Shown: positions 1 through 64,000 of the stretch, piece by piece | How the letters are laid out: every line of letters begins with the position of its first letter | How positions within the stretch are numbered: position 1 is the first letter of the stretch | Assembly (NCBI GenBank): GCA_001822075.1 | Contig: MHPK01000001.1 | Span: 22,757-86,756, forward strand | DNA length: 64,000 nucleotides | Source: Candidatus Staskawiczbacteria bacterium RIFOXYB1_FULL_38_37 | GTDB taxonomy: Bacteria; Patescibacteriota; Minisyncoccia; Minisyncoccales; Staskawiczbacteraceae | Direction of reading: 5' to 3' | Translations under genes and position numbers: made by a program | The notes under the pieces: generated by a model | What the model was told of the DNA's origin: nothing | What the model saw: the letters and a program-made list of their open reading frames with translations, nothing else | Database searches by the model: none

Positions 1-34
1 ATTAAATACATTTTAAAATAAAATTAAAATTATA

Positions 35-3000
35 TCAAATTATCTGGGTCTTTCTTTTTAAAATAATGACAGACAAAACTATAAGCAAGGCCAGTAAAAG
101 AATGGTTATCAGCCCCAACAACACTCTTTCTATAGTAAACGTCCTCTGCCACCAATTTGCGATTTTGAGCTCAATATTTGTGTGCACGCCCGACCCTTCC
201 TGCACTTCAAAAATATCTCCTTTGTATGGGATATAACCTTCTGCTTTGACCTCTATATAATAAAAACCTTCGGGCACCAAGAATGAGTATTTGCCAGTGT
301 TGTCTGTTGTCTGCGGGTTTTCCTGCTGGAAATCTTTTGCAGGCCATATTTCAAATTGTTTTGTTTCAGGGTTTAGCCAGTAAATTGTGACTTCGGCTCC
401 TTTAATTCGGGCTTCATCGTTGTCTGAAATTTTTCTGTAAACATATCCTTCAGGGTCAACTACCATAATCATATTCAGTTCTGCTGAAGAATAGTCTTGG
501 CTGATGTAATCAATAATTGTTTTAATTTCATACTTGCCAGCCACTGCGGGCGAGGTAATTGTGGCTGTGTAAATGCCATCTTTATCTGAGTCTTGGTATT
601 CAAATTTGTTTAACACCAGTTCTTTGGTGGCTTTAATTTCCTGACCTGGTTGTTGCGGCAAAGTAAAAGCATCTATTAAAGAAGCAGACAAAGCAGGAGA
701 AAGTCCTGCGGCAAACTCTTTTAAGGCAGATTCTGAACTTACAGATTTAAACACAATGTATCCTGTTACTTTTTTAGCTGGTTTGTCTGGTTTTACAATA
801 AGGTATAATGGCTTGTTTTGCAGGGTTGTTATGCTCTTTGTGACGTCGTTGTCTGAGGCTAAAGAAACTTTTGTTTTAAAGTCAATCTTATCTTCTGTAA
901 CTCTGGCAAAGATAAAATTGGTCGGCATTTTAATCTTATCTTTTATGCTGAAGTTTGAAGGGTTAATGCCAGCTGAAACGCGGCCCAAGGTTTCTGCCAG
1001 TCCAGGGAAGCTTAGCTTTGCCACTCTTATCTTTTCTACATCTTCTGGCTTTGTGAATCCTACTTTTTCCAGGGTTTCTTGGAAGCTCGGAAAATCAAGG
1101 GCTAATTGCTTTATCTCGTCTGGCAGAGGAAGTATTGAAATCTCGTTGAATCTTTTTTGCTGGATTAAATTCCACTGATTCTGTAAAGCTGCAGGAGTTT
1201 CTGGAGTTACTGTTTCTTCTATCGGCGGAAAGGATACTTGTTCTGGCTCTTGAAAATTATTGATAATCGTATTTTTGTAGAAATCAGCTGCCTTTTCAGC
1301 TAAGTTGCTTATCTGCTCTGTTGCATTGTTAATTTGATTTGTAATTTGCTGCGCAATTTGGTCTACAGCTTCATCTAAATTATCTAAAATGTTTTCAGCT
1401 TCGGAGCCTTGTTCTTGTCCTGCAAACGGGTTCCAGCTAAATGTTCCCCCTCCGCCTCCGCCGCTGGATAGAGTATAAGAAAGATTTGTATTATTATCTG
1501 CTGTGTTTTCGTTTTCAAGTATGTCCTGGCAAGATATATTGACTGAAAGAGACAGGGCGCTGCTGCCAGAAATACTGCATGTGATAGAAGTTGTTCCTCC
1601 TCCTGAACAATCGTCAGCGCTGGCCATGGCGCTGTATGACAAATCAGAGGCCGAACTTCTGCAATAGCCAGCTTCATTAAGGGTAAAAGAAACAGAAGAA
1701 GGAAGCGAGGACACACCTCCTGCGGCCGGGTTAAAACCAGAGATAGTCGGCGGAGTTGCGTCAATTTCCATTGTGATTTCTTCATTGGTGGCGATTGTGT
1801 CTTTGTTGCCTGCTGTGTCTTGGCAAGCCACATATATGGTTTTACTTGCTGATTCAGCCAGTGTTCCCATTTGGCAGGTAATAGAGGTTGTAGTGTCTCC
1901 AGTACAATTAGTATCGCCTGACATATCGTCGTATGCCTCGTCTGTTTCTGACGCATAACAATCGCCTGCTTCGTCTAATGTAATCAGTATTTCAGGTGAA
2001 GTGTCAGAGATGGAGTAAGGGGCAGAGGTGTCTCCGCCAACACTGGTTACTGTGAGGATGGGAACTGTTGTATCTAATGTGTAAGTTAACGTTTCGTTAG
2101 TATCTGCTGTGTCTTTGTTCGGAGAAACACTGGTGTCGTCTTGGCAGGCGACATACACTGTTTTAGCTCCGTCTGCTCCTAAATCTCCTAACGCGCAGGA
2201 ATGAGAGGTTGATGTTCCCACTGTGCAGTCAGTGTCGTCTGACATCTGGTCGTATGTCTCGTCTCCATCTGTTGAAGCAAAACAATCAGCTGTTTCATCG
2301 GTATCAAATGTAATGGTTGGGGTTGCGTCTGTGATGGTGGATGCAGAGGCTGGGCTGAAGTTGGAAGGAACAGGGGGAGTTGCGTCAATTTCCATTGTGA
2401 TTTCTTCATTGGTGGCGATTGTGTCTTTGTTGCCTGCTGTGTCTTGGCAAGCCACATATATGGTTTTACTTGCTGATTCAGCCAGTGTTCCCATTTGGCA
2501 GGTAATAGAGGTTGTAGTGTCTCCAGTACAATTAGTATCGCCTGACATATCGTCGTATGCCTCGTCTGTTTCTGACGCATAACAATCGCCTGCTTCGTCT
2601 AATGTAATCAGTATTTCAGGTGAAGTGTCAGAGATGGAGTAAGGGGCAGAGGTGTCTCCGCCAACACTGGTTACTGTGGGGACAGCAACAGCGGTGTCTA
2701 AGATAAAGTTTCCCATTTGGGTCCAGGAAGAAGTATCTACGCCGTCATTGTTTTGCGCGCACCAGTAGTAGGTTGCGTCGTTGCCAATGGATGAGCCGTT
2801 TGTCCATGTTGTGTCTTCATTTTCGTCTGCTGTTTCAGAAGAAGTTCCAGAAGCAACAATGTTTGTGTTGCTGACGCAGTCGGCAAGAGAAGAAGAAGAT
2901 ATGCGGTAGTTGGTTGTGCCAACATCGCCTACGTCGGGGTCTGAATAATTGGCAGATAAAGTCGGGGTTGTATCTGTGGTGTATGAGCCGTTGGCTGGAG

Positions 3001-6000
3001 AAACTAATGTCGGCGCATTGGGAGCGGTGTTTGCGGGAGCTCCCCCGCTGTAAACTCCAATTATACCTGTGCCGTAAGAAGAATTGCCTGTGTCCTGATA
3101 GCCAGCCACAAAATTCGTGGTGTCAAGGGCCGCAACAGAAACATAGGCAGTAGAAGCTGAATTAAACGCAGCCTCATCTTCATAAGTAATGTCTGTTCCA
3201 GATATTGTGCCAGCTAAAGCTGTGCCATAAGAAGAGTTGCCTGTGTCTTGATAACCAGCTATAAAATGGGTGGAGTCAAGAGCTGAAACAGAAACATAGG
3301 CGGTAGCAGCTGAATTAAACGGATAGGCAGCGCCATAGGTTATTGTGGTTCCAGATACAGAGCCGATTGCAGCTGTGCCATATGTGTTTGAATCTGTATA
3401 TCCTACCACAAAGCTGGTGGCGCTGAGCTTGGTAAAAGAAATATAGGCCTGAACATCTAACGCAATCATATCTTTCTCTGTGCCATAGCTTATTGTTGTT
3501 CCATCTACTGTGCCGATTCTACTTCTGCCATAGGTGGCAAAAAACCCAAACACAAAACTGGTAGAGCTAAGAGCCGCGACAGAAACATAGGTAACTACTC
3601 CTGTACTAAATGTGGACTGAGTGCCATAACCAGTTATTGTTGTTCCAGATACAACTCCAACTATAGCATATCCCCTATTAGTTGCTGGAGGAACATTACT
3701 TTTGCACAAAACCACAAAATGTGTTGAGTCAAGGGCCGCGACAGAAATAGAAATAGAATTAGCATTAGTTACGGTGTTGAATACACTCTCTGCGCCATAA
3801 GAAGATATTGTTGTTCCAGATACTTCTCCAACTATAGCTGTGCCTACATCAGAGTTGCCTACATCTGAATAAGCAGCCACAAAATGGGTGGAGTCAAGAG
3901 CCGCGACAGAAATATAAGTAGTAGCAGCTGAGTTAAACGCAACCGGGGTGCCGTAACTTATTGTTGTTCCAGATATAGAGCCAACTACAGCTGTGCCATA
4001 TCCGGTTGAATCCCTGTATGCTATCACAAAACTTGTGGAAGTAAGCATGGCAGTAGAAACATAGGTGGTGGAAGCTGATGCGAATGCATTCTCAGCGCCG
4101 TAAGCTATATTGCTTGGGTCAACTATCCAATCAATATCAATGTCACCGCTTATAATCTTTAAGTCAAAAATGTCTGTGGGTGTTCCGAGATTAGTAAGCA
4201 AAATTCCATACATTCCCTCGTGATCTATGCTTTCAAAAGTTGCAACAAGCCCGCCTTGCGTCTGGTTGCCATCTTGGTCTTCATAAATAGGATACACTTC
4301 TATTGTTGCTGGCTGGCCTGGATTTGTTGGTTTAGCATAAATTGTATTGTCTTTTGTATTGTCTAATATTTGCTCAAAAGTAGCTCTAACATAGTGTCCA
4401 TTTGGAACTGTTGCCCATTGATTGTCTTGCGCCACTGTAAGGTCATAAATGTCAGCTACTATTTGCTGGTTTTCATCCATTTCAAATGCTTTGGAAATAA
4501 ATATGATTTCAAATATCTGTTCTGATAAGTGAGGCACTGTCCACTCCACATAATCTAACTTTCCGTTGTTATTGAGGTCAAATGCGTGGAATTCCATTTC
4601 AGCATAGCCATTATCCCGACAGGCTTCTGCCTGTCGTGGATCCTCGACTGCTTCGCAGTCGGGATTTTGCCACTTAATTTTGATTTTGCTTTCCTGTCCT
4701 ACTTTGTAAATTTCTGGAATTGTTGTGTAGGCTAATACATTTGTGATTGGTGGCTGGTCTGGCTGTTCTTCTGCTGAAATTGTAACCAGCTTTCCTTTGT
4801 CTGTTTCTTGTTCTGTGATTTCTGGCGCTGGGGTCTCGTAATCTACTTCAACATATTCTTCGGTTTCTTCTGATTGCTCTATTTCTACAACTTCCTGGTC
4901 TGTTGGAGTCGTTGTTTCAGTTAGTAATTCTCCTGGAAGCTGGATTATTTCCTGGTTAGAAAGAGACACAGGTTCTATGACTGGTATTTCTGGAAGCTCT
5001 GAAATGGCTTCTTGTTCTGACTCATCAATTTCTTCTTGCCGTTCGGATTCTGATTCTACAAACTCCTCTTCAATTGGCTCCTCGCCCGCCTGATTGTCCG
5101 CAGGACTTTCGGCGGGCTCGCCTAACTCAATATCCCCGCCTGAAGCTGCTGCATCATTGCGGGCAGGTTCAGAACTTTGGGCAGGTTCTTCTTCTGCAAT
5201 TTGTTCTTGGGGTTGCTCAGGTTCCTCGCCCGCCTGATTGTCCGCAGGGCTTTCGGCGGGTTGTTGAACTTCTGGTTCAGGCTCTTCTGCTGGAAGCGCT
5301 TCTGAAACATCAACAAACACAGCTTCATTTGTTTCTATAATTTCAGGCTGGGATTCTGCTATACTTTCTGTAATCTGGGCAACTGCGTTTTCTGCGGCTC
5401 CATGGACATCAGCGAGAAAAAATCTGTACACTTTAGACAAAAAATTCTTTGGCTCTGTTTTTGTAAGCTGTTTGCGCTCTTCTGCGGCAAACTGGAACTG
5501 GGAGGTTTCAGCCGAATAGTTTGCTATTGCCAAAGCTTCCTGCTTTGTAATTGATTTTACCTTGATATTCTGGGCGTTTTTCGGAAGCTGGACTAAGTTT
5601 GCGCCGGCTGTAATATCTGATTTTTTAATCACAGCTGACCATTTTACTGTTTGCCCCACAACAGCTGGCGAGGTTTGCTTTGTTAAAGCTGTTTTAATAA
5701 TCTGGCTTTGGCTTATCCGGGGTTTTGGCGAAACAAACCAGGCTGCGGTGAATAAAATACAAAGAGTTAACACAAAAACAGCTATTCCCTGCGCAACACA
5801 AAACGGCCTGAAAGACATATAAAAATTTTTGCCCCGCAGAATATAGGCCTGTTTTTTGATTTTATCTTTTAGAACAGCCAAGAGAGCAGTTGAGCGCTTT
5901 GAAAAGCGCAATTTAATCAACTTAATTTTTCTTTTTATTCTTCTTTTCCAGTATCTTAGGCAATATTTGAAAATCTTTTTTTGAGGCGCCAAAAATTCCC

Positions 6001-6055
6001 TGCTAATCAAAAAAAATCTTGCTTTTTTATTCTTTTTAAAAACTTTTTTTGCCAC
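35..6055 (-). CDS. Giant (2006 aa) membrane-anchored surface protein (putative adhesin)
   Basis: Single uninterrupted ORF. Basic N-terminus plus a TM helix (GIAVFVLTLCILFTAAWFV) is followed by an acidic E/P/Q-rich spacer and seven propeller-like repeats. Next come four Cys-containing Ig-like modules and a CarboxypepD_reg-like segment (GAEVTIYWLNPETKQFE...GKYSFLVPEGFYYIEVKAEGY). A C-terminal TM helix closes the protein. Confidence 0.8.
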   Translation of the reverse strand: MAKKVFKKNKKARFFLISREFLAPQKKIFKYCLRYWKRRIKRKIKLIKLRFSKRSTALLAVLKDKIKKQAYILRGKNFYMSFRPFCVAQGIAVFVLTLCILFTAAWFVSPKPRISQSQIIKTALTKQTSPAVVGQTVKWSAVIKKSDITAGANLVQLPKNAQNIKVKSITKQEALAIANYSAETSQFQFAAEERKQLTKTEPKNFLSKVYRFFLADVHGAAENAVAQITESIAESQPEIIETNEAVFVDVSEALPAEEPEPEVQQPAESPADNQAGEEPEQPQEQIAEEEPAQSSEPARNDAAASGGDIELGEPAESPADNQAGEEPIEEEFVESESERQEEIDESEQEAISELPEIPVIEPVSLSNQEIIQLPGELLTETTTPTDQEVVEIEQSEETEEYVEVDYETPAPEITEQETDKGKLVTISAEEQPDQPPITNVLAYTTIPEIYKVGQESKIKIKWQNPDCEAVEDPRQAEACRDNGYAEMEFHAFDLNNNGKLDYVEWTVPHLSEQIFEIIFISKAFEMDENQQIVADIYDLTVAQDNQWATVPNGHYVRATFEQILDNTKDNTIYAKPTNPGQPATIEVYPIYEDQDGNQTQGGLVATFESIDHEGMYGILLTNLGTPTDIFDLKIISGDIDIDWIVDPSNIAYGAENAFASASTTYVSTAMLTSTSFVIAYRDSTGYGTAVVGSISGTTISYGTPVAFNSAATTYISVAALDSTHFVAAYSDVGNSDVGTAIVGEVSGTTISSYGAESVFNTVTNANSISISVAALDSTHFVVLCKSNVPPATNRGYAIVGVVSGTTITGYGTQSTFSTGVVTYVSVAALSSTSFVFGFFATYGRSRIGTVDGTTISYGTEKDMIALDVQAYISFTKLSATSFVVGYTDSNTYGTAAIGSVSGTTITYGAAYPFNSAATAYVSVSALDSTHFIAGYQDTGNSSYGTALAGTISGTDITYEDEAAFNSASTAYVSVAALDTTNFVAGYQDTGNSSYGTGIIGVYSGGAPANTAPNAPTLVSPANGSYTTDTTPTLSANYSDPDVGDVGTTNYRISSSSLADCVSNTNIVASGTSSETADENEDTTWTNGSSIGNDATYYWCAQNNDGVDTSSWTQMGNFILDTAVAVPTVTSVGGDTSAPYSISDTSPEILITLDEAGDCYASETDEAYDDMSGDTNCTGDTTTSITCQMGTLAESASKTIYVACQDTAGNKDTIATNEEITMEIDATPPVPSNFSPASASTITDATPTITFDTDETADCFASTDGDETYDQMSDDTDCTVGTSTSHSCALGDLGADGAKTVYVACQDDTSVSPNKDTADTNETLTYTLDTTVPILTVTSVGGDTSAPYSISDTSPEILITLDEAGDCYASETDEAYDDMSGDTNCTGDTTTSITCQMGTLAESASKTIYVACQDTAGNKDTIATNEEITMEIDATPPTISGFNPAAGGVSSLPSSVSFTLNEAGYCRSSASDLSYSAMASADDCSGGGTTSITCSISGSSALSLSVNISCQDILENENTADNNTNLSYTLSSGGGGGGTFSWNPFAGQEQGSEAENILDNLDEAVDQIAQQITNQINNATEQISNLAEKAADFYKNTIINNFQEPEQVSFPPIEETVTPETPAALQNQWNLIQQKRFNEISILPLPDEIKQLALDFPSFQETLEKVGFTKPEDVEKIRVAKLSFPGLAETLGRVSAGINPSNFSIKDKIKMPTNFIFARVTEDKIDFKTKVSLASDNDVTKSITTLQNKPLYLIVKPDKPAKKVTGYIVFKSVSSESALKEFAAGLSPALSASLIDAFTLPQQPGQEIKATKELVLNKFEYQDSDKDGIYTATITSPAVAGKYEIKTIIDYISQDYSSAELNMIMVVDPEGYVYRKISDNDEARIKGAEVTIYWLNPETKQFEIWPAKDFQQENPQTTDNTGKYSFLVPEGFYYIEVKAEGYIPYKGDIFEVQEGSGVHTNIELKIANWWQRTFTIERVLLGLITILLLALLIVLSVIILKRKTQII
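1752..2678 (-). repeat. Two perfect 303-bp direct repeats (1752-2054 and 2376-2678, offset 624 bp) inside the giant gene
   Basis: Hand alignment of the two stretches shows identity breaking at 1751/2375 and 2055/2679. Both encode the identical module TVTSVGGDTSAPYSISDTSPEILITLDEAGDCYASETDEAYDDMSGDTNCTGDTTTSITCQMG...EIDATPP. A diverged third copy lies between them and a fourth lies downstream. Confidence 0.9.
3045..4102 (-). repeat. Seven tandem ~45-55-aa repeats (beta-propeller-like) within the giant gene
   Basis: Recurring pattern YG(A/T)..xF(N)SA.T.Y(V/I)SVAALDSTHFV.(A/G)Y.D....YGTA.(V/I)G..SGTTI(S/T) is seen seven times in the translation. Confidence 0.7.
5077..5260 (-). repeat. Two copies of a ~40-bp GC-rich hairpin-capable element, in frame, 144 bp apart
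   Basis: cctcgcccgcctgattgtccgcagg(a/g)ctttcggcggg occurs starting at 5080 and at 5224. Both copies translate as PAESPADNQAGEEP. Stem cccgcc/ggcggg. Confidence 0.8.
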
Positions 6056-6206
6056 AAAAATCCTTTATTTATATTGGTTCATTTTACCAAATTATAAACA
6101 AAAAAAATACACAATCGCCTGTGGATAACTTTAGGCTATTGGAAATAAAACAAAAAGCCCGTTGATATAATCTCGGGGTTTATAGAAAACTGATTTTTAA
6201 CCAGTT

Positions 6207-6470
6207 CTATTCGGTTTTTTTAGAAGCGGCGGCAACAGCGATGGCAACCTGCTCAGCCGCCTGGCCAACTGTGCGGATTTTTTCTACAACATCATCGGAA
6301 AGGTTAATTCCAAACTCTTCTTCAAGTTCCATTATTATTTCCACAGTATCAAGGGAATCAGCTAAAACATCTTCACTAAATCTGGTTTCAGGGGTAACCT
6401 CTTCTCTTTCTTTGCCAAAATACTCGCAAATTTTAGCAATAACGCGTTCCTGAATTGGCTCATCGCGCAT
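6207..6470 (-). CDS. acpP: Acyl carrier protein-like (87 aa)
   Basis: DSLDTVEIIMELEEEFGI matches the phosphopantetheine-attachment DSLD motif and helix II of ACPs. The start was moved to MRDEP (6470), which has AGGGAG 7 nt upstream. Confidence 0.75.
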   Translation of the reverse strand: MRDEPIQERVIAKICEYFGKEREEVTPETRFSEDVLADSLDTVEIIMELEEEFGINLSDDVVEKIRTVGQAAEQVAIAVAAASKKTE

Positions 6471-6851
6471 TTCTCGCTCCCTTCTTATAAAAAAAGAACA
6501 GCTTATGCCTGCTGCAACTTCAATTGAGGCAGACAATCATTATATTTTAGGTTACTGCTTTATTAAATTTTGTCAAACATTCATGAGATATTCAAACGTC
6601 AAAGGTATTCCAAAAAGCACAATAGCTGAAACAACAATAATAATCAAACCTGTTGACGTTGAAACTTCTTTCTTTAAATTCATATTATTTTTATTTAATT
6701 ATTTTTATTATATTATATTCTTTTATTTTTATCAATTTTTATTTATTCCAATCTTTTACTTACACGTCTACTTACATTATTTTCGCCCTAATTTTATTAT
6801 AAATCAATCAGAACGCGTTGTAAAACATATGTTTTGTGCTAAATTACAAGT

Positions 6852-8285
6852 ATGGATAAGTTCAATTTTTTAGCAAAAAATAAGTTAGACAACCTCCCGA
6901 AAACCAGCGGAGTATATTTGTTTTACGCCAAAAACAATAAAACGCCTATTTATATTGGCAAAGCAATAAGCATTAAAAATAGAGTAAAAAACCATTTTCA
7001 GGGAAAAAATTGGTGGGAGAAAACCCTCCTTCGCCAAGCCTGCCTGCCGGCAAGGCAGGGCTTCGGCGGGCAAGTTGGCTATTTTGAAACAAATTCTGAA
7101 ATTGAAGCATTAATTTTGGAAGCTAATTTAATCAAAAAATACCAGCCCAAATATAATGTAATGTGGCGGGACGATAAAAATTATTTTTATGTTGCCATCG
7201 CAAAAAATGAAAATGAAATTCCCTATGTGTTTATCACCCACCAGAAAAATCAAAAAAAGACTGAATACGTGGGTCCCTTCACAGAAGGCACGGCTCTTAA
7301 AAAAACTTTACGATTTTTAAGGCGAGCATTCCCCTATTATTCGATAAAAAAACATTCAAAATTAAAATGCGCATACTGCCATTTAGATTTATGTCCTGGT
7401 CCTTACGAACAATTGTTTGCGCCTCGCCTTGGCGGGCTCGGCGCGCCAAATGCGTTTGGCGAATACAAAAAAAATATCAAAAAATTAATTTTGATATTAA
7501 AAGGGAAAAGAAAAACTGTTTTAAATTCTCTTAGAAAAGAAATGAAACAGCTGGCAAAAAATAGAGAATTTGAAAAAGCCGGAAAAATCAGGGACGAAAT
7601 TTATGCTTTGCAGCAAGTTATGCAACATACTCATGTAATCAGCGGAAACGAAATCAGCGGAAACGAATATGACGAGTTTTTGCCGTACGGCAAAAACTCG
7701 TATTCACCCGGTTTTAAAACCCTGCAAAAAATTGTAGGAATAAAAAATGATATTAACAGAATAGAATGTTATGATGTTTCAAATATACAAGGAAAACAAG
7801 CCACGGGCTCTATGATTGTTTTTATAAACGGCAAACCGGACAAAAATCAGTACAGAAAATTCAGAATTAAAATGGAAAATGAGCCAAATGACATTGCAAT
7901 GTTAAAAGAAACAATCAGCAGGCGCTTGCAACATTCAGAATGGCCGTATCCTGAAATAATGCTTATTGATGGCGGAAAAGGCCAATTAAATGCCGCTATC
8001 GCGGCAAAATCCGAAATCCTAAATCCGAAATCCGAAACACCTGCCCGCATCGGCTGCGCCGAAGGCGTTGCAGGCGGGAATTCAAAATTCGAAATTCAAA
8101 ACATAAAAGTCGTATCCATTGCAAAAGGCGGGCAGGAGCTGTTTATTGAAGGCAAAAATAAACCCATTCCGCTTAAAAGTTTACCGCAGGAAATTTATAA
8201 TCTGATTTTGCAGTTAGACAGCGAAGCTCATCGGTTTGCAATAAGTTATCATAAAAATTTAAGAAAAAAGAACTTAATGCCTTAA
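6852..8285 (+). CDS. uvrC: Excinuclease ABC subunit C (short form, carrying repeat-derived insertions)
   Basis: N-terminal GIY-YIG motifs (SGVYLFY...PIYIGKA...RVKNHF) and a UVR motif (REFEKAGKIRDEIYALQ). C-terminal nuclease-half motif IECYDVSNIQG. No terminal (HhH)2 is evident. Confidence 0.85.
   Translation: MDKFNFLAKNKLDNLPKTSGVYLFYAKNNKTPIYIGKAISIKNRVKNHFQGKNWWEKTLLRQACLPARQGFGGQVGYFETNSEIEALILEANLIKKYQPKYNVMWRDDKNYFYVAIAKNENEIPYVFITHQKNQKKTEYVGPFTEGTALKKTLRFLRRAFPYYSIKKHSKLKCAYCHLDLCPGPYEQLFAPRLGGLGAPNAFGEYKKNIKKLILILKGKRKTVLNSLRKEMKQLAKNREFEKAGKIRDEIYALQQVMQHTHVISGNEISGNEYDEFLPYGKNSYSPGFKTLQKIVGIKNDINRIECYDVSNIQGKQATGSMIVFINGKPDKNQYRKFRIKMENEPNDIAMLKETISRRLQHSEWPYPEIMLIDGGKGQLNAAIAAKSEILNPKSETPARIGCAEGVAGGNSKFEIQNIKVVSIAKGGQELFIEGKNKPIPLKSLPQEIYNLILQLDSEAHRFAISYHKNLRKKNLMP
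7039..7074 (+). repeat. GC-rich composite element in frame in uvrC (palindrome cctgcctgccggcaaggcagg + ggcttcggcgggcaag)
   Basis: Translates as CLPARQGFGGQV within otherwise AT-rich uvrC. The palindrome recurs at 39662-39681 and the 16-mer recurs (reverse complement) at 45882-45897. Confidence 0.8.
8006..8102 (+). repeat. Composite insertion in uvrC: (aaatccga)x4, a GC-rich core, then (gaaattc/aaaattc) array
   Basis: aaaatccgaaatcctaaatccgaaatccgaaacacctgcccgcatcggctgcgccgaaggcgttgcaggcgggaattcaaaattcgaaattcaaaac. It stays in frame (KSEILNPKSETPARIGCAEGVAGGNSKFEIQN). Confidence 0.8.
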
Positions 8286-8722
8286 TGCTGGTATTTTCTG
8301 TAAAATATGCTATTATAATATTAATGGTTAAGAAACTTCTCTCGCAAATTATTGCTGGCGTAGCTGGATTGTGGCTAGCTGTTATGTTTGTGCCTAATGT
8401 TGCTGTAAACATCAATCCAGATTCAAGCTTTTTTGGATTTTCATTAACAGAACAGTGGCAGATGTTTCTGGTTTTAGGCATAATTTTAGGGCTTTTAAAT
8501 TATTTTGTAAGGCCTGTGCTTAAAGCCTTGGCCCTTCCTCTTGAAATTTTAACTTTAGGGCTTTTCAGCATAGTAATAAACATGGCAATGATATGGTTTT
8601 TAGACATTATTTTCCAAGAGCTTTATGCGCCGTGGTTTCTGCCTCTTTTATACACAACCTTAATTGTCTGGGCTTTAAACCTTGTAATTTCAAAGATATT
8701 AGTTGGGTCAAATAAAGATTAA
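8285..8722 (+). CDS. Four-TM membrane protein, DUF360 / phage-holin-4-like family
   Basis: TAATG overlap with the uvrC stop. Hydrophobic profile and the GLLNYFVRPVLKALALPLEILTLGLFSIVIN segment resemble YvlD/DUF360 proteins (recalled from memory, not searched). Confidence 0.55.
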   Translation: MLVFSVKYAIIILMVKKLLSQIIAGVAGLWLAVMFVPNVAVNINPDSSFFGFSLTEQWQMFLVLGIILGLLNYFVRPVLKALALPLEILTLGLFSIVINMAMIWFLDIIFQELYAPWFLPLLYTTLIVWALNLVISKILVGSNKD

Positions 8723-8726
8723 TATT

Positions 8727-8945
8727 ATGAACCAAATTTTATTTTATTCTCAAATAATAATTTCTGTAGCCTTAATAGCGCTTATTGCAATACAGCAAAA
8801 GGGAGCTGCTTTGGGTTCTGCTTTTGGAGGAGGCGGAGAATATTATTCCAGCAAAAGGGGTTTTGAAAAGAAAATCCATTATGCCACCATAGTTGCTGTG
8901 ACTCTTTTTTTGGCTTTGGGCATATTGAATATATTAATTCCCTAA
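8727..8945 (+). CDS. secG: Preprotein translocase subunit SecG
   Basis: 72 aa with two TM helices and the G-rich loop QQKGAALGSAFGGGGEYYSSKRGFEK typical of SecG. The start was moved to MNQILF. Confidence 0.7.
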   Translation: MNQILFYSQIIISVALIALIAIQQKGAALGSAFGGGGEYYSSKRGFEKKIHYATIVAVTLFLALGILNILIP

Positions 8946-8948
8946 ACA

Positions 8949-10952
8949 ATGATGTCTAAAAAGTTACCGAGTTTCTCGCAATGGAAACAAATTTTTAAAA
9001 TACTGAAAAAAACTGAAAAAAGGGTTTTAATTGCCTTTATAATTTTGGCCATTGCCTCTTTTGCATGGCTTGCTGTTAGTTTTTATATTAACGCAACAAA
9101 ATCTGTTCCAACTTACGGCGGAACTTACACAGAAGGAATTGTGGGCCAGCCAAGATTTATAAATCCAATTTACGGAGAGACAAATGATGTAGACCGAACT
9201 CTTATCGGCCTTATTTACTCTGGCATAATGACTTATGACAAAGATGGAAATATCGCGCCAGACCTTGTAGAAGATTATCATATTTCAGAAGATGGAAGGA
9301 CATATACTTTTCAACTAAAAGACAATCTTTTTTGGCAGGACGGGGTTCCCCTCGCCATTGATGACATAATTTTTACAATAAAAACAATCCAGAACTCAGA
9401 TTACAAAAGTCCTTTAAGGGCTAACTGGCTTGATGTGGGCATAGAAAAAGTGTCAGACAAGACTTTTGTGATATTTTTGCAAAGCCCGTATAATTCTTTT
9501 TTGGAAAATTGCGCTTTAAAAATAATTCCAAAGCATATTTGGGAAAACATAGTGCCAGAGAACTTTACTCTTTCTTCATATAATTTACAGCCAATAGGCT
9601 CTGGCCCTTATATGATTTCAGATGTCAAACAGGCAAAAAACGGCTCTGTAAAAAGCATACTGTTAAAAGCCAACCGCAGATATTACAGCAAACTCCCTTA
9701 TATTTCTGAGCTGTCTTTCCAATTTTTTAACACAAAGGAAGAATTGGCGAAGGCGGCTAACCAAAAAACCATAGACGGATTTTCCCTTGCGGCTTTTGAC
9801 AATGACCAAACATTGGCCGAAAAAGAAATTCATCAGGGTTGGTCTGATTCAGAAAAATTTAATTTTTATTCATTTTTGCTGCCAAGGTATTTCGCCGTAT
9901 TTTTCAATCCCCAAAAATTCAAATCTTTTGAAGACCCGAATCTGACAATAGCCCTGAATTATTCTGTGAACAAAGCTGAAATTATAAATAACATAAAATC
10001 TTCTTCAAAAAACAATGTTTTTCTTGTAAATTCCCCCATTTTACCGCAATACTTTGGATATTCAGAGCCAGAAAAAGTTTATGAATACAATTTAGATTTA
10101 GCAAAAGAACTTTTAGACAAAGCCGGATTTAAAGAACAGAACGGAAGTCTAAGGGCAAAAGAAAACAATAAAGAGCCTGCTTTTAAATACAAAAGCTACC
10201 TGAAAATCGGCTCAAAAGGAAACGAAGTCACAGAGCTCCAGGGGTGCCTGTCAAGATTAGACAGTTCCTTTGAAAATATTTTGAAAGGAGAAACCAGCGG
10301 AACTTATGGAAAAGGCACAGAAGAAGCTGTAACAGAGTTTCAAAAAAAATATCTTCCAGACGAAAAACCAACCGGAGAAACAGGCCCCGCAACCCGCAAA
10401 AAACTTAACGAACTCTGCCCTATTCCGCAAGAAAATTTGCAGCTCTTAAAATTTACTATTACCACCATAAACCAGCCTCAAACGGCAAAAGTGGCTGAAC
10501 TCTTAAAAGATTACTGGCAAAAAATAGGGGCTGAAATAGAAATTAAAACTGCAGACCTTTCAGAATTAAAATCAATAATAAAAAACAGGGATTACGACGC
10601 CCTGCTCTACGGACAGGCCTTGGGATTAAAACCCGACCTTTATCCTTTTTGGCATTCATCGCAAACAATTGACCCGGGGCTTAATCTTGCAGGATACAAA
10701 AATAAAGATGCCGACCAGCTTTTAAAAACAGCCAGAGAAACTTTGGATATGTCAGAAAAAGCTCTAAAATATGAACAGCTGCAAAATATAATTATAAAAG
10801 ATGCTCCTGCAGTATTTTTATACAACCCAGGCTACATTTATTGGGCCTCCAAAAAAGTAAAGGGAATTGATACAATAAAAATAGTTGACCCTGCAAAACG
10901 TTTTGTAAATATAGAGAATTGGTATATAAATACTAAAAGAGTATTAAAATAA
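8949..10952 (+). CDS. Membrane-anchored family-5 (peptide/nickel type) solute-binding protein with an inserted peptidoglycan-binding domain
   Basis: N-terminal TM helix and SBP_bac_5-like motifs (GTYTEGIVGQPRFINP, RANWLD, NPGYIYW). An internal PG_binding_1-like segment reads GSKGNEVTELQGCL...GTYGKGTEEAVTEFQKKY...GETGPATRKKLNELC. Confidence 0.65.
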   Translation: MMSKKLPSFSQWKQIFKILKKTEKRVLIAFIILAIASFAWLAVSFYINATKSVPTYGGTYTEGIVGQPRFINPIYGETNDVDRTLIGLIYSGIMTYDKDGNIAPDLVEDYHISEDGRTYTFQLKDNLFWQDGVPLAIDDIIFTIKTIQNSDYKSPLRANWLDVGIEKVSDKTFVIFLQSPYNSFLENCALKIIPKHIWENIVPENFTLSSYNLQPIGSGPYMISDVKQAKNGSVKSILLKANRRYYSKLPYISELSFQFFNTKEELAKAANQKTIDGFSLAAFDNDQTLAEKEIHQGWSDSEKFNFYSFLLPRYFAVFFNPQKFKSFEDPNLTIALNYSVNKAEIINNIKSSSKNNVFLVNSPILPQYFGYSEPEKVYEYNLDLAKELLDKAGFKEQNGSLRAKENNKEPAFKYKSYLKIGSKGNEVTELQGCLSRLDSSFENILKGETSGTYGKGTEEAVTEFQKKYLPDEKPTGETGPATRKKLNELCPIPQENLQLLKFTITTINQPQTAKVAELLKDYWQKIGAEIEIKTADLSELKSIIKNRDYDALLYGQALGLKPDLYPFWHSSQTIDPGLNLAGYKNKDADQLLKTARETLDMSEKALKYEQLQNIIIKDAPAVFLYNPGYIYWASKKVKGIDTIKIVDPAKRFVNIENWYINTKRVLK

Positions 10953-11605
10953 TGGAATTTGATTTAACAAAATTAACTCCTGATGTTCGCAAATTAAGCG
11001 ACATGAAAAATGTTATTTATGACAAAAAATGGCTTAAGACAGCCGATAATGTTGAATTATATTATATGTACCGGGGATTGGAAGAAATGGACGGATTAAG
11101 ATATGATGTTACATTAATTCCGGCAAAAATGCTTGGCTCAGAATTTGTTAAAACAAAGGGCCACTATCATATAGGCGATTGGCAGGAAATTTATACGGTT
11201 ATAAAAGGCCAAGCCATATATTTAATGCAAAAGAAAAACAATAAAGAAAAAATCAAAGACGTTTATTTTGTAAAAGCCAAAAAAGGAGAATCAATAATAA
11301 TTCCTTCGGGCTACGGGCATGTCACAATAAACCCGTCAGAAACCCAAGAATTAAAAATAGGCAACTGGATTTCAGAAGATTGCGAAAGCGACTATTCTGA
11401 TTTTGAAAGACTTCAGGGAGCATGCTATTACTATGCTAAAAAGGGCCCCGCCTCCGCTAAGGCTTCCGCCTCCGATGAATCTTCGGCGGGACAAGTCGGC
11501 GAGGCAAAGTGGATAAAAAATGAAAATTACAAAGATATCCCTCCTCTGCGGGAAGAAAAACCTTTAAAATCTATACCTCAAAATTTAGATTTTTTAAGGC
11601 AATAA
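10952..11605 (+). CDS. Cupin-type (archaeal-type) glucose-6-phosphate isomerase-like protein
   Basis: Cupin metal motif TKGHYH...E(I)Y...G...PSGYGHVTINP resembles cPGI. The C-terminal part carries a GC-rich in-frame insertion. Confidence 0.55.
   Translation: MEFDLTKLTPDVRKLSDMKNVIYDKKWLKTADNVELYYMYRGLEEMDGLRYDVTLIPAKMLGSEFVKTKGHYHIGDWQEIYTVIKGQAIYLMQKKNNKEKIKDVYFVKAKKGESIIIPSGYGHVTINPSETQELKIGNWISEDCESDYSDFERLQGACYYYAKKGPASAKASASDESSAGQVGEAKWIKNENYKDIPPLREEKPLKSIPQNLDFLRQ
11444..11505 (+). repeat. GC-rich element in frame in the PGI-like gene
   Basis: ggccccgcctccgctaaggcttccgcctccgatgaatcttcggcgggacaagtcggcgaggc translates as GPASAKASASDESSAGQVGEA. It is homologous to the ruvA element at 45877-45911 (reverse complement). 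Confidence 0.8.
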
Positions 11606-11611
11606 AATAAA

Positions 11612-11694
11612 GCGGGTATGGCGGAACAGCAGACGCGCTAGCTTCAGGAGCTAGTGGGAGTAATCCTGTGGAGGTGCAAATCCTCCTACCCGCA
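11612..11694 (+). tRNA. tRNA-Leu (anticodon CAG), class II with long variable arm
   Basis: Hand fold gives a 7-bp acceptor GCGGGTA/TACCCGC and an anticodon stem CTAGC/GCTAG with loop TTCAGGA. The T arm is GGAGG/CCTCC and the discriminator is A. No CCA is encoded. Confidence 0.85.
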
Positions 11695-11717
11695 CAACTA
11701 AAAATTCTAATATAATT

Positions 11718-13424
11718 ATGATAAAAACAAACAGCGGTTATCAAAAAGATAATCCAAAAAATAATTTACGGATAATCCCTCTCGGAGGGTGCGAAGAAGT
11801 TGGAAGAAATATGACTGTTTTTGAATATGGAAACGATATTGTAATTTTGGATATGGGCCTGCAATTTCCGGAAGAAGATATGCCCGGAATTGATTATGTA
11901 ATTCCAAACATCGCTTATTTAAAAGGAAAAGAAAAAAATATCCGCGGAGTTATATTTTCCCACGGGCACTTAGACCACATTGGAGCAGCTCCAATACTTT
12001 TACAAAAATTAGGCAACCCCCAAATAATCGGCAGGCCCCTTACTTTGGAAATGGTAAAACACCGCGTAGAAGACACTTACAGGGGATCTGCAAAAAAATT
12101 AAAAACAATTTATATAAAAGATATCCAGCAAAAAATTCAGCTTGGCGCTTTTACTTTAAAATTTTTCCGAATTGACCACACAATTATGGACGCTGTCGGC
12201 ATAATTTTAGAAACTCCTGTAGCAACAGTAATACATCCTGGCGACTGGACAATAGAAAAAAATCCAATTGGAAGAAAAACCATAGATTATACACATTTAT
12301 CTAGACTGCCAAGACCAACAATTTTAATGCTTGAAGCTCTTGGATCGACAAACTCAAAAGAACCCGTTACAGAAGAAGAAATGTTAAAAAATCTTTATTC
12401 GCTTATGGAAAAAGCTCCGGGCCGGACAATTATTGCCACATTTTCCTCGCAGATTGAAAGAATAAAACAAATAATGGAATTTGCCACAAGAACAAACAGA
12501 AAAGTTGCCTTAGACGGTTTTTCAATGAAATTAAATATTGAGCTTGCAACAAAATTAGGTTATATAAAAATTCCTAAAGGAGTGATAATCACAACAGACA
12601 AGGCCCACAATTATCCTGACAATAAAATGATAATTGTCTGCACTGGAGCGCAAGGAGAAGAAATGGCTGCATTGCCAAGAATTGTTGCTGGGAATCACAA
12701 ACACATAAAAATTAAAAAAGAAGATACAGTAATTTTCTCTTCTTCTGTAATTCCCGGAAACGAACGAACTGTCCAAAGATTAAAAGACAATCTTTACCGC
12801 CAATCTGATTATGTTTACCATTCAGATATTATTGATGTGCATATGTCAGGACACGGAAACATTGAAGGCATAAAACAAATGCTTAGAGAAATCAGTCCTG
12901 ATTATTTCACTCCGGTTTATGGCAACCACTATATGCTTAAAGAAGCAGCTAAAATTGCCAGAGAAATTAATTTTAGAAAAGATAGAATTTTTGTGCCAGA
13001 CAACGGCTCTATAATAAGATTCACCAACCAGTCGGCTGAAATATTAAAAGAAAAAGTTCCTTCTAATTATATTTTTGTCGACGGACTTGGAGTTGGCGAT
13101 GTGGGTGAAATTGTTTTAAGAGACCGCCAAATGCTATCTGAAGACGGAATGTTTGTTATAGTAGCCGTGATAGACAGAAAAACCGGCAGAGTAATGGGTT
13201 CTCCCGACATAATTTCGCGCGGATTTGTTTATCTGAGAGAATCAAAAGATTTATTGTCGCAAACTCGAAAAAAAGTAATTGAAATTGTTGATAAATCAGC
13301 GGGCCACAACGGAGCTGTAAACTGGACTTACGTAAAAGACGAAATCCGCAACAAAGTCGGCGATTTCCTTCACACAAAAACCAGCCGCCGCCCCATGATT
13401 CTCCCCGTCGTCATCGAAGTCTAA
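11718..13424 (+). CDS. rnj: Ribonuclease J (beta-CASP metallo-beta-lactamase)
   Basis: HGHLDH motif, the IIPLGGCEEVGRNMTVFEY start typical of RNase J, and a length of 568 aa. Confidence 0.9.
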   Translation: MIKTNSGYQKDNPKNNLRIIPLGGCEEVGRNMTVFEYGNDIVILDMGLQFPEEDMPGIDYVIPNIAYLKGKEKNIRGVIFSHGHLDHIGAAPILLQKLGNPQIIGRPLTLEMVKHRVEDTYRGSAKKLKTIYIKDIQQKIQLGAFTLKFFRIDHTIMDAVGIILETPVATVIHPGDWTIEKNPIGRKTIDYTHLSRLPRPTILMLEALGSTNSKEPVTEEEMLKNLYSLMEKAPGRTIIATFSSQIERIKQIMEFATRTNRKVALDGFSMKLNIELATKLGYIKIPKGVIITTDKAHNYPDNKMIIVCTGAQGEEMAALPRIVAGNHKHIKIKKEDTVIFSSSVIPGNERTVQRLKDNLYRQSDYVYHSDIIDVHMSGHGNIEGIKQMLREISPDYFTPVYGNHYMLKEAAKIAREINFRKDRIFVPDNGSIIRFTNQSAEILKEKVPSNYIFVDGLGVGDVGEIVLRDRQMLSEDGMFVIVAVIDRKTGRVMGSPDIISRGFVYLRESKDLLSQTRKKVIEIVDKSAGHNGAVNWTYVKDEIRNKVGDFLHTKTSRRPMILPVVIEV

Positions 13425-13436
13425 ATTAAAGAAAAG

Positions 13437-13459
13437 CGGAGTCCCGGACTCCGTTTTTT
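13437..13459 (+). terminator. 17-nt perfect palindrome cggagtcCcggactccg + T-run. Serves as the rnj terminator and as copy 1 of the RAYT-flanking palindrome
   Basis: Lies 13 nt after the rnj stop and 19 nt beyond the RAYT stop. The central base is inverted relative to copies 2 and 3. Confidence 0.75.
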
Positions 13460-13471
13460 ACCGTTTTTTAA

Positions 13472-14182
13472 TTACTCTAATAAAATTGCCTGATGCTGAC
13501 TTAACTTTCTTTTATATTCAATCCAATTCTCAATTGCCTCCTTACATCCAACTACTCCATTCAATGTTTCTGATAAAAATTTCCTTTCTGTAACCGATGG
13601 AAAATTATTTTCACCAATATAATCGCTATAACTCGACCATTTATAATCTTCTAAAAAACTTACCGCCTTATCTAAATTATCAATTCCATTTTCTTTCCAT
13701 CCTGGTTCAATTAAAGATATAGGATTTACATGGATATAATTAAAAATTGTTCTTAATTGATTATCGTCTCCGATAGGAACAGAACGGAATCTATTTTGAA
13801 AAACATAACCTTTGCGTTTATATTTTCTGTTAAAATATCCAGCATAACCCGAACCCGATTTATTCATAAACTTAACTATTCCGCCATTTTTTACCTGCTT
13901 TAACAATAAATGAATGTGATTTGGCATAAAACAAAATGCCAATATATCCACTAGTTTTTCCCTTTTATCAACCACGGAGTCCGGGACTCCGCTGGTTTTT
14001 TCACGCTTCCTTTCCTCCCTTCTTTTTCTAATTTCTATGTGCTTGGCATTATTGAACTCGTAGATAGAAAAAATGCCACGATAATAATCGTTTATATCTT
14101 TAAAAATTAAACTGTCATCTAATCCGCGTATAATAATATGATAAATTTCGTCGTTGGTGAATTGTTCTTTTCTTTGTGGCAT
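13472..14182 (-). CDS. IS200/IS605-like Y1 (HUH) transposase, RAYT-like
   Basis: HUH motif in FCFMPNHIHLLL and a catalytic-Tyr region FNYIHVNPI. The N-terminus MPQRKEQFTNDEIYHIIIRG is typical of COG1943 proteins. No second IS gene (tnpB) is present. Confidence 0.8.
   Translation of the reverse strand: MPQRKEQFTNDEIYHIIIRGLDDSLIFKDINDYYRGIFSIYEFNNAKHIEIRKRREERKREKTSGVPDSVVDKREKLVDILAFCFMPNHIHLLLKQVKNGGIVKFMNKSGSGYAGYFNRKYKRKGYVFQNRFRSVPIGDDNQLRTIFNYIHVNPISLIEPGWKENGIDNLDKAVSFLEDYKWSSYSDYIGENNFPSVTERKFLSETLNGVVGCKEAIENWIEYKRKLSQHQAILLE
13975..13991. repeat. Copy 2 of palindrome cggagtccgggactccg, inside the RAYT ORF (in frame, ...TSGVPDSV...)
   Basis: Exact 17-mer. The extended match caaccacggagtccgggactccgctgg compares with caactgcggagtccgggactccgcttg at 14227-14253. 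Confidence 0.85.
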
Positions 14183-14232
14183 ATTTCTATTATAGCAAAA
14201 AATCATAAAAAGTGGCCAACCACGGTCAACTG

Positions 14233-14249
14233 CGGAGTCCGGGACTCCG
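14233..14249. repeat. Copy 3 of palindrome cggagtccgggactccg, 51 nt upstream of the RAYT start
   Basis: Exact 17-mer read from the sequence. Confidence 0.85.
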
Positions 14250-14414
14250 CTTGCTTCTATTTAATTTGTAAAAAAGAAGCCGGCTGAGATTTCTCGTGAG
14301 AGATTTCTCAATCGGCTTTTTGGTAGGCGCAGAGCAGATGCTTCCCCATCTTTACACTCACCCATGTAGGCGTGAGCTTAAACGAAAAAAGGGTGCTTTA
14401 CTTCTGTTGCGCCA

Positions 14415-14750
14415 TCAGCCTTTATCGTGCACTATCGCGACCTTGACGTGTTCAAACCAACCGTCGTGCATCTTGTGCGAACCAAACAAATCCTCGTCTT
14501 GCCAATTTCCACGGACTTCCATTTCGTCTAAGTCATAAAATCCGCAGAGTTCAACGGCACAAGGACTGCCCAAATCGAAGTGTATTTTTCCAACTCCGAC
14601 TACACGGGCATTACGATTACGAGGGATCATCTGACTCAAACCACGCCAAGTATAGTTACCTGCGAGGCAAAAGAAAACGATTGTGGCAGTCATGACATTT
14701 TCTTCAACCACGATGCCCCTTTTCAACAATTTCAACTCATTCAATCGCAT
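14415..14750 (-). CDS. Hypothetical protein (111 aa) in a GC-enriched islet
   Basis: Preferred over the overlapping plus-strand ORFs for three reasons. Its composition is more protein-like. AAAGGTG lies 5 nt before the ATG, with TTGACA-N17-TATTAT further upstream on the minus strand. A hairpin plus T-run lies downstream (14271-14320). No family was recognised. Confidence 0.45.
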   Translation of the reverse strand: MRLNELKLLKRGIVVEENVMTATIVFFCLAGNYTWRGLSQMIPRNRNARVVGVGKIHFDLGSPCAVELCGFYDLDEMEVRGNWQDEDLFGSHKMHDGWFEHVKVAIVHDKG

Positions 14751-14912
14751 ACAACACCTTTCACGGTTAACGCACCGTTTAAGCGTGCCAACTCTAAGGT
14801 TAGCAAGGGGTTAAGGTACTATATTAATAATACACCCATTATATAATATTGTCAAGTCTTTCCCCTTCCCTGCAATGGTGGTAGAATTAAATAATTAAAA
14901 ATGTAAAATATC

Positions 14913-15893
14913 ATGAGAATATTTTCTGGAATAAGGCCAACAGGCAACATTCATATAGGAAATTATTTGGGAGCCGTAAAACAATGGATTGAACTGCAGG
15001 AAAAAAACGAATGCGTTTTTTGCATAGTTGATATGCATGCGGTCACAACTCCTTACGACCCCAAAGAAATGAAAAAAAATATTTTGGAGGCAGCTTCAAT
15101 TTATTTGGCCGCCGGAGTCAACCCCGACAAATCAATAATTTTTGTCCAGTCAGATGTGAGAGAACATGTGGAACTGGCTTGGCTTTTAGGAGCAATTACT
15201 CCAATGGGCGAACTTTCAAGAATGACCCAATTTAAAGAAAAATCAAAACAGCACAAAGATTATATAAATGCCGGATTATTTAATTATCCTGTGTTAATGG
15301 CAGCTGATATAATGCTTTACAAAACACAGGCGGTTCCTGTAGGTAAAGACCAAGAACAGCATGTTGAGCTGACCAGAACAATTGCCAGAAAATTTAACCA
15401 GAAATTCGGACAAACTTTTCCCGAACCGGAAGCAATTTTGCCAAAGGCGGGAGCTAAAATAATGAGCTTGCAAAACCCTAAAAAGAAAATGTCAAAAACA
15501 GACGAATCAAAAAGCTATATCTCGCTTTTTGACACAGAAGAAGAAATAGAAAAGAAAATAATGTCAGCTACAACCGATTCTGGAAAAGGAGTTATTTATA
15601 ATGTTACAAAAAAACCCGGCATTTCAAACCTTTTGACAATTTACAGTTTGCTAGACGGCAGGACAATCCAGGAAATTGAAAAAGAATTTAAGGGCAAAGG
15701 ATACGGCGACTTTAAAAAATCTCTGGCAAAAGTTTTAATTAATTATTTAGAACCGTTCCGCAGAAAACAAAAAGAGCTTCTTACAAGAGAAGTTTATGTG
15801 CAGGAAATTTTGAACAAAGGAAAATCAAGGGCCGAAGTTATTGCAAAAACAACAATGCAGGAAGTAAAAGAAAAAATGGGCCTGACGTCATAA
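14913..15893 (+). CDS. trpS: Tryptophan--tRNA ligase
   Basis: Class I signatures PTGNIHIGNYLGA (HIGH-like) and KMSKT, with a typical 326-aa TrpRS layout. Confidence 0.95.
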   Translation: MRIFSGIRPTGNIHIGNYLGAVKQWIELQEKNECVFCIVDMHAVTTPYDPKEMKKNILEAASIYLAAGVNPDKSIIFVQSDVREHVELAWLLGAITPMGELSRMTQFKEKSKQHKDYINAGLFNYPVLMAADIMLYKTQAVPVGKDQEQHVELTRTIARKFNQKFGQTFPEPEAILPKAGAKIMSLQNPKKKMSKTDESKSYISLFDTEEEIEKKIMSATTDSGKGVIYNVTKKPGISNLLTIYSLLDGRTIQEIEKEFKGKGYGDFKKSLAKVLINYLEPFRRKQKELLTREVYVQEILNKGKSRAEVIAKTTMQEVKEKMGLTS

Positions 15894-15903
15894 AATTTGC
15901 TTG

Positions 15904-18900
15904 TTATTGCGTCCCCATCTGATTAGCCAGCTGTTCTTGCAAAAGCTGGAGAACTTGCTGCAAAAGAGCCTCTATCTGAGCTTTTAATTGATTAATAAGG
16001 TTTTGTCTTTCTTCTTGGGTCATTTGGCCAGCTTGCTGGGTTTGTTCTTGGGTTTGTGTTTGAACAGGCGCTAATTCAGGCGAACCATAAATTTCGTTTA
16101 GTTTTGCAACTGTTCTCGGGCCCACGGTTCCATAACCATTGGTGTTATACGAACCAGAACACAAGGTAAGATATCTGCATTGGAATCTCTGCACGGCAGC
16201 TTCTGTTATTTTGCCAAAAATACCTGAAACCTTTTTCTCGGGAAATATTGTTTCGTCATTTGACAGCATTTTTTGAAGAGTTTCAACCTCCGGAGTTATT
16301 TTGCCGTAGTATAAACTGCCGTTTAGTTCTAAATATAAAGGTTCCTCGGATGCTTGATTACTGGCAGTTTGGTTAGACGTTTCAGCTGATTCATTTGTTT
16401 CTGCAACAGGAGGCGCGTATGCGCAAGATTGAGAAGTTACAGGGCTTCCTCCATTACAGCCAACAGGTAAAGAACTGGTGACTACTCTTGTCTGAGTGTT
16501 GTTTGGCTGGCATTCTGACCAGTCAGAATAAATAAAAGAAGTACAGGCATCAACGTTTATGTTATTGGTGTATACGCAAGATTGAGAAAGCACGGGCGAG
16601 TCTGCTTTACAACCAGCAGGAAAAGATAAAGTAATCACCCTTTTCTGGGTTTTGTCTTGCTGGCATTCCGACCAGTCAGAGTAATAAATAGATGCGCAGA
16701 CATCGTAAGGCGTGGAGAGGGGCGCGAAAATGCATGACTGAGAAAGCGCGGGGCTTCCTCCTGCACAGCCTGCGGGAGATGATGAGGTAATTGTTCTTGT
16801 CTGGGTGTTGTTTGATTGGCAGGCTGACCAGTCAGAATAAGCAAAGGAGCTGCAAGTAGGTAGCTCTGCTCCTCCGCTAGATAGGGTGGCTGTAATTTGT
16901 TTTGATTGACTTAAAGACACCGTTTCAGAATGCGTATCATAACCTAATTTGCTTATAGTTATAGTGTGCGGTGCGAAGTATGTGTAATTAGAAACAGGAT
17001 TAATTCTTAAGCTGTATCCTTCTCTGTAAAATTGAGTTAATTCTAATTTTACTTTGCCCGAGGAATCTGTTAGAGCTTCAACATGTTCAGCTCCTCCACC
17101 GGTTGCATCAGCAGAAACCAAAGCCCCTGTTATTGGATTATTATTTTGATTAACCACATTAACATTTAAATACCATTTCACAGTATAGCTATAATGATCG
17201 CTTTGATTGCTAAAAAGATAAATATCATCCATGCTTGCTCCATTTGTAAACTGATTATCTGTAAAAACATGATTGTCTGCTGGAAACCCGCAACAATACC
17301 CCATATAAAAAGTATGATATTCCAATGGATTTGCGCCCTTGGAAAAAGTGTTGGAAATATATTGCCCATTATTTCCGATACCATAAGGGTTGGTTATCCA
17401 TGCACCCATATTGTTGCTTTCAAAAAAATTATTGCGAAATAGCCCTGTTTGCGGAGCTGCAGCATAAATTCCAATCGCGCGCGCGCTCGCGTCTGTTGTG
17501 CTTAGATTTACAGAATTTTCATAATATTCATTTTGCCCGCCTGTGCTCAAATGAAAACCCACTAAAACAGGTTTACAAAGCGGGTATTGAGAAAACATAC
17601 TTACTGTTCCAGTTACAGTGTTATTATGGATAACGTTGTTCTGGGTCATATTGGCTGCAACAGTAGTATTATAATCGGTAACGCGGATTGCTGGCGTTGT
17701 GAGACCGGTGGGAAATTCTGTGTCGCACGGCATAGCTTTTAAAACAAATGTGTTATTTGAAACATTACAATTTGTGGTTTTGGTACTGAGGGCAACGCCA
17801 GGGCCGGCATAAGGCTCAAAACGGTTATTCTGCACTGTGATATTGTTTGAATTATACATTATTACACCGTAATGATTGGTGACCGAAGCTCTGATTTTTA
17901 TTGTATTGCTGGTAATTGTTATATTGCTGGAATCTGAAGCGCTTATTCCGCCCTGACCTCCTTCAAAAATATTATTAGCAACAGTGCTGTTAGAGCCGGG
18001 CACGACCGGAAATGTAAACAAATCCATACGATCTATAACATCTGGAGCTTGGTTGGTAAAAACATTATCATGAAGATTATTGTTAGCTGTTGTTGAAATA
18101 AAATTTGAGGAGCTTATTCCTGAAACAAATGACCTTACATTAGCCATCTCAGCTGCGCCTACAGCTCCAAATTTATACATTGCCTTAAATCTGGTTCCGT
18201 TGACCCCTTCTGTAATGGTGCCATTTTTTACAACAAAATTTGCACTTTGGGAAAGAGGGTGGGGCGGAGTAATGCCAACCAAATCTGGCGTGCGAAGAGA
18301 ATCAAAATATCCAGCCATAACAATTCCTGCGTCATAAGCAGGGCGGATAAATGCGTCATCAATGTACGAAGAATTCGTGCCAGACGGGTTTTCAAACATA
18401 ATGCGCAATCGATATTTTCCCTGGGCAACAGGCTTAAATTTAACCCCTACTGTCCCTCCAATGGCCACATTGATTGTATCCATGCTTGCCACAATAGTTC
18501 CAGCTTCATTTTCCACTTTTATATAATGCTTGCATCCGTAACAGCTTTTTATTTGAGCTGATGCAAAATATGTTCTATTGGCAGGAAGCACCGCCCAATC
18601 AGAAATTATTTCCTCTGTAGCTGTGGGGTTATTCAATTTTAAGGTCTGGCTGTCTTTCATGGGCATTTCTGATGTGGAAACTATTCTTGCAGACGGAGCT
18701 CCGCTTAAATTCCAGTATGGAATTGTACTGCCGCTTCCCTGCTCAAAATTGCCATTGGGAATATCTGAATATCCCTGAATTGCCCCAAATTTTATTTCAT
18801 AATTATTAATGTCTAAAGTAACATTCTTGCCGTCAACTATAAAAGCAGTGCCTTCAGAAACAATATTTGTTTGCAGAATATAAGTAGTGTCAGATTGGGA

Positions 18901-19068
18901 AAGTATGTATGGGGCCGGGCCGTTAGCATCAAGCCATGCCTGGTCCATATAAACAGTGCCTGCTGCTTTAATTTTTGTTATGCCAGCTATTCCTGCAACA
19001 ACAACCAAACCAAAAAAAATCCAAACAATAGATGATTTTTTATTTAATAAAAAACTTTTTAGTTTCAT
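15904..19068 (-). CDS. Large secreted protein (1054 aa): right-handed beta-helix repeats, three Cys-rich TSP1-like modules, PG-binding domain, Q-rich coiled-coil tail
   Basis: N-terminal signal/anchor (IVWIFFGLVVVAGIAGI). Repeated N-rich beta-helix-like segments (NNIFEGGQGGISASDSSNITITSNTI..., NNRFEP..., NNTVTG...). PG_binding_1-like segment GKITPEVETLQKML...GIFGKITEAAVQRFQ...GTVGPRTVAKLNEIY. Confidence 0.75.
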   Translation of the reverse strand: MKLKSFLLNKKSSIVWIFFGLVVVAGIAGITKIKAAGTVYMDQAWLDANGPAPYILSQSDTTYILQTNIVSEGTAFIVDGKNVTLDINNYEIKFGAIQGYSDIPNGNFEQGSGSTIPYWNLSGAPSARIVSTSEMPMKDSQTLKLNNPTATEEIISDWAVLPANRTYFASAQIKSCYGCKHYIKVENEAGTIVASMDTINVAIGGTVGVKFKPVAQGKYRLRIMFENPSGTNSSYIDDAFIRPAYDAGIVMAGYFDSLRTPDLVGITPPHPLSQSANFVVKNGTITEGVNGTRFKAMYKFGAVGAAEMANVRSFVSGISSSNFISTTANNNLHDNVFTNQAPDVIDRMDLFTFPVVPGSNSTVANNIFEGGQGGISASDSSNITITSNTIKIRASVTNHYGVIMYNSNNITVQNNRFEPYAGPGVALSTKTTNCNVSNNTFVLKAMPCDTEFPTGLTTPAIRVTDYNTTVAANMTQNNVIHNNTVTGTVSMFSQYPLCKPVLVGFHLSTGGQNEYYENSVNLSTTDASARAIGIYAAAPQTGLFRNNFFESNNMGAWITNPYGIGNNGQYISNTFSKGANPLEYHTFYMGYCCGFPADNHVFTDNQFTNGASMDDIYLFSNQSDHYSYTVKWYLNVNVVNQNNNPITGALVSADATGGGAEHVEALTDSSGKVKLELTQFYREGYSLRINPVSNYTYFAPHTITISKLGYDTHSETVSLSQSKQITATLSSGGAELPTCSSFAYSDWSACQSNNTQTRTITSSSPAGCAGGSPALSQSCIFAPLSTPYDVCASIYYSDWSECQQDKTQKRVITLSFPAGCKADSPVLSQSCVYTNNINVDACTSFIYSDWSECQPNNTQTRVVTSSLPVGCNGGSPVTSQSCAYAPPVAETNESAETSNQTASNQASEEPLYLELNGSLYYGKITPEVETLQKMLSNDETIFPEKKVSGIFGKITEAAVQRFQCRYLTLCSGSYNTNGYGTVGPRTVAKLNEIYGSPELAPVQTQTQEQTQQAGQMTQEERQNLINQLKAQIEALLQQVLQLLQEQLANQMGTQ
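16420..16860 (-). repeat. Three tandem ~47-aa four-Cys modules (C..(F/I)YSDWS.CQ...TQ.R..T.S.P.GC.GGSP..SQSC)
   Basis: Read from the translation. The three copies are clearly related at both protein and DNA level. Confidence 0.8.
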
Positions 19069-19141
19069 AAATATTACTTAATTATATCTTTTATAAAGAC
19101 AAACACAAATTTTTTATCCATAGCTTTATTAAAAACTAAAC

Positions 19142-19175
19142 AAAAACAGCCCCGCCAAGGCGGGGTTGTTTTTGA
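19142..19175 (-). terminator. Rho-independent terminator after the phosphohexomutase gene
   Basis: ccccgcc-aa-ggcgggg stem flanked by A-run/T-run (caaaaacagccccgccaaggcggggttgttttt). Confidence 0.7.
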
Positions 19176-19185
19176 ATTATAATTT

Positions 19186-20523
19186 TTATTGCTTTTCAAT
19201 AAAATCTGAAAGTTCTTTTTGTTTTTGAGCTCTTAATTCTTCTGTGTCAGCTTCAACGGTCAGGCGCAATAGCGGCTCTGTGTTTGACGGCCGCGCATTA
19301 AACCACCAATCATCATATTCTACGGTTATTCCATCTAAAAAATCTTGCTTTCCATCTGAATATTTTTCTTTGATTTTTTTCATAACTGCGTCTTTATCCT
19401 CAACTTCAAAATTGATTTCTGGACCTTTTGCATAAATAGACAATTCTTTCATTATTTCTGAAACTTTTCTTCCATCTTTTGAAATTATCTGCAACAATGT
19501 CAAAAGAGCAATCATGCCTGAATCTGAATAAAAATTATCTTTAAAACAATAATGGCCTGATAATTCTCCGCCCATTACCCCGTTATTATCCATCAATCCT
19601 TGCTGAATGTTAATAAATCCGACTTTTGTTCTAATGGGCTCTCCTCCCCACTTTTTAACAAACTCCGAGACTGACTTTGAACAAGTTACATGAAAAGCAA
19701 TTCCGGCTCCCGGATTTTTTTGTAAAAAATATTTTGCCAGAAGCGTCAAAGTAATATCGGCTTTAACAAACTCTCCCTTTTCTGTTATCAAATAGACCCT
19801 GTCTCCATCGCCGTCAAAAATAAATCCAAGGTCAGCTTTTTCCTCTTTTATTTTTTGGCTTATCTGGTCAGCCGAACCATCTAAAAGAGGATTGGGCGCA
19901 TGGTTTGGAAAATTACCGTCTGGTTTAAAATTCAAGTCTATTATTTCAACTGGCAATTTATCTTTTATTTTCAAAACCGCGTTTCCCGCAACCCCGTTTG
20001 AACCGTCTATAACAACTTTCATCGGCATAATCTCGCTTAAATCAACAAAAGACAAAATATGATTTAAATAATCATGCCACATATCTTTCTTTTCGATTTC
20101 TGGCTCAATATCTTTTTTGCTGCCGCCTTCTTCAATGTAGGGTATCAGCTCTTTGCCGCCCACAATCTTGATATTGCTGCCTTCTTTTTTTACTATCTTA
20201 AAGCCATTGTATTCTTTCGGATTATGGCTGGCTGTTATCATAATTCCTGCATCAAAATCATACGTGCCGACTGCAAAATAAAGGCATTCTGTGGGTACTT
20301 GGCCTATGTCATAAACTTCGGCTCCGCCGGCTTGAATGCCAGACGTCAACGCCTTGAAAATAACGGGCGAAGAAACTCTTGCATCTTGACCCACAGCCAC
20401 TTTTTTGGCGCTACACGACTCAACAAAAGACTTGCCTATATTAAAAGCCGCCTCTTCATTTAATTCTTTAGGATAAATGCCCCTTATGTCGTAAGATTTG
20501 AATATGCTTTTATTGATTTCCAT
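19186..20523 (-). CDS. Phosphoglucomutase/phosphomannomutase family (alpha-D-phosphohexomutase)
   Basis: Active-site loop MITASHNPKEYNGFK, metal loop FDGDGDR and sugar-binding GGELSGH. Confidence 0.9.
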   Translation of the reverse strand: MEINKSIFKSYDIRGIYPKELNEEAAFNIGKSFVESCSAKKVAVGQDARVSSPVIFKALTSGIQAGGAEVYDIGQVPTECLYFAVGTYDFDAGIMITASHNPKEYNGFKIVKKEGSNIKIVGGKELIPYIEEGGSKKDIEPEIEKKDMWHDYLNHILSFVDLSEIMPMKVVIDGSNGVAGNAVLKIKDKLPVEIIDLNFKPDGNFPNHAPNPLLDGSADQISQKIKEEKADLGFIFDGDGDRVYLITEKGEFVKADITLTLLAKYFLQKNPGAGIAFHVTCSKSVSEFVKKWGGEPIRTKVGFINIQQGLMDNNGVMGGELSGHYCFKDNFYSDSGMIALLTLLQIISKDGRKVSEIMKELSIYAKGPEINFEVEDKDAVMKKIKEKYSDGKQDFLDGITVEYDDWWFNARPSNTEPLLRLTVEADTEELRAQKQKELSDFIEKQ

Positions 20524-20596
20524 ATATTACTATTATATTCTCTGCCTCTTGAATTTTCAAGCGCAATCTGATATAGTAATCACATAATAAATATTT

Positions 20597-21058
20597 ATGA
20601 AAGCATACGAATTAACATATATAATCTCGCCCGAAATCACAAGCGAAGAGGCAAACACATTGGCAAAAGAAATTGAATCCTTTATCCAAAATAAAGGGGC
20701 TGTTGTTTTAGGCCACAGCCAGCCTGTTGCAAAAACCCTGTCATATCCCATAAAATCTCATGCTTCAGGGTTTATGATATCTTTGGAGTTTCATGCAGAA
20801 TCTGAAATAATAGAAGAAATAAAAGAAAAAATAAATAAAAATGAAAAAATCGTCCGGCACATTATTGCAATAAAAAAACCTTTAAAAATACGTAAAGAAA
20901 GAAGGGCAAAACAGCCCGTATCGCCCATCCTAAAAAAAGAAGATGCGATAGAGCGCAAAGAACTTCAAGAATCGGACACCCATAAAACTTCTATTGAAAA
21001 AGAAAAAATAGAGCTAAAAGATATAGAGCAAAAATTAAACGAAATACTCGGCGAGTAA
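20597..21058 (+). CDS. rpsF: 30S ribosomal protein S6 with charged C-terminal extension
   Basis: MKAYELTYIISPE start and position in the rpsF-ssb-rpsR order. Confidence 0.85.
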   Translation: MKAYELTYIISPEITSEEANTLAKEIESFIQNKGAVVLGHSQPVAKTLSYPIKSHASGFMISLEFHAESEIIEEIKEKINKNEKIVRHIIAIKKPLKIRKERRAKQPVSPILKKEDAIERKELQESDTHKTSIEKEKIELKDIEQKLNEILGE

Positions 21059-21067
21059 TTAGCCATC

Positions 21068-21131
21068 AACGAATAACGAATCAATACGAATATACGAATT
21101 CGTAAATTCGTAAGAAATTCGTAATTCGACG
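21068..21131. repeat. Inverted array of 8-nt tandem units (acgaatNN)x4 :: (NNattcgt)x4 centred on acgaattcgt
   Basis: aacgaataacgaatcaatacgaatatacgaattcgtaaattcgtaagaaattcgtaattcgacg fills the rpsF-ssb spacer. Confidence 0.8.
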
Positions 21132-21138
21132 ATGTTCC

Positions 21139-21687
21139 ATGAATTTAAACAAATCTTTTGTCTTAGGAAATGTAACCCGCGACCCGGAAGTAAGGTCGTT
21201 GCCTTCCGGCCAGCAAGTAACCAGCTTCGGACTGGCCACAAACAGATTTTATACTTCCGGCGCCGGAGAAAAAAAACAGGAAGTTGAATTTCATAATATT
21301 GTCTGTTTTGGAAAATTGGCTGACATAAGCTCAAGATATTTAAATAAGGGTTCTCTGGTTTTAATTGAAGGAAGGATAAAAACAAGAAATTGGGTAAATT
21401 CACAGGGAATCAAACAATACAGGACAGAAATAATAGCAGAAAGCATGCAATTGGGCCCCAAGGGAGCGGGTTCACCGAATGCATCGAGAACATCAAATTA
21501 TGGAAAATCATTTTCCCGCCCCGAGCCGGAACAGCCAAACAATCCGACAGCTGGCGGAGACGAGATACCTGTTATAGAAGAAAATTATCCTCTGCCACAA
21601 GCAGAGCTGACATCAAATAGTCCCAAAGAAACTCCTTTTGAGGGAGACGCCGCAGATGAAATCGACGTTCGCGATATACCATTTTAA
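21139..21687 (+). CDS. ssb: Single-stranded DNA-binding protein
   Basis: OB-fold N-terminus (NKSFVLGNVTRDPEVR...FHNIVCFGKLA), a G/P/N-rich linker and an acidic tail ending DIPF. Confidence 0.9.
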   Translation: MNLNKSFVLGNVTRDPEVRSLPSGQQVTSFGLATNRFYTSGAGEKKQEVEFHNIVCFGKLADISSRYLNKGSLVLIEGRIKTRNWVNSQGIKQYRTEIIAESMQLGPKGAGSPNASRTSNYGKSFSRPEPEQPNNPTAGGDEIPVIEENYPLPQAELTSNSPKETPFEGDAADEIDVRDIPF

Positions 21688-21766
21688 CGAAATCCGAAGC
21701 GCGAAATCCGAAATCCGAAATAAATTCAAAACGTTTCGAATTTCGAAATTCGAATTTCGAATTTCT
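21688..21766. repeat. Inverted array: (cgaaatc)n, spacer, (cgaattt)n, starting immediately after the ssb stop
   Basis: cgaaatccgaagcgcgaaatccgaaatccgaaataaattcaaaacgtttcgaatttcgaaattcgaatttcgaatttc. Confidence 0.8.
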
Positions 21767-21783
21767 TTTACGAAGTAAAAGTT

Positions 21784-21978
21784 ATGTGTTATTTTTGCCA
21801 AAAAAATATTGAAGACATAGATTTTAAAAACACAGAGATGCTTTCGCGCTATGTGTCTGGTTTTTATAAAATAAAACCAAGAAAAAAAACAAATCTTTGT
21901 TCTCATCATCAAAAAAAGATTGCCACAGCAATAAAAAGAGCCCGCCAAATGGGCTTAATGCCGTATACTCCAAAATAA
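21784..21978 (+). CDS. rpsR: 30S ribosomal protein S18
   Basis: CYFC...IDFKNTEMLSRYVS...KI.PRK.T.LC..HQKKIATAIKRARQMGLMPY is canonical S18. Confidence 0.9.
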   Translation: MCYFCQKNIEDIDFKNTEMLSRYVSGFYKIKPRKKTNLCSHHQKKIATAIKRARQMGLMPYTPK

Positions 21979-21992
21979 TTTAGTAACAAAAA

Positions 21993-22026
21993 ACCGTCCG
22001 CGACTGAAGTCGGGACGGTTTTTTGT
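21993..22026. terminator. Bidirectional terminator between rpsR and the convergent 104-aa gene
   Basis: ccgtccgcgac-tgaa-gtcgggacgg stem with A-run before and T-run after. Confidence 0.7.
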
Positions 22027-22034
22027 TTGAAAAA

Positions 22035-22349
22035 TTATTTTATTCCCCATCGTCTTAATTCTTCTTTTGTTCCCTGTTCAAACTTTTTTCTTGCAGTTTC
22101 TGTTTCCTTATGCGCCTGCTCTAATTTTGGAGCCAATTCTTCCCTTTGAATTTTTATTTCTTCTAATTTCTTCTTTCTTAACTCTTGTGACTGATTCATT
22201 AATTCCAACATCTTTTCTATCCAACCTTCAGGTTTAGATTTTCTTAAACTCGATATAACGGTTTCTATTTCTGCAATTTGGTCATCTGTGCTTTTTTCAT
22301 TTTCTATATTGCCGGATTCCTCTTCCGGTTCTCTTGGTATTTCTCCCAT
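22035..22349 (-). CDS. Hypothetical charged coiled-coil protein (104 aa)
   Basis: ORF only. E/K-rich, with no recognisable motif. Confidence 0.45.
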   Translation of the reverse strand: MGEIPREPEEESGNIENEKSTDDQIAEIETVISSLRKSKPEGWIEKMLELMNQSQELRKKKLEEIKIQREELAPKLEQAHKETETARKKFEQGTKEELRRWGIK

Positions 22350-22389
22350 ATCTTTAGAAAATTTAATAATTTAAAAATTAAAAATTTCG

Positions 22390-23397
22390 TTAGGCTTGTT
22401 CAAAAGATAATTTTTTTATTTTTTCCATTGCTTCTTTATGCTCTTTTAAATATGCTTTTGCGGCTTCTGTGCCCTGCCCGATTTTTTCACCCTCAAATGT
22501 AAAAAAGCTCCCTGATTGTTTTATTAATCCTGTGGTTAAACCCGCCCTTAAAGCATCTCCCGACTTTGAAATTCCCTCGTTATAATAAATATCAAATTCA
22601 GCTGTTCTAAATGGAGCGGCTACTTTGTTTTTTACAACTTTTACTTTTACCCTGTTGCCGATAATTTCATCACCCGACTTTATTTGCGCGGTTCTTGTTA
22701 AATTAATTCTTACAGAAGCGTAAAATTTTAAAGCTAAACCTCCCGGCGTTGTTTCCGGATTTCCAAAAACCATTCCTATTTTCATTCTGGTCTGGTTTAA
22801 AAATATAACCATTGTATTTGATTTTGCCATAATTCCTGAAAGTTTTCTGCACGCCTGCGACATTAATCTTGCCTGAAGCCCCATATGCTGGTCGCCAATT
22901 TCTCCCTCAATTTCCCGTTGCGGAGTTAAAGCCGCCACAGAATCAACCACTATAACATCTATATTTCCGCTCTTTACAAGCGTCTCAACAATTTGCAAGG
23001 CCTGCTCTCCTGAATCCGGCTGTGAAATAAGCAGGTTGTCAACATCAACGCCAATTCTTTTTGCATAATCGGGGTCCATTGCATGCTCTGCGTCAATAAA
23101 TGCGCATGTGCCTCCTTTTTTTTGCGCCTCAGCTATAATGTGCAAAGACAAAGTTGTTTTACCAGACGACTCGGTTCCATATATTTCTATTATTCTGCCC
23201 CTTGGCATTCCGCCAACTCCCAAAGCCATATCCATTGCAATTGAACCTGTGGGGACTACGTCAACATTAACTGCGTGTATTTCGCGCATTGTCATAATTG
23301 CTCCCTCGCCAAACCTTTCTTTAATTTCATCAACTGCATTCTGTATCGCCTTATTTTCCTTTTTTATTTCTAATTTATCTTTTTTATCTTTAGCCAT
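22390..23397 (-). CDS. recA: Recombinase RecA
   Basis: Walker [20 protein letters not shown] and the L2 region [20 protein letters not shown]. Confidence 0.97.
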
Positions 23398-23416
23398 AAT
23401 TTTTAAATTAATTTAT

Positions 23417-25660
23417 TTAAACTTTTTGCCAGCCACCGTCGTCAGATGGTTCTTCTGATTCATCTAACCCTCCGCCGGGGATTAAATGCGCTTTAGTTGC
23501 GTCTCCCCGGTCAGTAGAGTCAGCAAAAACTTCTCTGGGCTTTGCTCCGTCTGCCGGGCCAACAATTCCTTTTTCTTCTAACATATCAATTAATCTTGCC
23601 GCCCTTGAATAGCCAATTCTTAAACGTCTTTGCAAAAATGACGCCGAAGCTTTTTGCGTTTCTAAAACTATTTTTTTAACATCGTTAAACAATGGGTCTT
23701 CGTCGCCAAAAAATTCTCCGCCACCGCCATTGCTTTCTTTTGCGTCGTGCTGTTCTAACGCATTTTTTAAGTTTTGCACTAAAACTGATTGCGGCTCTTG
23801 GACATTTTTATCCTGTTCTATTATAAAGTCAGTTACTTTTTTGACTTCTTTTTCTGAAATATAAGGCCCTTGAATTCTGCTTATTTTAGCTGACTTTGCC
23901 GACGAAAATAACATATCTCCTGCTCCCAATAATTTTTCAGCTCCAGCAGTATCTATAACTGTTCTTGAATCAACTTGAGAGGAAACCTGAAAGGTAATTC
24001 TTGTGGGCACATTAGCTTTAATCAAGCCCGTAATAACTTCTACAGACGGCCTCTGCGTTGCCAGCACAAGGTGAATTCCGGTAGCTCTTGCCATTTGAGC
24101 CAATCTTACAACTCCAGCTTCTATTTCTCTGCCTTTTGCCGCCATTAAGTCAGCTAACTCATCAACCACAAAAACAATATACGGAAGCTGGAGCCCGGAG
24201 GCAACCACAGATTTATTTTGGTTGTATGCGGCTAAATTTCTGGCAGGCACTTCAGAAAAAACTTCGAATCTTCTTTCCATTTCGTGCGTTAACCATTGCA
24301 AAGCATTTATTGTTTTTGTGGCGTCATAAATTACAGGGCACAAAAGATGCGGAATATCATTATAATTCTGGAATTCAACTCTTTTTGGGTCAACCATAAT
24401 CATTCTTAAACGGTCGGGCGTGCATTTGTAAAGCAAGCTCATTATTAAAGTATTTAAAAATATGGTTTTACCGGTTCCTGTGGCTCCCGCCACTAAAATG
24501 TGCGGCCCCTCTGTTATATCTGCGTAAACCGGAGCGCCAGAAACATTGCGTCCTAAAGCTACAAGCAAGGGGCTTGTTGAATTTTGCCAATTCGGATGAG
24601 AAAGCAAATTTCTTAAAGTGACTGTTGACCTTACTTTATTCGGCACCTCAATGCCCACGAGAGACTTTCCTGGAATGGGAGCCTCAATTCTTATGGGGTG
24701 AGCGGCCAAGGCCAAAGCTAAATTATTTGATAAAGTTGTAATTTTTGAAAGTTTTACTCCTTCAGCGGGTTTGAAAGCATATTGGGTTACAGTGGGCCCC
24801 ACATTTACTTCTGCCATTTCAACCGGAATGCCAAAATTATCCAACGTGCTTTTTATTATCATTGAATTTTCTTTTATGTTGCCGGAAGTTGGAGCTGATT
24901 CATTTTTTTGCAATAAATCCAATGGAGGTAAAGTATAAAGTTCTTTTGAGTTGCCCGAGTCAGATTTTTTAAGTTCTTTTCTTTCGGGCTGGTCATCCAT
25001 GCCTCCCCTCTTAAACAAAGATATTCTGTTTGTAGCCGGCGCAGGTTTTTCTTTTTTTTCTTCAACAACTCCTTTTATTTTTACATTTTCATTTTCAGGC
25101 CTGTTAAGCACAAACGAAGGCTTGCTCTCTTCTTCTTTTTTTTCTCTTGGAATTTCTTGCCATATAAACTGCAAAAATATAAACAGGCCAATCAACAAAA
25201 TTGCCCCGAATATAATGTTGGCAACCAAAATGCCAAAAAAGCCGACGAACAATTTTGCCAACAAATATCCTGCCCATCCGCCCGATTCAACTGTTAAATT
25301 TTTTGCGGCTAAAATTCCCGAAATTCCAATGATAGAAACAACAATAGCCAAAAGCATTGCAAGATTTTTTCCTTTTTTTCTTGACCTTAAAAATATCAAT
25401 CCTGCAACAAATAAAAGCAAAGGTATTACATAAAATGACTTTCCTATTGAAAACAGAGAAACATTTACAAAAATTTTTCCGGCATATCCTGCTTTGTCAA
25501 AAACAGGAAAAGATAAAACAATAATTATTGCCGCCAAAAACATTAAAATGGCTTTTATCCATCTTTTGGTCCACGAGCTCAAAAGCGAATCTTTTTTCAC
25601 CTCTTTCCCATTTTTTTCCTTTCCGTTTTTATTTTTCCCGTTATTTTTATCTTTCGCCAT
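23417..25660 (-). CDS. ftsK: DNA translocase FtsK/SpoIIIE
   Basis: N-terminal TM helices, Walker A GATGTGKT, the VVDELADLM motif, and a C-terminal gamma (wHTH) domain SASFLQRRLRIGYSRAARLIDMLE. Confidence 0.93.
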   Translation of the reverse strand: MAKDKNNGKNKNGKEKNGKEVKKDSLLSSWTKRWIKAILMFLAAIIIVLSFPVFDKAGYAGKIFVNVSLFSIGKSFYVIPLLLFVAGLIFLRSRKKGKNLAMLLAIVVSIIGISGILAAKNLTVESGGWAGYLLAKLFVGFFGILVANIIFGAILLIGLFIFLQFIWQEIPREKKEEESKPSFVLNRPENENVKIKGVVEEKKEKPAPATNRISLFKRGGMDDQPERKELKKSDSGNSKELYTLPPLDLLQKNESAPTSGNIKENSMIIKSTLDNFGIPVEMAEVNVGPTVTQYAFKPAEGVKLSKITTLSNNLALALAAHPIRIEAPIPGKSLVGIEVPNKVRSTVTLRNLLSHPNWQNSTSPLLVALGRNVSGAPVYADITEGPHILVAGATGTGKTIFLNTLIMSLLYKCTPDRLRMIMVDPKRVEFQNYNDIPHLLCPVIYDATKTINALQWLTHEMERRFEVFSEVPARNLAAYNQNKSVVASGLQLPYIVFVVDELADLMAAKGREIEAGVVRLAQMARATGIHLVLATQRPSVEVITGLIKANVPTRITFQVSSQVDSRTVIDTAGAEKLLGAGDMLFSSAKSAKISRIQGPYISEKEVKKVTDFIIEQDKNVQEPQSVLVQNLKNALEQHDAKESNGGGGEFFGDEDPLFNDVKKIVLETQKASASFLQRRLRIGYSRAARLIDMLEEKGIVGPADGAKPREVFADSTDRGDATKAHLIPGGGLDESEEPSDDGGWQKV

Positions 25661-25668
25661 TTAAATAA

Positions 25669-26283
25669 TTAGTTAGTAAATTTAAAAGTAGGAAGAATTT
25701 GATTATAAGCTGATATACAATCACTTACACGTACAGCAGAAGACGCCGCCCGATAACCAATATAATATTTTTTTCCATCATGTTCTAAAATCGAAAGTTG
25801 ATATGTTTTAGTATCTTTTATTATAGATAAAAAATTATCATCAATGTTCGGGTATACATATAAATCGCACCCATACTTTAGCATAGCAACAAAAATTTCT
25901 TTATATGATGAATCTTTATAAAAATCGCGCTCCTGCATAGAAATATCGTCTTGAGAAAGCATTTCGTTTATTGGAAATTTTATCTCAAAACTATATTTGT
26001 CGCTCGTAAATGTTTTCCATTCGGCGGTTTGGTTTACAATCGGGCAAGCGGTAAATTCGCAGTTGGGGCCTGAACGGCCAACACTAGATCCATCGGGACA
26101 AATTTTTGCATCTGTTGTGCAGGCAGTTTGGTTTTGGTCATTGGGGTTTTGTTGGTCATTGGGGTTTGGGATTTGGGATTTTAAATAATATTCATAAGCA
26201 AACACTCCTCCAAAGGCAAAAGCCGCCACAACAATAAAAATTGTAATGCCTGCTATAGTTGAAATACCTTTTTGTGTTTTCAT
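25669..26283 (-). CDS. Hypothetical membrane-anchored protein (204 aa)
   Basis: N-terminal TM (ISTIAGITIFIVVAAFAFGGVFAY), a PNPNDQ duplication and a Cys-rich knot (CTTDAKICPDGS...CEFTACP). Confidence 0.5.
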   Translation of the reverse strand: MKTQKGISTIAGITIFIVVAAFAFGGVFAYEYYLKSQIPNPNDQQNPNDQNQTACTTDAKICPDGSSVGRSGPNCEFTACPIVNQTAEWKTFTSDKYSFEIKFPINEMLSQDDISMQERDFYKDSSYKEIFVAMLKYGCDLYVYPNIDDNFLSIIKDTKTYQLSILEHDGKKYYIGYRAASSAVRVSDCISAYNQILPTFKFTN

Positions 26284-26336
26284 AATTTTTGGTCTTACAT
26301 TTTTAAAAGCTTTTAAAAATGTAAGATGTTAATAAT

Positions 26337-26894
26337 TTAAGACTTTAATAATTCGTTTAAAACTTTAAAAGTCCCCTGCTTTTCTGCCCATTTTTTTATA
26401 TATTCAAAATCTAATTTTATTTTTGGATTTCTTAAAACGGTTTTTATGTCTTCTTTTTGCTTCCACGAGCCGCTTTCTTTTGACCACATAAGTTTTCCCA
26501 GTATTAAGTCTTCTGGAGAAACAAAATAGGCTTTTGCCCCATAGATATCAAGAAGTATGGCTCTTTTTATCTTTAATTTATTATACGCATTCACAGCCAT
26601 CACAAAAAAATCAACTTTGAGTCCTGTGTCGGGGTGGATAAAATTAAATTCGCTACGGTGAGTCAGCGCGCTCCTAATCATATCTTCGTCTGCATAAACA
26701 TTTTTGTCTATTTCAAGTAATTTTTTTGCCAAGGGCTTTATGTTTTTTTCAAACAATTCAACAATTATATCAATATCAGCTGTATATCTGGGCTTCCCCC
26801 AAACTGATACAGCAAACCCGCCAGTTACTGCATAAGGAATTTTAAGGTCGCTTAAAATTTCACTTATTCTTTTTAATAACTCTTCTGGCGTCAT
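26337..26894 (-). CDS. Nucleotidyltransferase-fold protein (possible toxin-like NTase)
   Basis: PYAVTGGFAVSVWGKPRYTADIDIIVE resembles the G-[GS]...D.D minimal NTase motif. Overlaps the upstream small ORF by 35 nt. Confidence 0.55.
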   Translation of the reverse strand: MTPEELLKRISEILSDLKIPYAVTGGFAVSVWGKPRYTADIDIIVELFEKNIKPLAKKLLEIDKNVYADEDMIRSALTHRSEFNFIHPDTGLKVDFFVMAVNAYNKLKIKRAILLDIYGAKAYFVSPEDLILGKLMWSKESGSWKQKEDIKTVLRNPKIKLDFEYIKKWAEKQGTFKVLNELLKS

Positions 26895-27048
26895 TTATCG
26901 TTTTTGAACATCTTAATTTTTGGCCCAGCATAAAAAATTGACTAGCAAGTCTTATCTTCTTTTCAGAAGGCATATTATAATAAATTTCATCCTGGATTTC
27001 CTGCGCCCGTTTAGGATTTAAAATTTGTTTATTCATTTTATGATTCAT
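26860..27048 (-). CDS. Small partner ORF (62 aa) upstream of the NTase; possible antitoxin
   Basis: Called from position and overlap only. No motif recognised. Confidence 0.35.
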   Translation of the reverse strand: MNHKMNKQILNPKRAQEIQDEIYYNMPSEKKIRLASQFFMLGQKLRCSKTINDARRVIKKNK

Positions 27049-27236
27049 TTATTATAGCACTTTAACTTTTATATTCAAGTTGAGAAAAACCCCATCACCA
27101 ATTTCAGCCGAGTTCGTAGACATCCGATTTCAAAAGGCGAAGCGCCTACGGCTGTCTATGTTGTAATATAGAGTTAATTAGTAAAATTAGTGAGGGGTTA
27201 TTTTACTTTTTATATATTAAAAAATTGGAAGTAAAA

Positions 27237-27275
27237 TAAAAAAATGGGCGTTCGCGACAAAAAGTCGGAACGCCC
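27237..27275 (-). terminator. Terminator of the PEP-CTERM gene
   Basis: gggcgttc(g)cgac-aaaaa-gtcggaacgccc preceded on the plus strand by an A-run (a T-run on the minus strand). The architecture resembles the rpsR terminator. Confidence 0.7.
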
Positions 27276-27305
27276 CTGACGAACCAAGCTTGAAAGCTTA
27301 GATGT

Positions 27306-28076
27306 CTATTTGCGGCGGAGGTAAGCCGCCAAACTGGTCAAAAGACCGATTGCCATCAACACGAAGGTTGACGGCTCAGGCACGGGCTCGGCGTATTCCG
27401 CGCCCATCGCTCGCGCCTCCTCAATCGTCGGCGCGATGAAACGGCCATACATGGTGTATTGGGCCGTCCAAGTCGGGGTCGAAGTGATGACTGGCGGATT
27501 TTCGTAACCGTCCGGGTACACCCAGTGGTCCTCCGTGCCTTCCATGTACATGAGGTCCGAGCCAAATAAGTCGCTAGGGTTGATGTTAAAATAACCATCC
27601 ACAGACATAGTCTGTGTTTTGGCATCGTCTGAACTGGATGGCCCAGATGCAACACCCAACCCGCCGCCGTAATTCGGATACTCATAACAATTGAAGTTCA
27701 GGCCGGCATTGATATCCAGCCCATCTTCAGAAACCGACTGGTGCCAATTCTGGCTTTGTGGACAATCCTCCGAAACTTCCCGCAAGCCTCGCACATAGCA
27801 TCTCGCGGTCCAGTAACTCGTGTCATACCAGTTGGTATAAAAGCTCCAACTAGCCGATTCGAAGCTATACAGCGCAGGGTCCAGCAAAATGTTGAAAGAC
27901 CCCCGCACACTGCCATCAGCTTCGTAAGAGTAAGAATTCCACTGGGGCATACCCGTACTCAGCGAGAAATAGCCACTTAATTGGTTCCCTCTGTCCTCGC
28001 TGATGGGTCCTCCTGCGCCGAAGGCCGAGCCAACAACGCACAAAACAACACAAATTGCCGAAATCATACCCTTCAT
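27306..28076 (-). CDS. Secreted PEP-CTERM-anchored protein (256 aa) in a GC-rich islet
   Basis: Start moved to MKGMISAICVVLCVVGSAFGAG (signal peptide), with AAGGAG upstream. The C-terminus VPEPSTFVLMAIGLLTSLAAYLRRK has the PEP motif, a TM helix and a basic tail. The many shadow ORFs in other frames reflect high G+C. Confidence 0.75.
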   Translation of the reverse strand: MKGMISAICVVLCVVGSAFGAGGPISEDRGNQLSGYFSLSTGMPQWNSYSYEADGSVRGSFNILLDPALYSFESASWSFYTNWYDTSYWTARCYVRGLREVSEDCPQSQNWHQSVSEDGLDINAGLNFNCYEYPNYGGGLGVASGPSSSDDAKTQTMSVDGYFNINPSDLFGSDLMYMEGTEDHWVYPDGYENPPVITSTPTWTAQYTMYGRFIAPTIEEARAMGAEYAEPVPEPSTFVLMAIGLLTSLAAYLRRK

Positions 28077-28295
28077 CTCAACTCTCCTTGTCTTTTGGAC
28101 CTTTTTGGTCCGGTTCAAGAAAAACAGAACCGTACATTCCTTACGCAAAACGCTTGTTCGAGCTTCAAAATATACCTCCTTTCTTGTATTTGAAGCTCTA
28201 ATTTTCAATGTTCACCTATATCCTTATCATATCATATTTAAGGCACCTTGTCAAGTATTCAAATTGTATGTTAATATGATAGTATAATAAAAGGC

Positions 28296-28745
28296 ATGAA
28301 GATTTATTCAGAAAACAAAAAGGCCTTATTTGATTATAATATCCTTGAAAATTTTGAAGCAGGGCTGGTTTTGTTCGGCCAGGAAGTAAAATCAATAAAA
28401 ACTGGGCATATCAATTTAGCCAGTTCTTATATTATATTAAAAAGCCAAGAGCCGTTTTTGGTGGGAGTAAAAGTGCCTCCATACCAGCCAAATAACGTCG
28501 GGTCTGACTATAATGACGAAAGGCAGAGAAAGCTTCTTTTAAACAAAAAAGAGATAAATTATTTAGTCGGGAAGACAAAAGTAAAGGGTTTTTCGCTCAT
28601 CCCCTTGAAAATTTATGAGAAGAATGGTAGAATAAAACTTGAATTCGGGTTAGCTAAGGGCAAAAAAAAATACGATAAAAAAGAGAAAATAAAGAAACGC
28701 GACGTTGAACGCGAGATAAACAGAGAGTTAAGTTCACGGGGATGA
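28296..28745 (+). CDS. smpB: SsrA-binding protein SmpB
   Basis: KKALFDYNILENFEAGLVLFGQEVKSIK and the GKKKYDKKEKIKKRD tail are typical SmpB features. Confidence 0.93.
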   Translation: MKIYSENKKALFDYNILENFEAGLVLFGQEVKSIKTGHINLASSYIILKSQEPFLVGVKVPPYQPNNVGSDYNDERQRKLLLNKKEINYLVGKTKVKGFSLIPLKIYEKNGRIKLEFGLAKGKKKYDKKEKIKKRDVEREINRELSSRG

Positions 28746-29084
28746 TTGTTTCGATGGATTGTTCTTTAAAATAAGGCAAGTTGAGCTTCCTTGGGGCTCT
28801 TTAATCTTTCAAGGAAAAACATAATTGCTAATTTATTTAATAAGCAACCTGCGTTAGCTTTCGCTTAATGCGGCATCTTCACCATTGACTCCTAATAAAT
28901 GAATGAAGGTGTTATATTATTAGGATAGGAAATTTTATTCCTCGGGGAATTTCCGAGATTTACGAGGATAAGGCATTAAAAATTTTGTTAGTTTTCTATT
29001 TAATGCTCGAACATCAAAACTGACTAAACTTGTAGAATTATTTTAAAAAACTTTCTAGACGAGGATTCACCTCCTCCATCTCCA
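28738..29084 (+). ncRNA. ssrA: tmRNA (ssrA), tag peptide ANLFNKQPALAFA
   Basis: The 5' GGGGATGATTGTTTCGA pairs with the 3' CATCTCC+A. T-arm GAGGA/TCCTC. Resume codon GCT at 28827 and tag ORF 28827-28868 ending TAA. Lies adjacent to smpB. Confidence 0.85.
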
Positions 29085-29106
29085 CAAATAAAATTTAATA
29101 AATTCA

Positions 29107-29613
29107 TTGAATAAAGTTTTAATCAACAATTTTATAAGGGCAAAAGAGGTAAGGGTAATTGACGAAACCGGCAAACAGCTTGGGATAATAAATATATTTG
29201 AGGCAATTGATTTAGCAAAATCAAAAGGCTTAGATTTAATACAGGTTACAGAAAAAGTTGAGCCCCCCATCTGCAAAATTGCAAACTACGGAAAATACCT
29301 TTATGCTCTGCAGAAAAAAGAAAAAAAAATGGCAAAGCCAAAAGGCGGAGAGTTAAAAGAAATAAGATTAACTTTTAATATTTCACCTCACGACATGGAA
29401 GTGCGCGCCAAGCAGGCAGAAAAATTTTTGAAAAGCGGAGATAAAGTAAAAATATCTTTAGTGCTAAGAGGAAGAGAAAAAGCCATGGGAAATTTTGCCA
29501 AAGAAAAAGTATATAAATTTGCAGAAAATATTAACAGCTTAATGCCTATCAAAACTGAACGCGATTTAAAAAGAGAGCCAAGAGGGTTCACAATGATAGT
29601 ATCAAAACAATAA
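29107..29613 (+). CDS. infC: Translation initiation factor IF-3 (non-ATG, TTG start as drawn)
   Basis: INNFIRAKEVRVIDETGKQLGI...AKSKGLDLIQV...PPICKIANYGKY is canonical IF-3. Sits at the head of the infC-rpmI-rplT order. Confidence 0.9.
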   Translation: MNKVLINNFIRAKEVRVIDETGKQLGIINIFEAIDLAKSKGLDLIQVTEKVEPPICKIANYGKYLYALQKKEKKMAKPKGGELKEIRLTFNISPHDMEVRAKQAEKFLKSGDKVKISLVLRGREKAMGNFAKEKVYKFAENINSLMPIKTERDLKREPRGFTMIVSKQ

Positions 29614-29616
29614 ACT

Positions 29617-29808
29617 ATGTCAGCAAAAACCAAAAAAGCTATAATCAAACGTTTTAAAATAACCAAAAACGGAAAAATTTTAAGAAGATTGTCCGGGCAA
29701 AACCACTATAGGTCAAAAAAAAGCGGAGAAAGAAAAAGAAAAGGTCGCAAATGGATTTTGCTTTCAAAAGGCGAAGCAAAAAGATTAAGAAAATACATTT
29801 CAGTATGA
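29617..29808 (+). CDS. rpmI: 50S ribosomal protein L35
   Basis: KTKKAIIKRFKITKNGKILRR and operon position. Confidence 0.9.
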   Translation: MSAKTKKAIIKRFKITKNGKILRRLSGQNHYRSKKSGERKRKGRKWILLSKGEAKRLRKYISV

Positions 29809-30152
29809 GCAGAGTAAAAAGAGCCGTACAAGCGAGAAAGCACAGAAAGCATTTAATGAAACATGCCAAGGGTTTTAAATACGGCAGAAAATCAAAATTC
29901 AAACTGGCAAAAGAAGCATTAAGGCACGCATGGACTTATGCATACAGAGACAGAAAAGCAAAAAAAAGAAATTTTAGAAATTTGTGGAATTTGCAGATAA
30001 ACGCGCTCGCCCGCCAAAATGGAGTTACATACAGCCAGCTAATACACGGATTAAAAACTAAAAAAATAGAACTGGACAGAAAGGTATTATCTGAATTAGC
30101 AAAAGAGTACCCTGAAATTTTTGTAAAAATATTAGAAAAAACTAAAAGTTAA
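29805..30152 (+). CDS. rplT: 50S ribosomal protein L20
   Basis: Start moved to MSRVKRAVQARKHRKHLMKHAKGFKYGRK, giving an ATGA overlap with the rpmI stop. Confidence 0.93.
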   Translation: MSRVKRAVQARKHRKHLMKHAKGFKYGRKSKFKLAKEALRHAWTYAYRDRKAKKRNFRNLWNLQINALARQNGVTYSQLIHGLKTKKIELDRKVLSELAKEYPEIFVKILEKTKS

Positions 30153-30160
30153 ATAATAAC

Positions 30161-30196
30161 AAAAAATCCCCCCGCCAAAGGCGGGGGGATTTTTTA
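30161..30196. terminator. Bidirectional terminator between rplT and the NUDIX gene
   Basis: aaaaaatccccccgcc-aaa-ggcggggggatttttt. Confidence 0.8.
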
Positions 30197-30649
30197 ATTT
30201 CTGATTTTTTCAATAAATTCGTGCGCTTTTTTAAATAAAATTTTTGAGTTTTTATATGTTATTTTTTTAAGGGCATCCGGATACTCAAGCCATACAAAGC
30301 CATCGTGCTCAGCTGAAAGCTTAATTTCTTTTGTTTTTGTTTCTGCAATAAAAAAAGTAACCAGTTTAAAAATCCATGCCGGATTTTTTTGCTTTTGCCT
30401 TGTTTCTCTAAAAAAATATTTAATATGTTCTTTAAACCCAGGAATTATCTTTATATCTTCTAAACCGGTTTCTTCAGCAACTTCTCTTTTAACAGTCTTT
30501 TCATAATCTTCGCCTTCTTCTATGTGGCCTTTAGCAAACTCCCAATGCCCGCCCTTTTTGTTTATTCCAGGGTAATGCAATAGAAGATAATATTTTTTAT
30601 TATCTTCTATTCTAAAAATTATAGCTCCTGCTGATTTTTCTCGTGGCAT
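30194..30649 (-). CDS. NUDIX hydrolase
   Basis: Nudix box GHWEFAKGHIEEGEDYEKTVKREVAEETGL (GX5EX7REUXEEXGU). Confidence 0.85.
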   Translation of the reverse strand: MPREKSAGAIIFRIEDNKKYYLLLHYPGINKKGGHWEFAKGHIEEGEDYEKTVKREVAEETGLEDIKIIPGFKEHIKYFFRETRQKQKNPAWIFKLVTFFIAETKTKEIKLSAEHDGFVWLEYPDALKKITYKNSKILFKKAHEFIEKIRN

Positions 30650-30690
30650 TAAATGAAATTAATTAAATCATTATACCAGTTTTTTAAAAT

Positions 30691-30717
30691 AAAATCCCGC
30701 ATAGGAGGCGGGATTTT
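30691..30717 (-). terminator. Terminator after the 1102-aa gene
   Basis: aaaatcccgc-ataggag-gcgggatttt, followed by a T-rich run on the minus strand. Confidence 0.65.
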
Positions 30718-30735
30718 ATTTTAAATAGACAAGTT

Positions 30736-33700
30736 TTATCTGTTATTTAACATTGCTTTTATTTGCTCAAATATCTTTGCGAGCGCATCAGAAATGGAGG
30801 CCAATGAATTATCATTTGTATTATAGCTGGTTATACATGGACTCGTTGTCTCGCTTAGTTTTTGCTGGCACCATGTTTCATTTGTCTGGTTTGCCGCATA
30901 AAAAGATAAATCGCCAAGCCCGATTTCGCCGTCCTTGTCTACATCTGCTGCCGGATTATACAAAGTCAATCCGCATTTTGTTTTGTAGCTATTTTGTATT
31001 TTAGTATACAACTGATTACAATAGTTTGTTGCGGAAGTTGTAGCACTGGCAGCGCACGGGCTTGTTGTGACGTTTAGTTTTTCTTTGCACCAGTTCTCGT
31101 TTGTTTTGTTATCCGAGTATAAACCTAAATCCAAGAAGCCAACGTTCTTATCTTTATCTATGTCGGCTGACGCATCGTATGCTGAGTCACCGCATTTTTT
31201 TCCATAGCTTGCTGTTATTTTTTCATACAGCTGAAAACAATAGTTCGTTAAAACTGAACTTGTGATGGTAAAATAGTTGTCGCTGTAATCCTGCGCCGCT
31301 GTTCCCCCATAAGAAACTAACATCAAGTTATAGGTCCCTCCAGAAATATCAGAAGGAATTGTCCATTGATAACTGCCACTGTTTGGTATATTTAGCGCGA
31401 TATTTTTGAGATATGCAGCCCCTGTTGCGCCCGGATTAAGTAAATTTATAGAAACACCCATGCTCCCAAAATTGGAAGTTGTCCACGTGATATTATGCGT
31501 TTCGCCGATATTCCATGTTTCTCCGCCGTTGGGTGAGGTCACAGTAATTGAGGGCTGGGTGTTTGTAACCGGAACCCAAACTATTTGACTTACTGATGTG
31601 TTCTGCGCGTTGTTAAAACATTGTATGCCTATTTGTAATGGACTCGTATAACCATAATTTTTATGATCGGCTATTAAAACTCTACTTCCCGAAGCCGGCA
31701 AGTTGTGTAAATCAGTCCAATAACCGCTGCCATCAACCAAAGGAACATAATGTCCATAAGCTGCGCAATTATCTGCGCCGGTTGAAGTCCAAGAAACAGT
31801 AAACTGTGATTTATACAAAATACTTTCTGGCGAGCTTGACCCATTTGCTTTTATATCAACACTAAATGGTGTCGTTGTTGAAACAATTTTGAAATACGAA
31901 TCGCTGGCGTCAAATAAAAGAACATCTCCTATGTAACTTTTAATCTCTAATGTATATGCTCCCTCTGGCACAGAAGACGGTATTGTTATAACTTCTTGCC
32001 CGTCATTCAAAACACCTTCAACTAAATTATATTCCTGTCCATTTGGATATGCTCTTAATCTAATCAAGTTAAATTTTTCAGATGACGACACATTGGCCGT
32101 TTTCCAATTAACGGTAATACTGCCCCCCAATTTATATGTTTCCCCGCCGTTGGGAGAAGTCACAGTAATCGACGGCTGGGTGGAAATGCAGGGGTTTGTG
32201 GTGTCATTCAGCTTTTCTTTGCACCAGGTCTCATTTGTTTTATTTTCTCCATAAAAGCCGTTATCAAGCAGGTCAACTGTTTTGTCTTTGTTTAAATCAG
32301 CTACAGGATCGTAAGCCGTGTCTCCGCACTTCTTTTGCCAGCTATCGCCTATTCTGCCAAGCAATAAGAAACAACTCCCGCTGTTATTTGAACCTGAGCT
32401 AATGGTAAAATAGTTATCACTAAAATCCTGTGAAGAAGGATTAGAGGTTAGCGTTCCATCGGGACTACAATAGCGTTCAGTACCTTTTTCTCCACAAAAA
32501 ACTCTTAATTTGTAAGTATCGGGTTCAATAGTATTAGAAATTGTCCAACTTACGCTACCCGTGTTATCAATTTCGCTAAAAATATAATAGTTGTGCGCAA
32601 CGGTTGTGCCATTTAATTGCATAGTTATCGTACCATTAGAAGGAAAATTCAATCCAGTCCACGTTATCTTATGAGTTTCACCTTGTTTCCATGTTTCTCC
32701 GCCATTGGGCGAGGTTACAGTAATTGATGGCTGATTAGCTTGCGAATCACACTTTACTTCTCCTTCTGCATCAATAATTTGCTGTATAGAGATATTCTTT
32801 AAATTTCCCGATATTGTTGTCCCAGACTGTATGTACTTTGTGTCATAATCAGAAACAATCAATTTAATCGGGCCAACTTCATCTTTAGAGATTAGGCCCA
32901 TTAAATATAAATCTAGATTAGAATACCCATGTTTATAATCTGTAATTGTTTTTGCAGTAAAAGTGCCGTCTCCATTATCTGTCCAAGAAAATCCATTTAA
33001 TAAATCATAACCAGTTTCAAGTTTTTTATCCCAGTGAGCCATATTGTATGGATTTCTTAAAGCACCACTTTTTTGACCATCATCGTCAACAAATTTTACG
33101 TAAGCACCCCATTGGTGAGAAGTTTCGTGCAGTATGGCGTTCACCGCAAGATCTTGGTATTCAACGTTATAATAATTATCTATATTTTTTAGCCAATTAA
33201 CCCCAAGCAAGTTTCCTCCGCTTCCATAATAATTTGTATTATCGAAAATACTAAGTCCTATACCACTTACATCATTTTTTACTAGAATATGATATTGAGT
33301 GCCGGCATCATCATAAGTATTAAATATAGTTAAAAAATGAAAATCGTCAGAATTTTGTTTATAGAATTCTTTTACTATATTTTCTACTGATGAGTCATTA
33401 TTCATTTTTATAACTTTGACGGGGTAAGATACATCCAAAGACGCCAATCCTTTTGTAGCCCAACTGAACGTTTCTGATGCCTCTTGTTTTAAAACATTTA
33501 TTTTGCTTACATCTTCATTTGTAGCTATATTGCCTGAATTTTCAACTAATACAAAAGCCATTTTATATTCTTTTATCCCACAAACTGAAGACGTCACTTG
33601 CTGAGTTGAGCAGCCGTAAAGTTGGTTTAATTTTGCCCTGGTGCTTTTGCCAACATAGCCTGTGCCATGGGTTAAGCCGTAGGGAGCTAAAATTTCCGAG

Positions 33701-34044
33701 GCATATTTCTCCTGAAATTCAACAACTGCGGAAGCAACCATTTCATCGAAAGAATCACCGTCGATAAAAGTTGACGAAAAGAGGCTCTCTAACTTCAAAA
33801 CATATACAAGTTGATTAACGTCCTGTCCAAAGTCGTCAATTTTTAAATTTTTATTAAAAGTGTGGCACCATGTTTGAGTTGTGTCTTGTTGCGATTTGAG
33901 CGCATTTAACTGCGCAATAAGCTGGGTAATTTGCGCTTGAAGCTGGGTAATTAACGTTGAATTATCTACGGCCTTAACAGAGCCAGCAGAACACAAAATC
34001 ACTGTTGCTAAAACGGCTGTAATTAGGAGAGACTTAATTTTCAT
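30736..34044 (-). CDS. Large secreted modular protein (1102 aa): PG-binding domain, HExxH zincin-like region, four Ig-like PSITVTSPNGGET modules, three dockerin/EF-hand-like Cys modules
   Basis: Signal peptide MKIKSLLITAVLATVILCSAGSVKA. PG_binding_1-like segment (GQDVNQLVYVL...AVVEFQEKY...GYVGKSTRAKLNQLY). The ILHETSHQWG motif. Ca-loop-like DLNKDKTVD, DIDKDKNVG and DVDKDGEIG, each in a C...C...C module. Confidence 0.75.
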   Translation of the reverse strand: MKIKSLLITAVLATVILCSAGSVKAVDNSTLITQLQAQITQLIAQLNALKSQQDTTQTWCHTFNKNLKIDDFGQDVNQLVYVLKLESLFSSTFIDGDSFDEMVASAVVEFQEKYASEILAPYGLTHGTGYVGKSTRAKLNQLYGCSTQQVTSSVCGIKEYKMAFVLVENSGNIATNEDVSKINVLKQEASETFSWATKGLASLDVSYPVKVIKMNNDSSVENIVKEFYKQNSDDFHFLTIFNTYDDAGTQYHILVKNDVSGIGLSIFDNTNYYGSGGNLLGVNWLKNIDNYYNVEYQDLAVNAILHETSHQWGAYVKFVDDDGQKSGALRNPYNMAHWDKKLETGYDLLNGFSWTDNGDGTFTAKTITDYKHGYSNLDLYLMGLISKDEVGPIKLIVSDYDTKYIQSGTTISGNLKNISIQQIIDAEGEVKCDSQANQPSITVTSPNGGETWKQGETHKITWTGLNFPSNGTITMQLNGTTVAHNYYIFSEIDNTGSVSWTISNTIEPDTYKLRVFCGEKGTERYCSPDGTLTSNPSSQDFSDNYFTISSGSNNSGSCFLLLGRIGDSWQKKCGDTAYDPVADLNKDKTVDLLDNGFYGENKTNETWCKEKLNDTTNPCISTQPSITVTSPNGGETYKLGGSITVNWKTANVSSSEKFNLIRLRAYPNGQEYNLVEGVLNDGQEVITIPSSVPEGAYTLEIKSYIGDVLLFDASDSYFKIVSTTTPFSVDIKANGSSSPESILYKSQFTVSWTSTGADNCAAYGHYVPLVDGSGYWTDLHNLPASGSRVLIADHKNYGYTSPLQIGIQCFNNAQNTSVSQIVWVPVTNTQPSITVTSPNGGETWNIGETHNITWTTSNFGSMGVSINLLNPGATGAAYLKNIALNIPNSGSYQWTIPSDISGGTYNLMLVSYGGTAAQDYSDNYFTITSSVLTNYCFQLYEKITASYGKKCGDSAYDASADIDKDKNVGFLDLGLYSDNKTNENWCKEKLNVTTSPCAASATTSATNYCNQLYTKIQNSYKTKCGLTLYNPAADVDKDGEIGLGDLSFYAANQTNETWCQQKLSETTSPCITSYNTNDNSLASISDALAKIFEQIKAMLNNR

Positions 34045-34176
34045 ATTAAATTATTAACCGACTATTAAAAATTAAATAATTAAAAATTATTTAAAAATTA
34101 AAAATTGGAAATTAAAAATTTTAACTGATTATTACTTAATAATACCCCCCCCGTAAAAAAACACAACAGCTGTCAA

Positions 34177-35901
34177 CTATTTAAAATATTTTAATAATTC
34201 TTCAACTGGCAGGGTGTTTATAATATCTGATTTTTCTGCCCATCCGCGGCGCGCCATTGAAACCCCGTATTCCATTAAATTTAATTGTTCTTTCTGGTGC
34301 GAGTCAGTATTTATTATCATTTTTATTCCTTGATTTTTAGCGCGCCTTATATATAAATCGCGCAAATCCAATCTGTCGGGAGAGGAATTAATTTCTAAAA
34401 TAGTCCCAGTTTCTTTTGCGACTTCTAAAATCTTATCAAAATCTAATTGATACTCGTCTCTTTTTCCAATGAGCCTGCCTGTCGGATGAGAAATAATATC
34501 TATATTAGGATTTCTCATTGCTTTTATCAGCCTTTGAGTCATTTCCTGCTTTGGCATTTTTAAACTTGAATGCGCGCCGGCAATCACATAATCTAATTTC
34601 TCCAAAACATCGTCTTTAATATCAACGTTTCCGTCGTTCATTATATTTGCCTCGCAGCCGTGCAGTATTCTGAATTTGGAATTTTGAATTTGGAATTTTG
34701 AATTTAATTTTTCTATTTCTTTATGTTGGTCTAATAATTGTTTTTCATTTAATCCATGTTCAATGCGTAAAAATTTTGTATGGTCTGAAATACCGATATA
34801 TTCATAGCCTGCATCTATGGCTGATTTTGCCATTTGCTCAATTGAATTTTCTCCGCCGTCCCAATCTGAATGACAGTGCAAATCTCCCTTAATATCTTTT
34901 AATTCAATAATTTTTGGCAATTCTCCTTTTAAAGCTGCTTCAATTTCTCCTTCATTTTCTCTTAATTCCGGCTCAATATATGGCAAGCCAATAGCCTTAT
35001 AGACATCTTCTTCTGTTTTTCCTGCAATTTGTTTTTTGTCCCTGAATACCCCGTACTCTGAAAGCTTCAACCCCTTATTAATAGCAATACGTCTTGTTGC
35101 CACATTGTGGTCTTTGTTTCCTGTAAAATATTGTAAAGCTGACCCATAGCTTTTTTGAGGCACAATTCTTATATCAATATCAAACCCCTCTTTTATTCTT
35201 ACAGATGATTTTGTCGGTCCTTTTGCCCAAACTTTTTCAACTCCGTCTAATTTAACAAAAAAATCCATAACTTTTTTTGGATTTTCTGAAACGGCCAAAA
35301 TATCAACGTCGCCAATTGTTTCTTTTCTTCTTCTCACAGAGCCCGCCAAACTGATTTTTTCAACTTCTTTTAAGTTTTTTAATTTTTCAACAACATTTCT
35401 TGCCGCCGGCAAAATCTTTCCCAATAGAAACCTTCCCTTGTCCCTTTTCAAAAACTCCAAACCCTGTAAAATATTCTTTTCTGTTTTTTCGCCAAACCCG
35501 AAAAGCGGAGCTATTTTATGGGCTTTGGCTGCTTTTTCTAAATCTTTTAAATTTTTAACTCCTAATTTTTGATAAAGAACTTTAGCCTTTCTGGCTCCCA
35601 TGCCCTCAACTCTTACTAAGCCATCTAAATCAATAGGCAATTTCTTTTTCTGCGCCTCATAATGTTTTATTCTCCCTGTTTTTAAATATTCTTCTATATG
35701 GTCCGCAATCGCCTTGCCTACGCCAGGTATCTCCATTAAAGCTTTTACTCCGCCTTTTTTGTAAATATCTCCCACATACTCTGAAAGCGACTCTAAAGAC
35801 ATGGCAGCTCTTTCATACGCATAAGGCTTAAAGGCCACTCTTTCCATTCTAAGAAATCTTGCCATATCATTAAAAATTTTAGCTATCTCCTGATTCCTCA
35901 T
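34177..35901 (-). CDS. polX: Family X DNA polymerase with C-terminal PHP domain (PolX)
   Basis: HhH motifs (GVGKAIADHI, GMGARKAKVLY), the NT core GSVRRRKETIGDVDIL and the PHP motif DLHCHSDWDGG...HP. Confidence 0.9.
   Translation of the reverse strand: MRNQEIAKIFNDMARFLRMERVAFKPYAYERAAMSLESLSEYVGDIYKKGGVKALMEIPGVGKAIADHIEEYLKTGRIKHYEAQKKKLPIDLDGLVRVEGMGARKAKVLYQKLGVKNLKDLEKAAKAHKIAPLFGFGEKTEKNILQGLEFLKRDKGRFLLGKILPAARNVVEKLKNLKEVEKISLAGSVRRRKETIGDVDILAVSENPKKVMDFFVKLDGVEKVWAKGPTKSSVRIKEGFDIDIRIVPQKSYGSALQYFTGNKDHNVATRRIAINKGLKLSEYGVFRDKKQIAGKTEEDVYKAIGLPYIEPELRENEGEIEAALKGELPKIIELKDIKGDLHCHSDWDGGENSIEQMAKSAIDAGYEYIGISDHTKFLRIEHGLNEKQLLDQHKEIEKLNSKFQIQNSKFRILHGCEANIMNDGNVDIKDDVLEKLDYVIAGAHSSLKMPKQEMTQRLIKAMRNPNIDIISHPTGRLIGKRDEYQLDFDKILEVAKETGTILEINSSPDRLDLRDLYIRRAKNQGIKMIINTDSHQKEQLNLMEYGVSMARRGWAEKSDIINTLPVEELLKYFK
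34669..34705. repeat. AT-rich 7/8-nt tandem array (gaatttg gaattttg)x2.3, in frame in polX
   Basis: tctgaatttggaattttgaatttggaattttgaattt translates on the minus strand as KFQIQNSKFRI within the PHP domain region. Confidence 0.8.
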
Positions 35902-35913
35902 AAAATAATATGA

Positions 35914-36570
35914 TTATGGACCCACAACAGGTTTTTCTATGTGCATAGCGCCGCCTTCTTTGGTTTTTGGATAAATTGAATCTTTAATAAATATAAGCAA
36001 AATTGCAGACAAAACGTTTAATAGGGCTGCAAAAACAAAAACTGCTTTAAAGCCGAATGAGGCAGCTATTAATCCGCCTATCCCTCCCGCTATTCCGGCC
36101 CCGGCTCCAATAGATGTTGCTTCTATGCTCCACTCAAAAGCCTCTTTGCCTTTGTCTATGTGGCGGGTAAAAATAGCCAGCCACGAAGGCAAAGCCATTG
36201 CCATTCCCGCAGCATGGATGACTTGAAAAAAATATATATGCCACGGAACTGAAGAAAAAATATATCCCACAGGAACCAAGGCTGTAATAAACGTGCCTAT
36301 AACCATAAACCAAAAATCGTCTTTTTCGCCATATTTTTTATCCAAATACCAGCCGATAGGTATTTCAAAAATAGATTTTGTTATCCAATAAAATAATGCT
36401 GAAAACCCTGCCACTTCCACGGCTTTTGCCGAATTGCCCGCTGTAATGCTTTCTAAAATGAATATGGCAAAAATTGGAGACAAAAGCCCCCATCCCAGAT
36501 TTAAAAAAAAGTCGCTGGCTATTAAAATTTTAATTATTTTGTTAAATAGTGCTGGCATAAAAAAGCCCAT
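35914..36570 (-). CDS. Polytopic membrane protein (about six TM, MFS-half-like)
   Basis: Called from the hydrophobicity pattern only. No specific family motif. Confidence 0.5.
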   Translation of the reverse strand: MGFFMPALFNKIIKILIASDFFLNLGWGLLSPIFAIFILESITAGNSAKAVEVAGFSALFYWITKSIFEIPIGWYLDKKYGEKDDFWFMVIGTFITALVPVGYIFSSVPWHIYFFQVIHAAGMAMALPSWLAIFTRHIDKGKEAFEWSIEATSIGAGAGIAGGIGGLIAASFGFKAVFVFAALLNVLSAILLIFIKDSIYPKTKEGGAMHIEKPVVGP

Positions 36571-36594
36571 TAAGGGCTTTTAAAAATTATCGGC

Positions 36595-37065
36595 TTATTC
36601 GTATCTAACGTTTTTTATCTTATAAGAAATCTTTTGGGGAGAATTAATTACTATTTCATCTCCTGCCTTGTGCCCTAAAAGCGCTTTGCCAACCGGAGAT
36701 TCATTGCTTATTTTTCCCAATTCTGGATTTGCTTCAAGAGTTCCCACTATTTGAAATTCTTCCTTTTTACCGTTTGCCTCTATTTTTACATTAGCCCCAA
36801 TTCCAATTGTTTTCTGCTCCGAAGAAGAGGGCGGTTTTATTAGCTGATAATGCTCTAAAATGTTTTTTAATTCGTCAATTCTGGCTCTTAAAAAACCTAT
36901 ATCTTCCCGAAAGCTTATAAACTCAGGATTTATGTCTTCGGACTCAAAAATCTTGGGCGCCTCTTCGCTCGCTATTCTTTGCCTTTCAAAATCAATCAGC
37001 TCTTCATATTCTTTTTTTAGCTCATCCAATTTGGCCTTTGTTATGTAGAAAGTTTTTCCGTCCAT
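36595..37065 (-). CDS. greA: Transcription elongation factor GreA
   Basis: N-terminal coiled coil plus C-terminal GKISNESPVGKALLGHKAGDEIVINSP...YKIKNV. Confidence 0.9.
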   Translation of the reverse strand: MDGKTFYITKAKLDELKKEYEELIDFERQRIASEEAPKIFESEDINPEFISFREDIGFLRARIDELKNILEHYQLIKPPSSSEQKTIGIGANVKIEANGKKEEFQIVGTLEANPELGKISNESPVGKALLGHKAGDEIVINSPQKISYKIKNVRYE

Positions 37066-37130
37066 ATTTTAATCTTTCTAAATAGTACTTATGTAATTTT
37101 ATTCTCTATTTTCAAAATGTCAACCCCGCC

Positions 37131-38393
37131 CTAAAATAATGTTTTTTGGCTGAAAGATTTTTTAATGTTTTTAACCAAACCGTCATTTTCAGGAAAAATT
37201 TTAATTTTTCCGTAAACTCCATCATATCCTGGCTCTATGTTCACCCTGCCTTCCCTTACCCGCAAAACGCCTTCTGCAATTTCAGGCAGGCTGTTTTTTT
37301 GTATGTCCTGCCGGTTTTTTTCAAGCAATATATCAAATTCAGAACCCAAATTTTTAATTAGGCCGTTATACAATTCTGCCACCTCTTTTGAGACAACCGA
37401 TTTTTTTATAGAATCTGCAATTACTTCCTGCAAGGGTATCAGGCTTTTAAATGGAATTGCGTTTTCGGGCACAAAACCTTTTGACCTGTCAGCTAACTCT
37501 TCAACCCTGTTTAGCACTCCAATAACAAGGGGCTTTTGGCATCTGGGGCAAATATTATTGTATTTTTTTGACTCTTCTGGCGACAGGCTCAAATTGCACA
37601 ACCTATGGCCGTCATAATGATATTTGCCCTCTTCTGGAAAAAATTCTATTGTGTATAAAAACTTTTTTGGGTCTTTTGATTTTAAGGCATCAAAAATTGC
37701 TTTGTAGCTTATATCTGCATTAAAAACATTTGCCTCCCTGCCGATTTTTGGAGCTGAGTGGCTGTCTGAATTTGAAATTAATGTGATTTTGTCTAATTGA
37801 GACAATCTCCAATTCATTGCGGGATCTGAACTTAAGCCTGTTTCTACCGCATAAATATATTTTGTATAATCTTCAAAACATTCTTCCAAAGAATCAAATC
37901 CTGATTTTGAGCCAAACACAGAAAACCAAGGCGTCCAGATGTGGGCTGGCACAACCATGCAATTTTGGTCAGATGACAAAACAATTTTTGCCAGCTCTTT
38001 TGCATCCAGCCCTAAAATCGGCCTGCCGTCGGCTCTCAAGTTTCCAATTTTTTCTAATTGGGCATTTATTTTTTCTACAGCTTCAAATGAAGGGGCAAAA
38101 ACAATAATATGGATTTTTCTAACTTTGCCCAGCTTGCTGTATATGCAGCTTATCTCTGAAGTTAAAATAAAACGCACGGGAGAATCTGTTTCTTTAAGCT
38201 TAAAAAGGCCTCGCTCAGCGGGGCTCAACTTTTCTTTCAATTCTTTTAACCAGGCAGGGTGAGTGAAGTCTCCTGTGCCTATAATTTTAATTCCTTTTAT
38301 TCTTGCCCAATTATCTAAGCTGTCTACATTCATTAAGGGCGAAGTGGCTCTAGAATATTTTGAGTGTATGTGAAAATCCGCTACAAATTTCAT
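37131..38393 (-). CDS. PHP-domain nuclease, endonuclease Q-like (TIGR00375-type)
   Basis: N-terminus ADFHIHSKYSRATS...IIGTGDFTHPAW, ~420 aa, and an internal Cys/His cluster (HRLCNLS...NNICPRCQKPL). These match my recollection of EndoQ architecture; not searched. Confidence 0.6.
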   Translation of the reverse strand: MKFVADFHIHSKYSRATSPLMNVDSLDNWARIKGIKIIGTGDFTHPAWLKELKEKLSPAERGLFKLKETDSPVRFILTSEISCIYSKLGKVRKIHIIVFAPSFEAVEKINAQLEKIGNLRADGRPILGLDAKELAKIVLSSDQNCMVVPAHIWTPWFSVFGSKSGFDSLEECFEDYTKYIYAVETGLSSDPAMNWRLSQLDKITLISNSDSHSAPKIGREANVFNADISYKAIFDALKSKDPKKFLYTIEFFPEEGKYHYDGHRLCNLSLSPEESKKYNNICPRCQKPLVIGVLNRVEELADRSKGFVPENAIPFKSLIPLQEVIADSIKKSVVSKEVAELYNGLIKNLGSEFDILLEKNRQDIQKNSLPEIAEGVLRVREGRVNIEPGYDGVYGKIKIFPENDGLVKNIKKSFSQKTLF

Positions 38394-38950
38394 CTCTTAG
38401 AGATTATATTAAATAAGTCTCGCGATAAAGCTTTTTTATTAATTAAAAATTTAGAATATTTGTCTTTTTTTTCTGGTTTTAAAAATGATTCAAACTTTAA
38501 AATATCTTTATTTCCGCTTTTATCAGCTATTTTCATAAAATTATCCAAAGTCATAAAGCACAAAAAATCTTCTATATCTTGTTTTACAACATCAAAAAAA
38601 ACAAAAATTAAATAAATATCTTTTTTAGAGCCAAATTTTGATGTATCAATATCTTTTTTAAAAATGCTGTTTTCGCTCTGTTTTATCTGTCCGTTTACTG
38701 AAATAAAAACCTCTTTTGCCTGCTGTTTTGAAAAACTGCCAAAAATTTGGATTTTTGCTATTATGCTTTTTTTCTTTCCTTTTTTTTCGCCTGATTCATA
38801 CAATCCTTTTTTAGCCACCACTAAATCTGTCCCTTCCGAATTATTTTGCGGCTTAAAAACAACCAGCCTGTCTCCAGCTTCCTCTGTTATATGGTCAATA
38901 ATTTTATTTTCTATTTCTTCTTGCAAATTTTCCATAATCAAAAACAGCAA
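38390..38950 (-). CDS. Hypothetical protein (186 aa), translationally coupled to the EndoQ-like gene
   Basis: The 4-nt overlap of its stop with the downstream start suggests one operon. A possible nuclease-like acidic/K pattern (EGTDLVVAKK) is weak. Confidence 0.45.
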   Translation of the reverse strand: MLFLIMENLQEEIENKIIDHITEEAGDRLVVFKPQNNSEGTDLVVAKKGLYESGEKKGKKKSIIAKIQIFGSFSKQQAKEVFISVNGQIKQSENSIFKKDIDTSKFGSKKDIYLIFVFFDVVKQDIEDFLCFMTLDNFMKIADKSGNKDILKFESFLKPEKKDKYSKFLINKKALSRDLFNIISKR

Positions 38951-38979
38951 ATTGATTTTTGAATATCAAGATTAAAATT

Positions 38980-39246
38980 TTAAACTTTATAAACCTTATA
39001 TCCCTCCCTCACCTTTTCCTTAACTTTTATCCCAATAGAATCTCCCTTCTTAGCTGACTTTATCTTTTCGTGCTCAATCTGCATGGAATCAATTGTTTGG
39101 GTAAAATCTGTATCCTCGCCCCCAGCTATACGTATGGTATCTTTCTCTTTTAAGCCAGATAATAAATCAATAACTGCCACCCCTATATTAGAAAAATAAT
39201 GGGTGATTTTACCTATTAATTCCCCTTCCTCTTTATTTTTTGCCAT
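38980..39246 (-). CDS. Small EF-Tu-domain-2-like beta-barrel protein ('translation elongation factor-like')
   Basis: Start moved to MAKNKEEGELIGKITHYFSNIGVAVIDL...KGDSIGIKVKEKVREGYKVYKV. The pattern resembles small EF-Tu D2-like proteins annotated in CPR and archaea (from memory). Confidence 0.5.
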   Translation of the reverse strand: MAKNKEEGELIGKITHYFSNIGVAVIDLLSGLKEKDTIRIAGGEDTDFTQTIDSMQIEHEKIKSAKKGDSIGIKVKEKVREGYKVYKV

Positions 39247-39313
39247 AAATTTAAAACTTTTAATACGACCTTTGTTTATTGATTTTATCAAAAATGCGAG
39301 CCTATATCAACAC

Positions 39314-39484
39314 TAAAAACAGCCCCGCATTAGCGGAGCCGTTTTTAGTGAGGAGGAGCATAATTTTCAACGACGTCTGCATATTTCCCGGGCCCAAACT
39401 CGGACAATGAATTTAGGTATATACTTGGCGCTTGTTTCGCTAAAAACTATTCTGTCCTTGAGAATAAATCTCTCACCTCCTCAT
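39314..39484 (-). ncRNA. Candidate structured RNA or 5' leader (~170 nt) bounded by a promoter and an intrinsic terminator
   Basis: Promoter TTGACA-N16-TAAAAT at 39491-39518. An 8-bp long-range helix pairs UGAGGAGG (5' end) with CCUCCUCA (3' part). The terminator cggcuccgc-uaau-gcggggcug + U-run lies at 39314-39341. The region is more G+C-rich than other spacers and holds no convincing ORF. Confidence 0.35.
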
Positions 39485-39490
39485 AATTGC

Positions 39491-39518
39491 ATTTTAAATA
39501 ATAGGCCGTCCGTGTCAA
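39491..39518 (-). promoter_or_regulatory. Sigma70-like promoter (TTGACA-N16-TAAAAT)
   Basis: Read on the minus strand: cttgacacggacggcctattatttaaaatgc. Confidence 0.45.
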
Positions 39519-39604
39519 GCCCCGCATCTTTAATCCACACATACAGCACCTCTTTTCCACAGCTTATTCTCAAAAGTGTCTCAGCTTTTAAAAAGCGCGG
39601 GTTA

Positions 39605-40585
39605 TTATTTATTTATTCTTGAAACTCTTGTAAATCCAGAGCACGTTACAATTTCAATTCCCCTGCCTGCCGGCAGGCAGGTTGCCTTTTCAAGTTCGTC
39701 CATCAATAAATTTACGCCCAAAGAATCAGACGAAATGTGGCCTGCAATTACAATATTTATGTGCGAGGCCTCTGCCTCTTTTTTATGCTCTTCTGAAATG
39801 TGCATGCCAACTACTGTTCCGATGCCTGCCTGCGCCATTTTTTCATAAAGCTTTGGCGATCCTTCAGTTCCTCCTGTAATTTCAGCCATTGATATTTTAC
39901 CACAGCGGTTGTCAGCAGAGCCCACAAAAATTTTAGGGCCGACTCCGATTTTCATTGCCTCTTTATATTCTGGAATTTCTTTTAATATGCTTATTAAGTC
40001 AGAAACTCTTTCAACTTCTTTGCCTTCAATTAAATCTTTTAAAAATTTAGCAGCTAAATTGTCGCAGGGAGTGTGCGAGTTCATTAAGTTAACTTTCATT
40101 AATCTGGCGGCGTCAACTGTTCTGTTGTGGTTTGAACTGTTTACCCCTCGAGCAACTTCTGAAATTCTTTCTCTCATCAATCCCTCTGAAATGTTGATTG
40201 GCACTCCGTAATAAGCTAAAACATCGCACTGCAAATCCATAACATCAGCCAATTGCGCCAAACCCTTGCCCACAGGATGATGGGCAATTACCAAATCAAT
40301 ATCTCCTAATTGCTTTGCCATTAAAATTTCTTCGGGGCCTATGTCAATGCCAACCAAAACTTTTTTAATATCTTTATCGTCTGAAATATTATAAACTCCT
40401 GAATCCAAATACGGATTTTCTAAAGCATCTTTATCAAAGTCTTCTTTTTCTATTTCTGAAAGCTTTTCAAATTTATCTTTTTTCCTATCTAAAAATTTTC
40501 GCACTCCGTCTGCGCCCCTGAAATCAGCTTCCGTGCCCATTTTTATCATTAAATTGTAAATATCTTGTATTCGCATAATTTTCAA
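39605..40585 (-). CDS. NIF3/YbgI-family (DUF34) dinuclear-metal protein, long form
   Basis: The DLVIAHHPVG and IAGHISSDSLG motifs resemble NIF3 metal-binding His clusters. A C-terminal GC-rich palindrome is inserted in frame. Confidence 0.55.
   Translation of the reverse strand: MKIMRIQDIYNLMIKMGTEADFRGADGVRKFLDRKKDKFEKLSEIEKEDFDKDALENPYLDSGVYNISDDKDIKKVLVGIDIGPEEILMAKQLGDIDLVIAHHPVGKGLAQLADVMDLQCDVLAYYGVPINISEGLMRERISEVARGVNSSNHNRTVDAARLMKVNLMNSHTPCDNLAAKFLKDLIEGKEVERVSDLISILKEIPEYKEAMKIGVGPKIFVGSADNRCGKISMAEITGGTEGSPKLYEKMAQAGIGTVVGMHISEEHKKEAEASHINIVIAGHISSDSLGVNLLMDELEKATCLPAGRGIEIVTCSGFTRVSRINK
39662..39681. repeat. Perfect 20-nt palindrome cctgcctgccggcaggcagg, in frame in the NIF3-like gene
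   Basis: Translates (minus strand) as ...CLPAGRG.... Same family as 7039-7059 in uvrC. Confidence 0.85.
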
Positions 40586-40587
40586 TT

Positions 40588-40743
40588 TTAAATTTTCAAT
40601 TTTAAATGTTTGTTATTTAAAATTTTATCGTATAGCTGGCCAATCATTTCTTTTTGCTTTTTTGAATCCAAAAACTGCCGCCTTATGCGGGCTTTTTCTG
40701 TGCGTATAAATTTTCTGGTTGATTTTGGCATTTTTTTGTTCAT
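40588..40743 (-). CDS. Possible small basic protein (51 aa), below the ORF-track cutoff
   Basis: ATG at 40743. Sequence MNKKMPKSTRKFIRTEKARIRRQFLDSKKQKEMIGQLYDKILNNKHLKLKI, ending 3 nt before the NIF3 start. No motif. Confidence 0.3.
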   Translation of the reverse strand: MNKKMPKSTRKFIRTEKARIRRQFLDSKKQKEMIGQLYDKILNNKHLKLKI

Positions 40744-40799
40744 ATCAATAAAAAAATCACATTTCTATGATTTTTAAGTATAGCACGACTTTTTTAATT

Positions 40800-42011
40800 T
40801 TACAACGCTTCTCTGGCGATTTTACGGTCGTCCCAGGGGATTTTTTTCCCATCAGCTATGCACATCCATGGTTCAGACCCTTTTCCAGTGATTACAACTG
40901 TATCATATGGCGTTGCCAATTTTAAAGCTGTTTTAATCGCTTCCCTCCTGTCTAATATTTTTTGAGCTCTTCCATCAGCGCCTTTGGCCACATCCTCAAT
41001 TATTTTTATTGGGTCTTCATCATAGGGGTCTTCATTCGTAACTATTATTTCTTTACAATAATTTTTTGCTATTTTGCCCAACACCGGCCTTTTCCATTTA
41101 TCTCTCCCGCCTCCGCAAGAGCCAAGCACGCAAATTAAGGGCTTATCTTGCAAACTTTTATAAACAAATTCAAGCTGGTCTGGAGTATGGGCATAATCAA
41201 CAATTACTTTTGGATTTTCAGAAACAACTTCCATTCTGCCAGGCATTGCTTTTACTTTAGCTAAAGCATTAGCGCAGGTTTCTAAACTAATGCCGTATGC
41301 TTTGGCTGCAGAAATTGCAGCTAACGCATTATAAATATTAAATTTCCCCAATAATGGAATACTGAAGTCAGTATTTTGAATTTGGAATAAAATTCCATCG
41401 TCCGTTGTTTGAATATTTTTTACGTCTTTGATGCTAAATGCAATTTTATTTTTTGCGGGAATGTCTAAAAAGTATTTTGCATTTGCATCGTCTGCGTTAA
41501 TTATATGTATATTTTTTGCTGTTTTAAATAATTTTATTTTTTCATTTCTGTAATTTTCAAAACTACCGTGCGACTCAATGTGCTCTTTTGACAAGTTTGT
41601 AAAAACAGCCGTGTCAAAATTTATAAACTTATGGCGAAATTGCCTTATACCTTCTGAAGTGATTTCTAAAATCGCAAACTGGCATTTTTCATTTACTGCC
41701 TGCCTTAAAAATTTTTGTATAACAAAACGGCCTGGCATTGTCATTTTGTATTTATTTTCCCATTCTTTTTCTCCAACCTTAAATCTTATTGAAGAAATTG
41801 AGGCAACTTTGTTTCCTGTCTCTTCTAAAATTCTGGTTATAAAATCAACTGTTGTTGATTTTCCGCTGGTTCCTGTAATGCCGATTATTTTTATGCTTTT
41901 ATTTTTGACGGGAAACCCAAACAAAAAAGCGCCCAGCAAAGCCAGCTTATAATGATAGATATTCAGCGCAAATTTCGGTATAAACCTCTTTATATTCTCC
42001 TTAAAATTCAT
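40800..42011 (-). CDS. murE: Mur ligase, MurE-like (lacks the usual N-terminal domain; hydrophobic N-terminus)
   Basis: P-loop GITGTSGKSTT, the DYAHTPD signature and a NEDPYDEDP segment corresponding to MurE DNPRxEDP. Confidence 0.75.
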   Translation of the reverse strand: MNFKENIKRFIPKFALNIYHYKLALLGAFLFGFPVKNKSIKIIGITGTSGKSTTVDFITRILEETGNKVASISSIRFKVGEKEWENKYKMTMPGRFVIQKFLRQAVNEKCQFAILEITSEGIRQFRHKFINFDTAVFTNLSKEHIESHGSFENYRNEKIKLFKTAKNIHIINADDANAKYFLDIPAKNKIAFSIKDVKNIQTTDDGILFQIQNTDFSIPLLGKFNIYNALAAISAAKAYGISLETCANALAKVKAMPGRMEVVSENPKVIVDYAHTPDQLEFVYKSLQDKPLICVLGSCGGGRDKWKRPVLGKIAKNYCKEIIVTNEDPYDEDPIKIIEDVAKGADGRAQKILDRREAIKTALKLATPYDTVVITGKGSEPWMCIADGKKIPWDDRKIAREAL

Positions 42012-42038
42012 TAATCTAATCTACCATAAAATCTGTGC

Positions 42039-42063
42039 AAAAAAAAGCCGACCTTTGGCCGGC
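42039..42063 (-). terminator. Terminator after the 72-aa ORF
   Basis: Minus strand reads gccggcc-aaa-ggtcggc followed by tttttttt. Confidence 0.7.
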
Positions 42064-42073
42064 AGGGGTTTGG

Positions 42074-42292
42074 CTAAACCCATTTTTTCGCATCTCTATC
42101 CCACTTAAAAGTGTATGTTTTCTCTTTTACCCAAACAATAATTCCGCCTTTTACATTGTTTTTTGCAACTTTACAGGTCTCGTTATCTGTAATTTGGATA
42201 AAATAGGGGCCTCGAGACAAAAAACGTTTAGGGTCTTTATTTAAGGCGCTCAAAACAACTTTTCTCTGGCTCTCAGTTTGAACCGCAGACAT
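42074..42292 (-). CDS. Hypothetical protein (72 aa)
   Basis: GAAGGGAG lies 7 nt before the ATG. It has its own terminator downstream, and another intrinsic terminator (cctcttctcgaaaagagg + T-run, ~42337-42360) directly upstream. Confidence 0.45.
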   Translation of the reverse strand: MSAVQTESQRKVVLSALNKDPKRFLSRGPYFIQITDNETCKVAKNNVKGGIIVWVKEKTYTFKWDRDAKKWV

Positions 42293-42422
42293 GGTAAACT
42301 CCCTTCAATCCGTTAAGGTTGTGAAAGAACAAACAAAAACCTCTTTTCGAGAAGAGGCGCTTTGACTAATTTTTAATTTTTCAATTTTGTAATTTTTAAA
42401 ACGCGCCTTCTCTAAGAGAGGT

Positions 42423-42486
42423 TTACCCGATTAAATAAAATCTTTAGATTTTAATTTTGTGAAACAAAATTATTTAACCGGGTTAA
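42423..42486. repeat. MITE-like element, copy 1: 16-nt terminal inverted repeats ttacccgattaaataa ... ttatttaaccgggttaa
   Basis: Hand alignment. A related copy lies at 58599-58675. Confidence 0.55.
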
Positions 42487-42568
42487 TAATGCTTATAATA
42501 ATTATGTTTTTAGAAATTCGGCAATCCATGATTATTTAATATTACTCTTGGTAAACTCGTATGTCAAA

Positions 42569-42742
42569 TTATTTTTGCCAGTCTTTTATAATAATCTCTT
42601 TTCCGCGCAGTTTTACCACAACTTTTTGATGCTCCTTCCACCCCAGCTTCTGTATAATCTCAATAGGCAAGGTTAAACCCATGCTAAACCCAGACCCCAT
42701 TTTTGTAAGTTTTCTTATATTTTTTTCTTTTAATTTTCTCAT
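42569..42742 (-). CDS. AbrB/SpoVT/MazE-type swapped-hairpin DNA-binding protein (57 aa; below the ORF-track cutoff)
   Basis: MRKLKEKNIRKLTKMGSGFSMGLTLPIEIIQKLGWKEHQKVVVKLRGKEIIIKDWQK. The G-x-S...(L/I)P.E..+.LG...G..V pattern is typical of the SpoVT-AbrB fold. Confidence 0.6.
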   Translation of the reverse strand: MRKLKEKNIRKLTKMGSGFSMGLTLPIEIIQKLGWKEHQKVVVKLRGKEIIIKDWQK

Positions 42743-42750
42743 ATTTTTTC

Positions 42751-42795
42751 CCTACTTACACTCCTACTCACACGCCTACTCACGCGTGTAAGTAG
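42751..42795 (-). promoter_or_regulatory. Iteron-like site: three 11-12-bp direct repeats plus one inverted copy, 9 nt upstream of the AbrB-like ATG
   Basis: cctacttacac tcctactcacac gcctactcacgc gtgtaagtag. Confidence 0.55.
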
Positions 42796-42808
42796 CAACA
42801 CTTATCAG

Positions 42809-42826
42809 GTTAACACTCATTAACCT
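42809..42826. promoter_or_regulatory. Operator-like box GTTAACACTCATTAACCT (GGTTAA-N6-TTAACC), copy 1
   Basis: Exact 18-mer shared with 43049-43066. Lies 67-84 nt upstream of the AbrB-like gene. Confidence 0.6.
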
Positions 42827-42849
42827 AACAAAACAATTAATATTTGATT

Positions 42850-43038
42850 TTAATGTTTTATTATTGATGACAGCTTTTTTAAGTTTATATCTTTTTTGAA
42901 AATAATAAAATTATACCCCATTTTTTGGCCTTTAATGGAACCTTGCCTTACGCGCTTAAAAACAGACACCCTGCTAATTCCCAACAATTTTGCCAACTCG
43001 GTTATGGTATAAAAATCTTTTTTTATTAGGCTGTTCAT
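42850..43038 (-). CDS. Excisionase/MerR-type HTH (HTH_17-like) DNA-binding protein (62 aa)
   Basis: YTITELAKLLGISRVSVFKRVRQGSIKGQKMG.NFII matches the helix-turn-helix/wing pattern of the excisionase-family DNA-binding domain. Confidence 0.65.
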   Translation of the reverse strand: MNSLIKKDFYTITELAKLLGISRVSVFKRVRQGSIKGQKMGYNFIIFKKDINLKKLSSIIKH

Positions 43039-43048
43039 TTTATTTCAA

Positions 43049-43066
43049 GTTAACACTCATTAACCT
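43049..43066. promoter_or_regulatory. Operator-like box GTTAACACTCATTAACCT, copy 2
   Basis: Exact 18-mer. Lies between the ART stop (43088) and the HTH gene start (43038). Confidence 0.6.
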
Positions 43067-43087
43067 GATTTTATTTTTTAAAAAATT

Positions 43088-44671
43088 TTATCTACCGAAA
43101 AGGCGGGATAGCCAGCTTTTTTTGGGTTCTTTCTGCTGTTCGTTTTTTTCTTGCTCCCTATCAAAAGGTTTATCTTCAACATTTTCATTTTCAAGCCTTA
43201 GTTTTATAACGAGTCTTTTTTCCTTAAACTGGGGCGGGCTTTGCCTCTCTTCACTATAATTGTGCACATCTTCGGCATTTCTGCTTCTTCTATTAATAAA
43301 CCACTGCTCTTCAACGTCGGTTGCAAAAAATCGGCTGTTCCTCGGAAGCAAAAATTCACTCTCCCTAGACGCTGCCTCTTTAAAGTTTATGATTGAAGGT
43401 ATCCAAACTCCTCTTTCTCCTCTCGGAACAGTTATTTCATATAAAATTTGATTTTCGCTTCTCTGAAGAAAATCATTTATAACCAAGTTCCTACTTGTGG
43501 AAGTGCTCATGTATCCTTTATCTAGCGAAATATTTTTACCAATTAACGCCCGGGCTTCCTCAATAGGCATATTTCCGGAAATTGCCCTGTAGGCAGTAAA
43601 CTCAACCGGTGTTTTGGGACAATTCGCCATGGTTTTATCCAAGGTTTCTATAATTGAGCCAATATTTGCCCTGTCTTCCTCTGTCGCCCTTTCCGGCAGT
43701 TCTTTTCCTCTCAAAAAATGATTCACCGGCTTACTCCATTCCTGATATTTTTTTATGTTTTTTAAATCATTTAAATCAATAGACTTACCCCATTCATAAT
43801 AATATCTGCTTAATACATTCCACACCTTTCCTGTTTCATATGTTTGCTCTAATTCAAATTTTAAGCCTGCTATTTCTTCAGTTTTTCTTTCCTCGCTCTC
43901 ACCTGCATTTAATGTATTATCAGTTTTAGAAACTGATTCTAGGCCAGAATAATCGGGCTTATCGGTAAAAAATCTTTTTCGCACTTCTTTATCTGGCATA
44001 GAATATAATTTTTGCCAATCGCTTATTCTGTCCAAATCAACTTTCGAGGCATATTCGTAGCCCCTAAAATGGTGTGTATCGCGTTCTCTGGCTTTTACCA
44101 GTGGCCTTCTTTTTTCACTAACTTCTTGAATGCCTAATTCGCCCTCTGTAAATTTATCTGTAATTTTCCTTATTTCTTTTTTTGTTGTTTTTGTCCTTTC
44201 AATAACTTGGCTTTTTACAGATCGATCAATTTTAGGCTCTCCCTTTGGAAAAAAAATAGAAGTGCCGTCTTCTTTTTGAGTTGCTTCAAATAATAAACGG
44301 CGGCCTAGCCACCCAAAAAATTCATCTGTGTTTCTTTCTGAATGATCAGACCTAAAATGAGAACGATAAAAATGGCTCATTTCTTCTCCAAGAGTCGAAC
44401 CTTCTGCTATTTGATTGACGTCTTTAATTTTAATAACGTCTACTTCTTCACCTAGAAGATTCTCGTTCTTTTCTCCAAAAGTAGGGTCTAACCCAGAACC
44501 CTTTACTACCCTCGGCAATTCATCTGACTGAACCGAAAGTCCATATTTTTTATCAAAAACTTTATTTGCATATTTAACAAAACCTTGAACTTTTTCAAAA
44601 TCCTCTCGTTCCTTAACCGCCCCTGTTTTTTCTTGCAGTTCTTTATCTGATAAATCTTCTGGATTAAACAT
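43088..44671 (-). CDS. 527-aa protein with C-terminal R-S-E mono-ADP-ribosyltransferase domain
   Basis: NAD-fold landmarks occur in canonical order. These are VNHFLRG (the IN..LR-like helix), FTAYR(~362)AIS, GYMS(389)TS(391)TS, and the E(437)SE(439)FLLP ExE motif. The N-terminal ~330 aa are unassigned and there is no signal peptide. Confidence 0.75.
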   Translation of the reverse strand: MFNPEDLSDKELQEKTGAVKEREDFEKVQGFVKYANKVFDKKYGLSVQSDELPRVVKGSGLDPTFGEKNENLLGEEVDVIKIKDVNQIAEGSTLGEEMSHFYRSHFRSDHSERNTDEFFGWLGRRLLFEATQKEDGTSIFFPKGEPKIDRSVKSQVIERTKTTKKEIRKITDKFTEGELGIQEVSEKRRPLVKARERDTHHFRGYEYASKVDLDRISDWQKLYSMPDKEVRKRFFTDKPDYSGLESVSKTDNTLNAGESEERKTEEIAGLKFELEQTYETGKVWNVLSRYYYEWGKSIDLNDLKNIKKYQEWSKPVNHFLRGKELPERATEEDRANIGSIIETLDKTMANCPKTPVEFTAYRAISGNMPIEEARALIGKNISLDKGYMSTSTSRNLVINDFLQRSENQILYEITVPRGERGVWIPSIINFKEAASRESEFLLPRNSRFFATDVEEQWFINRRSRNAEDVHNYSEERQSPPQFKEKRLVIKLRLENENVEDKPFDREQEKNEQQKEPKKSWLSRLFGR

Positions 44672-44731
44672 AATTTATCTGCCTAGATTTTTTAAAGCAA
44701 GTTTTATGCGCTATTCTGGTCTTTGTGATTA

Positions 44732-45034
44732 TTAACAAAAATTAACTTCCAGCTGGCAATTCAATGCTTCGGCAATTTTTTCTAAAGTATCTATTGAAAA
44801 ATTTTGCTGGCCAGACTCTATCCTGGCAATATTACTTTGTTTAGTTCCAATTTTTTTAGCCAATTGCGCTTGCGATAATTTTTTCTTTTTTCTCAATTTC
44901 AAAATCTGATAAGCAATTTCAAGTTGCCTGCCATACTCGTCATAATATTTTTTGAATTCAGGATTTCTCAATTCCTTTTTTAGTATTTCTTGAAAATCAG
45001 TTGCTTTTTTTATTTTTTGTGTTTTTTTATTCAT
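44732..45034 (-). CDS. XRE-family HTH protein (HigA-like antitoxin/regulator)
   Basis: KKLSQAQLAKKIGTKQSNIARIESGQQNFSIDTLEKIAEAL is a canonical HTH_3. Overlaps the upstream toxin-like ORF by 8 nt. Confidence 0.8.
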   Translation of the reverse strand: MNKKTQKIKKATDFQEILKKELRNPEFKKYYDEYGRQLEIAYQILKLRKKKKLSQAQLAKKIGTKQSNIARIESGQQNFSIDTLEKIAEALNCQLEVNFC

Positions 45035-45401
45035 ATAATTTTGGATTATTTATAACATCAATATAATTTTCTTCAGCAATTTTTATTTCTTTCACGGGAG
45101 TTTTTTGTGTTTTCTTTAAAAATGCATGGAGTAAAACTATATTTTTATTTATAAAAGTGAAATAAAATATTCTATATCTTTTGCTTGAAAAAACAATTCT
45201 TAATTCTCTAATTTTATCTTTTATGTGTCTTGAATATGGTTCATCTAAAACACCTCTGTTTGTTCTTAAAACTTCAATGTATTTATAAACCTTTGTTCTT
45301 TCTTTAATATTTAAATTATCGATATATTTTTCAATGAGGCTTCCATTATTTTTTGAATTTCTATAAAATTTTACTTTGTATTCTTTATTATTATATATCA
45401 T
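45027..45401 (-). CDS. Gp49/HigB-type RelE-superfamily toxin-like protein
   Basis: The ...IRELRIVFSSKRYRIFYFTFINKNIVLLHAFLKKTQKTP pattern is typical of phage Gp49-like/DUF891 HigB toxins. The toxin-first gene order matches higBA. Confidence 0.7.
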   Translation of the reverse strand: MIYNNKEYKVKFYRNSKNNGSLIEKYIDNLNIKERTKVYKYIEVLRTNRGVLDEPYSRHIKDKIRELRIVFSSKRYRIFYFTFINKNIVLLHAFLKKTQKTPVKEIKIAEENYIDVINNPKLYE

Positions 45402-45437
45402 ATACGATATGCCCTTGTCAATAGCTTTAAATAATTT

Positions 45438-46025
45438 TTATTTCCCCAGATTTTTTAACGCAAGTTTTATACGTTCCTCTGTATTTTTAATATTAGAAGC
45501 AATGTGGCTTAAAGCTTCTTTTGCCTGCTGTTTTGAAAATCCAAGCTGGACTAATGCATTTTCCGCCTCGTCCGCCGACGATGATTTTTGCCCTAGTTGT
45601 TTTATTTTTCCTGTAAGCTCTAAAATTATTGTCATTGCTCTTTTAGATCCAATGCCGGGAATGCCCGCAAAAACATTTTCGTCTTGTTTCAAAATTTTGT
45701 CTTTTATTTTTTCCAAAGGTCCGACAACGGAAATTTCTAAAGCGGCTTTTGGCCCTATGCCCCTTATATCATTTAATATCTCAAAAAATTCCAGCTCCTC
45801 ATAAGTTAAAAACCCGTACAGGTCTGACTTGTCTTCTCTTATATCATGGTATATAAAGAATTTTACAGGAGCAATTTGGGGCTTGCCCGCCGAAGCCTCG
45901 GCGGAGGCGGGTAATTTTAATAAGGTTTGGCGGGATAAAAAAACTTTGTAGCCAATTCCGGCCACTTCTATAATAACAAACTTATCTTTTTTTAATATAA
46001 CTTTACCTTCTAAAAATGATATCAT
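45438..46025 (-). CDS. ruvA: Holliday junction helicase subunit RuvA
   Basis: MISFLEGKV...VIIEVAGIGYKVFLS OB domain and HhH motifs (IRGIGPKAALEI, IPGIGSKRAMTIILEL). Confidence 0.9.
   Translation of the reverse strand: MISFLEGKVILKKDKFVIIEVAGIGYKVFLSRQTLLKLPASAEASAGKPQIAPVKFFIYHDIREDKSDLYGFLTYEELEFFEILNDIRGIGPKAALEISVVGPLEKIKDKILKQDENVFAGIPGIGSKRAMTIILELTGKIKQLGQKSSSADEAENALVQLGFSKQQAKEALSHIASNIKNTEERIKLALKNLGK
45877..45911. repeat. GC-rich hairpin element in frame in ruvA
   Basis: ggggcttgcccgccgaagcctcggcggaggcggg reads on the minus strand as PASAEASAGKPQ. It contains the hairpin ccgccga-ggct-tcggcgg. Confidence 0.85.
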
Positions 46026-46037
46026 TAGATTATTATA

Positions 46038-47996
46038 ATGAAATTTGAGTTAAAATCAAAATTTCGTCCTACAGGCGACCAGCCAGAGGCCATAAAACAG
46101 CTGTCTGAAAATTTAAAGAAAGGTGTTAAAGACCAGGTGCTTTTGGGCGTTACAGGGAGCGGAAAAACTTTTACCTTGGCAAATGTCATTCAAAAAATTC
46201 AAAAACCCACTTTAATTATTTCTCCCAATAAAACTTTGGCAGCCCAATTGTACCAGGAATTCAAAGAATTCTTCCCAAACAATGCAGTGCACTATTTTGT
46301 GTCTTACTATGATTACTATCAACCCGAGGCCTACATACCGCGCTCTGACACTTATATAGAAAAGGACGCTAAAATAAATGAAGAAATAGACAGATTAAGG
46401 CATTCGGCTGTGCAAGATGTAACTTTAAGAAAAGACGTTATTGTAGTGGCTTCTGTCTCATGTATTTATAACATTGGCTCTCCTCAAAACTATGAAAATA
46501 TTTCTTTGGAAATTAAGTTAAAACAAGGCATTAAAAGAAAAAATTTTCTATCTCTTTTGGCAAACTTGCAATACCAAAGAAACGATATTGATTTTAAGCC
46601 GGGCTGTTTTCGCGTCAGAGGAGAAATTATTGAAATTTATATTGTCACGGGAGAAAAGATATTAAGAATAGAATTTTTAGGAGATAAAATTGAAAAAATT
46701 TCTGAAGCAAAGCCGGGTTTAGCGCAAAAATATAAATCTTTGGGACCGAAAACAAAAATTTTTCCCGCGCATTTTTGGGTGACTCCGCAGGATAAACTGG
46801 AAATTGCAATTGGGAATATAAAATTAGAACTGGAAGAAAGAAAAAAACAATTTAAAAAACAAAAAAAATTACTGGAAGCAGAGAGAATAGGTCAGAGAAC
46901 AAATTATGATTTAGAAATGTTAAAAGAAACTGGCTGGTGCCACGGGATTGAAAACTATTCAAGCCATATGGAATTTAGAAAACCCGGGCAAGCGCCGTTT
47001 TCTTTGGTTGATTATTTTAATTATTTTAATCCTGAGGGTTTTTTAATGTTTATTGATGAATCGCATATTTCAATTCCCCAAATAAGAGCGATGGCAGTGC
47101 AAGACAGAATAAGAAAAGAAACTTTAATTGATTTTGGATTTAGGCTTCCTTCGGCAGTAGACAACAGGCCTTTGAAATTTCAGGAATTTGAAAAAAGGCA
47201 GAAACAAACAATTTATGTTTCAGCCACTCCAGCTGATTTTGAAAAAGATAAATCAAAAAATAATATTATAGAACAGTTAATAAGGCCTACAGGGCTTTTA
47301 GAGCCCAAAATTGAAATTAAAAAAACAGAGAACCAGATTAAAGATTTAATGCAAGAAATTAAAAAAGAAACCGCCAAAGGACAAAGGGTTTTGGTGGTGA
47401 CTATAACAAAAAGGCTGGCTGAAGAAATTTCAGATTATTTGATAGAACACGGAATCAAAACTCAATACCTTCATTCTGAAGTAAAAACAATGGAAAGGCC
47501 TGAAATTTTAAAAAATTTGCGCGAGGGAAAGTATGATGTTTTGGTTGGAATTAACCTTTTAAGAGAAGGCATTGATTTGCCAGAAGTTTCGCTTGTTGCA
47601 ATTTTAGATGCAGACAAAGAAGGTTTTTTAAGAAATAAAACTACTTTAATACAAACTATGGGCAGGGCAGCCCGCCACCCTAATGGCAGAATAATTTTAT
47701 ATGCAGACAAAAAAACCCAATCTATGATGGCGGCCATAAAAGAAATAAACAGAAGAAGAAAAATTCAAGAAGCTTATAATAAAAAACATAAAATAAACCC
47801 CACAGCCATTATAAAAGACATAAGGGACTGGGGATTTTCAAAAAAAGAGGACGTTGATTTAGAATTTTGGCAGGTAAATGACAAAAAACTTTTAGAAAAA
47901 GAAATGAAAATAGCCGCAAAAAATCTGGATTTTGAAAGGGCAGCTGAAATAAGAGACCTGATCAAAAAACAAGATTCTGGCGAAAACAAAAAATAG
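46038..47996 (+). CDS. uvrB: Excinuclease ABC subunit B
   Basis: FRPTGDQPEAI, Walker A GVTGSGKT, the DESH box, and a C-terminal UVR motif (DFERAAEIRDLI). Confidence 0.97.
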   Translation: MKFELKSKFRPTGDQPEAIKQLSENLKKGVKDQVLLGVTGSGKTFTLANVIQKIQKPTLIISPNKTLAAQLYQEFKEFFPNNAVHYFVSYYDYYQPEAYIPRSDTYIEKDAKINEEIDRLRHSAVQDVTLRKDVIVVASVSCIYNIGSPQNYENISLEIKLKQGIKRKNFLSLLANLQYQRNDIDFKPGCFRVRGEIIEIYIVTGEKILRIEFLGDKIEKISEAKPGLAQKYKSLGPKTKIFPAHFWVTPQDKLEIAIGNIKLELEERKKQFKKQKKLLEAERIGQRTNYDLEMLKETGWCHGIENYSSHMEFRKPGQAPFSLVDYFNYFNPEGFLMFIDESHISIPQIRAMAVQDRIRKETLIDFGFRLPSAVDNRPLKFQEFEKRQKQTIYVSATPADFEKDKSKNNIIEQLIRPTGLLEPKIEIKKTENQIKDLMQEIKKETAKGQRVLVVTITKRLAEEISDYLIEHGIKTQYLHSEVKTMERPEILKNLREGKYDVLVGINLLREGIDLPEVSLVAILDADKEGFLRNKTTLIQTMGRAARHPNGRIILYADKKTQSMMAAIKEINRRRKIQEAYNKKHKINPTAIIKDIRDWGFSKKEDVDLEFWQVNDKKLLEKEMKIAAKNLDFERAAEIRDLIKKQDSGENKK

Positions 47997-48072
47997 TCCT
48001 AAAAATTTTCTGCCATTAAAAATCTTATTTTAGAGAACCTCGCTTTGGATGGGAGAGGGATTCTTGTTGGTC

Positions 48073-48101
48073 TTGACAGGTATAGAATAATATGATAAAA
48101 T
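48073..48101 (+). promoter_or_regulatory. Sigma70-like promoter TTGACA-N17-TAAAAT
   Basis: cttgacaggtatagaataatatgataaaat lies upstream of the 133-aa membrane-protein gene. Confidence 0.5.
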
Positions 48102-48161
48102 AAAATATTGATTGTGGTATGGGACTACAATCAAAAATCACCTATTAGAAAGGGTAGAAAA

Positions 48162-48563
48162 ATGGAAATCGTTGGATTGTTCACGGCCGTGATGATGATT
48201 CTGATGGCTTTAGCGCTAACCCTTCTGGCCGCTACCACCAAGGGAGGGCGCAAAACCATTCCAGGAGCCGGCGCGCTAATTCTTATTGCAGGCGCCGTAG
48301 TATTGGGGATTATGACGGTCAAATCGTCTTGCCCCGCTCCTGCTCCCAATGCTGTGGTGGAAAAAGATTTTTACCAAGTAATATGGGAGGAAAAAACCAC
48401 CAGTGGGAAGACGCTGGTCGTCGTCAAAGACAGCACGGGGGAGTTCTACTTCTCTGAATTTGACGAGCCATTGGCAGTAAAAAAGGTTCTGGTGGTAGAG
48501 AAGGACAGATTTAAGCCTTTTCTAACAGCAGAAAAACCTGCTCCAATTCCTCAAAAGCAATAA
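48162..48563 (+). CDS. Hypothetical two-TM membrane protein (133 aa) in a GC-enriched islet
   Basis: Start moved to MEIVGLFTAVMMILMALALTLLAA. A second TM is GAGALILIAGAVVLGIM. A hairpin plus T-run follows at ~48590-48630. Confidence 0.5.
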   Translation: MEIVGLFTAVMMILMALALTLLAATTKGGRKTIPGAGALILIAGAVVLGIMTVKSSCPAPAPNAVVEKDFYQVIWEEKTTSGKTLVVVKDSTGEFYFSEFDEPLAVKKVLVVEKDRFKPFLTAEKPAPIPQKQ

Positions 48564-48653
48564 TCGGAGACAAAATTGGGGCAAAAGCAAAAGGGTGTGG
48601 TCGGCAAAGCTGACTGCACCCCTCTTTTTTTATTTTTTTTAGCTAAATTTATT

Positions 48654-50453
48654 TTATTTTCCTCGAGATTTTGCTCTTGAAGAAGATTTTTTTGCTTTTA
48701 AAGCCTTTCCTTCCTGCAACGAAGCCGCAATTTCTAAAGCAAGTCCAACAAACCCGTGTTTTTCATATTCTCTCAGGGAATCTTCATATACTTGTTTAAC
48801 GCCCCTTAGGCTTACTTTTTGACCGTGCTCGCGCAAATATTGCCAGACTGTTCTTGTGTCTTTTTTTGCATCCCCAGTGATTTCAGGTTCTGGCTCCCTT
48901 TCTGCCATCGCTTCTTTATTCATATTTTGTTGTTCTTTCTGTTCTGACCGAATCTCTCCCTGTTCTTCTTTTTTATATTTTTCAACTGTTTCTCCAATTA
49001 TTTCTCTTGCAAATTTATATTTTTTTTCACGCCACATCCGCTGGCCGTTTTCAACAATTTTTTGCATCGTCGCTTCCGCTCTTTTTTTGATGGGGGCTAA
49101 AAACTCTTTTTGCAATTCTTCTGCCGCTTTAACAAAAGCATCTTTAGAAACATATTTAACTTCAGACTTTTCAGATTTTTTACCAGGGAAAAAAGATTTT
49201 TGCGATAAAGCTATTTCACCACCGTTCCAAAACTTTCTCCAACCCTTAAGAATCTGAATATTTTCTGGCATAATACCTTTTTCCATCATTGCATAAACAG
49301 CGCTATGAGACAGAGAAATTCCATTTTCACCTAATTCTTTTATTTTTGCCTCTATTGCCTCTACTGCTTTTTTATTAAAATCATTTTGGTCTGTATATTG
49401 GGCCCGCTCTTTCTCTGAAAGATGCTCCCATCGGCTATTTAAAATATTTAACCTCTCTGTTTGTTCTGCCTGCATTTCTAGTTTACCTACATTTCTTTTT
49501 TCATATTCAGCGCGAGATATTACCACAAGGTTCTCTTTTTTTGCTTCTTGTTTTGCTCTTGTGGATGCTTCTTCCATCAATGCTCTGCCCTCGGCAACTT
49601 CAAACGACCCTTCGGCTTCTTTCAAAAAAGAATGCTCTCTTGCCCTGTCTCTTTTTTCTCTTGCTTCATTTATAACTTCAAATTGAGCTTTTAGTTCTGT
49701 TTTTGCATATTCAATCTGCTTTTGGCGCATTTCTTCGGCGCTTTTTGCTTTTTCTTCTGATGCGCGCTCATCTTTAGTTTCAACGCCTTTTTTTATTTCT
49801 TCAGTTTCAGCCGAAATTTCCGGCGCAATTCTTTCTACATTTTCTGTATCAATCTGCATTGACTCCAACTCTTTTATCCCGGGTTTTTCTAAATCAACTT
49901 CATCCTTTTGCTTAATTTCTTTCCTTGCAATATCTCTGCGATTTTCTATTCCTTTTATAAAAGCAAAATCGCTGGTAGAAAGAGTTTCTCCCCGCTTTTG
50001 TTTTTCTTTAATATCTTTTTCTTTTTGCCATTCCTCTTGCATTCTTTTATTCTCATCCAATTCTTCTTCTGATTTTCTCCTTCCAACATTTTCTTCTATT
50101 TTTAATTTACGTTCGGGGGCCGGCGCGGGTTTGTTTTCTTCCAACAAATCTTTTCTTTCTTTTATATCTTCTGGAATCCAAATTTTTTTAAGCGTTTCTT
50201 TTGCTTCAGCTAAACTTTTGTCGTCTTCCGGACTTTTTTCCGCTTCAAAATTTTTAACAGGAAAAGGAGCGGGCTCTTTTAGGGGCGGGGTTATCTCCGA
50301 CGTTTGCGGCTCTGCTTCAGGAATATTTACACCCGCAATTACCTCTTTGCTTTCAAGCGGGTTTTCTATTTTGTTGTCTTGTGTTTGACGAGGTATTTCT
50401 GACATATTTTTTAAAAAATTTATTATATTGAATAATTTACTTAATTTTAACAT
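48654..50453 (-). CDS. Highly charged E/K-rich coiled-coil protein (599 aa), function unknown
   Basis: Long uninterrupted ORF with no TM and no recognisable catalytic motif. Confidence 0.55.
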   Translation of the reverse strand: MLKLSKLFNIINFLKNMSEIPRQTQDNKIENPLESKEVIAGVNIPEAEPQTSEITPPLKEPAPFPVKNFEAEKSPEDDKSLAEAKETLKKIWIPEDIKERKDLLEENKPAPAPERKLKIEENVGRRKSEEELDENKRMQEEWQKEKDIKEKQKRGETLSTSDFAFIKGIENRRDIARKEIKQKDEVDLEKPGIKELESMQIDTENVERIAPEISAETEEIKKGVETKDERASEEKAKSAEEMRQKQIEYAKTELKAQFEVINEAREKRDRAREHSFLKEAEGSFEVAEGRALMEEASTRAKQEAKKENLVVISRAEYEKRNVGKLEMQAEQTERLNILNSRWEHLSEKERAQYTDQNDFNKKAVEAIEAKIKELGENGISLSHSAVYAMMEKGIMPENIQILKGWRKFWNGGEIALSQKSFFPGKKSEKSEVKYVSKDAFVKAAEELQKEFLAPIKKRAEATMQKIVENGQRMWREKKYKFAREIIGETVEKYKKEEQGEIRSEQKEQQNMNKEAMAEREPEPEITGDAKKDTRTVWQYLREHGQKVSLRGVKQVYEDSLREYEKHGFVGLALEIAASLQEGKALKAKKSSSRAKSRGK

Positions 50454-50532
50454 TTACAAAAAAAGCGGTCAAATTGATGCAAACCCCTTCTGGAAAAACA
50501 CCCTATCTTCTCACTCTTATAGATTGCAATAC

Positions 50533-50591
50533 CAGAGCACAGACGCTTTCACGTCTGTGCTCGGCCGAGCACTCGTTTAGCGAGTGCTCTG
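50533..50591 (-). promoter_or_regulatory. Twin GC-rich hairpins with four alternating GAGCAC/GTGCTC arms (alternative-pairing architecture)
   Basis: CAGAGCACagacgctttcacgtctGTGCTCggccGAGCACtcgtttagcgaGTGCTCTG lies between the SEDS gene stop and the 599-aa gene start. Confidence 0.5.
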
Positions 50592-50605
50592 ATGCCAAGT
50601 AAAAC

Positions 50606-51700
50606 CTATTTTCTGATTTTTATACTTTGCAAAATACCTAAACCTACAAAAGTGAATATAAGACCAGAACCGCCATAACTTATTAAAGGAAGATAAATTC
50701 CAACCACAGGCAGCATAGAAATGTTCATTCCTATGTTTATAAAAAATTGGGCTATTAAAATAATGGCAATTCCCGAGGCAAAAAGCCGCGGAAAATTATA
50801 CCGAGAATCAATGGCTATCTTCAGCGCTCTCCAAACCAAAAACCCATATATTACAAAAAGCGCCAAAACCCCTGCCATGCCCCATTCTTCAGCTATTGCA
50901 GAAAAAATAAAATCTGTGTGGGGCTCTGGCAAAAATCCATATTGGACTTGCGAGCCTTTTGCAAGCCCTTCGCCCAAAATTCTGCCAGACCCAATGGCTA
51001 TTTCAGCCTGTTCCTGGCTCCAAGATCCCCCCAGGGGGTCTTGCGGAAAAATAAAAGAGAGCACCCTGTCTCTTTGGTAATCTTGCAATAAAAAATTCCA
51101 TGAAAGAAAGCCCGCTAAAATAAAGCACAGCAATAAAATTAAAAAATGGTTAATTTTAATGCCAGAAACAAAAAGTATCCCAAGCCATATTAAAACTAAA
51201 ATCATTGTTCCGCCCAAATCCGGCTTTATAAAAACCAAAAATGCCGGCAAAAAAACATACAGCCCAGAAAAAATAATGTGCCTGAACTTATACATTTCAA
51301 CATGCCTCATTGAAAAATATTTTGCCAGAAGGATAATCAAAACAACTTTTGCAGGCTCAATGGGGTCCAAACTCAAAAGCCCGATTTTATACCATCCGCG
51401 CGTGCCTCTTATTACAGGCGCAAAAAACTGGAGGCCCAAGAGCATAAAAAGGCATATAGCATATAAAATTAAAATCAAATAAGAATTGTTCCTCAATATC
51501 CTGTAATCAAAAAAACTCAAAATTATCATAAGCAAAAATCCAACTGCAAAAAAAACAATCTGCTTTTCCAGATTTAAAAAATCATTTTTGGCAACAGCTG
51601 CGCTGAAAATGCCAGCTAACCCGAAGCATGAAAGCAGAACAGAAGAAACTATAATGCCCCAGTCTAACTTTTTAATATGGCTTAAAAAAATCCCGCTCAT
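50606..51700 (-). CDS. SEDS-family peptidoglycan glycosyltransferase (RodA/FtsW)
   Basis: About ten TM segments. Motifs LQPSE-like (DPIEPAKV), GSWSQEQAEIAIGSGRILGEG, PEPHTDFIFSAIAEEWG and LPLISYGGS. Confidence 0.9.
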   Translation of the reverse strand: MSGIFLSHIKKLDWGIIVSSVLLSCFGLAGIFSAAVAKNDFLNLEKQIVFFAVGFLLMIILSFFDYRILRNNSYLILILYAICLFMLLGLQFFAPVIRGTRGWYKIGLLSLDPIEPAKVVLIILLAKYFSMRHVEMYKFRHIIFSGLYVFLPAFLVFIKPDLGGTMILVLIWLGILFVSGIKINHFLILLLCFILAGFLSWNFLLQDYQRDRVLSFIFPQDPLGGSWSQEQAEIAIGSGRILGEGLAKGSQVQYGFLPEPHTDFIFSAIAEEWGMAGVLALFVIYGFLVWRALKIAIDSRYNFPRLFASGIAIILIAQFFINIGMNISMLPVVGIYLPLISYGGSGLIFTFVGLGILQSIKIRK

Positions 51701-51735
51701 TTTTGAAATACGTATTCAAATACGTATTTTAACTA

Positions 51736-52356
51736 TTAATAATTTTTGGAACTCTCTCTTTCTTTTTCTATCTGTTCTTCAAATGATATTATTGGTAAAA
51801 ACCTGAGAGAATTAATCCTTCTCTCTATATTTTCATTGGCGTCCTCCTCAACACAACTTTTTTCTGTTAATAATTGTATTATTTCTTTTAATTTTTCTTT
51901 TACCTTTTCAATATCTTTATCGTGAACGATAATTCCCCTAATTGCGTCTGGTCCGACCCCTTTTATTAAAAACTCTGCATTGTTTGGGTGTTTTGAATTT
52001 GGTCTAAATGTTTTAGAACGTTCTATTGACTTATCGATTATGTAAATAATATTATTTTCTCCGCCAAATTCTTTTAATGAGGCGACATTTTATGTTAAAT
52101 TTCCCTTACCCAAAGAAACTCTATCAGAACGATGAGATTTATGAATAACTCCATCGTTTCTTTCCTTAGAAGATTGTCCTACTTTTTCCCTATCTTTTTC
52201 CGGCCTTAAACCATGAATTAAAGTAAAATCCATCGCTTCTATCGGCTCACCGCGCATAAAAGTTTCATGATTGATTTCAATTAATTTTTCGAATTTTTCT
52301 TGTTCTGATTGTTCGTATCTTATTTCTGACATAATGTTATCATCGCTTAGTACCAC
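51736..52356 (-). pseudogene. Hypothetical gene interrupted by a single in-frame TAA (88 codons + TAA + 117 codons)
   Basis: After the TAA at 52090-52092 the same frame stays open to 51736 (NVASLKEFGGENNIIYIIDKS...EKERESSKNY). That continuation has no ATG/GTG/TTG start near its beginning. Confidence 0.45.
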
Positions 52357-52374
52357 GGACTGGTCCGTGGTACT
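52349..52374. repeat. 26-nt palindrome agtaccacggactggtccgtggtact, 17 nt downstream of the TrpR-like gene
   Basis: 12-bp arms read directly from the sequence. Confidence 0.85.
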
Positions 52375-52391
52375 ACATTTTAAAATTTTAT

Positions 52392-52907
52392 TTATTTTTT
52401 TCGATTAAGACAAGCCGAGGGTGTAAACAACAAAGCTTCTTTTTCCAATTCTTTCTCATTAGTTTCCAGTTTTTCTAATGCAACATCCAATAAATTTTCA
52501 AGCAGAAAGTATCCAGGATATTTTCTTTTTACTGCCTCAAGTGGAGAAATGCTTCTAATATTATCTTTTTTAATCTTTTTTAATCTTTTTTTGCGGTCTT
52601 CAATTAATCTTTTTATAATTATCTTATATCCGCTGTCATCTTGCAATAAATTCTTCTGCACATTTGTAATTTTGGACTTTCCTACGCCCATTAAAACAGC
52701 TATCTCGTCATAAGTAAATTTCGCGGACAATAGTACTGCTATTTCAATTCTTCTCATTAAAGTTGCTATCTCGTCTGCGGACAATAAACTTTTGAAAAAG
52801 AAACGAACTTCATTTCTGTCTTTTAAATAGGCGATTGTATCATAAAATTCGCCAATCATTTGAATCCTTTTATTTTTCGGCATCTCGTTTAAATGAAATA
52901 CTGGCAT
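52392..52907 (-). CDS. TrpR-like / YerC-YecD family HTH protein (171 aa)
   Basis: FFKSLLSADEIATLMRRIEIAVLLSAKFTYDEIAVLMGVGKSKITNVQKNL resembles the Trp-repressor-fold YerC/YecD family. Confidence 0.65.
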   Translation of the reverse strand: MPVFHLNEMPKNKRIQMIGEFYDTIAYLKDRNEVRFFFKSLLSADEIATLMRRIEIAVLLSAKFTYDEIAVLMGVGKSKITNVQKNLLQDDSGYKIIIKRLIEDRKKRLKKIKKDNIRSISPLEAVKRKYPGYFLLENLLDVALEKLETNEKELEKEALLFTPSACLNRKK

Positions 52908-52916
52908 AAATTTTTT

Positions 52917-52942
52917 AGTACCACCGACTGGTCGGTGGTACT
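52917..52942. repeat. 26-nt palindrome agtaccaccgactggtcggtggtact, 10 nt upstream of the TrpR-like gene
   Basis: Differs from the 52349 copy by a compensatory pair (cggac/gtccg versus ccgac/gtcgg). Confidence 0.85.
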
Positions 52943-52990
52943 GCGGTTATTGTATTGTTTTTAATAAAAATTCGCTTTATTTAATGAAAT

Positions 52991-55021
<2,031 letters not shown>

Positions 55022-55855
55022 TTAGAAAATAAGTGTGCAAGCTGGCACCTCCACACAATTGCCAGGGTCATCAGTGGCCATAACGGTCACTGTATATTCT
55101 ATAGCGGGTATATTAAAATTCCATTTATTGCTTCCAAAAATTCCGTCTCCGTCATTATCCACCATTGATATTTCTCTATACGTGCATATAAATCCTGGTG
55201 ATTGCGGAGATTTATATGGATCATCGCATTGATTATAATTTTCAGATCCCTCACCATATATAGCAGCTACGACCGTCAAATCTGATGGATCGCCATCAGG
55301 ATCATTGACAGCAGCTTCTACTGCAAAGCCGTCTGCTCCAGGAGCAGTATATTCACAGGTTTCTCCTGTTATAACAGGGGGCGAACCAATTACTTTCACG
55401 CCAGCATCAAGCCTTATTGCCCTTGAGGCATCTTCATAAAAGCCCTTGGAGATTAAAACTCCTGTAGAACGTCTGCACTGCTGGTTAACTGAAACATCCA
55501 CGTTATAAGAGCCGCCGTTTGCAGTTAGGCTTTCAAATTTAATTTGGCAGTCTGTACAGCTTTGAAAATTACAATCTGATCCCTCTCCCTCATCGGGATC
55601 ACAGTCTTCAATGCTGCAAATATTGCATATGCCTCTTGCAGCTCCATCTGGAATTTGCTGTCTGTCGTAATAAAGCACTTTTTCTATTCCGCTTTCAGCT
55701 GTGTAGTAAGCTGCCAAAGAATTCCCTATATTTCTCAAAACTTTAATTTCAGTGTACAAAAAAGTGCTTATAGACAAAACCACAAACAAAATTATTGTTG
55801 CTATAAAAAAGGTGATAATCAATGATACTCCTTTTTGGTAATTCATATTACTCAA
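55022..55855 (-). CDS. PilX-like pilus-associated protein (277 aa)
   Basis: Hydrophobic N-terminus GVSLIITFFIATIILFVVLSIS and the AAYYTAESGIEKVLY segment resemble PilX_N. Last gene of the minor-pilin row. Confidence 0.5.
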   Translation of the reverse strand: MSNMNYQKGVSLIITFFIATIILFVVLSISTFLYTEIKVLRNIGNSLAAYYTAESGIEKVLYYDRQQIPDGAARGICNICSIEDCDPDEGEGSDCNFQSCTDCQIKFESLTANGGSYNVDVSVNQQCRRSTGVLISKGFYEDASRAIRLDAGVKVIGSPPVITGETCEYTAPGADGFAVEAAVNDPDGDPSDLTVVAAIYGEGSENYNQCDDPYKSPQSPGFICTYREISMVDNDGDGIFGSNKWNFNIPAIEYTVTVMATDDPGNCVEVPACTLIF

Positions 55856-56534
55856 TATTTAAATTTCTGGCAGAAACAGTTGTCTGGACCTTTCTTTCCA
55901 TTTGCTCTGAGCCTCCAAGCGCCTTAAATGTCATTAAAATTGTTACTCTTGGCTGATGGCCAGGGTCTGTGCCGTTGGTTCCAAAAACAAAAACCGAATC
56001 ATTGCTGGCGTTTATTTTAAATCTCGGGTTAGTTATTTTTATCTTTTCTGAAGTAAGCGCAACTGCATGGTCAATATTAATGTCTGCAAAACTACCTGTA
56101 CTTTTTATTTCTTTTAAAATATATCCGTCTGTCGGGTTGCCATCAAACAAAAATTCCTGGCATATTGGGTCGCCGTCGCCATTAACATTTGAGGCGTTTA
56201 AAAATCTTATTCCCGTATAAATACCCGGGTCATTCTCATATCTTGTAAGCACATAAACACCATTAATGTCATCAAATACTTCTGGCCCTTCTGGATTTAT
56301 TACGCACTCGCCTTCTTCGTCTTTTGTTGCCATTCTTAAAGCTTTAGACATATATTCTATAGCATAGCTTGATTGGCTGATAAGCTGCTGTTCTGACAAA
56401 ATTCTTCTCTGCACAGCCACTATAGAAACAAAAAGCCCCACGGCTGTTCCCACAATAAGAAAAAACACAGCCAAAGCAACAATTATTTCTATCATGCTAA
56501 ATCCTTTATTATTTATATTATTAGTACCAGTCAT
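55848..56534 (-). CDS. Minor pilin (prepilin-type N-terminal cleavage/methylation domain)
   Basis: KGFSMIEIIVALAVFFLIVG motif. Overlaps both neighbours. Confidence 0.65.
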   Translation of the reverse strand: MTGTNNINNKGFSMIEIIVALAVFFLIVGTAVGLFVSIVAVQRRILSEQQLISQSSYAIEYMSKALRMATKDEEGECVINPEGPEVFDDINGVYVLTRYENDPGIYTGIRFLNASNVNGDGDPICQEFLFDGNPTDGYILKEIKSTGSFADINIDHAVALTSEKIKITNPRFKINASNDSVFVFGTNGTDPGHQPRVTILMTFKALGGSEQMERKVQTTVSARNLNIE

Positions 56535-57057
56535 ACATATATTCTTCCATTTTAACGCAATTTAATTCTCCGCAAGCGCCCGCAGGCTCTTGATGGCTTA
56601 ATATGGTTGCATTTTTTTGCCAAGTAACTTCTACAGAAACAAGCATGGCGCCCCCGGACTCCTGTGACATATGCTTAATTGTAATTTTTCTTTTAAATTT
56701 TGATTCAGGACCTGTGTCATAACTGTAAAACCCTCTAACATCTATATTTAAATAATTTCCGTCTCCTATCCATGGTTGAATTTCATTTCCAGACCTTGTA
56801 AGATAATCGACTTCAATTCCTTGATCACGATCCACAAAGCCAGCATTCCACTCTTCTTGCCCTAACACCCAGTTGCTGTCTCTTATGTTTCTAACTATCT
56901 CTATGCCTTCTTGGGCAAGGTACGAGGCCATAAACTTATTAGAATTATCAGATGCCAGAATAACCACAACAGCAAAAGCGCTGTAAACGCCTATAACAGC
57001 AATAAGTATAATAAAAATAGATATGGCAACTTCTACAATTGTGAATCCTTTTCTCAT
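56521..57057 (-). CDS. Minor pilin (prepilin-type N-terminus), PilV-like
   Basis: MRKGFTIVEVAISIFIILIAVIG. Confidence 0.65.
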   Translation of the reverse strand: MRKGFTIVEVAISIFIILIAVIGVYSAFAVVVILASDNSNKFMASYLAQEGIEIVRNIRDSNWVLGQEEWNAGFVDRDQGIEVDYLTRSGNEIQPWIGDGNYLNIDVRGFYSYDTGPESKFKRKITIKHMSQESGGAMLVSVEVTWQKNATILSHQEPAGACGELNCVKMEEYMYDWY

Positions 57058-57062
57058 AAAAA

Positions 57063-57668
57063 TTATTTTACCTCTATCAGCCCAGAAGAATTAACTGAAA
57101 TTATTTTTTCTAAGTTATTATCAAAGGTTGAGCCAATAACAATATTAATGCTATTTATTTCACCGCCAGCTGCTGTTATAGTTACTTTTGGGTTTGGCGG
57201 AGTAAAATTAATACTCACAGAACTAAAACTCAACTCAACTTCATTTTTTATATCCTTAATATAAACTCCGCCTTTTTCTTCAAACATTTTAATTGTTTCA
57301 ATAATAGAATCGCAACCATCGCTATCATATTCAAAGTTAGGGGGCCCAGAGCAGTTATCAGCATATATTATATACTGTTTGTCTCCACCGCCCTCAGTGT
57401 TGATATAAAGCCCATATCCTCCAGGTGGCGGAGTCTCCTGGCTTTCAATTTGAATGCCAGACAAGCCCAAATCCTCGGTTCTTCTTATATCCTGCGATAA
57501 TTTATATGCAGACCTTGAAACAGCAAACTGCCTTATAATCCCCGGAAAGTCTGCTATTAAAACCATTGAGAAAAAAACAATAATAACAATGGCAACTGCA
57601 ATTTCAGTTAAAGTTGAGCCTTTTTCTTGAAACTCATCTGGCAGCTGACGGATTGAAATTTGAAACAT
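57063..57668 (-). CDS. Minor pilin/pseudopilin with long leader (GspH/FimT-like)
   Basis: ...EKGSTLTEIAVAIVIIVFFSMVLI is a class III signal-like segment. Its position immediately after pilD supports the call. Confidence 0.55.
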   Translation of the reverse strand: MFQISIRQLPDEFQEKGSTLTEIAVAIVIIVFFSMVLIADFPGIIRQFAVSRSAYKLSQDIRRTEDLGLSGIQIESQETPPPGGYGLYINTEGGGDKQYIIYADNCSGPPNFEYDSDGCDSIIETIKMFEEKGGVYIKDIKNEVELSFSSVSINFTPPNPKVTITAAGGEINSINIVIGSTFDNNLEKIISVNSSGLIEVK

Positions 57669-57671
57669 AAA

Positions 57672-58589
57672 TCAAATAAACATATTAAAATACCAGCTTA
57701 TTATCTGCTGGCCCCAAAACATTGCCATAAATGTGCCTATGATTAAAAATGGGCCGAAAGGTATTTCGCTTTTTAATTTTTTTTCACGCAAGACAATCAG
57801 TATTATGCTTATTATAGCGCCAAAAAAGAATGCTAAAAACAGAGCGGCCAAAACATTGTTAACTCCAAGCAATAAACCCATTAAAACAGCCAGCTTTACA
57901 TCGCCAAACCCCATCCAGCGTCCCTTGGAAATAAGAAAAATTACCAAGAAAAAACCCGAAGCAATGATGGCGGCGAGCAAATAACCGCCAAAAATCCGAA
58001 ATCCGAAATCCGAAATCCGAAACAAATTTAAATTTTCAAAATCCAAAATTCCAAATTCAAAAATGCGATAAACTGCTGTTATACCTATTGCAGGGAACAA
58101 AACTTTGTCGGGAATAATATAATGCTTTAAATCATACACAAAAATTATAATTAAAGAGCTGGCAACATAAAACCAAAAGGCCAAATTTATGAAATTTAAA
58201 ATTTGGATTTCATTTAAAATTTGAAATTTAAAATTTAAAATTAACAAAAATATCGCACCCGTTGCTAATTCAACTGCAGGATACTGCCATGATATTTTTT
58301 TTCTGCAATATCTGCATTTTGCTTTAAAAAACATAAAGCTAAAAACCGGAACCAAATCAGTCCAGCTTAAAGTATGCTTGCAATTAGGGCAAAAGCTTCT
58401 GCCACGCAGTTTCTTTATTAAACTTTGCCTCCCCGACAAAAGCGCTTCGCGCATTTTGACGGGCCCGTCAGAATGTCCCGCATTAGCGGGACTTTCGTCG
58501 GGCAGTCTATAAATAACGCAGTTCAAAAAACTGCCAATACACAGCCCCAAACCAAAAATAAAAATATAAGCTAAAAACCCTAAAATCAT
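57672..58589 (-). CDS. pilD: Prepilin peptidase (A24 family) with three repeat-derived in-frame insertions
   Basis: CPNC...CRYC zinc cluster and a polytopic membrane body. Catalytic-region motifs include GFGDVKLAVLMG and the FGPFLIIG segment. Confidence 0.85.
   Translation of the reverse strand: MILGFLAYIFIFGLGLCIGSFLNCVIYRLPDESPANAGHSDGPVKMREALLSGRQSLIKKLRGRSFCPNCKHTLSWTDLVPVFSFMFFKAKCRYCRKKISWQYPAVELATGAIFLLILNFKFQILNEIQILNFINLAFWFYVASSLIIIFVYDLKHYIIPDKVLFPAIGITAVYRIFEFGILDFENLNLFRISDFGFRIFGGYLLAAIIASGFFLVIFLISKGRWMGFGDVKLAVLMGLLLGVNNVLAALFLAFFFGAIISIILIVLREKKLKSEIPFGPFLIIGTFMAMFWGQQIISWYFNMFI
57990..58065. repeat. (aaatccga)x4 followed by aaattt/aaaatcc/aaattcc/aaattca array, in frame in pilD
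   Basis: aaaaatccgaaatccgaaatccgaaatccgaaacaaatttaaattttcaaaatccaaaattccaaattcaaaaatg reads on the minus strand as IFEFGILDFENLNLFRISDFGFRIF. Confidence 0.85.
58183..58245. repeat. AT-rich 7-8-nt array (aaatttN) in frame in pilD
   Basis: aaatttatgaaatttaaaatttggatttcatttaaaatttgaaatttaaaatttaaaattaac reads on the minus strand as LILNFKFQILNEIQILNFINL. Confidence 0.8.
58428..58505. repeat. GC-rich multi-hairpin insertion in frame in pilD
   Basis: Contains gcgc-ttc-gcgc, gacgggcccgtc and gtcccgc-atta-gcgggac. Translates as DESPANAGHSDGPVKMREALLSGRQS, immediately before the CPNC motif. Confidence 0.8.
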
Positions 58590-58603
58590 TAAATAATCTT
58601 ACC
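58541..58603. repeat. Direct repeat DR1 (the pilD 5' end plus 14 nt upstream)
   Basis: 63 bp matching 59785-59847 (offset 1244) with 5 mismatches by hand alignment. Confidence 0.8.
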
Positions 58604-58675
58604 CGGTTAAATAATCTATTTAATTATTATAAAACAATTAAATAGATTAAGCCAATGCTTATTTAACAGGGTGAA
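58599..58675. repeat. MITE-like element, copy 2: ttacccggttaaataa ... ttatttaacagggtgaa
   Basis: Terminal inverted repeats related to 42423-42486. Begins exactly where DR1 identity ends. Confidence 0.55.
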
Positions 58676-58720
58676 TCATTTTTTCTAAACAAAAAACAGA
58701 GCCTTTTACAGCCTGTTTTG

Positions 58721-59344
58721 TTAAGACAGACTAAACTCTATAAGTTTTAATTTTATCATTTCATCGCTGGTTTCAAAGCCCGGTTTCCAAATAATTTCTT
58801 CGCGGTAATCCATGTCTCCAAAATACGCAAGTTGATTTCTAAACATCCGTTCATTAAATTCATTGCCAAATATATTCTTGGCTTTTTTAATAATTTCTGC
58901 CAGCTTATGCTTCTTGTCCATTATAAAATACAAATCAACATAATCTTTCCATTTTGGCCTGCGCCCTAAAGCATATGCTTTCATTGCGGCAAGAGTCAAA
59001 AGGTCTGGCATTGCTATTATATTCTCAAAATTCATATTAAATTTTATTTCAAAAGGATAGTGAAAAAAAGTCAATTTCACTGGACCTATATCCATGGTGT
59101 ACTGTCCTGTTTCGTCTCTTAAAACTCTGGGAATTCTTTTTCCTCTTATTATTTTTGCCCTGATTTTATGATTTTCAAATTCTGATAATGAAAATAAGTC
59201 AAAATCTATGGATTCCCTGTGGCCGATATGCAAGGCAATGGCTGTCCCCCCCACCAAGCCAAAATCTTTTTTAAATAATTTTATCAACGGCAAAAGTTCT
59301 TTCTGTTCTTTAGTTAAAATTTCCTTATGCAACTTACTTGGCAT
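58721..59344 (-). CDS. AbiEii-type nucleotidyltransferase (type IV TA toxin family)
   Basis: Start moved to MPSKLHKE. FGLVGGTAIALHIGHRESIDFDLFS matches the AbiEii GGTAL...HR.S.D.D motif. Confidence 0.7.
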   Translation of the reverse strand: MPSKLHKEILTKEQKELLPLIKLFKKDFGLVGGTAIALHIGHRESIDFDLFSLSEFENHKIRAKIIRGKRIPRVLRDETGQYTMDIGPVKLTFFHYPFEIKFNMNFENIIAMPDLLTLAAMKAYALGRRPKWKDYVDLYFIMDKKHKLAEIIKKAKNIFGNEFNERMFRNQLAYFGDMDYREEIIWKPGFETSDEMIKLKLIEFSLS

Positions 59345-59609
59345 ATTTATTAAAATATAAAGAAAAATAATTTCGCGCCTTTTTATCATAGTTCGTTCTT
59401 GGGCCGCTGGTTTGCCTCCTAAAAATCTCTGCTATCTTTTTAATGCCTACAATTTTAATAAGCTGGTTAAAATCGTCCCAATTCCCATAATTTAAGGTGT
59501 GTTCAACTATTGCCTCAACCGGAAGATTCTCAGGCTCTTTTGCATACCAAATCAAATACCTTCTCTTTTTCATATATTTTTTAAGCTTGTTTTGAATTGT
59601 TTTTTCCAT
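59334..59609 (-). CDS. 91-aa partner ORF upstream of the AbiEii-like gene (putative antitoxin, non-canonical)
   Basis: 11-nt overlap with the NTase start. Much shorter than AbiEi, with no recognisable HTH. Confidence 0.4.
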   Translation of the reverse strand: MEKTIQNKLKKYMKKRRYLIWYAKEPENLPVEAIVEHTLNYGNWDDFNQLIKIVGIKKIAEIFRRQTSGPRTNYDKKARNYFSLYFNKYAK

Positions 59610-59711
59610 GTATATACTTAATTATAGCACAAAAACCCTGCTTAATCCATACCTGCTATCGCGTTTACTCACCTGTTTGAAGTTTTGCAGATACCCGGCA
59701 CCTTAACAGTT

Positions 59712-59740
59712 AGATAGACGTCGGACGTCTATCTGTTTTT
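59712..59740 (+). terminator. 23-nt palindrome agatagacgtcggacgtctatct + T-run (plus-strand terminator-like)
   Basis: 11-bp arms with the central motif gtcggac shared with the ligA palindromes. No annotated plus-strand gene lies upstream. Confidence 0.4.
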
Positions 59741-59784
59741 AGCTGAAACTTCGAGTTGGTGAGGAGTTGTCTGCCCGCCCGCGC

Positions 59785-59847
59785 ACCGCCCAAAAACAAA
59801 AATAAAAATATAAGCTAAAAATTCTAAAATCATTAAATAATCTTACC
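59785..59847. repeat. Direct repeat DR2: relic copy of the pilD 5' end (ATG at 59833, MILEFLAYIFIFVFG... then diverges)
   Basis: See DR1. The relic ORF runs about 33 codons before a stop. Confidence 0.8.
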
Positions 59848-59863
59848 ATTTTTTCCTACATTT

Positions 59864-59889
59864 AAAAAGCCCCGAAATCGGAGCTTTTT
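59864..59889 (-). terminator. Terminator after the pilin gene
   Basis: Minus strand reads aaaaagctccg-attt-cggggcttttt. Confidence 0.6.
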
Positions 59890-59923
59890 AAATTACACGA
59901 GAATCTTTCTCAAAATAGTTAAT

Positions 59924-60340
59924 TTAGGGACAAGCATCCAAAGCCGCACAAGTGCCAGTTACTTGTATTTTTTTACCAGAGGCGTCTACACAGAAATAAT
60001 CACCAGAATCTGCAACTAATTGGGCGCAAGCAGCCCAGGTATCTACGTCCTCATTAGCTGTTAAAGTACAAATTAGTGTTGAATCCGCATCTGTTATAGC
60101 ACCAGAGACAGGACCTGCGCAGCCCATGCTAGTATCTGCCCCAAAACCTGCATATGTAGCATTTTCATCAACATATACTGCTGAATTTATAAGCAAACTG
60201 CTTAAATTGCCCTTAATGGCGGCGTCCTTACCCCGGTTTATATATTGGGTGACGTTAACTAATACGATAGTGGCCAATACGGCGATAATTGCGATAACCA
60301 CTATCAACTCAATAATCGTAAAACCTTTTGATTTGTTCAT
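59924..60340 (-). CDS. pilA: Type IV pilin (probable major pilin)
   Basis: MNKSKGFTIIELIVVIAIIAVLATIVL class III signal and a C-terminal Cys pair. Confidence 0.8.
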   Translation of the reverse strand: MNKSKGFTIIELIVVIAIIAVLATIVLVNVTQYINRGKDAAIKGNLSSLLINSAVYVDENATYAGFGADTSMGCAGPVSGAITDADSTLICTLTANEDVDTWAACAQLVADSGDYFCVDASGKKIQVTGTCAALDACP

Positions 60341-60481
60341 TTTTTTCTTGATTTTAATTATATTTTATGTTTTTTATATTTTTTAGGTTTTGCCCTGCAA
60401 ATTATGCAGGGAATAAATCGACCTTTAAAAGTATGCTATTACTTATTTTAATACATTTTTGAAATATCAAGTAGTGGATAA

Positions 60482-60931
60482 CTAATCTATAGGCGGACAT
60501 TCAAAATTCGGCATATCTGTCTCTGAATCCTCGGGACAATCTGCTATATCTATTTCTTCTTTAACTCCCCTACTATCAACGCAAAATGCTTTTTCCGGAT
60601 TCTTTGGCGTAAATAACTTTACACAGGCAACCCATTTGTCATAAGAATCACTGACTTTGCAGTAGGGAGTATATGAAGAGGGAAGAGGCATTTGCTCAAA
60701 AGAATTTAAAACCACAGAAGATCCGCAAAAACCATAATAGCTTTTTTCTCCCGGGCCGTCGTAGTAAACTTCGCCAGCTGGTATTAAAATAGACAAATTA
60801 CCCTGAATGTTTGAATCTTTGCTTCTGTTTACAAAATATAATGTGGTAAATAAAATTGTGGTTGACAAGATAACTATGAGAGCCACCACCACAACCATTT
60901 CGGCCAACGTAAACCCATAACTTTTCTGCAT
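60482..60931 (-). CDS. Type IV pilin-like protein
   Basis: MQKSYGFTLAEMVVVVALIVILSTTIL prepilin N-terminus. Confidence 0.75.
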   Translation of the reverse strand: MQKSYGFTLAEMVVVVALIVILSTTILFTTLYFVNRSKDSNIQGNLSILIPAGEVYYDGPGEKSYYGFCGSSVVLNSFEQMPLPSSYTPYCKVSDSYDKWVACVKLFTPKNPEKAFCVDSRGVKEEIDIADCPEDSETDMPNFECPPID

Positions 60932-61010
60932 ATCCTATGTTATTTTAATTATAATTTTTGCGATGAGCGCAAGCAATAGCTTATATGTGGATAAGTTCAC
61001 TGTGGCTCGC

Positions 61011-62219
61011 CTATATGCTACCTAATGTGCCATATAGCGGCTCTAAAACAGAAATAGCTAAAATTGCGACTACCCCGCCCAGAAATATTATTAAAATCGG
61101 CTCTAACATTGCTGTAAAAGTGGCGATAGACCTGTTTATTTCTTTTTGGTAAAAGTTAACAACTTCCATTAAATTTTTGTCTAAGCTTCCCGTGTCCTCT
61201 CCCACCTGAATCATTTGCACCACAAACGGAGGCACATATTTGGGGTACCTTACCAAAACAGAGCTTATTCTTTCGCCTTCAGAAACCCTTTCTTCTATGT
61301 CCGAAATTATATCTTTATAAACAAAACTGCCCACTGTATTTTTTACAATTTTTAAGGCATTGTTTATAGAAAGCCCGGCGCCTATTAATGTTGAAAGGTT
61401 TTCAGAAAAATTCACAAGATATATTTTTTTAAAAAAATCAGATATAAAAGGAATTCTTAAAGAAATCCTGTCTAGCCTTTTTTTGCCTTCTTTGGTCGTA
61501 AAATAATAAATTATAAATACAATTAATGCTAAAAATCCAAGCGCTATAATCCAGCCGTAGTTGCTCAAAAAAGTATAAAAACCTATCATCAACGTGGTAA
61601 AAAACGGCGGCTCATTGGTTGTTTCTTTTAAAAGCCCGATGAGCCTTGGCATTACAAAAAACATTACCATTAAAACCACAGCTATCAGCACAACAATCAC
61701 GAAAGCTGGATAAATCATTGCCCCCTTTATCTGCGAGGTTATGTCATCTTCCCTTTCTAAGTGGTCTGAAAGATAATAAAGGGATTCGGAAATTTTTCCC
61801 GAAGCCTCGCCTGTTTTTATCAAGCTGATATAAAAATCGCTGAAAATATCGGGAAATTTTGAAAAAGCGTCCGACAAAGAATTTCCTTCCTCCACCAGCT
61901 GTGAAATTTTTAAAATCTTTTCTCTAAAAATCTCTTTTTTGGCCTGGGCTGACAAGCTTTTCAAGCTTTGGGTTACAGGCACGCGCGAGCCCATCATTAG
62001 AGCTAACTGCCTTGAAAAAATCGCCAACTCTTTTTTTGTGATTCTTTCAAAAAATTTTATATTTTTATTGGCAAAAATCGACGAAGAATCTTTTTTTAAT
62101 GAAGTTACGAAAATATCATATTTTTGCAAAATAAGAGCCGCCGCTTCTTTGGAAGAAGCATCCACAGTTCCTGTTTCAACTTTTCCTTCTTTTGACCTCG
62201 CTTGATAAATATATTTCAT
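61011..62219 (-). CDS. pilC: Type IV pilus platform protein PilC (GspF family)
   Basis: Two T2SSF repeats (FSRQLALMMGSRVPV...; LIGAGLSINNAL...) and three TM segments, 402 aa. Confidence 0.9.
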   Translation of the reverse strand: MKYIYQARSKEGKVETGTVDASSKEAAALILQKYDIFVTSLKKDSSSIFANKNIKFFERITKKELAIFSRQLALMMGSRVPVTQSLKSLSAQAKKEIFREKILKISQLVEEGNSLSDAFSKFPDIFSDFYISLIKTGEASGKISESLYYLSDHLEREDDITSQIKGAMIYPAFVIVVLIAVVLMVMFFVMPRLIGLLKETTNEPPFFTTLMIGFYTFLSNYGWIIALGFLALIVFIIYYFTTKEGKKRLDRISLRIPFISDFFKKIYLVNFSENLSTLIGAGLSINNALKIVKNTVGSFVYKDIISDIEERVSEGERISSVLVRYPKYVPPFVVQMIQVGEDTGSLDKNLMEVVNFYQKEINRSIATFTAMLEPILIIFLGGVVAILAISVLEPLYGTLGSI

Positions 62220-62234
62220 GATAAACGATTCGCA

Positions 62235-63299
62235 TTAGCGCAATAGATTTTTGACCTCTGACGGGTCTGTCGCATAATCTATGGCGTTTTTTAAAGATAT
62301 TTCTTTTTTTCTCACCAAATCAACCAATGCCCTTGAAAAAGAAATCATGCCGTCTTTGGCAGAAGTTTCTATCACAGCTGGAATTTCATGGGTTTTGTTT
62401 TCCCTTATTAAGGTGGAAATAGCATTATTACAAAGCATAACCTCGCAAACAGGAATAAATCCGCCTTTTATCCTTGGCACCAGCCTTTGGGAAATTATTC
62501 CCAAAAGGGATGAAGCCAGCTGGAATCTTATCTGGTTTTGCTGTTCTGCCGGAAAAACATCAACTGCCCTGTGAATTGTCTGGGCTGAAGAATTTGTGTG
62601 TAATGTGGCAAAAACCAAATGGCCTGTTTCAGCTGCTGTTATCGCGGTTGAAATTGTTTCTAAATCTCTCATCTCTCCCACCATAATAACATCTGGGTTC
62701 TGCCTGAAAGTGGCTCTTAATGCTGATGCAAAACTTAATGTGTCCAACGAAACTTCTCGCTGGTCAACAACAGCCCTGTCAACAGGATATGTGTATTCAA
62801 TGGGGTCCTCAATGGTTATTATATGAACCGGCCTTGTATGGTTGATTTCATCAAGTATAGCGGCCAAAGTGGTAGACTTTCCCTGGCTGGATGCGCCTGT
62901 CACTAAAAGAAGACCCTGCGGCCTGGAAGTAAAGTCGTGCAAAACCGGCGGGAGGTTCAGCTCTTCAATGGTTCTTATTTTTGAAGGTATAAAACGCAAA
63001 GCAAGGCTGACCGTTCCCCTTTGAAAAAAAGCATTCACCCTGAACCTTCCTCTGTCTTCAAAATTATAAGAAAAATCAATTTCTCTTTCTTCTAAAAATT
63101 TCTTTTTCTGGTTTTCTGACATTATGGCAAAGGCCATTCCTTCGGAATCTTTTTCTGTAACTTCTTTCTCGTGGCCCAAAGGCACCAGCTGGCCTGTAAT
63201 ACGTATATGCGGAGCATAATTTACTGAAATATCCAAATCAGACGCTTCCTCTTTAACTGTTATGTCCAATAATTTTTTAAAATAAGATAAATAATCCAT
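62235..63299 (-). CDS. pilT: Twitching-motility/retraction ATPase PilT
   Basis: Walker A-like GASSQGKST, the Asp box, GHLVFATLHTNSSAQTIHR and a PilT-typical ~350-aa size. Confidence 0.9.
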   Translation of the reverse strand: MDYLSYFKKLLDITVKEEASDLDISVNYAPHIRITGQLVPLGHEKEVTEKDSEGMAFAIMSENQKKKFLEEREIDFSYNFEDRGRFRVNAFFQRGTVSLALRFIPSKIRTIEELNLPPVLHDFTSRPQGLLLVTGASSQGKSTTLAAILDEINHTRPVHIITIEDPIEYTYPVDRAVVDQREVSLDTLSFASALRATFRQNPDVIMVGEMRDLETISTAITAAETGHLVFATLHTNSSAQTIHRAVDVFPAEQQNQIRFQLASSLLGIISQRLVPRIKGGFIPVCEVMLCNNAISTLIRENKTHEIPAVIETSAKDGMISFSRALVDLVRKKEISLKNAIDYATDPSEVKNLLR

Positions 63300-63319
63300 A
63301 GCTTTTTACTTCGTTAAGT

Positions 63320-64000
63320 TTATTCTTTTTCGCCCATTACCCTTATTATTTCTTCAACGCTTGTTTCGCCGTCTAAAATTTTTAATATGCCATTTTGCTC
63401 CATTGAAAGCATTCCCTGCTTCTGGGCTGTTTGGAAAAGTTCGTTTTCCGAAGTTCCTTTTAATATCAATCGCGATATTTCTGTTGTAATCGGCAAAACC
63501 TCGTAAAGCCCGACTCTGCCCGCAAACCCTGTGAAATTGCATTTCTCGCACCCTTTAGCTTCATAAACAAAAAGCGTATCCGGCAGTTTTAAATTTTGCT
63601 TTACAAAAGCAGGGAGGCCTTTTATCTTTTTTGACAAATAAGCATGAGCTTCGCCTATAGGCCTTTTTTTAACTTTGCATTTCTTGCACAAAATCCTGAT
63701 AAGCCTCTGTGAAATAACCAGCCTTAAAGCTGAAGGAATAAGAAACTGCCTTACTCCCATATCTGTTAATCTTGGCACCACTCCCACAGAAGAATTTGTG
63801 TGCAAAGTAGACAATACCACGTGCCCTGTAAGCGCCGCGTTCACAACAAGGTCGGCAGTTTCTTCGTCTCGGATTTCTCCTATCATAATAACATTCGGGT
63901 CCTGCCTCAGAATTTGGCGAAGCCCGTTAGCAAAAGTATACCCGATTTCAGGCTTTATCTGGGACTGGTTTACGCCTTCTATTGAATATTCTATAGGGTC
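63320..64000 (-). CDS. pilB: Type IV pilus assembly ATPase PilB/GspE, C-terminal part (5' end beyond the window)
   Basis: The frame is open to base 64000 (DPIEYSIEGVNQSQIKPEIGYTFANGLRQILRQDPNVIMIGEIRDEETA...TGHVVLSTLHTN). Tetracysteine motif CKKC...CEKC. Confidence 0.9.
   Translation of the reverse strand, partial: DPIEYSIEGVNQSQIKPEIGYTFANGLRQILRQDPNVIMIGEIRDEETADLVVNAALTGHVVLSTLHTNSSVGVVPRLTDMGVRQFLIPSALRLVISQRLIRILCKKCKVKKRPIGEAHAYLSKKIKGLPAFVKQNLKLPDTLFVYEAKGCEKCNFTGFAGRVGLYEVLPITTEISRLILKGTSENELFQTAQKQGMLSMEQNGILKILDGETSVEEIIRVMGEKE

Follow-up and report, generated by a model that had tools for sequence, protein, structure and literature searches.

Why should the gene of a Y1-type HUH enzyme carry one and the same perfect palindrome beyond its stop codon, ahead of its start codon and, in frame, within its own coding sequence? 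The question is raised by a locus of a tiny uncultured bacterium in the 64-kb window (the whole stretch of DNA that was analysed), where a pattern search located the 17-nt palindrome CGGAGTCCNGGACTCCG at three sites against zero expected (100 dinucleotide shuffles). This bears out the first-pass annotation, which had placed three copies of the palindrome at a RAYT-like transposase gene, one of them inside its open reading frame. No fourth copy of the 17-mer was found in the 64-kb window with up to three mismatches allowed, and the looser core GAGNNCNGNNCTC identified the same three sites and nothing else in the window.

The gene and its three palindromes

The features of the locus are as follows.

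13437..13453, no strand assigned: downstream hairpin, centre C, 18 nt past the stop codon
13472..14182, minus strand: coding sequence of a class-2 Y1/HUH (RAYT-type) enzyme of 236 aa, as supported by Pfam, motifs, fold and dN/dS
13975..13991, no strand assigned: internal hairpin, in frame, centre G, residues 64–69 of the 236-aa protein
14189..14218, minus strand: promoter-like site TGGCCA-18-(TG)TATAAT, by consensus match only
14232..14250, no strand assigned: upstream hairpin, a 19-nt perfect palindrome that abuts the -35 element of the promoter-like site

The mechanically called ORF (13472..14206, minus strand; the 244-aa numbering) is longer than this coding sequence; since the homologues all begin with MP[YQ]RKEQF, the true start codon must be the ATG at 14182, which gives a protein of 236 aa. 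The gene has rnj, a 111-aa ORF and trpS as neighbours, with no tnpB among them. Upstream of the gene, the promoter-like motif ttgcTATAATagaaatATG is kept in the syntenic orthologues L161, L191 and L002, and its -10 box ends 6 nt 5' of the ATG, suggesting a leaderless mRNA.

The previously annotated layout of the copies stands, while the distances required correction: the downstream copy lies 18 rather than 19 nt past the stop codon, and the upstream 17-mer (14233–14249, centre G) lies 50 rather than 51 nt from the start codon, the 19-nt palindrome that encloses it being 49 nt away. The internal copy is read through as AGC GGA GTC CCG GAC TCC (S-G-V-P-D-S) without a stop codon, as had been proposed, and sits in the disordered αB-β2 loop of the AF2 model (pLDDT < 50). 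When folded as ssDNA, each copy forms a stem of 7–8 bp closed by a loop of 3 nt, with folding energies between -9.1 and -10.7 kcal/mol (z between -3.9 and -5.1); as a 21-mer the hairpin reads AGCGGAGTCCCGGACTCCGCT. An Rfam scan of positions 13300–15000 returned no RNA family. Scored with its flanking A and T runs, the downstream copy is a bidirectional terminator-like element common to the gene and rnj; since it gives a terminator score for either strand, transcription of rnj can end there as well, in agreement with the double role that had been suggested for it.

Identity of the enzyme and comparison with known systems

The protein matches Pfam Y1_Tnp (PF01797) above the cut-off (E = 5.7e-11) and displays the features of the HUH Y1 superfamily, namely a metal-binding motif on a β-strand, a single Tyr on a C-terminal helix and an α/β fold. 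In the 244-aa numbering of the ORF, the HUH motif N96-H97-I-H99, located on strand 97–104 of the model, is invariant in 26 homologues, as are Y157, N161 and P162 of the Y motif Y157-I-H-V-N161-P162; the catalytic-type Y157, which corresponds to Y149 of the 236-aa protein, is located on helix 148–165 of the AF2 model. Employing this model, Foldseek returned 4er8_A as the best match (E = 5e-6, TM 0.64), the top eight matches (E ≤ 0.001) all being Y1 transposases (4er8, 2a6m, 2vjv and 2xma), and in a PDB profile search 4er8 (TnpA-REP) ranked above ISDra2 TnpA. Class 2 enzymes are distinguished by the signature Y---NP from the class 1 IS200 enzymes with Y---Q (PMC6006769), and the motif YIHVNP carries the former. 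The low copy number and divergence expected of a RAYT were also observed, with one to five copies per MAG at 51–79% pairwise identity. These data support the assignment of the gene as a RAYT-type, and not an IS200-type, Y1 enzyme, since Y---NP and a best match to 4ER8 are combined with the lack of tnpB and of near-identical paralogues and with a syntenic position shared by six genomes; the RAYT-like single gene of the first-pass annotation is thereby upheld.

Several hallmarks of described RAYTs were not recovered. The NCBIfam RAYT equivalog model NF047646 gave 44.6 bits, below its cut-off of 80, and the canonical 5' GT[AG]G foot is absent from the hairpins of the window, where the foot is (A)GCGG; GTAG...CTAC double feet occur in some relatives only (L015, L021, L040 and L071). 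The residues E100, H101 and R104, which contact GTAG in E. coli, are not conserved in the window protein. A tblastn search against plasmids returned matches of at most 36% identity that are annotated 'transposase', the best (Acetoanaerobium, L201) being unannotated.

The E. coli TnpA-REP (RAYT, YafM; PDB 4ER8; Ton-Hoang 2012, Messing 2012, Corneloup 2021) has the same Y1 HUH fold and Y---NP motif, and is likewise a low-copy resident gene with cognate flanking hairpins and divergent paralogues that have hairpin families of their own. The two proteins are, however, ~13% identical and differ in length (236 aa here, 165 aa in E. coli), the present one having an additional helix at its N-terminus, an αB helix that is basic and a long, helical tail with a WSSY motif, while FQ replaces WQ. 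The hairpins described here are near-perfectly symmetric with a C-N-G apex, whereas E. coli REPs have bulged stems with a 5' GTAG; the 64 kb do not contain hundreds of dispersed copies, and one of the hairpins is internal to the gene here.

A REP inside a RAYT gene had been called unusual, which does not hold: it is the rule in the family examined here and has a precedent in tnpAREP genes of subclass 2.4 (Bertels group 4), which carry REPs inserted in frame (Quentin et al. 2018, PMC6006769) and represent the sole described group with REPs both in the gene and flanking it (PMC6006769). The present layout is a variant of that arrangement, reported once before and in other bacteria. Low-abundance flanking repeats and the HuH motif NH[IFV]H (NHIH here) are shared with subclass 2.4, whose REPs are 'double-foot' symmetric and often start with GTAGAGAC, a beginning also seen in the L021, L071 and L011 hairpins. 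In contrast, the in-gene REP of subclass 2.4 lies between HuH and Y and the one described here invariably precedes HuH, at the end of αB; FQ takes the place of WQ in the W motif, and YIH[VAT]NP that of YIxNNP in the Y motif; the protein is 236 aa long, the median of subclass 2.4 being 194 aa, and has a C-terminal SS (WSSY) tail that subclass 2.4 lacks; and the family is hosted by Patescibacteria, not by Cyanobacteria or Bacteroidetes. Judged from the published Quentin motif tables alone, the protein thus departs from subclass 2.4 in motifs, length and tail, and agrees with it in the in-frame REP. The closest protein motifs (an FQ variant and a Y[IV]HLNP-like Y motif) are those of subclass 2.1/TIRYT (Bertels group 1), which also resembles the present family in its median length of 238 aa and in a proximal tail with conserved serines. 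Subclass 2.1 is, however, reported without REP-like hairpins (it has terminal inverted repeats) and has a distal HTH/DnaA_C-like domain, whereas hairpins are present here and Pfam detected no HTH family. Finally, the TnpA enzymes of IS200/IS605 elements (IS608, ISDra2) share the HUH/Y1 fold, are likewise encoded by a similarly sized gene that lies between hairpins, and recognise subterminal hairpins on ssDNA, a property which, by analogy, the present protein may have in common with them. Their Y---Q motif, multiple near-identical copies and often adjacent tnpB have no counterpart here.

Hairpins across the family, at the orthologous site and elsewhere in the window

A total of 1861 homologues was obtained at E ≤ 1e-5, with source names of the Patescibacteria group in all 120 listed, and the family as sampled is confined to Patescibacteria. 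The present analysis extends REP/RAYT systems to Patescibacteria, a group for which no description of them was found in the searchable literature. Layout statistics were derived from 81 homologous loci from Patescibacteria. A strong GC-rich hairpin is present in the linker at 55 of these, and imperfect internal copies that match their own flanks at a further 13, so that a GC-rich hairpin occupies the same point of the gene (the αB-β2 loop) in ~68 of the 81 loci (about 84%). The best hairpin of the gene falls within codons 55–95 at 59 of 81 loci, the linker hairpin scores 12.0 as compared to 3.3 after codon shuffling, and in 48 of 52 loci it is centred on codon position 2. Among the 55 strong loci, the internal 17-nt core (≤ 1 mismatch) is found again no more than 120 nt from the gene ends in 47, at both ends in 32, thereby furnishing these loci, like that of the window, with the hairpins of their own at the gene ends that characterise a REPtron; a locus-specific hairpin is held at the upstream position in 39 and at the downstream position in 40. 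Hairpin sequences vary among genomes, yet agree among the positions of one locus, as the core matched in 85% of cases within a locus and in 1.8% in a between-locus control. The three-hairpin layout is the norm in a large Patescibacteria RAYT branch, as sampled.

These figures bear on the proposal that the palindromes are hairpins of an ordinary terminator or structural kind, or the product of a local triplication, and functionally unlinked to the protein. All three copies are terminator-like on the plus strand and, within the window, the 17-mer is confined to the gene, both of which would suit that explanation; it is nevertheless extremely improbable in view of the low between-locus match, the conserved position and frame of the internal copy and the concerted change of the three copies described below, and because a chance triplication cannot recur, with differing sequences, in ~60 species. 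It had been argued that finding the palindrome at only three sites would point to local duplication: the three sites are confirmed for the window, but duplication is the wrong conclusion, the layout of three hairpins being conserved throughout the family.

The internal copy occurs in both orientations, which yield different peptides (G.P.S versus RERVSD), indicating that selection acts on the DNA and not on the peptide. A selected peptide encoded by the hairpin was accordingly rejected as an explanation, the orientations encoding unrelated peptides and the loop being predicted to be disordered. The orientation pattern of the copies also varies (+ + - in L002 and L003, - + + in L005 and L056), and an orientation rule for upstream, internal and downstream copies as a defining feature was rejected on account of this variability between loci. 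With a centre of 1 nt, a single substitution is sufficient to flip the orientation, as exemplified by L161, a 96%-identical orthologue whose downstream copy has the other central base; the 'inverted orientation' previously deduced from one central base is consequently not robust. At ten loci the internal hairpin is lost while the flanking hairpins are kept, and the internal copy is therefore dispensable.

At the site between trpS and rnj, all three positions carry AGCGGAGTCCCGGACTCCG in the window, L161 and L191, AGCGGAGACCCGTTCTCCGC in L003 and AGCGGAAGCCCGTCTTCCGCT in L002, showing that the three copies changed in concert at the orthologous locus. The 17-mer is still identical at the three sites between the window and L191, at a dS of ~1.0. 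The gene is under purifying selection, with dN/dS of 0.08–0.15 among syntenic orthologues of 69–100% protein identity, while paralogues within one genome are 51–79% identical, every one with a hairpin of its own. In the rnj-trpS spacer, six related genomes have the cassette and three lack it, L203 among the latter displaying a clean 23-nt empty junction; strict vertical inheritance consequently does not hold, and the concerted change could be due to swapping of the whole cassette by recombination rather than to replacement hairpin by hairpin.

Two further sites in the window carry hairpins of the same architecture.

54482..54534, no strand assigned: hairpin doublet, in frame in ligA, with 12-bp stems and apex TCGGA
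59712..59734, no strand assigned: solitary intergenic hairpin, AGATAGACG-TCGGA-CGTCTATCT

The ligA doublet constitutes an insertion of 12 aa, which the LigA orthologues P0128 and P0129 (83–84% identical) lack, and as the loop around the insertion is itself variable, no target-site rule can be read from it. It belongs to a stem family different from that of the RAYT-gene hairpin and is without a cognate gene in the window; its core GGGGTGTCGGACACCCC is the RAYT-associated hairpin of L061, while the solitary hairpin is similar to those associated with the RAYT genes of L065 and L052. The gene had been put forward as a candidate driver of at least one hairpin family of the window, a role that finds no support, given the different stems of the ligA and 59.7-kb hairpins and the restriction of the 17-mer and its loose core to the gene within the 64 kb. 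Distant hairpin copies are found in ~12 other loci, and inverted doublets also occur in other loci; together with the ligA doublet and with the 17-mer at non-RAYT sites in metagenome contigs (see below), they speak for the mobility of hairpins of this type. Intragenic REPs and Rickettsia palindromic elements (Di Nocera et al. 2013, PMC3733652; Ogata et al.) are comparable in-frame palindromes in tolerant loops, and their host genes are often replication or repair genes including DNA ligase, which matches the ligA doublet as well as the in-gene copy. Intragenic REPs are, however, sporadic in host genes, whereas here the enzyme's own gene is the host, with a position that is fixed family-wide and a sequence that co-varies with the flanks.

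The distribution of the cassette could also be accounted for if the unit of hairpin, gene and hairpin (~0.8 kb) were an autonomous IS200-like insertion sequence with the palindromes as its subterminal ends. The hairpins lie 0–75 nt from both gene ends in most loci, the spacer is occupied in six related genomes and empty in three, and a MAG may contain up to five copies. Against this, no copies within one genome exceed 79% identity, while IS200-type copies of subclass 1.1 average 99.4% (PMC6006769); the gene keeps a constant syntenic site at 69–100% protein identity with a dN/dS of ~0.1; the Y motif is of class 2 (Y---NP) and not Y---Q; tnpB is lacking; and solo hairpins are found where there is no such gene nearby, for instance inside ligA. 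We regard such an insertion sequence as very unlikely.

Possible functions of the hairpins and of the in-gene copy

The locus is probably a minimal 'REPtron', in which a RAYT-type HUH/tyrosine enzyme is accompanied by hairpins upstream of its promoter, past its stop codon and in frame inside its gene. The palindromes are best read as cognate REP-like hairpins because flanking and internal hairpins co-vary with the gene in ~60 loci; as the 17-mer is undispersed in the 64-kb window, a REP 'population' for the enzyme in this genome is hypothetical. By analogy with the E. coli TnpA-REP and IS608 TnpA, the enzyme would bind the folded hairpin on ssDNA, reading the conserved GAG/CTC inner stem and the C-N-G apex, and would cut and rejoin near the hairpin foot via a 5'-phosphotyrosine link, a reaction by which hairpins may be copied or replaced. 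The in-gene copy may, on the same analogy, be an ancient and tolerated in-frame REP insertion, which would be kept matched to the others by the same turnover (or gene conversion) and by selection for its recognition by an enzyme that co-evolves with it.

A different role for the in-gene copy is that of a selected cis element, either through self-binding (ssDNA or mRNA) that limits expression or as an antisense intrinsic terminator, the latter being possible because on the plus strand CTGGTTTTTT comes directly after the internal copy. Such an element is compatible with the RAYT reading and differs from it solely in the role given to the internal copy. Its position and frame are the same in about 84% of loci of a family that has diverged to ~50% identity, its nucleotides are unchanged between orthologues at a dS of ~1, and it is terminator-like on the antisense strand. 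It is nonetheless lost in ten loci with an intact ORF and flanking hairpins, and the in-frame hairpins of the same architecture in the unrelated ligA imply that tolerance in a loop suffices. The A-rich 5' flank of internal copies (5.0 A in 10 nt) would favour a cis element, but exceeds that of the other copy classes (3.3–4.7) only modestly, and A- or T-run flanks as evidence of an internal terminator were rejected in view of this modest enrichment. A 5'-UTR switch is discounted, since the transcript, which is likely leaderless, does not include the upstream hairpin. On balance we consider a selected cis element unlikely.

It is likewise doubtful that the in-gene hairpin is a functional 'self-substrate', that is, an autoregulatory site and/or a reference copy that matches the enzyme to its hairpin population, the matching being kept through enzyme-mediated replacement of hairpins in place. 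Were it to be so, each of more than 1800 ORFs would represent an enzyme-substrate pair readable from a 1-kb metagenome contig, and overwriting of hairpins in place would become a demonstrable mode of REP turnover.

Recognition rules have been established experimentally for three enzyme/REP pairs only (PMC8266576), and the movement and maintenance of REPs by RAYTs are still poorly understood. The minimal REPtron and its relatives offer a natural data set of enzymes and hairpins, comprising 1861 homologues with lineage-specific hairpins; among the 81 loci examined, ~68 have the cognate hairpin within the ORF. The REPtrons are of small size, with three hairpins in the window, and the host genomes are tiny. 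The data set could render directly testable (i) the covariation of protein residues with hairpin stem and apex bases; (ii) the concerted replacement of hairpins; and (iii) the in-frame 'decoration' of host proteins such as LigA.

Beyond the window, at least 119 matches to the 17-mer were obtained in metagenome contigs; most among the matches listed are chance occurrences in high-GC contigs, and among the same listed matches the identical 17-mer is located at non-RAYT sites in 13 low-GC metagenome contigs.

Three hairpin copies at the RAYT gene

The 64-kb window contains the 17-mer CGGAGTCCNGGACTCCG three times only, at positions 13437, 13975 and 14233 (0 expected by chance), no extra copy being present when up to three mismatches were allowed; the looser core GAGNNCNGNNCTC returned the same three sites only. 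They lie on either side of and within the ORF 13472..14206 (-), the true start of which is the ATG at 14182, yielding a protein of 236 aa, since all homologues open with MP[YQ]RKEQF.

13437: downstream copy, 18 nt past the RAYT stop codon
13975: internal copy, within the RAYT ORF and translated as S-G-V-P-D-S
14232-14250: upstream copy, a 19-nt perfect palindrome approximately 50 nt ahead of the RAYT start

The first-pass annotation had described this palindrome in three places, the third in frame inside the ORF, and the observation is real; its flanking positions were correct, although each of its distances was off by one. Its assignment of an inverted orientation from one central base is weak, as an orthologue of 96% identity carries the opposite central base in its downstream copy. 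Folded as single-stranded DNA, all three form hairpins with 7-8 bp in the stem and 3 nt in the loop (-9 to -11 kcal/mol; z -3.9 to -5.1). Together with its A and T runs, the downstream copy attains a terminator score on both strands and can therefore also end rnj, as had been proposed. A TG-extended -10 box (TATAAT; window 14180-14218 (-)) ends 6 nt ahead of the RAYT ATG and is conserved in the window and in the orthologous loci L161, L191 and L002, which suggests that the RAYT mRNA may be leaderless; the upstream hairpin lies immediately 5' of the -35 element, outside the predicted transcript.

Assignment of the encoded protein

The 236-aa protein matches Pfam Y1_Tnp (E=5.7e-11) and scores 44.6 bits against the NCBIfam RAYT equivalog, below its 80-bit cut-off. 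The HUH motif (N96-H97-I-H99) and Y157-I-H-V-N161-P162, numbered on the 244-aa ORF, are invariant among 26 homologues; Y---NP is the class-2 (TnpA-REP) signature, whereas IS200-type enzymes carry Y---Q (Quentin et al. 2018, PMC6006769). A PDB profile search ranked E. coli TnpA-REP (4ER8) above ISDra2 TnpA, and the top Foldseek match of an AlphaFold model (pLDDT 77) was 4er8_A (E=5e-6, TM 0.64), followed by the TnpA proteins of IS608 and ISDra2. In this model the hairpin-encoded peptide is a disordered loop (pLDDT<50) between the basic helix αB (EIRKRREERKRE) and strand β2, before the HUH strand. The gene is neighboured by rnj, a 111-aa ORF and trpS, with no tnpB beside it, as the annotation had stated. 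Up to five paralogues occur per MAG, each with its own hairpin, and since these are 51-79% identical, compared to a mean of 99.4% for subclass 1.1 copies (Quentin et al. 2018, PMC6006769), the sequences point to RAYT rather than IS behaviour. Considering the Y---NP motif, the 4ER8 match and these diverged paralogues, the original RAYT reading was essentially right.

The closest precedent is offered by TnpA-Y1 subclass 2.4 (Bertels group 4), the one described group with REPs in frame within the tnpAREP gene as well as beside it (Quentin et al. 2018, PMC6006769); the family shares its double-foot symmetric REP type in the hairpins of homologue loci L021, L071 and L011. Judged by the published motifs, the family falls outside 2.4, as the W motif is FQ rather than WQ, the Y motif YIH[VAT]NP rather than YIxNNP and the length 236 rather than 194 aa, with a WSSY tail and a hairpin insertion before HuH. 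At the protein level the closest likeness is to subclass 2.1, which is reported to lack REPs. No description of a Patescibacteria RAYT family was found in the searchable literature on RAYT/REP and Patescibacteria or the candidate phyla radiation, which is no proof of novelty.

Hairpin conservation across the family

The window, L161 (96% protein identity), L191 (81%), L002 (71%), L003 (70%) and L202 all have the RAYT gene placed between trpS and rnj. Within each orthologue tabulated, the same sequence occupies all three positions and the copies therefore changed in concert, the identity of the upstream and internal copies extending past the palindrome (a 30-nt tract in L002; ...CTCCGTGGTT in L161).

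Hairpin at all three positions of the trpS-rnj site
Window, L161, L191: AGCGGAGTCCCGGACTCCG
L003: AGCGGAGACCCGTTCTCCGC
L002: AGCGGAAGCCCGTCTTCCGCT

These orthologues show dN/dS values of 0.08-0.15. The window and L191 are saturated at synonymous sites (dS ~1.0) and nonetheless share an unchanged 17-mer at all three positions, indicating nucleotide-level constraint and/or ongoing homogenisation.

Database searching returned 1861 homologues at E≤1e-5, and all source names among the 120 matches listed belong to the Patescibacteria group (Staskawiczbacteria, Parcubacteria etc.). Script analysis of the window and 80 homologue loci taken from GTDB species representatives revealed a strong GC-rich hairpin within the variable αB-β2 linker in 55 of 81 loci, the gene's best hairpin overall falling at codons 55-95 in 59/81. 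The mean linker hairpin score is 12.0, vs 3.3 when codon-shuffled. Although hairpin sequence varies from genome to genome, 47 of the 55 loci repeat the internal 17-nt core (≤1 mismatch) no further than 120 nt from the gene ends, 32 of them at both ends, compared to matches with another locus's flanks in 1.8% of pairs. An imperfect internal copy still matches the flanks in 13 more loci, and three loci have no hairpin at all. The internal copy, which had been deemed unusual, is a conserved feature that characterises a large RAYT family of Patescibacteria. Its centre falls on codon position 2 in 48/52 cases, and as its two orientations yield unrelated peptides (G-x-P-x-S or R-E-R-V-S-D) it is the DNA hairpin, not the peptide, that is conserved. 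In the common architecture the lower stem is variable and frequently bears AGCT or GTAG...CTAC as its outer feet, the inner part reads GAG[AG]/[CT]CTC and the apex is N-C-N-G-N; inverted, REPIN-like doublets occur at several loci. The family provides naturally occurring pairs of enzyme and hairpin as a data set, and a clear example of hairpins evolving in concert.

The rnj-trpS spacer is a variable spot among Staskawiczbacteria, and its differing contents in L203, L204 and L205 indicate that cassette loss or gain occurs.

Contents of the rnj-trpS spacer
Window 13425-14912: RAYT cassette, present there in six genomes
L203 5726-5748: clean 23-nt junction, neither gene nor hairpin
L204 5681-6756: 1.1 kb with repeats and a solitary hairpin CGAGGTCTGACCTCG, no RAYT gene
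L205 5741-6971: PaaX_M-like gene and small ORFs, RAYT gene absent

The L204 spacer contains two copies of a different repeat, GAGGAGCCAGCAGGCGACG[TC]GGCAATC (~5740-5830 and ~6660-6700), and GCCCGTCCGAAGCC is likewise repeated. In the window, the 111-aa ORF (14415..14750 (-)) matches no Pfam family; after it, at 14270-14413, come a terminator-like hairpin and non-coding DNA, the latter having no Rfam match and being ~78% conserved in L204 and partly in L205, both without the RAYT gene.

Hairpin dispersal and a proposed mechanism

The suggestion that the RAYT gene drives a hairpin family in the window was not borne out, as the 17-mer occurs at the gene alone and hairpins of the same architecture elsewhere have other stems:

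54482-54534: hairpin doublet, in frame inside the ligA ORF 52991..55018 (-), NAD-dependent DNA ligase
59712-59734: solitary intergenic hairpin AGATAGACGTCGGACGTCTATCT, sharing its apex (TCGGA) and architecture with the hairpins that accompany the RAYT genes of L065 and L052; the window has no cognate gene

The ligA doublet is a pair of perfect 25-nt hairpins, GGTGGGGTGTC-G-GACACCCCACC (12-bp stems, apex TCGGA), read in different frames, and its core GGGGTGTCGGACACCCC recurs exactly in the hairpin that accompanies the RAYT gene of L061. The 12-aa insertion it produces is missing from the nearest LigA orthologues that lack the doublet (83-84% identical). In other lineages this LigA loop holds short insertions of different sequence. 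REPs are already known to sit in frame within host genes, a DNA ligase gene among them, and Rickettsia palindromic elements are likewise known (PMC3733652). At approximately 12 other homologue loci, hairpin copies lie 0.4-2.4 kb from the gene, and among the matches listed the identical 17-mer occupies non-RAYT sites on at least 13 low-GC metagenome contigs, for instance following a ClpB-like gene and within long ORFs. Given the ligA doublet, the distant copies and these metagenome sites, hairpins of this kind can move or be duplicated, and can add in-frame segments to proteins. For a population belonging to this enzyme, low abundance would not be unusual, since only 12-14 copies of flanking 16-mers were counted for RAYT groups 1 and 4 (Bertels et al., PMC5581495).

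The gene encodes a conserved, selected Y1/HUH enzyme and is bracketed and interrupted by a co-varying hairpin. By analogy with E. coli TnpA-REP, IS608 and ISDra2 (PMC8266576), the predicted enzyme would bind the folded hairpin on single-stranded DNA; loop bases are critical in perfect-palindrome REPs (PMC8266576), which fits the conserved C-N-G apex. Cleavage and rejoining would then occur near the hairpin foot through a 5'-phosphotyrosine link. The in-gene copy may be an ancient in-frame REP insertion into a tolerant loop, its constant position and frame arguing for a single origin, in contrast to the ligA hairpins with their different frames. Hairpin replacement or gene conversion, along with selection that keeps it recognisable to the co-evolving enzyme, would hold it identical to the flanking copies. 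It may also serve autoregulation or act as an antisense terminator. Its absence from 10 otherwise intact loci that retain flanking hairpins argues that it is dispensable.

Other palindromes were noted in the window. Related 26-28-nt palindromes, TAGTACCACGGAC..GTCCGTGGTACTA (52348-52375) and AGTACCACCGAC..GTCGGTGGTACT (52917-52942), flank a single gene, 52392..52907 (-), encoding a 171-aa Trp_repressor family protein (Pfam E=1.6e-13). The palindrome CCTGCCTGCCGGCA(A)GGCAGG at 7039-7059 and 39662-39681, near-identical to one ~127 nt 5' of the gene in the unrelated Patescibacteria locus L018, may represent another dispersed family. Three overlapping GC-rich hairpins at 50535-50589, GAGCACAGACG.., GTGCTCGGCCGAGCAC and GAGCACTCG..CGAGTGCTC, occupy part of the short spacer separating two minus-strand genes.

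Follow-up and report, generated by a model that had tools for sequence, protein, structure and literature searches.

The window, as we call the whole stretch of DNA analysed here, comprises 64,000 nt of the genome of Candidatus Staskawiczbacteria, a member of the Candidate Phyla Radiation (CPR). Short repeat arrays lie in its rpsF-ssb and ssb-rpsR spacers, in frame within uvrC, polX, ligA, pilD and a hypothetical ORF, and between other genes; the window also contains a RAYT-like Y1 transposase gene (Table 1).

Table 1 Arrays, hairpins and context features in the 64-kb window
Feature	Positions	Strand	Encoded peptide	Basis and remarks
(AAATCCG)4.4 in uvrC	8007-8037	+	KSEILNPKSE	TRF; in frame
GC-rich hairpin core between the two uvrC heptamer arrays	8040-8078	+	PARIGCAEGVAGG	
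(AAATTCR)3.3 in uvrC, TRF unit (AATTCAA)	about 8079-8102	+	NSKFEIQN	In frame; same orientation as the AAATCCG array
RAYT-like Y1 transposase gene (13472-14206) with flanks	13437-14249	-		Context; not tied to the array family
rpsF-ssb spacer hairpin, ACGAAT x4 facing ATTCGT x4, centre ACGAATTCGT	21064-21134	none		Sequence
ssb-rpsR hairpin, left arm (CGAAATC)4.9, AAATCCG family	about 21688-21722	+		TRF
ssb-rpsR hairpin, right arm (TTTCGAA)4.6, reads (AAATTCG)n on -	21734-21765	-		TRF
Small hairpin just 5' of the rpsR ATG, after the right arm	21765-21781			
A/T-only arrays resembling (ATTAAAA)8	22354-22387, 40577-40627			Low complexity
(AAATCCC)3.3 in hypothetical ORF 25669-26283	26159-26181	-	SQIPNPN	In frame; missed by the first-pass annotation
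Intergenic A/T-only period-7 array (ATTAAAA)8	34064-34120	+		TRF; low complexity
(AAATTCA AAATTCC)2.8 in polX, PHP domain loop	34667-34705	-	NSKFQIQNSKFR	TRF; in frame
(TAATTTT)4.4, loop of a 27-nt inverted repeat (42337-42363 / 42398-42424)	42367-42399	+		TRF
(TACAAAA)4.6 in ligA	53220-53251	-	11 residues	TRF; in frame; missed by the first-pass annotation
(AAATCCG)4.4, perfect, in pilD (gene on -, reads CGGATTT)	57992-58022	+	FRISDFGFRI	TRF
Degenerate (AAAATYC)n in pilD, after junction AAACAAAT	58035-58064	+	FEFGILDFENLN (on -)	TRF
(AAATTTR)n in pilD	58190-58242	+	LNFKFQILNEIQILNF	TRF

The arrays are specific for period 7. TRF detected seven non-overlapping period-7 arrays of at least three copies in the window against 0.22 expected (the mean of 40 shuffles preserving local composition), compared with 2-3 arrays for periods 6, 8 and 9, and a stricter self-match scan detected five period-7 arrays against none expected. 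When up to two mismatches were allowed, AAATCCGAAATCC matched the window 16 times and AAATTCRAAATTC 17 times, the expectations being 3.6 and 2.2, respectively. TRF and inspection of the sequence place the arrays where the first-pass annotation had seen them, and its proviso that shuffled sequence of equal AT content might produce comparable arrays can be set aside, since shuffles with the local composition kept yield almost none. The main units, AAATCCG, AAATCCC and AAATTCR, form one family common to several loci: AAATCCG/AAATCCC occurs at four loci and AAATTCR at four, i.e. at least eight sites in 64 kb. The median number of copies per array is 4.4. Exact AAATCCG arrays are most often 31-33 nt long, with just 12 of 158 longer than 34 nt. 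Eight of the 15 listed arrays lie wholly within an ORF and one more overlaps an ORF end. The similar arrays described upstream of several genes (22354-22387, 34064-34120, 40577-40627 and 42367-42399) are indeed present, but they consist of A and T only, are of lower complexity and mostly have TRF periods other than 7; it is uncertain whether the A/T-only arrays belong to the same class as the heptamer family.

Spacer hairpins and in-frame arrays

The rpsF-ssb hairpin spans its spacer, starting 6 nt past the rpsF stop codon and ending 4 nt before the ssb ATG. The four facing repeats noted there were found again, but their unit is a hexamer, ACGAAT, at an irregular spacing of 7-11 nt and not an 8-mer. 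RNA folding predicted hairpins in both spacers: -26 kcal/mol on the + strand and -30.4 on the - strand for rpsF-ssb (z about -6), and -23.8 on + and -33.1 on - for ssb-rpsR, whose arms pair with 6 bp and one C.A per unit (G.U on the - strand). The description of the arrays as inverted applies only to these two spacers; the two arrays in uvrC, like the two in pilD, point the same way.

Within genes, the arrays are placed in frame at variable loops modelled with low confidence. Pfam confirmed the identity of uvrC, polX and pilD, and Pfam domains match both sides of each array, so that the reading frames are intact. As had been noted, the encoded peptides are rich in F, I, L, N, K and Q; because the unit is 7 nt long, they have a period of seven residues per 21 nt. 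The selection on total length that had been proposed for the coding copies reduces to the ordinary need for multiple-of-three indels in essential genes together with a stop-free sense unit. Aligned with its orthologues, uvrC shows the (AAATCCG)4.4 array as an insertion at a hypervariable site, and in the AF2 model the uvrC inserts fall in segments of pLDDT <50. The core between the two uvrC arrays, with pLDDT <50 at residues 395-408, has a GC content of 0.62 against 0.37 for the whole gene. Lineage-specific uvrC inserts are mostly hairpin-forming, with z reaching -3 to -6.6, and one orthologue (P0019) carries a like composite at a different uvrC site. A supposed uvrC variant without the array (P0123) was rejected, as its sequence switches to one resembling P0002 and it is probably a chimera or recombinant.

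The hairpin potential is restricted to one strand: the first two pilD arrays (57992-58022 and 58035-58064) fold only on the - strand (-19.8 kcal/mol, z -2.2), and the fold of the P0019 composite is confined to the G/T-rich strand. No folding was predicted for the polX array and that of ORF 25669. The pilD inserts also lie at hypervariable sites of the aligned orthologues, and a segment equivalent to 58190-58242 is present in most of them. In polX, the array stands in place of a loop with a net gain of four residues over Thermus PolX (3AU2).

Stability and occurrence in relatives and other phyla

The arrays are stable between strains. No indels were observed over 16 kb between strains that are 99.7-99.98% identical, and all cluster variants carry identical arrays, so the slippage polymorphism that had been suggested was looked for and is absent at both levels. 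An apparent 47-nt strain indel at 51424-51492 proved to be a stretch of N within a scaffold. Identical assemblies of the proteins that carry the arrays occur on 35-48 contigs, drawn from NCBI, JGI, ENA and Logan, which disposes of the concern about assembly or polishing artefacts.

The DNA of the arrays is conserved above neighbouring codons, and relatives can dispense with it. The 42-nt pilD cassette (array and junction, 57994-58035) is identical at 41 of 42 nt in L283 against 74% in the rest of the gene, and in the same comparison 13 of its 14 third codon positions are identical against 59%. The rpsF-ssb hairpin occurs at the same site in the relatives L123, L157, L178/179 and L193. It is ~93% identical (counted by hand in the alignment) between lineages with 69% identical SSB, while closer relatives lack it, L121 and L122 being without it. 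A search for further copies found it only at the rpsF-ssb site, and no target-site duplication was seen at the L121/L123 presence/absence boundary, where the spacer is replaced instead. The left arm of the ssb-rpsR hairpin is missing in relatives with 84-88% identical SSB; L190 has the same architecture with both arms altered jointly (CTAAAT/ATTTAG). Among 62 relatives, the ssb-rpsR spacer measures 1-144 nt and contains heptamer arrays in ~12, with other units and mostly as facing inverted pairs.

The preference for period 7 extends beyond the window. The SSB loci of relatives (80 loci) contain 32 period-7 arrays against 5-7 for each of periods 6, 8 and 9, and among exact arrays at 120 loci from many phyla 68 are of period 7 (AAATCCG excluded) against at most seven for any of periods 5, 6, 8, 9 and 10. 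Scanning for exact (AAATCCG)x3 gave matches in at least 120 genomes of many phyla. We rejected the idea of one mobile element across phyla: three composition-matched scrambled heptamers gave 30, 5 and 16 x3 arrays in viral contigs compared with 25 for AAATCCG, and since scrambles are about as frequent, the wide spread of AAATCCG is no evidence for such an element. The flanks of AAATCCG arrays elsewhere are mostly unrelated, and the junction AAACAAAT or AAATAAAT is common to just 12 of the 164 arrays. To judge coding placement in other phyla, ten cases were scanned with Pfam, and AAATCCG arrays were found in frame within the domains of class I aaRS, PheT, PolA, ArgRS, DnaE, SecA, PPDK and Dus. 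In a stop-to-stop ORF test, 68% of such arrays were in ORFs against 72% at random, a comparison that is uninformative because the unit is stop-free and high-GC genomes have long spurious ORFs. Searching proteins with (KSEIRNP)6 brought up short hypothetical ORFs only, and matches to long proteins scored too low.

Origin and maintenance of the arrays

We tentatively favour the reading that the arrays are a genome-specific family of the STRR or long-SSR type, i.e. small, non-autonomous, selfish or near-neutral hairpin repeats that are maintained at the DNA level and tolerated only at permissive sites. The unit is an AT-rich quasi-palindrome, AAATYCR, with the core GAATTT/AAATTC. Its near self-complementarity lets the G/T-rich strand (CGGATTT)n fold back on its own sequence or on an adjacent AAATTCR array via G.T or G.U pairs, with six pairs and one mismatch per unit; this suggests why the arrays fold and persist. 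Arrays of ~31-34 nt would be placed at new loci, or copied from one locus to another, by a process acting on DNA and held near the family consensus. Hairpin-assisted slippage together with copying or conversion may account for the spread, the Y1 transposase being only a candidate. Survival would be limited to places where an array does no harm, that is, between cistrons or in protein loops and linkers where the inserted length is divisible by three and the sense unit is stop-free. The arrays may then represent the AT-rich share of a larger burden of hairpin-forming mini-inserts in the genes of this lineage. We infer that they have no cellular function, although conservation above synonymous sites could equally mean function. 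In the 64 kb of the genome covered, no donor, intermediate or mobilising enzyme was tied to the heptamer arrays, and the rpsF-ssb hairpin, being found at one site only, bears more resemblance to a conserved cis element than to a mobile element.

Such a cis role was weighed for the whole set. The spacer hairpins could be intercistronic RNA structures (for processing, as stabilisers or as sites for repeat-binding proteins) that tune rpsF, ssb and rpsR, with the coding copies kept for a role in RNA or DNA. The strength of the rpsF-ssb hairpin, its filling of the entire spacer up to the ssb start, its confinement to that site, its near identity though flanking codons have diverged, the co-variation of arms between the window and L190 and the conserved third codon positions of the pilD cassette all speak for it. 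We nevertheless consider it unlikely, as relatives manage without the hairpins: an ssb-rpsR spacer of 1-25 nt is possible and the rpsF-ssb hairpin is missing from L121 and L122. Moreover, the orientation is inconsistent at the RNA level, since the strand able to fold is the antisense one for uvrC and the ssb-rpsR spacer and the sense one for pilD; the arrays of polX and ORF 25669 show no folding whatsoever. No Rfam family matched at the arrays, only tmRNA and tRNA reaching the gathering score in the window, and a terminator scan left the arrays unflagged, their AT-rich stems with periodic mismatches being unlike the GC-rich stems with T-runs of the evident terminators. We see a similarly small likelihood that the arrays are purely in-situ SSRs, formed by slippage on chance heptamer duplications without spread between loci or function, the hairpins being a by-product of AT-rich units that contain AATT. 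This would agree with a heptamer excess that is general and independent of the unit, with scrambles about as frequent and many units in relatives and other phyla, with the mostly unrelated flanks of AAATCCG arrays elsewhere and with the polymerase slippage invoked in PMC4679880, which cites Mrazek et al. 2007 for it. It does not fit the recurrence of a single unit family at no fewer than eight sites within 64 kb (by a rough estimate, the chance that three arrays share one unit class is ~1e-4), a length capped at ~31-34 nt without geometric fall-off, or the joint change of both hairpin arms. Nor do the strains show slippage polymorphism, and neutral slippage does not predict conservation above synonymous sites.

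Transposition offers another source of spread: the arrays may be REPIN/MITE-type elements, cut and pasted as single-stranded hairpins by the Y1 transposase (13472-14206). The enzyme is intact, with HUH and Tyr motifs, and has palindromes of its own: CGGAGTCCSGGACTCCG flanks the gene (13437-13453 and 14233-14249), a third copy lies in frame within it (13975-13991), and a related palindrome is in frame in a uvrC orthologue. The nesting of a GC hairpin in the uvrC composite and of a heptamer array within the GC-stemmed hairpin 42337-42424 resembles insertion of REPIN into REPIN (PMC3116915), and presence or absence differs among close relatives. However, the flanking palindrome is GC-rich and unrelated to the heptamer units, no heptamer array adjoins the gene, target-site duplications and conserved ends are lacking, several arrays are direct repeats without hairpin potential, and the NCBIfam RAYT model scores 44.6 against a cut-off of 80, i.e. 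below threshold. The combination of terminal inverted repeats, a target-site duplication and a related full-length IS that marks MITEs was not found at the L121/L123 boundary, and no related IS was seen among the scanned part of the window ORFs. This origin thus appears improbable. The two systems would be linked if the Y1 transposase bound or cleaved heptamer DNA, the candidate ssDNAs being (CGGATTT)4, (AAATCCG)4 and CGGAGTCCGGGACTCCG. Hypermutable contingency loci subject to phase variation, or assembly and polishing artefacts, can practically be discounted. A unit not divisible by three could in principle switch the frame, but the hosts are housekeeping genes with intact frames, copy number does not vary among cluster variants or between close strains, identical proteins recur on contigs of all four sources, and the four-unit habit is also seen in cultured Xanthomonas and Nostoc genomes (PMC4692102). 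Marginally less improbable than transposition is a dedicated, widespread process that writes heptamer arrays, largely indifferent to the unit, and sets their length at ~31-34 nt (4-5 units), for example by hairpin-primed or templated insertion at breaks or in single-stranded hairpin loops. If it existed, it would explain the length cap, period 7 across phyla, in-frame arrays in core genes and conservation above synonymous sites, and CPR genomes such as this one would be a compact system for finding the writing enzyme.

Comparison with known repeat systems

In-frame palindromic inserts (RPE) in Rickettsia genes were reportedly described by Ogata et al. in Science in 2000. RPE are 100-150 bp long and have a defined consensus and no internal heptamer periodicity. 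They resemble the coding arrays in being hairpin repeats in frame in conserved protein genes, adding a peptide at permissive, probably surface, sites and sparing the protein; insertion at permissive sites was found here as well, as judged by Pfam, the alignments and the low pLDDT of the uvrC insert. They differ in their shared palindromic consensus, as the pieces in the window are tandem 7-mers of 23-96 nt without a common non-repetitive consensus. Borg tandem repeats are said to have intra-ORF units divisible by three. Like the window arrays, they lie within ORFs, keep the frame and add a low-complexity (disordered) peptide (PMC9879509). Borg repeats are perfect, recently formed and fast-evolving (PMC9879509), whereas the arrays described here are short and stable, some of them being old enough that orthologues share them.

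The likeness to REP/REPIN sequences (PMC3116915, PMC3733652) consists in short imperfect palindromes, often as inverted doublets in a longer hairpin, in conservation at the DNA level and in the presence of a RAYT-like gene with its own palindromes. In contrast to extragenic, GC-rich REP palindromes with a GTAG or CGTC head, the window arrays are AT-rich, often intragenic and headless, and the RAYT-like gene is flanked by CGGAGTCCSGGACTCCG and not by heptamers as a cognate repeat would be.

The closest known class is that of bacterial heptanucleotide repeats, among them the cyanobacterial STRR reportedly described by Mazel et al. in 1990. Published families of this class include TAACTGA heptamers in Beggiatoaceae, Cyanobacteria and Bacteroidetes (PMC4679880) and GGGNATC heptamers, with a preference for four units, in Xanthomonas and Nostoc (PMC4692102). 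Heptanucleotides are given in PMC4679880, with reference to Mrazek et al. 2007, as the long simple repeats with the strongest over-representation in most repeat-rich genomes of the survey. As both this over-representation and genome-specific heptamer families of ~4 units are already published (PMC4679880, PMC4692102), the repeat class that the first-pass annotation did not recognise is a genuine, little-understood type of bacterial repeat, not a wholly new one. The window shares with these families the head-to-tail 7-nt units in three or more copies, the excess of period 7 over other periods, ~4 units per array, one favoured family of a few related units at many dispersed loci (here within 64 kb), spread without a known mechanism and locations often just past a stop or before a start codon, ribosomal-protein operons included, with occasional intra-ORF copies. 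It differs in the AT-rich, quasi-palindromic unit without G-quadruplex potential, in arrays that are often paired hairpin arms and in a host that is a small-genome CPR bacterium. Furthermore, the published families are mainly intergenic and under-represented in coding sequence, whereas more than half of the window arrays are in frame in housekeeping genes. The origin and role of bacterial heptamers are unexplained, and this tiny CPR genome presents them in an unusually informative form: in-frame arrays in essential genes, a quasi-palindromic unit, a length cap and DNA-level conservation make the question "why heptamers?" testable. For annotators, it is a warning that repeat-derived inserts account for many of the odd low-complexity peptides and length differences of CPR proteins.

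Occurrence of the arrays in the window

All arrays listed by the first-pass annotation were found to be present by Tandem Repeats Finder and direct reading, and two additional coding arrays were detected (see the table). Pfam domains match on both sides of the arrays and the reading frames are therefore intact. A protein of Candidatus Staskawiczbacteria bacterium RIFOXYC1_FULL_37, which belongs to the Candidate Phyla Radiation (CPR), matches the uvrC product with 100% identity and is encoded on a 422-kb contig. The arrays are not assembly artefacts, the array-bearing proteins being identical on 35-48 contigs from four sources.

Genes and additional arrays in the window
Feature	Position	Strand	Basis or host
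uvrC	6852-8285	+	Pfam
RAYT-like, IS200-like Y1 transposase, intact, 244 aa	13472-14206	-	Pfam Y1_Tnp
rpsF, ssb, rpsR	20597-21978	+	Pfam
(AAATCCC)3.3, additional coding array	26159-26181		hypothetical ORF 25669; absent from first-pass list
polX	34177-35901	-	Pfam
(TACAAAA)4.6, additional coding array	53220-53251		ligA; absent from first-pass list
pilD (prepilin peptidase)	57672-58589	-	Pfam

Seven non-overlapping period-7 arrays of at least three copies were counted in the window, whereas the shuffled control proposed in the first-pass annotation, which preserved local composition, gave 0.22; periods 6, 8 and 9 yielded 2-3. Within 204 kb surrounding ssb of 80 relatives, 32 period-7 arrays were found, as against 5-7 for periods 6, 8 and 9. 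When exact arrays were counted at 120 loci of many phyla with AAATCCG left out, there were 68 of period 7 and at most 7 for each of periods 5, 6, 8, 9 and 10. The array excess is specific to period 7. At gathering score, Rfam detected nothing in the whole window beyond a tmRNA gene (28738-29087, 104 bits) and a tRNA gene (11612-11694). An ORF of 2006 residues (35-6055, minus strand) contains a 153-nt tandem duplication at 3067-3357 (1.9 copies, 80% identical).

Units and predicted hairpins

Most window arrays are built from units of one family, AAATYCR. The variant AAATCCG is present in uvrC, pilD and the ssb-rpsR spacer, AAATCCC occurs in ORF 25669, and AAATTCR is found in polX, pilD, uvrC and, inverted, the ssb-rpsR spacer. 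The inverted arrangement originally described holds for the two spacers only, whereas AAATCCG and AAATTCR run direct in uvrC and pilD. The supposed 8-nt unit of the rpsF-ssb spacer proved to be irregularly spaced ACGAAT/ATTCGT hexamers in a 71-nt hairpin with a predicted energy of -26 to -30 kcal/mol (z about -6). In the ssb-rpsR spacer, (CGAAATC)n is predicted to pair with (AATTTCG)n. The G/T-rich strand of the uvrC (-39.1 kcal/mol, z -2.7) and pilD arrays (-19.8 kcal/mol, z -2.2) is also predicted to fold, and no folding was predicted for their A/C-rich strand. The G/T-rich strand folds despite direct orientation because GGAUUU pairs with GGAUUU or GAAUUU via G.U, which is possible since the unit is a quasi-palindrome centred on AATT. 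The spacer hairpins of relatives share the window's architecture of six pairs and one mismatch per heptamer. The strand that can fold is the antisense one for uvrC and the ssb operon but the sense one in pilD; any RNA-level role would therefore have to vary by site.

The uvrC element is nested, with a 39-nt GC-rich hairpin (8040-8078) interrupting precisely the junction that runs unbroken in pilD. The reverse nesting was observed at 42337-42424, where a (TAATTTT)4.4 array is the loop inside a 27-nt inverted repeat (81% complementary).

Coding copies, turnover and conservation

The copies in coding sequence are insertions located where the protein is permissive. The length of UvrC orthologues varies between 410 and 523 residues, and they differ at a handful of hypervariable sites, at several of which window uvrC carries inserts. 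Most of the lineage-specific inserts in five uvrC orthologues consist of DNA that forms hairpins (z reaching -3 to -6.6) and have either a high GC content (0.55-0.74, compared with 0.35-0.41 for the genes) or the heptamer type; in the orthologue P0019, an AAATCCC...AAACAAATC...AAAATTC composite occupies a site differing from the window's. The AlphaFold2 (AF2) model of UvrC has pLDDT <50 at residues 64-68, 195-199, 260-284 and 395-408, segments which correspond to the inserts. The polX array overlays a loop (net +4 residues relative to Thermus PolX), and the pilD loop with FRISDFGFRI contains, across orthologues, the same cassette, the heptamer-like ENWNLKIEN or nothing. The proposed selection on total length is unnecessary: ordinary survival suffices, since essential genes can retain only multiple-of-three inserts with stop-free sense-strand units.

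Further in-frame mini-inserts were observed in uvrC (7038-7067, 7413-7454, 7637-7667 and 7672-7701), pilD (58421-58500) and ligA (54483-54533). These inserts, all in housekeeping genes, are mostly hairpins rich in GC, compared with about 37% GC for the genome; among them are a 15-nt tandem duplication, a perfect 30-bp palindrome and the 23-nt palindrome GGTGGGGTGTCGGACACCCCACC, which is duplicated. The peptide cassettes RTLRGASNKNLKI, TLRRGSG, VRNSSLASEISNGAG, LFENPPSPKASEGL and LRRLRAPRND recur among UvrC orthologues, in some cases at different sites.

No indel was found between the window and two strains 99.7-99.98% identical over 16 kb covering five arrays, and all window protein variants within 90% clusters had unchanged arrays. 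The slippage polymorphism suggested earlier was thus not seen, and the arrays are not contingency loci. P0123, from the cluster of window UvrC, is identical through residue 382 and continues with a C-terminus of the type of another UvrC (P0002) without the heptamer element; this variant arose either by recombination or as a chimera of the assembly.

At greater distance, spacer content is replaced completely. Among 62 relatives, the ssb-rpsR spacer measures 1-144 nt (at most 25 nt in 14); about 12 carry heptamer arrays there, mostly facing inverted pairs of other units (CCAATTT, ACAATTT, TGAAACA, AAATCCT, AAAACGT), and some have GC-rich structures. The AAATCCG hairpin of the window's ssb-rpsR spacer was not found in relatives with SSB 84-88% identical. 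The relative's ssb locus L190 has the window's layout with both arms altered jointly (CTAAAT/ATTTAG versus CGAAAT/ATTTCG), and even the periodic C.A mismatch is retained. Between the window and L178, where SSB is only 69% identical, the rpsF-ssb hairpin shows about 93% identity (our alignment count); yet it is missing from L121 and L122 (86-88% identical), and it was found at no other site searched. The pilD cassette aatttaaatttgtttcggatttcggatttcggatttcggatt is identical to that of the orthologous locus L283 in 41 of 42 nt, compared with 74% for the remainder of the gene, and in 13 of 14 third codon positions, compared with 59%; two more orthologues gave 83-86% versus 67-69%. Array conservation of this degree in the DNA requires constraint, recent re-insertion or conversion by copies elsewhere.

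Recurrent non-heptamer motifs were also observed in the ssb-rpsR spacer of relatives (L121-L200), about 25-90 nt 5' of rpsR, for example agaacggaacaagaa...ttcatcctccgctcat, gatttcctcgcttcgctcgtaaatc immediately 5' of ATG, and a long stem ccccgccctcta...tagagggcgggg. They may be structured rpsR leaders.

Distribution, possible origin and related repeats

At least 120 genomes from many different phyla contain exact (AAATCCG)x3, 60-70% GC genomes among them. Eight of ten (AAATCCG) arrays scanned with Pfam lie within a domain match and two between domains. In-frame (AAATCCG)3-4 was found in the domains of class I aaRS, PheT, PolA (DNA polymerase I), ArgRS, DnaE, SecA, PPDK and Dus (loci L047, L048, L093, L078, L084, L114, L056 and L053), in hosts including Phycisphaeraceae (69% GC), Saprospiraceae, Saccharibacteria and another Patescibacteria genome. 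Array size is uniform (median 4.4 units at L001-L120 and L201-L225); among the matches listed, the length of exact AAATCCG runs is most often 31-33 nt and is greater than 34 nt in only 12 of 158. That AAATCCG is one travelling element was rejected: in viral contigs, three composition-matched scrambled heptamers (30, 5 and 16) were about as frequent as AAATCCG (25), and the flanks of AAATCCG arrays elsewhere are mostly unrelated. The spread is therefore a general heptamer-array phenomenon.

A junction of (AAATCCG)n with AAACAAAT, followed by degenerate YCNAAAT units, recurs in unrelated phyla (L001, L043, L045, L092, L099, L120, L214, L219 and window 58023-58030), with the variant AAATAAAT in three cases (L054, L056, L078); related junctions are present in L277 uvrC, L034 and L114. 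Of the 164 arrays among the matches listed, 12 have one or the other form.

A Y1 transposase adjoins one pilD orthologue, and its 61%-identical homologue lies in the window. The latter passes Pfam Y1_Tnp (43 bits, cut-off 23), falls short of the NCBIfam RAYT threshold (44.6 versus 80) and carries HUH and Tyr motifs. The perfect palindrome CGGAGTCCSGGACTCCG stands on either side of it (13437-13453 and 14233-14249); the third and last copy in the window lies within the coding region, where it keeps the frame (13975-13991, peptide TSGVPDS). A related palindrome is in frame in a uvrC orthologue. A REP/RAYT-type route would be plausible for the GC-rich hairpin inserts.

We tentatively favour the reading that the arrays are small non-autonomous hairpin repeats, which would be preserved as DNA sequence and be tolerated where sites are permissive. 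Pure slippage is unlikely, as neutral in-situ slippage does not predict array conservation above synonymous sites. Functional cis elements appear about equally doubtful; at the RNA level, the mixed orientation of the foldable strand argues against them. Mini-transposons driven by the Y1 transposase are still less probable: the enzyme, its palindromes and the related one in uvrC agree with such an origin, but no link between the transposase and the heptamer arrays was found. Contingency loci or an artefact can hardly be considered, given the unchanged arrays of near-identical strains and cluster variants and the identical assembly of the proteins on contigs from four sources.

STRR belongs with the bacterial heptanucleotide repeats. 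The arrays, at first taken for an unrecognised class, fit the published repeats of this kind and are a real member of this under-studied class (PMC4679880, PMC4692102). The GGGNATC repeats of Xanthomonas and Nostoc exhibit the same four-unit preference, which was ascribed to G-quadruplexes (PMC4692102); this explanation is inapplicable to the AT-rich AAATCCG-type units, which are unable to form them. The in-frame habit is common to the arrays and the Rickettsia palindromic elements, and the transposase flanked by its own palindromes corresponds to the REP/RAYT arrangement (PMC3116915).

Follow-up and report, generated by a model that had tools for sequence, protein, structure and literature searches.

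In the window (the whole stretch of 64 kb of DNA analysed here, from a groundwater bacterium with a very small, AT-rich genome), the ruvA and uvrC genes carry copies of a GC-rich unit of 30 nt, denoted E, with the consensus CCCGCCT[T/A/C]CGCCAAGGCTTCGGCGGGCAAG. We consider it probable that E is a dispersed, non-autonomous repeat that behaves like a selfish element of the REP type and survives inside genes in tolerant loops; it would add a new family to a class of selfish DNA that has been described before but is seldom encountered. The initial annotation had already proposed a mobile DNA family in coding DNA, and this proposal is borne out by discrete units, by orthologues without them and by near-identical copies at non-homologous sites. 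What is more, comparing presence and absence among close relatives, as it had suggested, proved informative. Namely, E and a second unit, B, are each polymorphic between proteins that are at least 90% identical, which indicates that both of them move.

The unit and its copy in ruvA

In a boundary profile of 123 copies E measures 30 nt, with about two-thirds of the copies reaching 31 nt. The 5' boundary is sharp, with C at position -8 in 121 of the 123 copies and a random position -9, and the sequences flanking the copies are unrelated. Because E is 30 nt long and has no stop codon in any of the six frames, the reading frame stays open upon insertion into any gene; indeed, the lengths of E, B (21 nt) and a further unit, C (39 nt), are all multiples of three. 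The window holds three copies of E, two of B and one of C (Table 1), while L004, L015 and L106 contain two to three copies of E each. Neighbouring copies of E at close range are mostly direct tandems, with inverted pairs in L015 and L079 only.

Table 1. Coordinates of the repeat units and related features in the window
Feature	Position	Strand	Sequence	Remarks
E in ruvA	45882..45911	-	CCCGCCTCCGCCGAGGCTTCGGCGGGCAAG	30 nt; encodes PASAEASAGK, RuvA residues 39-48
RuvA peptide stretch spanning insert			LPASAEASAGKPQIAPVK	
5' half of older E copy, uvrC	7024..7038	+	CCCTCCTTCGCCAAG	read (T)LLRQ(A)
Element B in uvrC	7039..7059	+	CCTGCCTGCCGGCAAGGCAGG	21-nt palindrome at exact centre of E copy
3' half of uvrC E copy	7060..7074	+	GCTTCGGCGGGCAAG	read GFGGQ; frame differs from ruvA
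UvrC peptide stretch spanning insert			LLRQACLPARQGFGGQVGYFETNSEIEALILEANLIK	
Further GC-rich stretch, uvrC	7414..7456	+	PRLGGLGAPNAFG	in lineage-variable insertion block (UvrC alignment)
Element C	8040..8078	+	PARIGCAEGVAGG	39-nt GC hairpin in UvrC endonuclease domain
Stand-alone B	39662..39681	.	CCTGCCTGCCGGCAGGCAGG	inside NIF3-like gene 39605-40585 (-); peptide TCLPAGR
Candidate degenerate, internally expanded E	11447..11495	+	PASAKASASDESSAGQ	near C-terminus of cupin-type PGI-like gene
Possible E-related unit, giant protein gene	5085..5116	-	CCCGCC-20 nt-GGCGGG	second copy 5229-5260
Two tandem GC hairpins, ligA adenylation domain	54482..54534	-		in frame
RAYT-like Y1 transposase gene	13472..14206	-		Pfam Y1_Tnp E = 6e-11
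RAYT hairpin	13437-13453, 14232-14250, in frame 13975-13991		CGGAGTCCnGGACTCCG	
RAYT-like gene's own hairpin			CGGAGTCCGGGACTCCG	

The ruvA copy is a clean insertion of 30 nt into a disordered loop. At the empty orthologous site AAATTA is directly followed by CCAGAAATTGG; the filled site is longer by exactly 30 nt in the window and L004 and by 36 nt in L005. RuvA of the outgroup and of most Staskawiczbacteria reads LPEIGxxIK, and in one clade the 30-nt unit separates TTA from CCA. The loop in question is approximately 9 residues longer than in solved RuvA structures, and AF2 models residues 41-50, with pLDDT values below 50, as a coil between H32-37 and E54-62. The earlier idea that insertion sites map to surface loops is in this way supported for the RuvA copy, which lies in a predicted disordered loop. 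Within the ruvA clade, the DNA can still be aligned while the peptide shifts by compensated frameshifts (ASAGKP versus ELRQGKP), and the window copy is identical at 29 of 30 positions to an E in uvrC of L035. An assembly or adapter artefact was considered and rejected: the ruvA copy is in frame and common to independent JGI, NCBI and ENA assemblies and, in orthologues, the E copy has diverged together with its host.

The 16-mer GGCTTCGGCGGGCAAG, reported earlier as shared by uvrC and ruvA, is the 3' half of E and was indeed found at exactly two places, 7059-7074 (+, uvrC) and 45882-45897 (-, ruvA). One could argue that such sharing is a compositional coincidence between GC-rich patches coding for Ala, Ser and Gly, especially as the segments are of low complexity (GCC/GGC-rich) and two or more matches to the 16-mer were reached in some shuffles of the whole window, albeit in only 4 of 100 even with up to 3 mismatches. 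However, in nulls restricted to GC-rich islands a shared word of at least 16 nt arose in 0 of 300 mononucleotide shuffles, 1 of 300 Markov-2 and 2 of 300 Markov-3 sequences, the full 30-mer is found with sharp edges in at least 120 unrelated contigs, and the third codon positions of E copies are G or C despite a genome of 37% GC. We therefore attach practically no weight to coincidence, and low-complexity composition, which the initial annotation had named as the explanation that could overturn its finding, does not account for the shared word. For the related string CTTCGGCGGG, 7 occurrences with at most one mismatch were counted, where 1.4 would be expected.

On the other hand, the description of E as a hairpin family is not supported as it stood. 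The perfect 7-bp hairpin CCGCCGA-GGCT-TCGGCGG is present in the ruvA copy as claimed, but consensus E, with a 6-bp outer stem and a 14-nt loop, is not more stably folded than its shuffles (z = -0.5, with 54 of 200 shuffles doing equally well). Good hairpins are formed only by the ruvA variant of E, by B and by C, with DNA fold z values of -1.9, -2.25 and -1.7, respectively.

Nested units in uvrC and other loci of the window

In uvrC, an older copy of E is split by B. The two halves are contiguous in the relative L034, where CCCTCCTTCGCCAAG is joined to GCTTCAACGGGCAAG, and relative to L034 B is a clean insertion of 21 nt. Together with the split bases, B adds the residues ACLPARQ to UvrC; the window and P0122 alone have it, and L034, P0123 and P0125 lack it. 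The 20-mer of B also stands alone elsewhere in the window, at position 7703 of L004, and in L090 and L126. As for the surrounding E copy, its 5' half is common to the 'WWEK' clade of UvrC, in which it replaces an ancestral RDNLFIDKVDK. That the uvrC copy took the place of host sequence, for a net gain of just 2 residues, and is not a clean insertion speaks against our main reading, as does the net gain of 6 residues in ThyA. In uvrC of L035, another E is inserted near the centre of the E copy.

Element C is bordered by AT-rich heptamer repeats (approximately 8007-8039 and 8079-8102), and over the whole stretch that bears it the UvrC of the window is about 29 residues longer than that of T. maritima. 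C recurs, with 38 of 39 positions identical, at another UvrC position (around residue 51) in L036/P0136, the host proteins being only 59% identical. The GC-rich stretch at 7414..7456 and a terminator-like hairpin at 19144-19170 share the 12-mer CGCCTTGGCGGG, and words of 12-15 nt are common to several hairpins inside genes and to intergenic ones that resemble terminators. Flanking heptamer arrays were considered as a part of E and rejected, clearly periodic flanks being seen in about 7% of copies versus 1% of controls. Flanking palindromes were likewise rejected as a general target of E: there is no enrichment at offsets of up to 3 nt, and the cases in uvrC, L035, L043 and L069 are anecdotal.

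The PGI-like gene does carry CCCGCCTCCGCTAAGGCTTC ... TCTTCGGCGGGACAAG, as had been noted, and this copy is a candidate degenerate E. Namely, its two halves match the seed profile weakly (E-values of 0.018 and 0.06), the 5' half also gives a weak match to the 123-copy profile (0.31), and the copy is situated where the Pfam GPI match (residues 12-171 of 217) ends. The 'cores' that had been noted in the giant protein, which are TTTCGGCGGG at 5107-5116 and 5251-5260, fared worse: they lie in a duplicated stretch with only the termini CCCGCC...CTTTCGGCGGG in common with E, and the unit found there has a different core and escapes detection by the profile built from 123 E copies. Finally, the tandem hairpins in ligA, at which the LigA of the window is approximately 9 residues longer than that of E. 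coli, are another family of the same phenomenon.

Could such units arise by local de novo templating, with terminator-like or other hairpins as the source for gene conversion or template switching while DNA is replicated or repaired, rather than by transposition of a defined element? The nested central insertions, the resemblance of in-gene hairpins to terminators, the tandem clusters of E, and the cases of uvrC and ThyA (the latter with a net gain of 6 residues), in which insertion is coupled with loss of host sequence, would all be in keeping with this. That said, the same 30-mer is seen in four phyla between unrelated flanks, and the events in ruvA and PPDK are exact additions of 30 nt, so that we find templating quite improbable. 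Somewhat less improbable, while still not likely, is that E is a functional nucleic-acid element, such as a site for protein binding, a signal that pauses or attenuates transcription, a hairpin that stabilises mRNA or a signal for recombination. The 30-mer is kept across phyla, B and C are good hairpins, in-gene hairpins share words with terminator-like ones, and the RAYT-like gene discussed below keeps an in-frame hairpin. Opposed to this are the folding of E at the level of shuffles, its lack of an Rfam family (in gathering mode for the window and in E-value mode for 16 E-bearing loci), the scatter of its sites over unrelated genes, the dispensability of copies between close relatives and the decay of old copies.

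Reading frames, spread and mobility

The initial annotation held that the element is read in the same element-relative frame in all three genes. This is not the case: uvrC reads GGC TTC GGC GGG CAA (GFGGQ) and ruvA reads GCT TCG GCG GGC AAG (ASAGK), one base apart, with the PGI-like gene keeping to the frame of ruvA up to a 1-nt indel. Over all copies, three sense and two antisense frames are in use, other genes encoding LRQGFGGQ, PPSPRLRRAS, LARRSLGEGG and LPAEALAKAG, and some copies lie in probable intergenic DNA (only 6 of the 51 in AT-rich contigs). What remains of a single permissive frame is not exclusivity, then, but a strong preference, since 16 of the 30 coding copies in AT-rich contigs, with frames taken from stop-to-stop ORFs and not from gene calls, are read in the PAFAKASAGK frame, where about 5 would be expected (chi-square p = 2e-6). 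The contrary outcome envisaged at the outset, all frames equally frequent and interrupted by stops, is seen in neither of its halves.

This preference, along with the position of inserts in a disordered loop, might suggest that a linker peptide PA(S/F)AKASAGK is selected at the protein level. However, the same DNA is read as other peptides and is found in probable intergenic DNA as well, genomes with GC contents of 33 to 71% agree at its synonymous positions, and in the ruvA clade the DNA remains alignable despite the changed peptide. Selection for a linker is consequently very unlikely in our estimate; rather, E appears to act at the DNA level and not at the protein level. Even less likely is that the units are bypassed or removed, like yeast mitochondrial byp elements or the hop in T4 gene 60. 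GC-rich structured inserts in AT-rich genes do bear a superficial likeness to mitochondrial byps, but the lengths in multiples of three, the lack of stops and a frame preference that implies selection on the peptide argue against bypassing, and no matching take-off and landing codons were seen by inspection.

Exact matches to a 22-mer of E, to which our census was confined, occur in at least 120 metagenome contigs among the matches listed, with GC contents of 33-71%; the sample is biased, and some of its sites are orthologous and hence not independent. The hosts include Paceibacterota (Patescibacteria), Udaeobacter/Verrucomicrobiota, Gemmatimonadales and one Bradyrhizobium-like contig (Alphaproteobacteria). 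Pfam confirms genes for LeuRS, ValRS, CysRS, PPDK, cysteine desulfurase and a PMT glycosyltransferase as hosts, while ThyA takes its name from the source record, and IleRS and a likely DnaE-type polymerase were identified by eye only. In particular, the PPDK proteins P0616 and P0617, members of one 90% cluster, are set apart at one site by LPAEALAKAG and nothing more; this is antisense E, whose 30 nt interrupt a TAT codon after TA, and P0617 has the B-type peptide VVPAGRQ (21 nt) at a second PPDK site where P0616 does not. No target-site duplication was found at the ruvA, uvrC-B or PPDK sites. Carriage by phages or plasmids was considered and rejected, with one IMG/VR contig and partial matches in PLSDB at chance level only, and the literature yielded no match to E DNA strings or to six encoded peptides.

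Returning to E as a dispersed selfish repeat, it enters DNA as a precise unit, leaving no visible target-site duplication, and we propose that copies would persist where the 10 extra residues fall in a tolerant disordered surface loop, as is the case in RuvA. The observed frame bias suggests that survival is best in the bland PAFAKASAGK frame. Old copies are inherited vertically and decay by substitutions and compensated indels, as has happened in the ruvA clade and in the WWEK clade of uvrC, and they serve as landing pads, for B at the centre of the uvrC copy and for the second E near the centre of the L035 copy. The encoded peptides themselves would have no function of their own. A bolder version, in which E is an active mobile unit of 30 nt that spreads horizontally and is nearly unaltered in at least four phyla, moved by a widely conserved trans-acting activity and devoid of terminal inverted repeats, target-site duplication, REP tag and linked transposase, we regard as possible but doubtful. 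If this holds, few known mobile DNAs would be smaller, and E would repeatedly supply essential proteins with loop insertions of 10 residues. It should be noted that a near-identical 30-mer over four phyla is unlike the usual, species-specific REP families, and this counts against our main reading.

Units of this kind would explain odd GC-rich low-complexity loops (PAFAKASAGK, LRQGFGGQ, RRSLGEGG, LPAGRQ) in the predicted proteins of uncultivated bacteria, and such loops are best masked before sequences are aligned, trees built or structures predicted. The units suggest that selfish repeats persist even in the most streamlined genomes, where intergenic space is all but absent, by sitting inside essential genes, and the copies in RuvA, UvrC, LigA and the aaRS amount to a natural experiment on the tolerance of loops to 10 residues.

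Proposed mobilising activity and comparison with known systems

E could be moved by a trans-acting enzyme that acts on single-stranded DNA, for example an HUH/Y1 transposase similar to RAYTs or to that of IS200, although we put this forward tentatively and think it rather less likely than not to be correct. This genome encodes one such transposase, flanked by a different hairpin. Its protein scores 43 bits against Pfam Y1_Tnp (cut-off 23) and 44.6 bits against NCBIfam REP_Tyr_transpos, below the cut-off of 80, and has no sequence match in the PDB. The gene keeps its own in-frame hairpin at a conserved position, and the hairpins beside its homologues in L012, L010 and L019 are likewise not E and differ from species to species. 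E was rejected as the REP of the RAYT in the window, whose flanking and internal hairpins differ from E. None of 270 RAYT homologues contains an internal peptide of the E or B type, a RAYT homologue lies near E at only 1 of the 120 E loci examined, and all-against-all clustering of ORFs at these 120 loci found only housekeeping families recurring beside E. This lack of a linked transposase weighs against our main reading, as do the missing REP tag and the poor folding of consensus E. E as the terminal inverted repeat of a larger transposon was rejected too, since the inverted pair in L084, 1.25 kb apart, encloses no transposase-like ORF. Among the papers listed, we found no link between RAYT/REPIN and CPR.

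The closest parallels are with REPs, which fall into GTAG- and CGTC-tagged superfamilies, are known as in-frame intragenic sequences (20-40 bp, GC-rich) in uvrA, uvrB, dnaE2, ligase and aaRS genes, sit in some cases at the centres of other palindromes and, for some families, span several species (Di Nocera, De Gregorio and Rocco 2013; PMC3733652). A similar preference for such genes is evident in the window (uvrC, ruvA, ligA), and E falls within the REP length range of 20-40 bp. Unlike intragenic REPs, E has no GTAG/CGTC tag (these motifs and their complements are absent from consensus E and B, and flanking positions are random), no significant palindrome and no RAYT flanking, is mostly intragenic in AT-rich contigs, and exists as a near-identical 30-mer across at least four phyla. 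The absence of target duplication and, in individual cases, the use of hairpin loops as targets it shares with the REP/RAYT and IS200/IS605 Y1 systems, and the window does contain a RAYT-like gene between inverted hairpins of its own, whereas neither E nor B was found to flank a RAYT. From REPINs it differs in forming mostly direct tandems and not inverted doublets that make one long hairpin, and from MITEs (70-300 bp, with terminal inverted repeats of 15-30 bp and target-site duplication) in its 30 nt and its lack of duplication.

Rickettsia palindromic elements (RPEs) were reportedly described by Ogata and colleagues in 2000 as selfish in-frame repeats in functional protein genes. They are approximately 100-150 bp long, clearly palindromic and restricted to Rickettsia. 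E resembles RPEs in lying in frame in functional protein genes of a small AT-rich genome (in-frame inserts of the E type or related to it are found in RuvA, UvrC, LigA, aaRS, PPDK and ThyA genes) and in being tolerated at the protein surface, and differs from them in its 30 nt and in its occurrence in several phyla (Patescibacteria, Verrucomicrobiota, Gemmatimonadota, Alphaproteobacteria). Finally, yeast mitochondrial GC clusters and byp elements are also short GC-rich mobile units that invade AT-rich coding DNA. These belong to organelles, frequently disrupt the frame, and are either bypassed or located in tolerant regions, whereas E is bacterial, keeps the frame and, judging by the sequence, is apparently translated.

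The shared 16-mer and the dispersed 30-nt unit

The initial annotation of the window (37% GC) had described one hairpin element in ruvA, uvrC and a PGI-like gene. The gene identities it gave are correct (see table), with the exact RuvA sequence also found on Candidatus Staskawiczbacteria (Parcubacteria/Patescibacteria) contigs from the Rifle aquifer in JGI, NCBI and ENA assemblies, and the identical 16-mer GGCTTCGGCGGGCAAG occurs exactly twice, once in uvrC and once in ruvA. GC-rich composition alone rarely yields such a match: with 125 GC islands, the giant surface protein gene left out and 300 runs per null model, a shared 16-mer or longer arose in 0/300 runs under mononucleotide shuffling, 1/300 under Markov-2 and 2/300 under Markov-3. 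The likeness of the ruvA element to the PGI-like gene is also real. The cores proposed in the giant protein have only the CCCGCC...CTTTCGGCGGG termini in common with the element, and a 123-copy profile misses them. Note that the giant gene has repeats of its own, including several periodic ones of about 153 nt, and that a GC-rich segment elsewhere in the window suggests recent foreign DNA, because its composition is out of line with a 37% GC genome.

Coordinates of features in the window
Feature	Position	Strand	Remark
RuvA	45438-46025	minus	
UvrC, short	6852-8285	plus	
Glucose-6-phosphate isomerase, cupin-type (PGI-like)	10952-11605	plus	
Shared 16-mer, uvrC	7059-7074	plus	
Shared 16-mer, ruvA	45882-45897	minus	
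RuvA loop with insert	45882-45911		
Element C	8040-8078		39 nt; third GC island in uvrC
Element B, alone	39662		NIF3-like gene
AT-rich 7-8-nt tandem repeats	8007-8039, 8079-8102, 21690-21762, 57992-58062, 34667-34710, 40576-40622		AAATCCG / AAATTCA types
RAYT-like Y1 transposase	13472-14206	minus	Pfam Y1_Tnp E = 6e-11
RAYT-like gene with its hairpins	13437-14250		
Giant surface protein	35-6055	minus	2006 aa
Direct repeat in giant gene	1749-2048 / 2373-2672		300 nt, 100% identity
Markedly GC-rich segment	27246-28208		300-aa ORF with PEP-CTERM motif
Directly downstream of ruvA	43088-45401		ADP-ribosylating exotoxin-like gene (PF03496) adjoining Gp49/HTH toxin-antitoxin-like pair
ligA	54482-54534		two tandem in-frame copies of hairpin GGTGGGGTGTCGGACACCCCACC
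Prepilin peptidase gene	58457-58492		two GC hairpins
Terminator-like hairpin	39322-39341		~15-mer (four overlapping 12-mers) in common with one prepilin peptidase hairpin

The 16-mer observation is more general than the initial annotation knew. Namely, a census with an exact 22-mer of the dispersed unit (E), CGCCAAGGCTTCGGCGGGCAAG, picked so that the window's own loci do not match, returned at least 120 metagenome contigs. Among 123 aligned copies from the matches listed, the unit is CCCGCCT[T/A/C]CGCCAAGGCTTCGGCGGGCAAG, with C as the next base in 67% of copies; the flanks are unrelated and the 5' edge is sharp, position -8 being C in 121/123 copies and position -9 random. The contigs listed range from 0.33 to 0.71 in GC, and their hosts, named from co-located proteins by exact sequence or 90%-identity clusters, include Candidatus Paceibacterota, Candidatus Udaeobacter and other Verrucomicrobiota, Gemmatimonadales (E within a 777-aa ORF) and a Bradyrhizobium-like contig. 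E is nearly missing from IMG/VR (1 contig) and PLSDB plasmids. Host genes with Pfam confirmation include those of LeuRS, ValRS, CysRS, PPDK, cysteine desulfurase and a PMT-type glycosyltransferase; thymidylate synthase is named as by its source, and IleRS and a DnaE-type polymerase were recognised by eye only. In some GC-rich contigs (L106 6250-7250; L038; L073; L081; L112) E sits amid organism-specific heptamer arrays such as GCACCGA or CCGTTCC, the L106 array lying inside an apparent DnaE-type polymerase gene (by eye); only a minority of copies, 7%, have periodic flanks of this kind, compared with 1% of controls.

Insertion sites in PPDK, ruvA and uvrC

The proposal that a mobile DNA family colonises coding sequence is supported by this discrete unit and by its presence and absence in PPDK, which is evidence that it moved recently. 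Two PPDK proteins of one 90%-identity cluster differ by exactly ten residues, LPAEALAKAG, which in the DNA of locus L090 is an antisense-read 30-nt E copy placed inside a TAT codon, after TA, with no duplication. At a second site of the same pair, VVPAGRQ, the 21-nt peptide type of the palindrome B, is present in P0617 and not in P0616.

The ruvA copy is a clean 30-nt insertion: species-genome DNA offers both an empty site, AAATTA directly followed by CCAGAAATTGG, and a filled one, AAATTA[CCCGCCTCCGC..GGCGGGCAAG]CCAGAAA, which is longer by exactly 30 bases in the window and locus L004 and by 36 in L005. The common state among 120 Staskawiczbacteria RuvA proteins is LKLPEIGxxIKLF (~186 aa), and one clade (marker ...FIYHDI) has LPASAEASAGKPQIAP or divergent versions of it, among them AFAPEELRQGKP and ASPAKRGEP. 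Within this clade the DNA is alignable throughout while the peptide is altered by compensated single-base indels (GCTTCGGCGGGCAAG vs GCTTCGGCAGGGCAAG); the copy is thus old, vertically inherited and decaying, and its sequence is free of constraint as peptide. When insertion sites are checked against loops, the RuvA site falls in an unstructured segment of an AlphaFold model (mean pLDDT 79.6; residues 41-50, pLDDT <50, flanked by helix 32-37 and strand 54-62), and solved RuvA structures have ~9 residues fewer there. Other lineages (orthologues P0014, P0038, P0056, P0094) bear unrelated inserts in the same loop, which is therefore a tolerant hot spot and repeated landing site. One insert type, NPVRN…ISNGV, has ends that back-translate by inspection to the inverted repeat AACCCCGTTAGAAAT / ATTTCTAACGGGGTT; SRLGRGSSIPSESGL is a second type.

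The uvrC copy replaces host sequence and is not simply inserted: one clade has the E-like KNWWEKTLLRQGFGGQVG in place of the ancestral PSYRDNLFIDKVDKIG and is longer by just 2 aa on balance. The copy is older than that in ruvA and hosts a nested second element. Namely, the uvrC DNA of locus L034 runs from CCCTCCTTCGCCAAG directly into GCTTCAACGGGCAAG, and at that junction the window has element B, CCTGCCTGCCGGCAAGGCAGG, as a clean 21-nt insertion; near the same centre, L035 has a 30-nt unit identical at 29/30 positions to the window ruvA insert. B also stands alone in the window, at L004 7703 and on several further contigs. Element C, a GC hairpin, has a near-copy (38/39 identical) elsewhere in the UvrC of L036, although the two proteins are only 59% identical. 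More generally, UvrC orthologues vary from 410 to 523 aa, with lineage-specific short inserts in ~30 alignment blocks from a few recurring peptide families. The SKFEIQN / NPKSE-type peptides recurring among these orthologues are encoded by AT-rich tandem repeats, which are also present in intergenic DNA and, within the window uvrC, flank element C on both sides. The …ARSEATKQS…RNDR / …LPRRLRAPRNDG-type inserts (L049 LeuRS; UvrC orthologues P0163, P0190, P0220) seem to represent one more repeat that is widespread in such genomes.

Reading frames, folding and candidate mobiliser

All six frames of E, B, C and the remaining hairpins are free of stop codons and, as the units measure 30, 21 and 39 nt, any insertion keeps the gene open. 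The single element-relative frame proposed for the three window genes does not hold: uvrC reads GGC TTC GGC GGG CAA (GFGGQ) and ruvA GCT TCG GCG GGC AAG (ASAGK), with the PGI-like gene in the ruvA frame up to a 1-nt indel. Among the matches listed, 30 coding copies on AT-rich contigs (spanning ORF of 250 aa or more, and no less than double the length of the next one) read PAFAKASAGK (sense, frame 2) in 16 cases, RLRQGFGGQ (sense, 0) in 6, LARRSLGEGG (antisense, 0) in 5, LPAEALAKAG (antisense, 2) in 2 and PPSPRLRRAS (sense, 1) in 1, antisense frame 1 being absent. This departs from uniformity (chi-square p = 2e-6, a few sites being orthologous and thus non-independent). In other words, the preference for the blandest peptide is marked and not exclusive, and of the supposed selection for one permissive frame the preference stands while exclusivity falls, five frames being in use. 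The hairpin description likewise fits only in part: the consensus E does not form a significant hairpin (z = -0.5), the ruvA copy owes its perfect 7-bp stem to an A-to-G variant (z = -1.9), and B and C are true hairpins (z = -2.25 and -1.7).

The window encodes a RAYT-like protein scoring 44.6 bits against NCBIfam REP_Tyr_transpos, below the cut-off of 80. Its gene has its own hairpin, CGGAGTCCnGGACTCCG, on both sides in inverted orientation and a third copy in frame inside (TSGVPDSVV); homologues in L012 (380-1330) and L010 (10480-11620) share this arrangement with species-specific hairpins. At the position of this internal copy, each of the best 120 homologues has a short peptide of the S/R-G-x-P-x-S type, which is a hairpin, differing among species, wherever the DNA was checked. 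The internal hairpin matches the gene's own flanking ones in the window, L012 and L010; in L034 (700-1680) it is present with no flanking one seen. It might act as a site of autoregulation or recombination within the transposase gene. These genes show that REP/RAYT-type biology is present in the lineage, which does not in itself establish a link between the transposase and E. No RAYT gene flanked by E or B was found, E- or B-type internal peptides occur in 0/270 RAYT homologues, and of the 120 E loci among the matches listed only one lies near a RAYT homologue, with no other recurring protein family found beside E. Because there is no target duplication and nested insertions lie at element centres, we infer that E may be moved by a trans-acting enzyme handling single-stranded DNA.

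Comparison with known repeats

The classic case of in-frame repeats in genes is that of the Rickettsia RPEs. In cultured bacteria, in-frame REPs have been described in uvrA, uvrB, dnaE2, DNA ligase and tRNA synthetase genes, and also within other palindromes (Di Nocera et al. 2013, PMC3733652). The window hosts uvrC, ruvA and ligA match this gene pattern closely, and the phenomenon is therefore known in kind. No Rfam family was found for E, nor any paper in literature searches by its sequence and encoded peptides. Unlike REPs, E bears neither a GTAG nor a CGTC tag, is only weakly self-complementary and lacks RAYT linkage, and its close neighbours mostly form direct tandems, not REPIN-type inverted doublets. 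What is more, it is almost entirely intragenic in the AT-rich contigs sampled, and the 30-mer is near-identical in at least four phyla.
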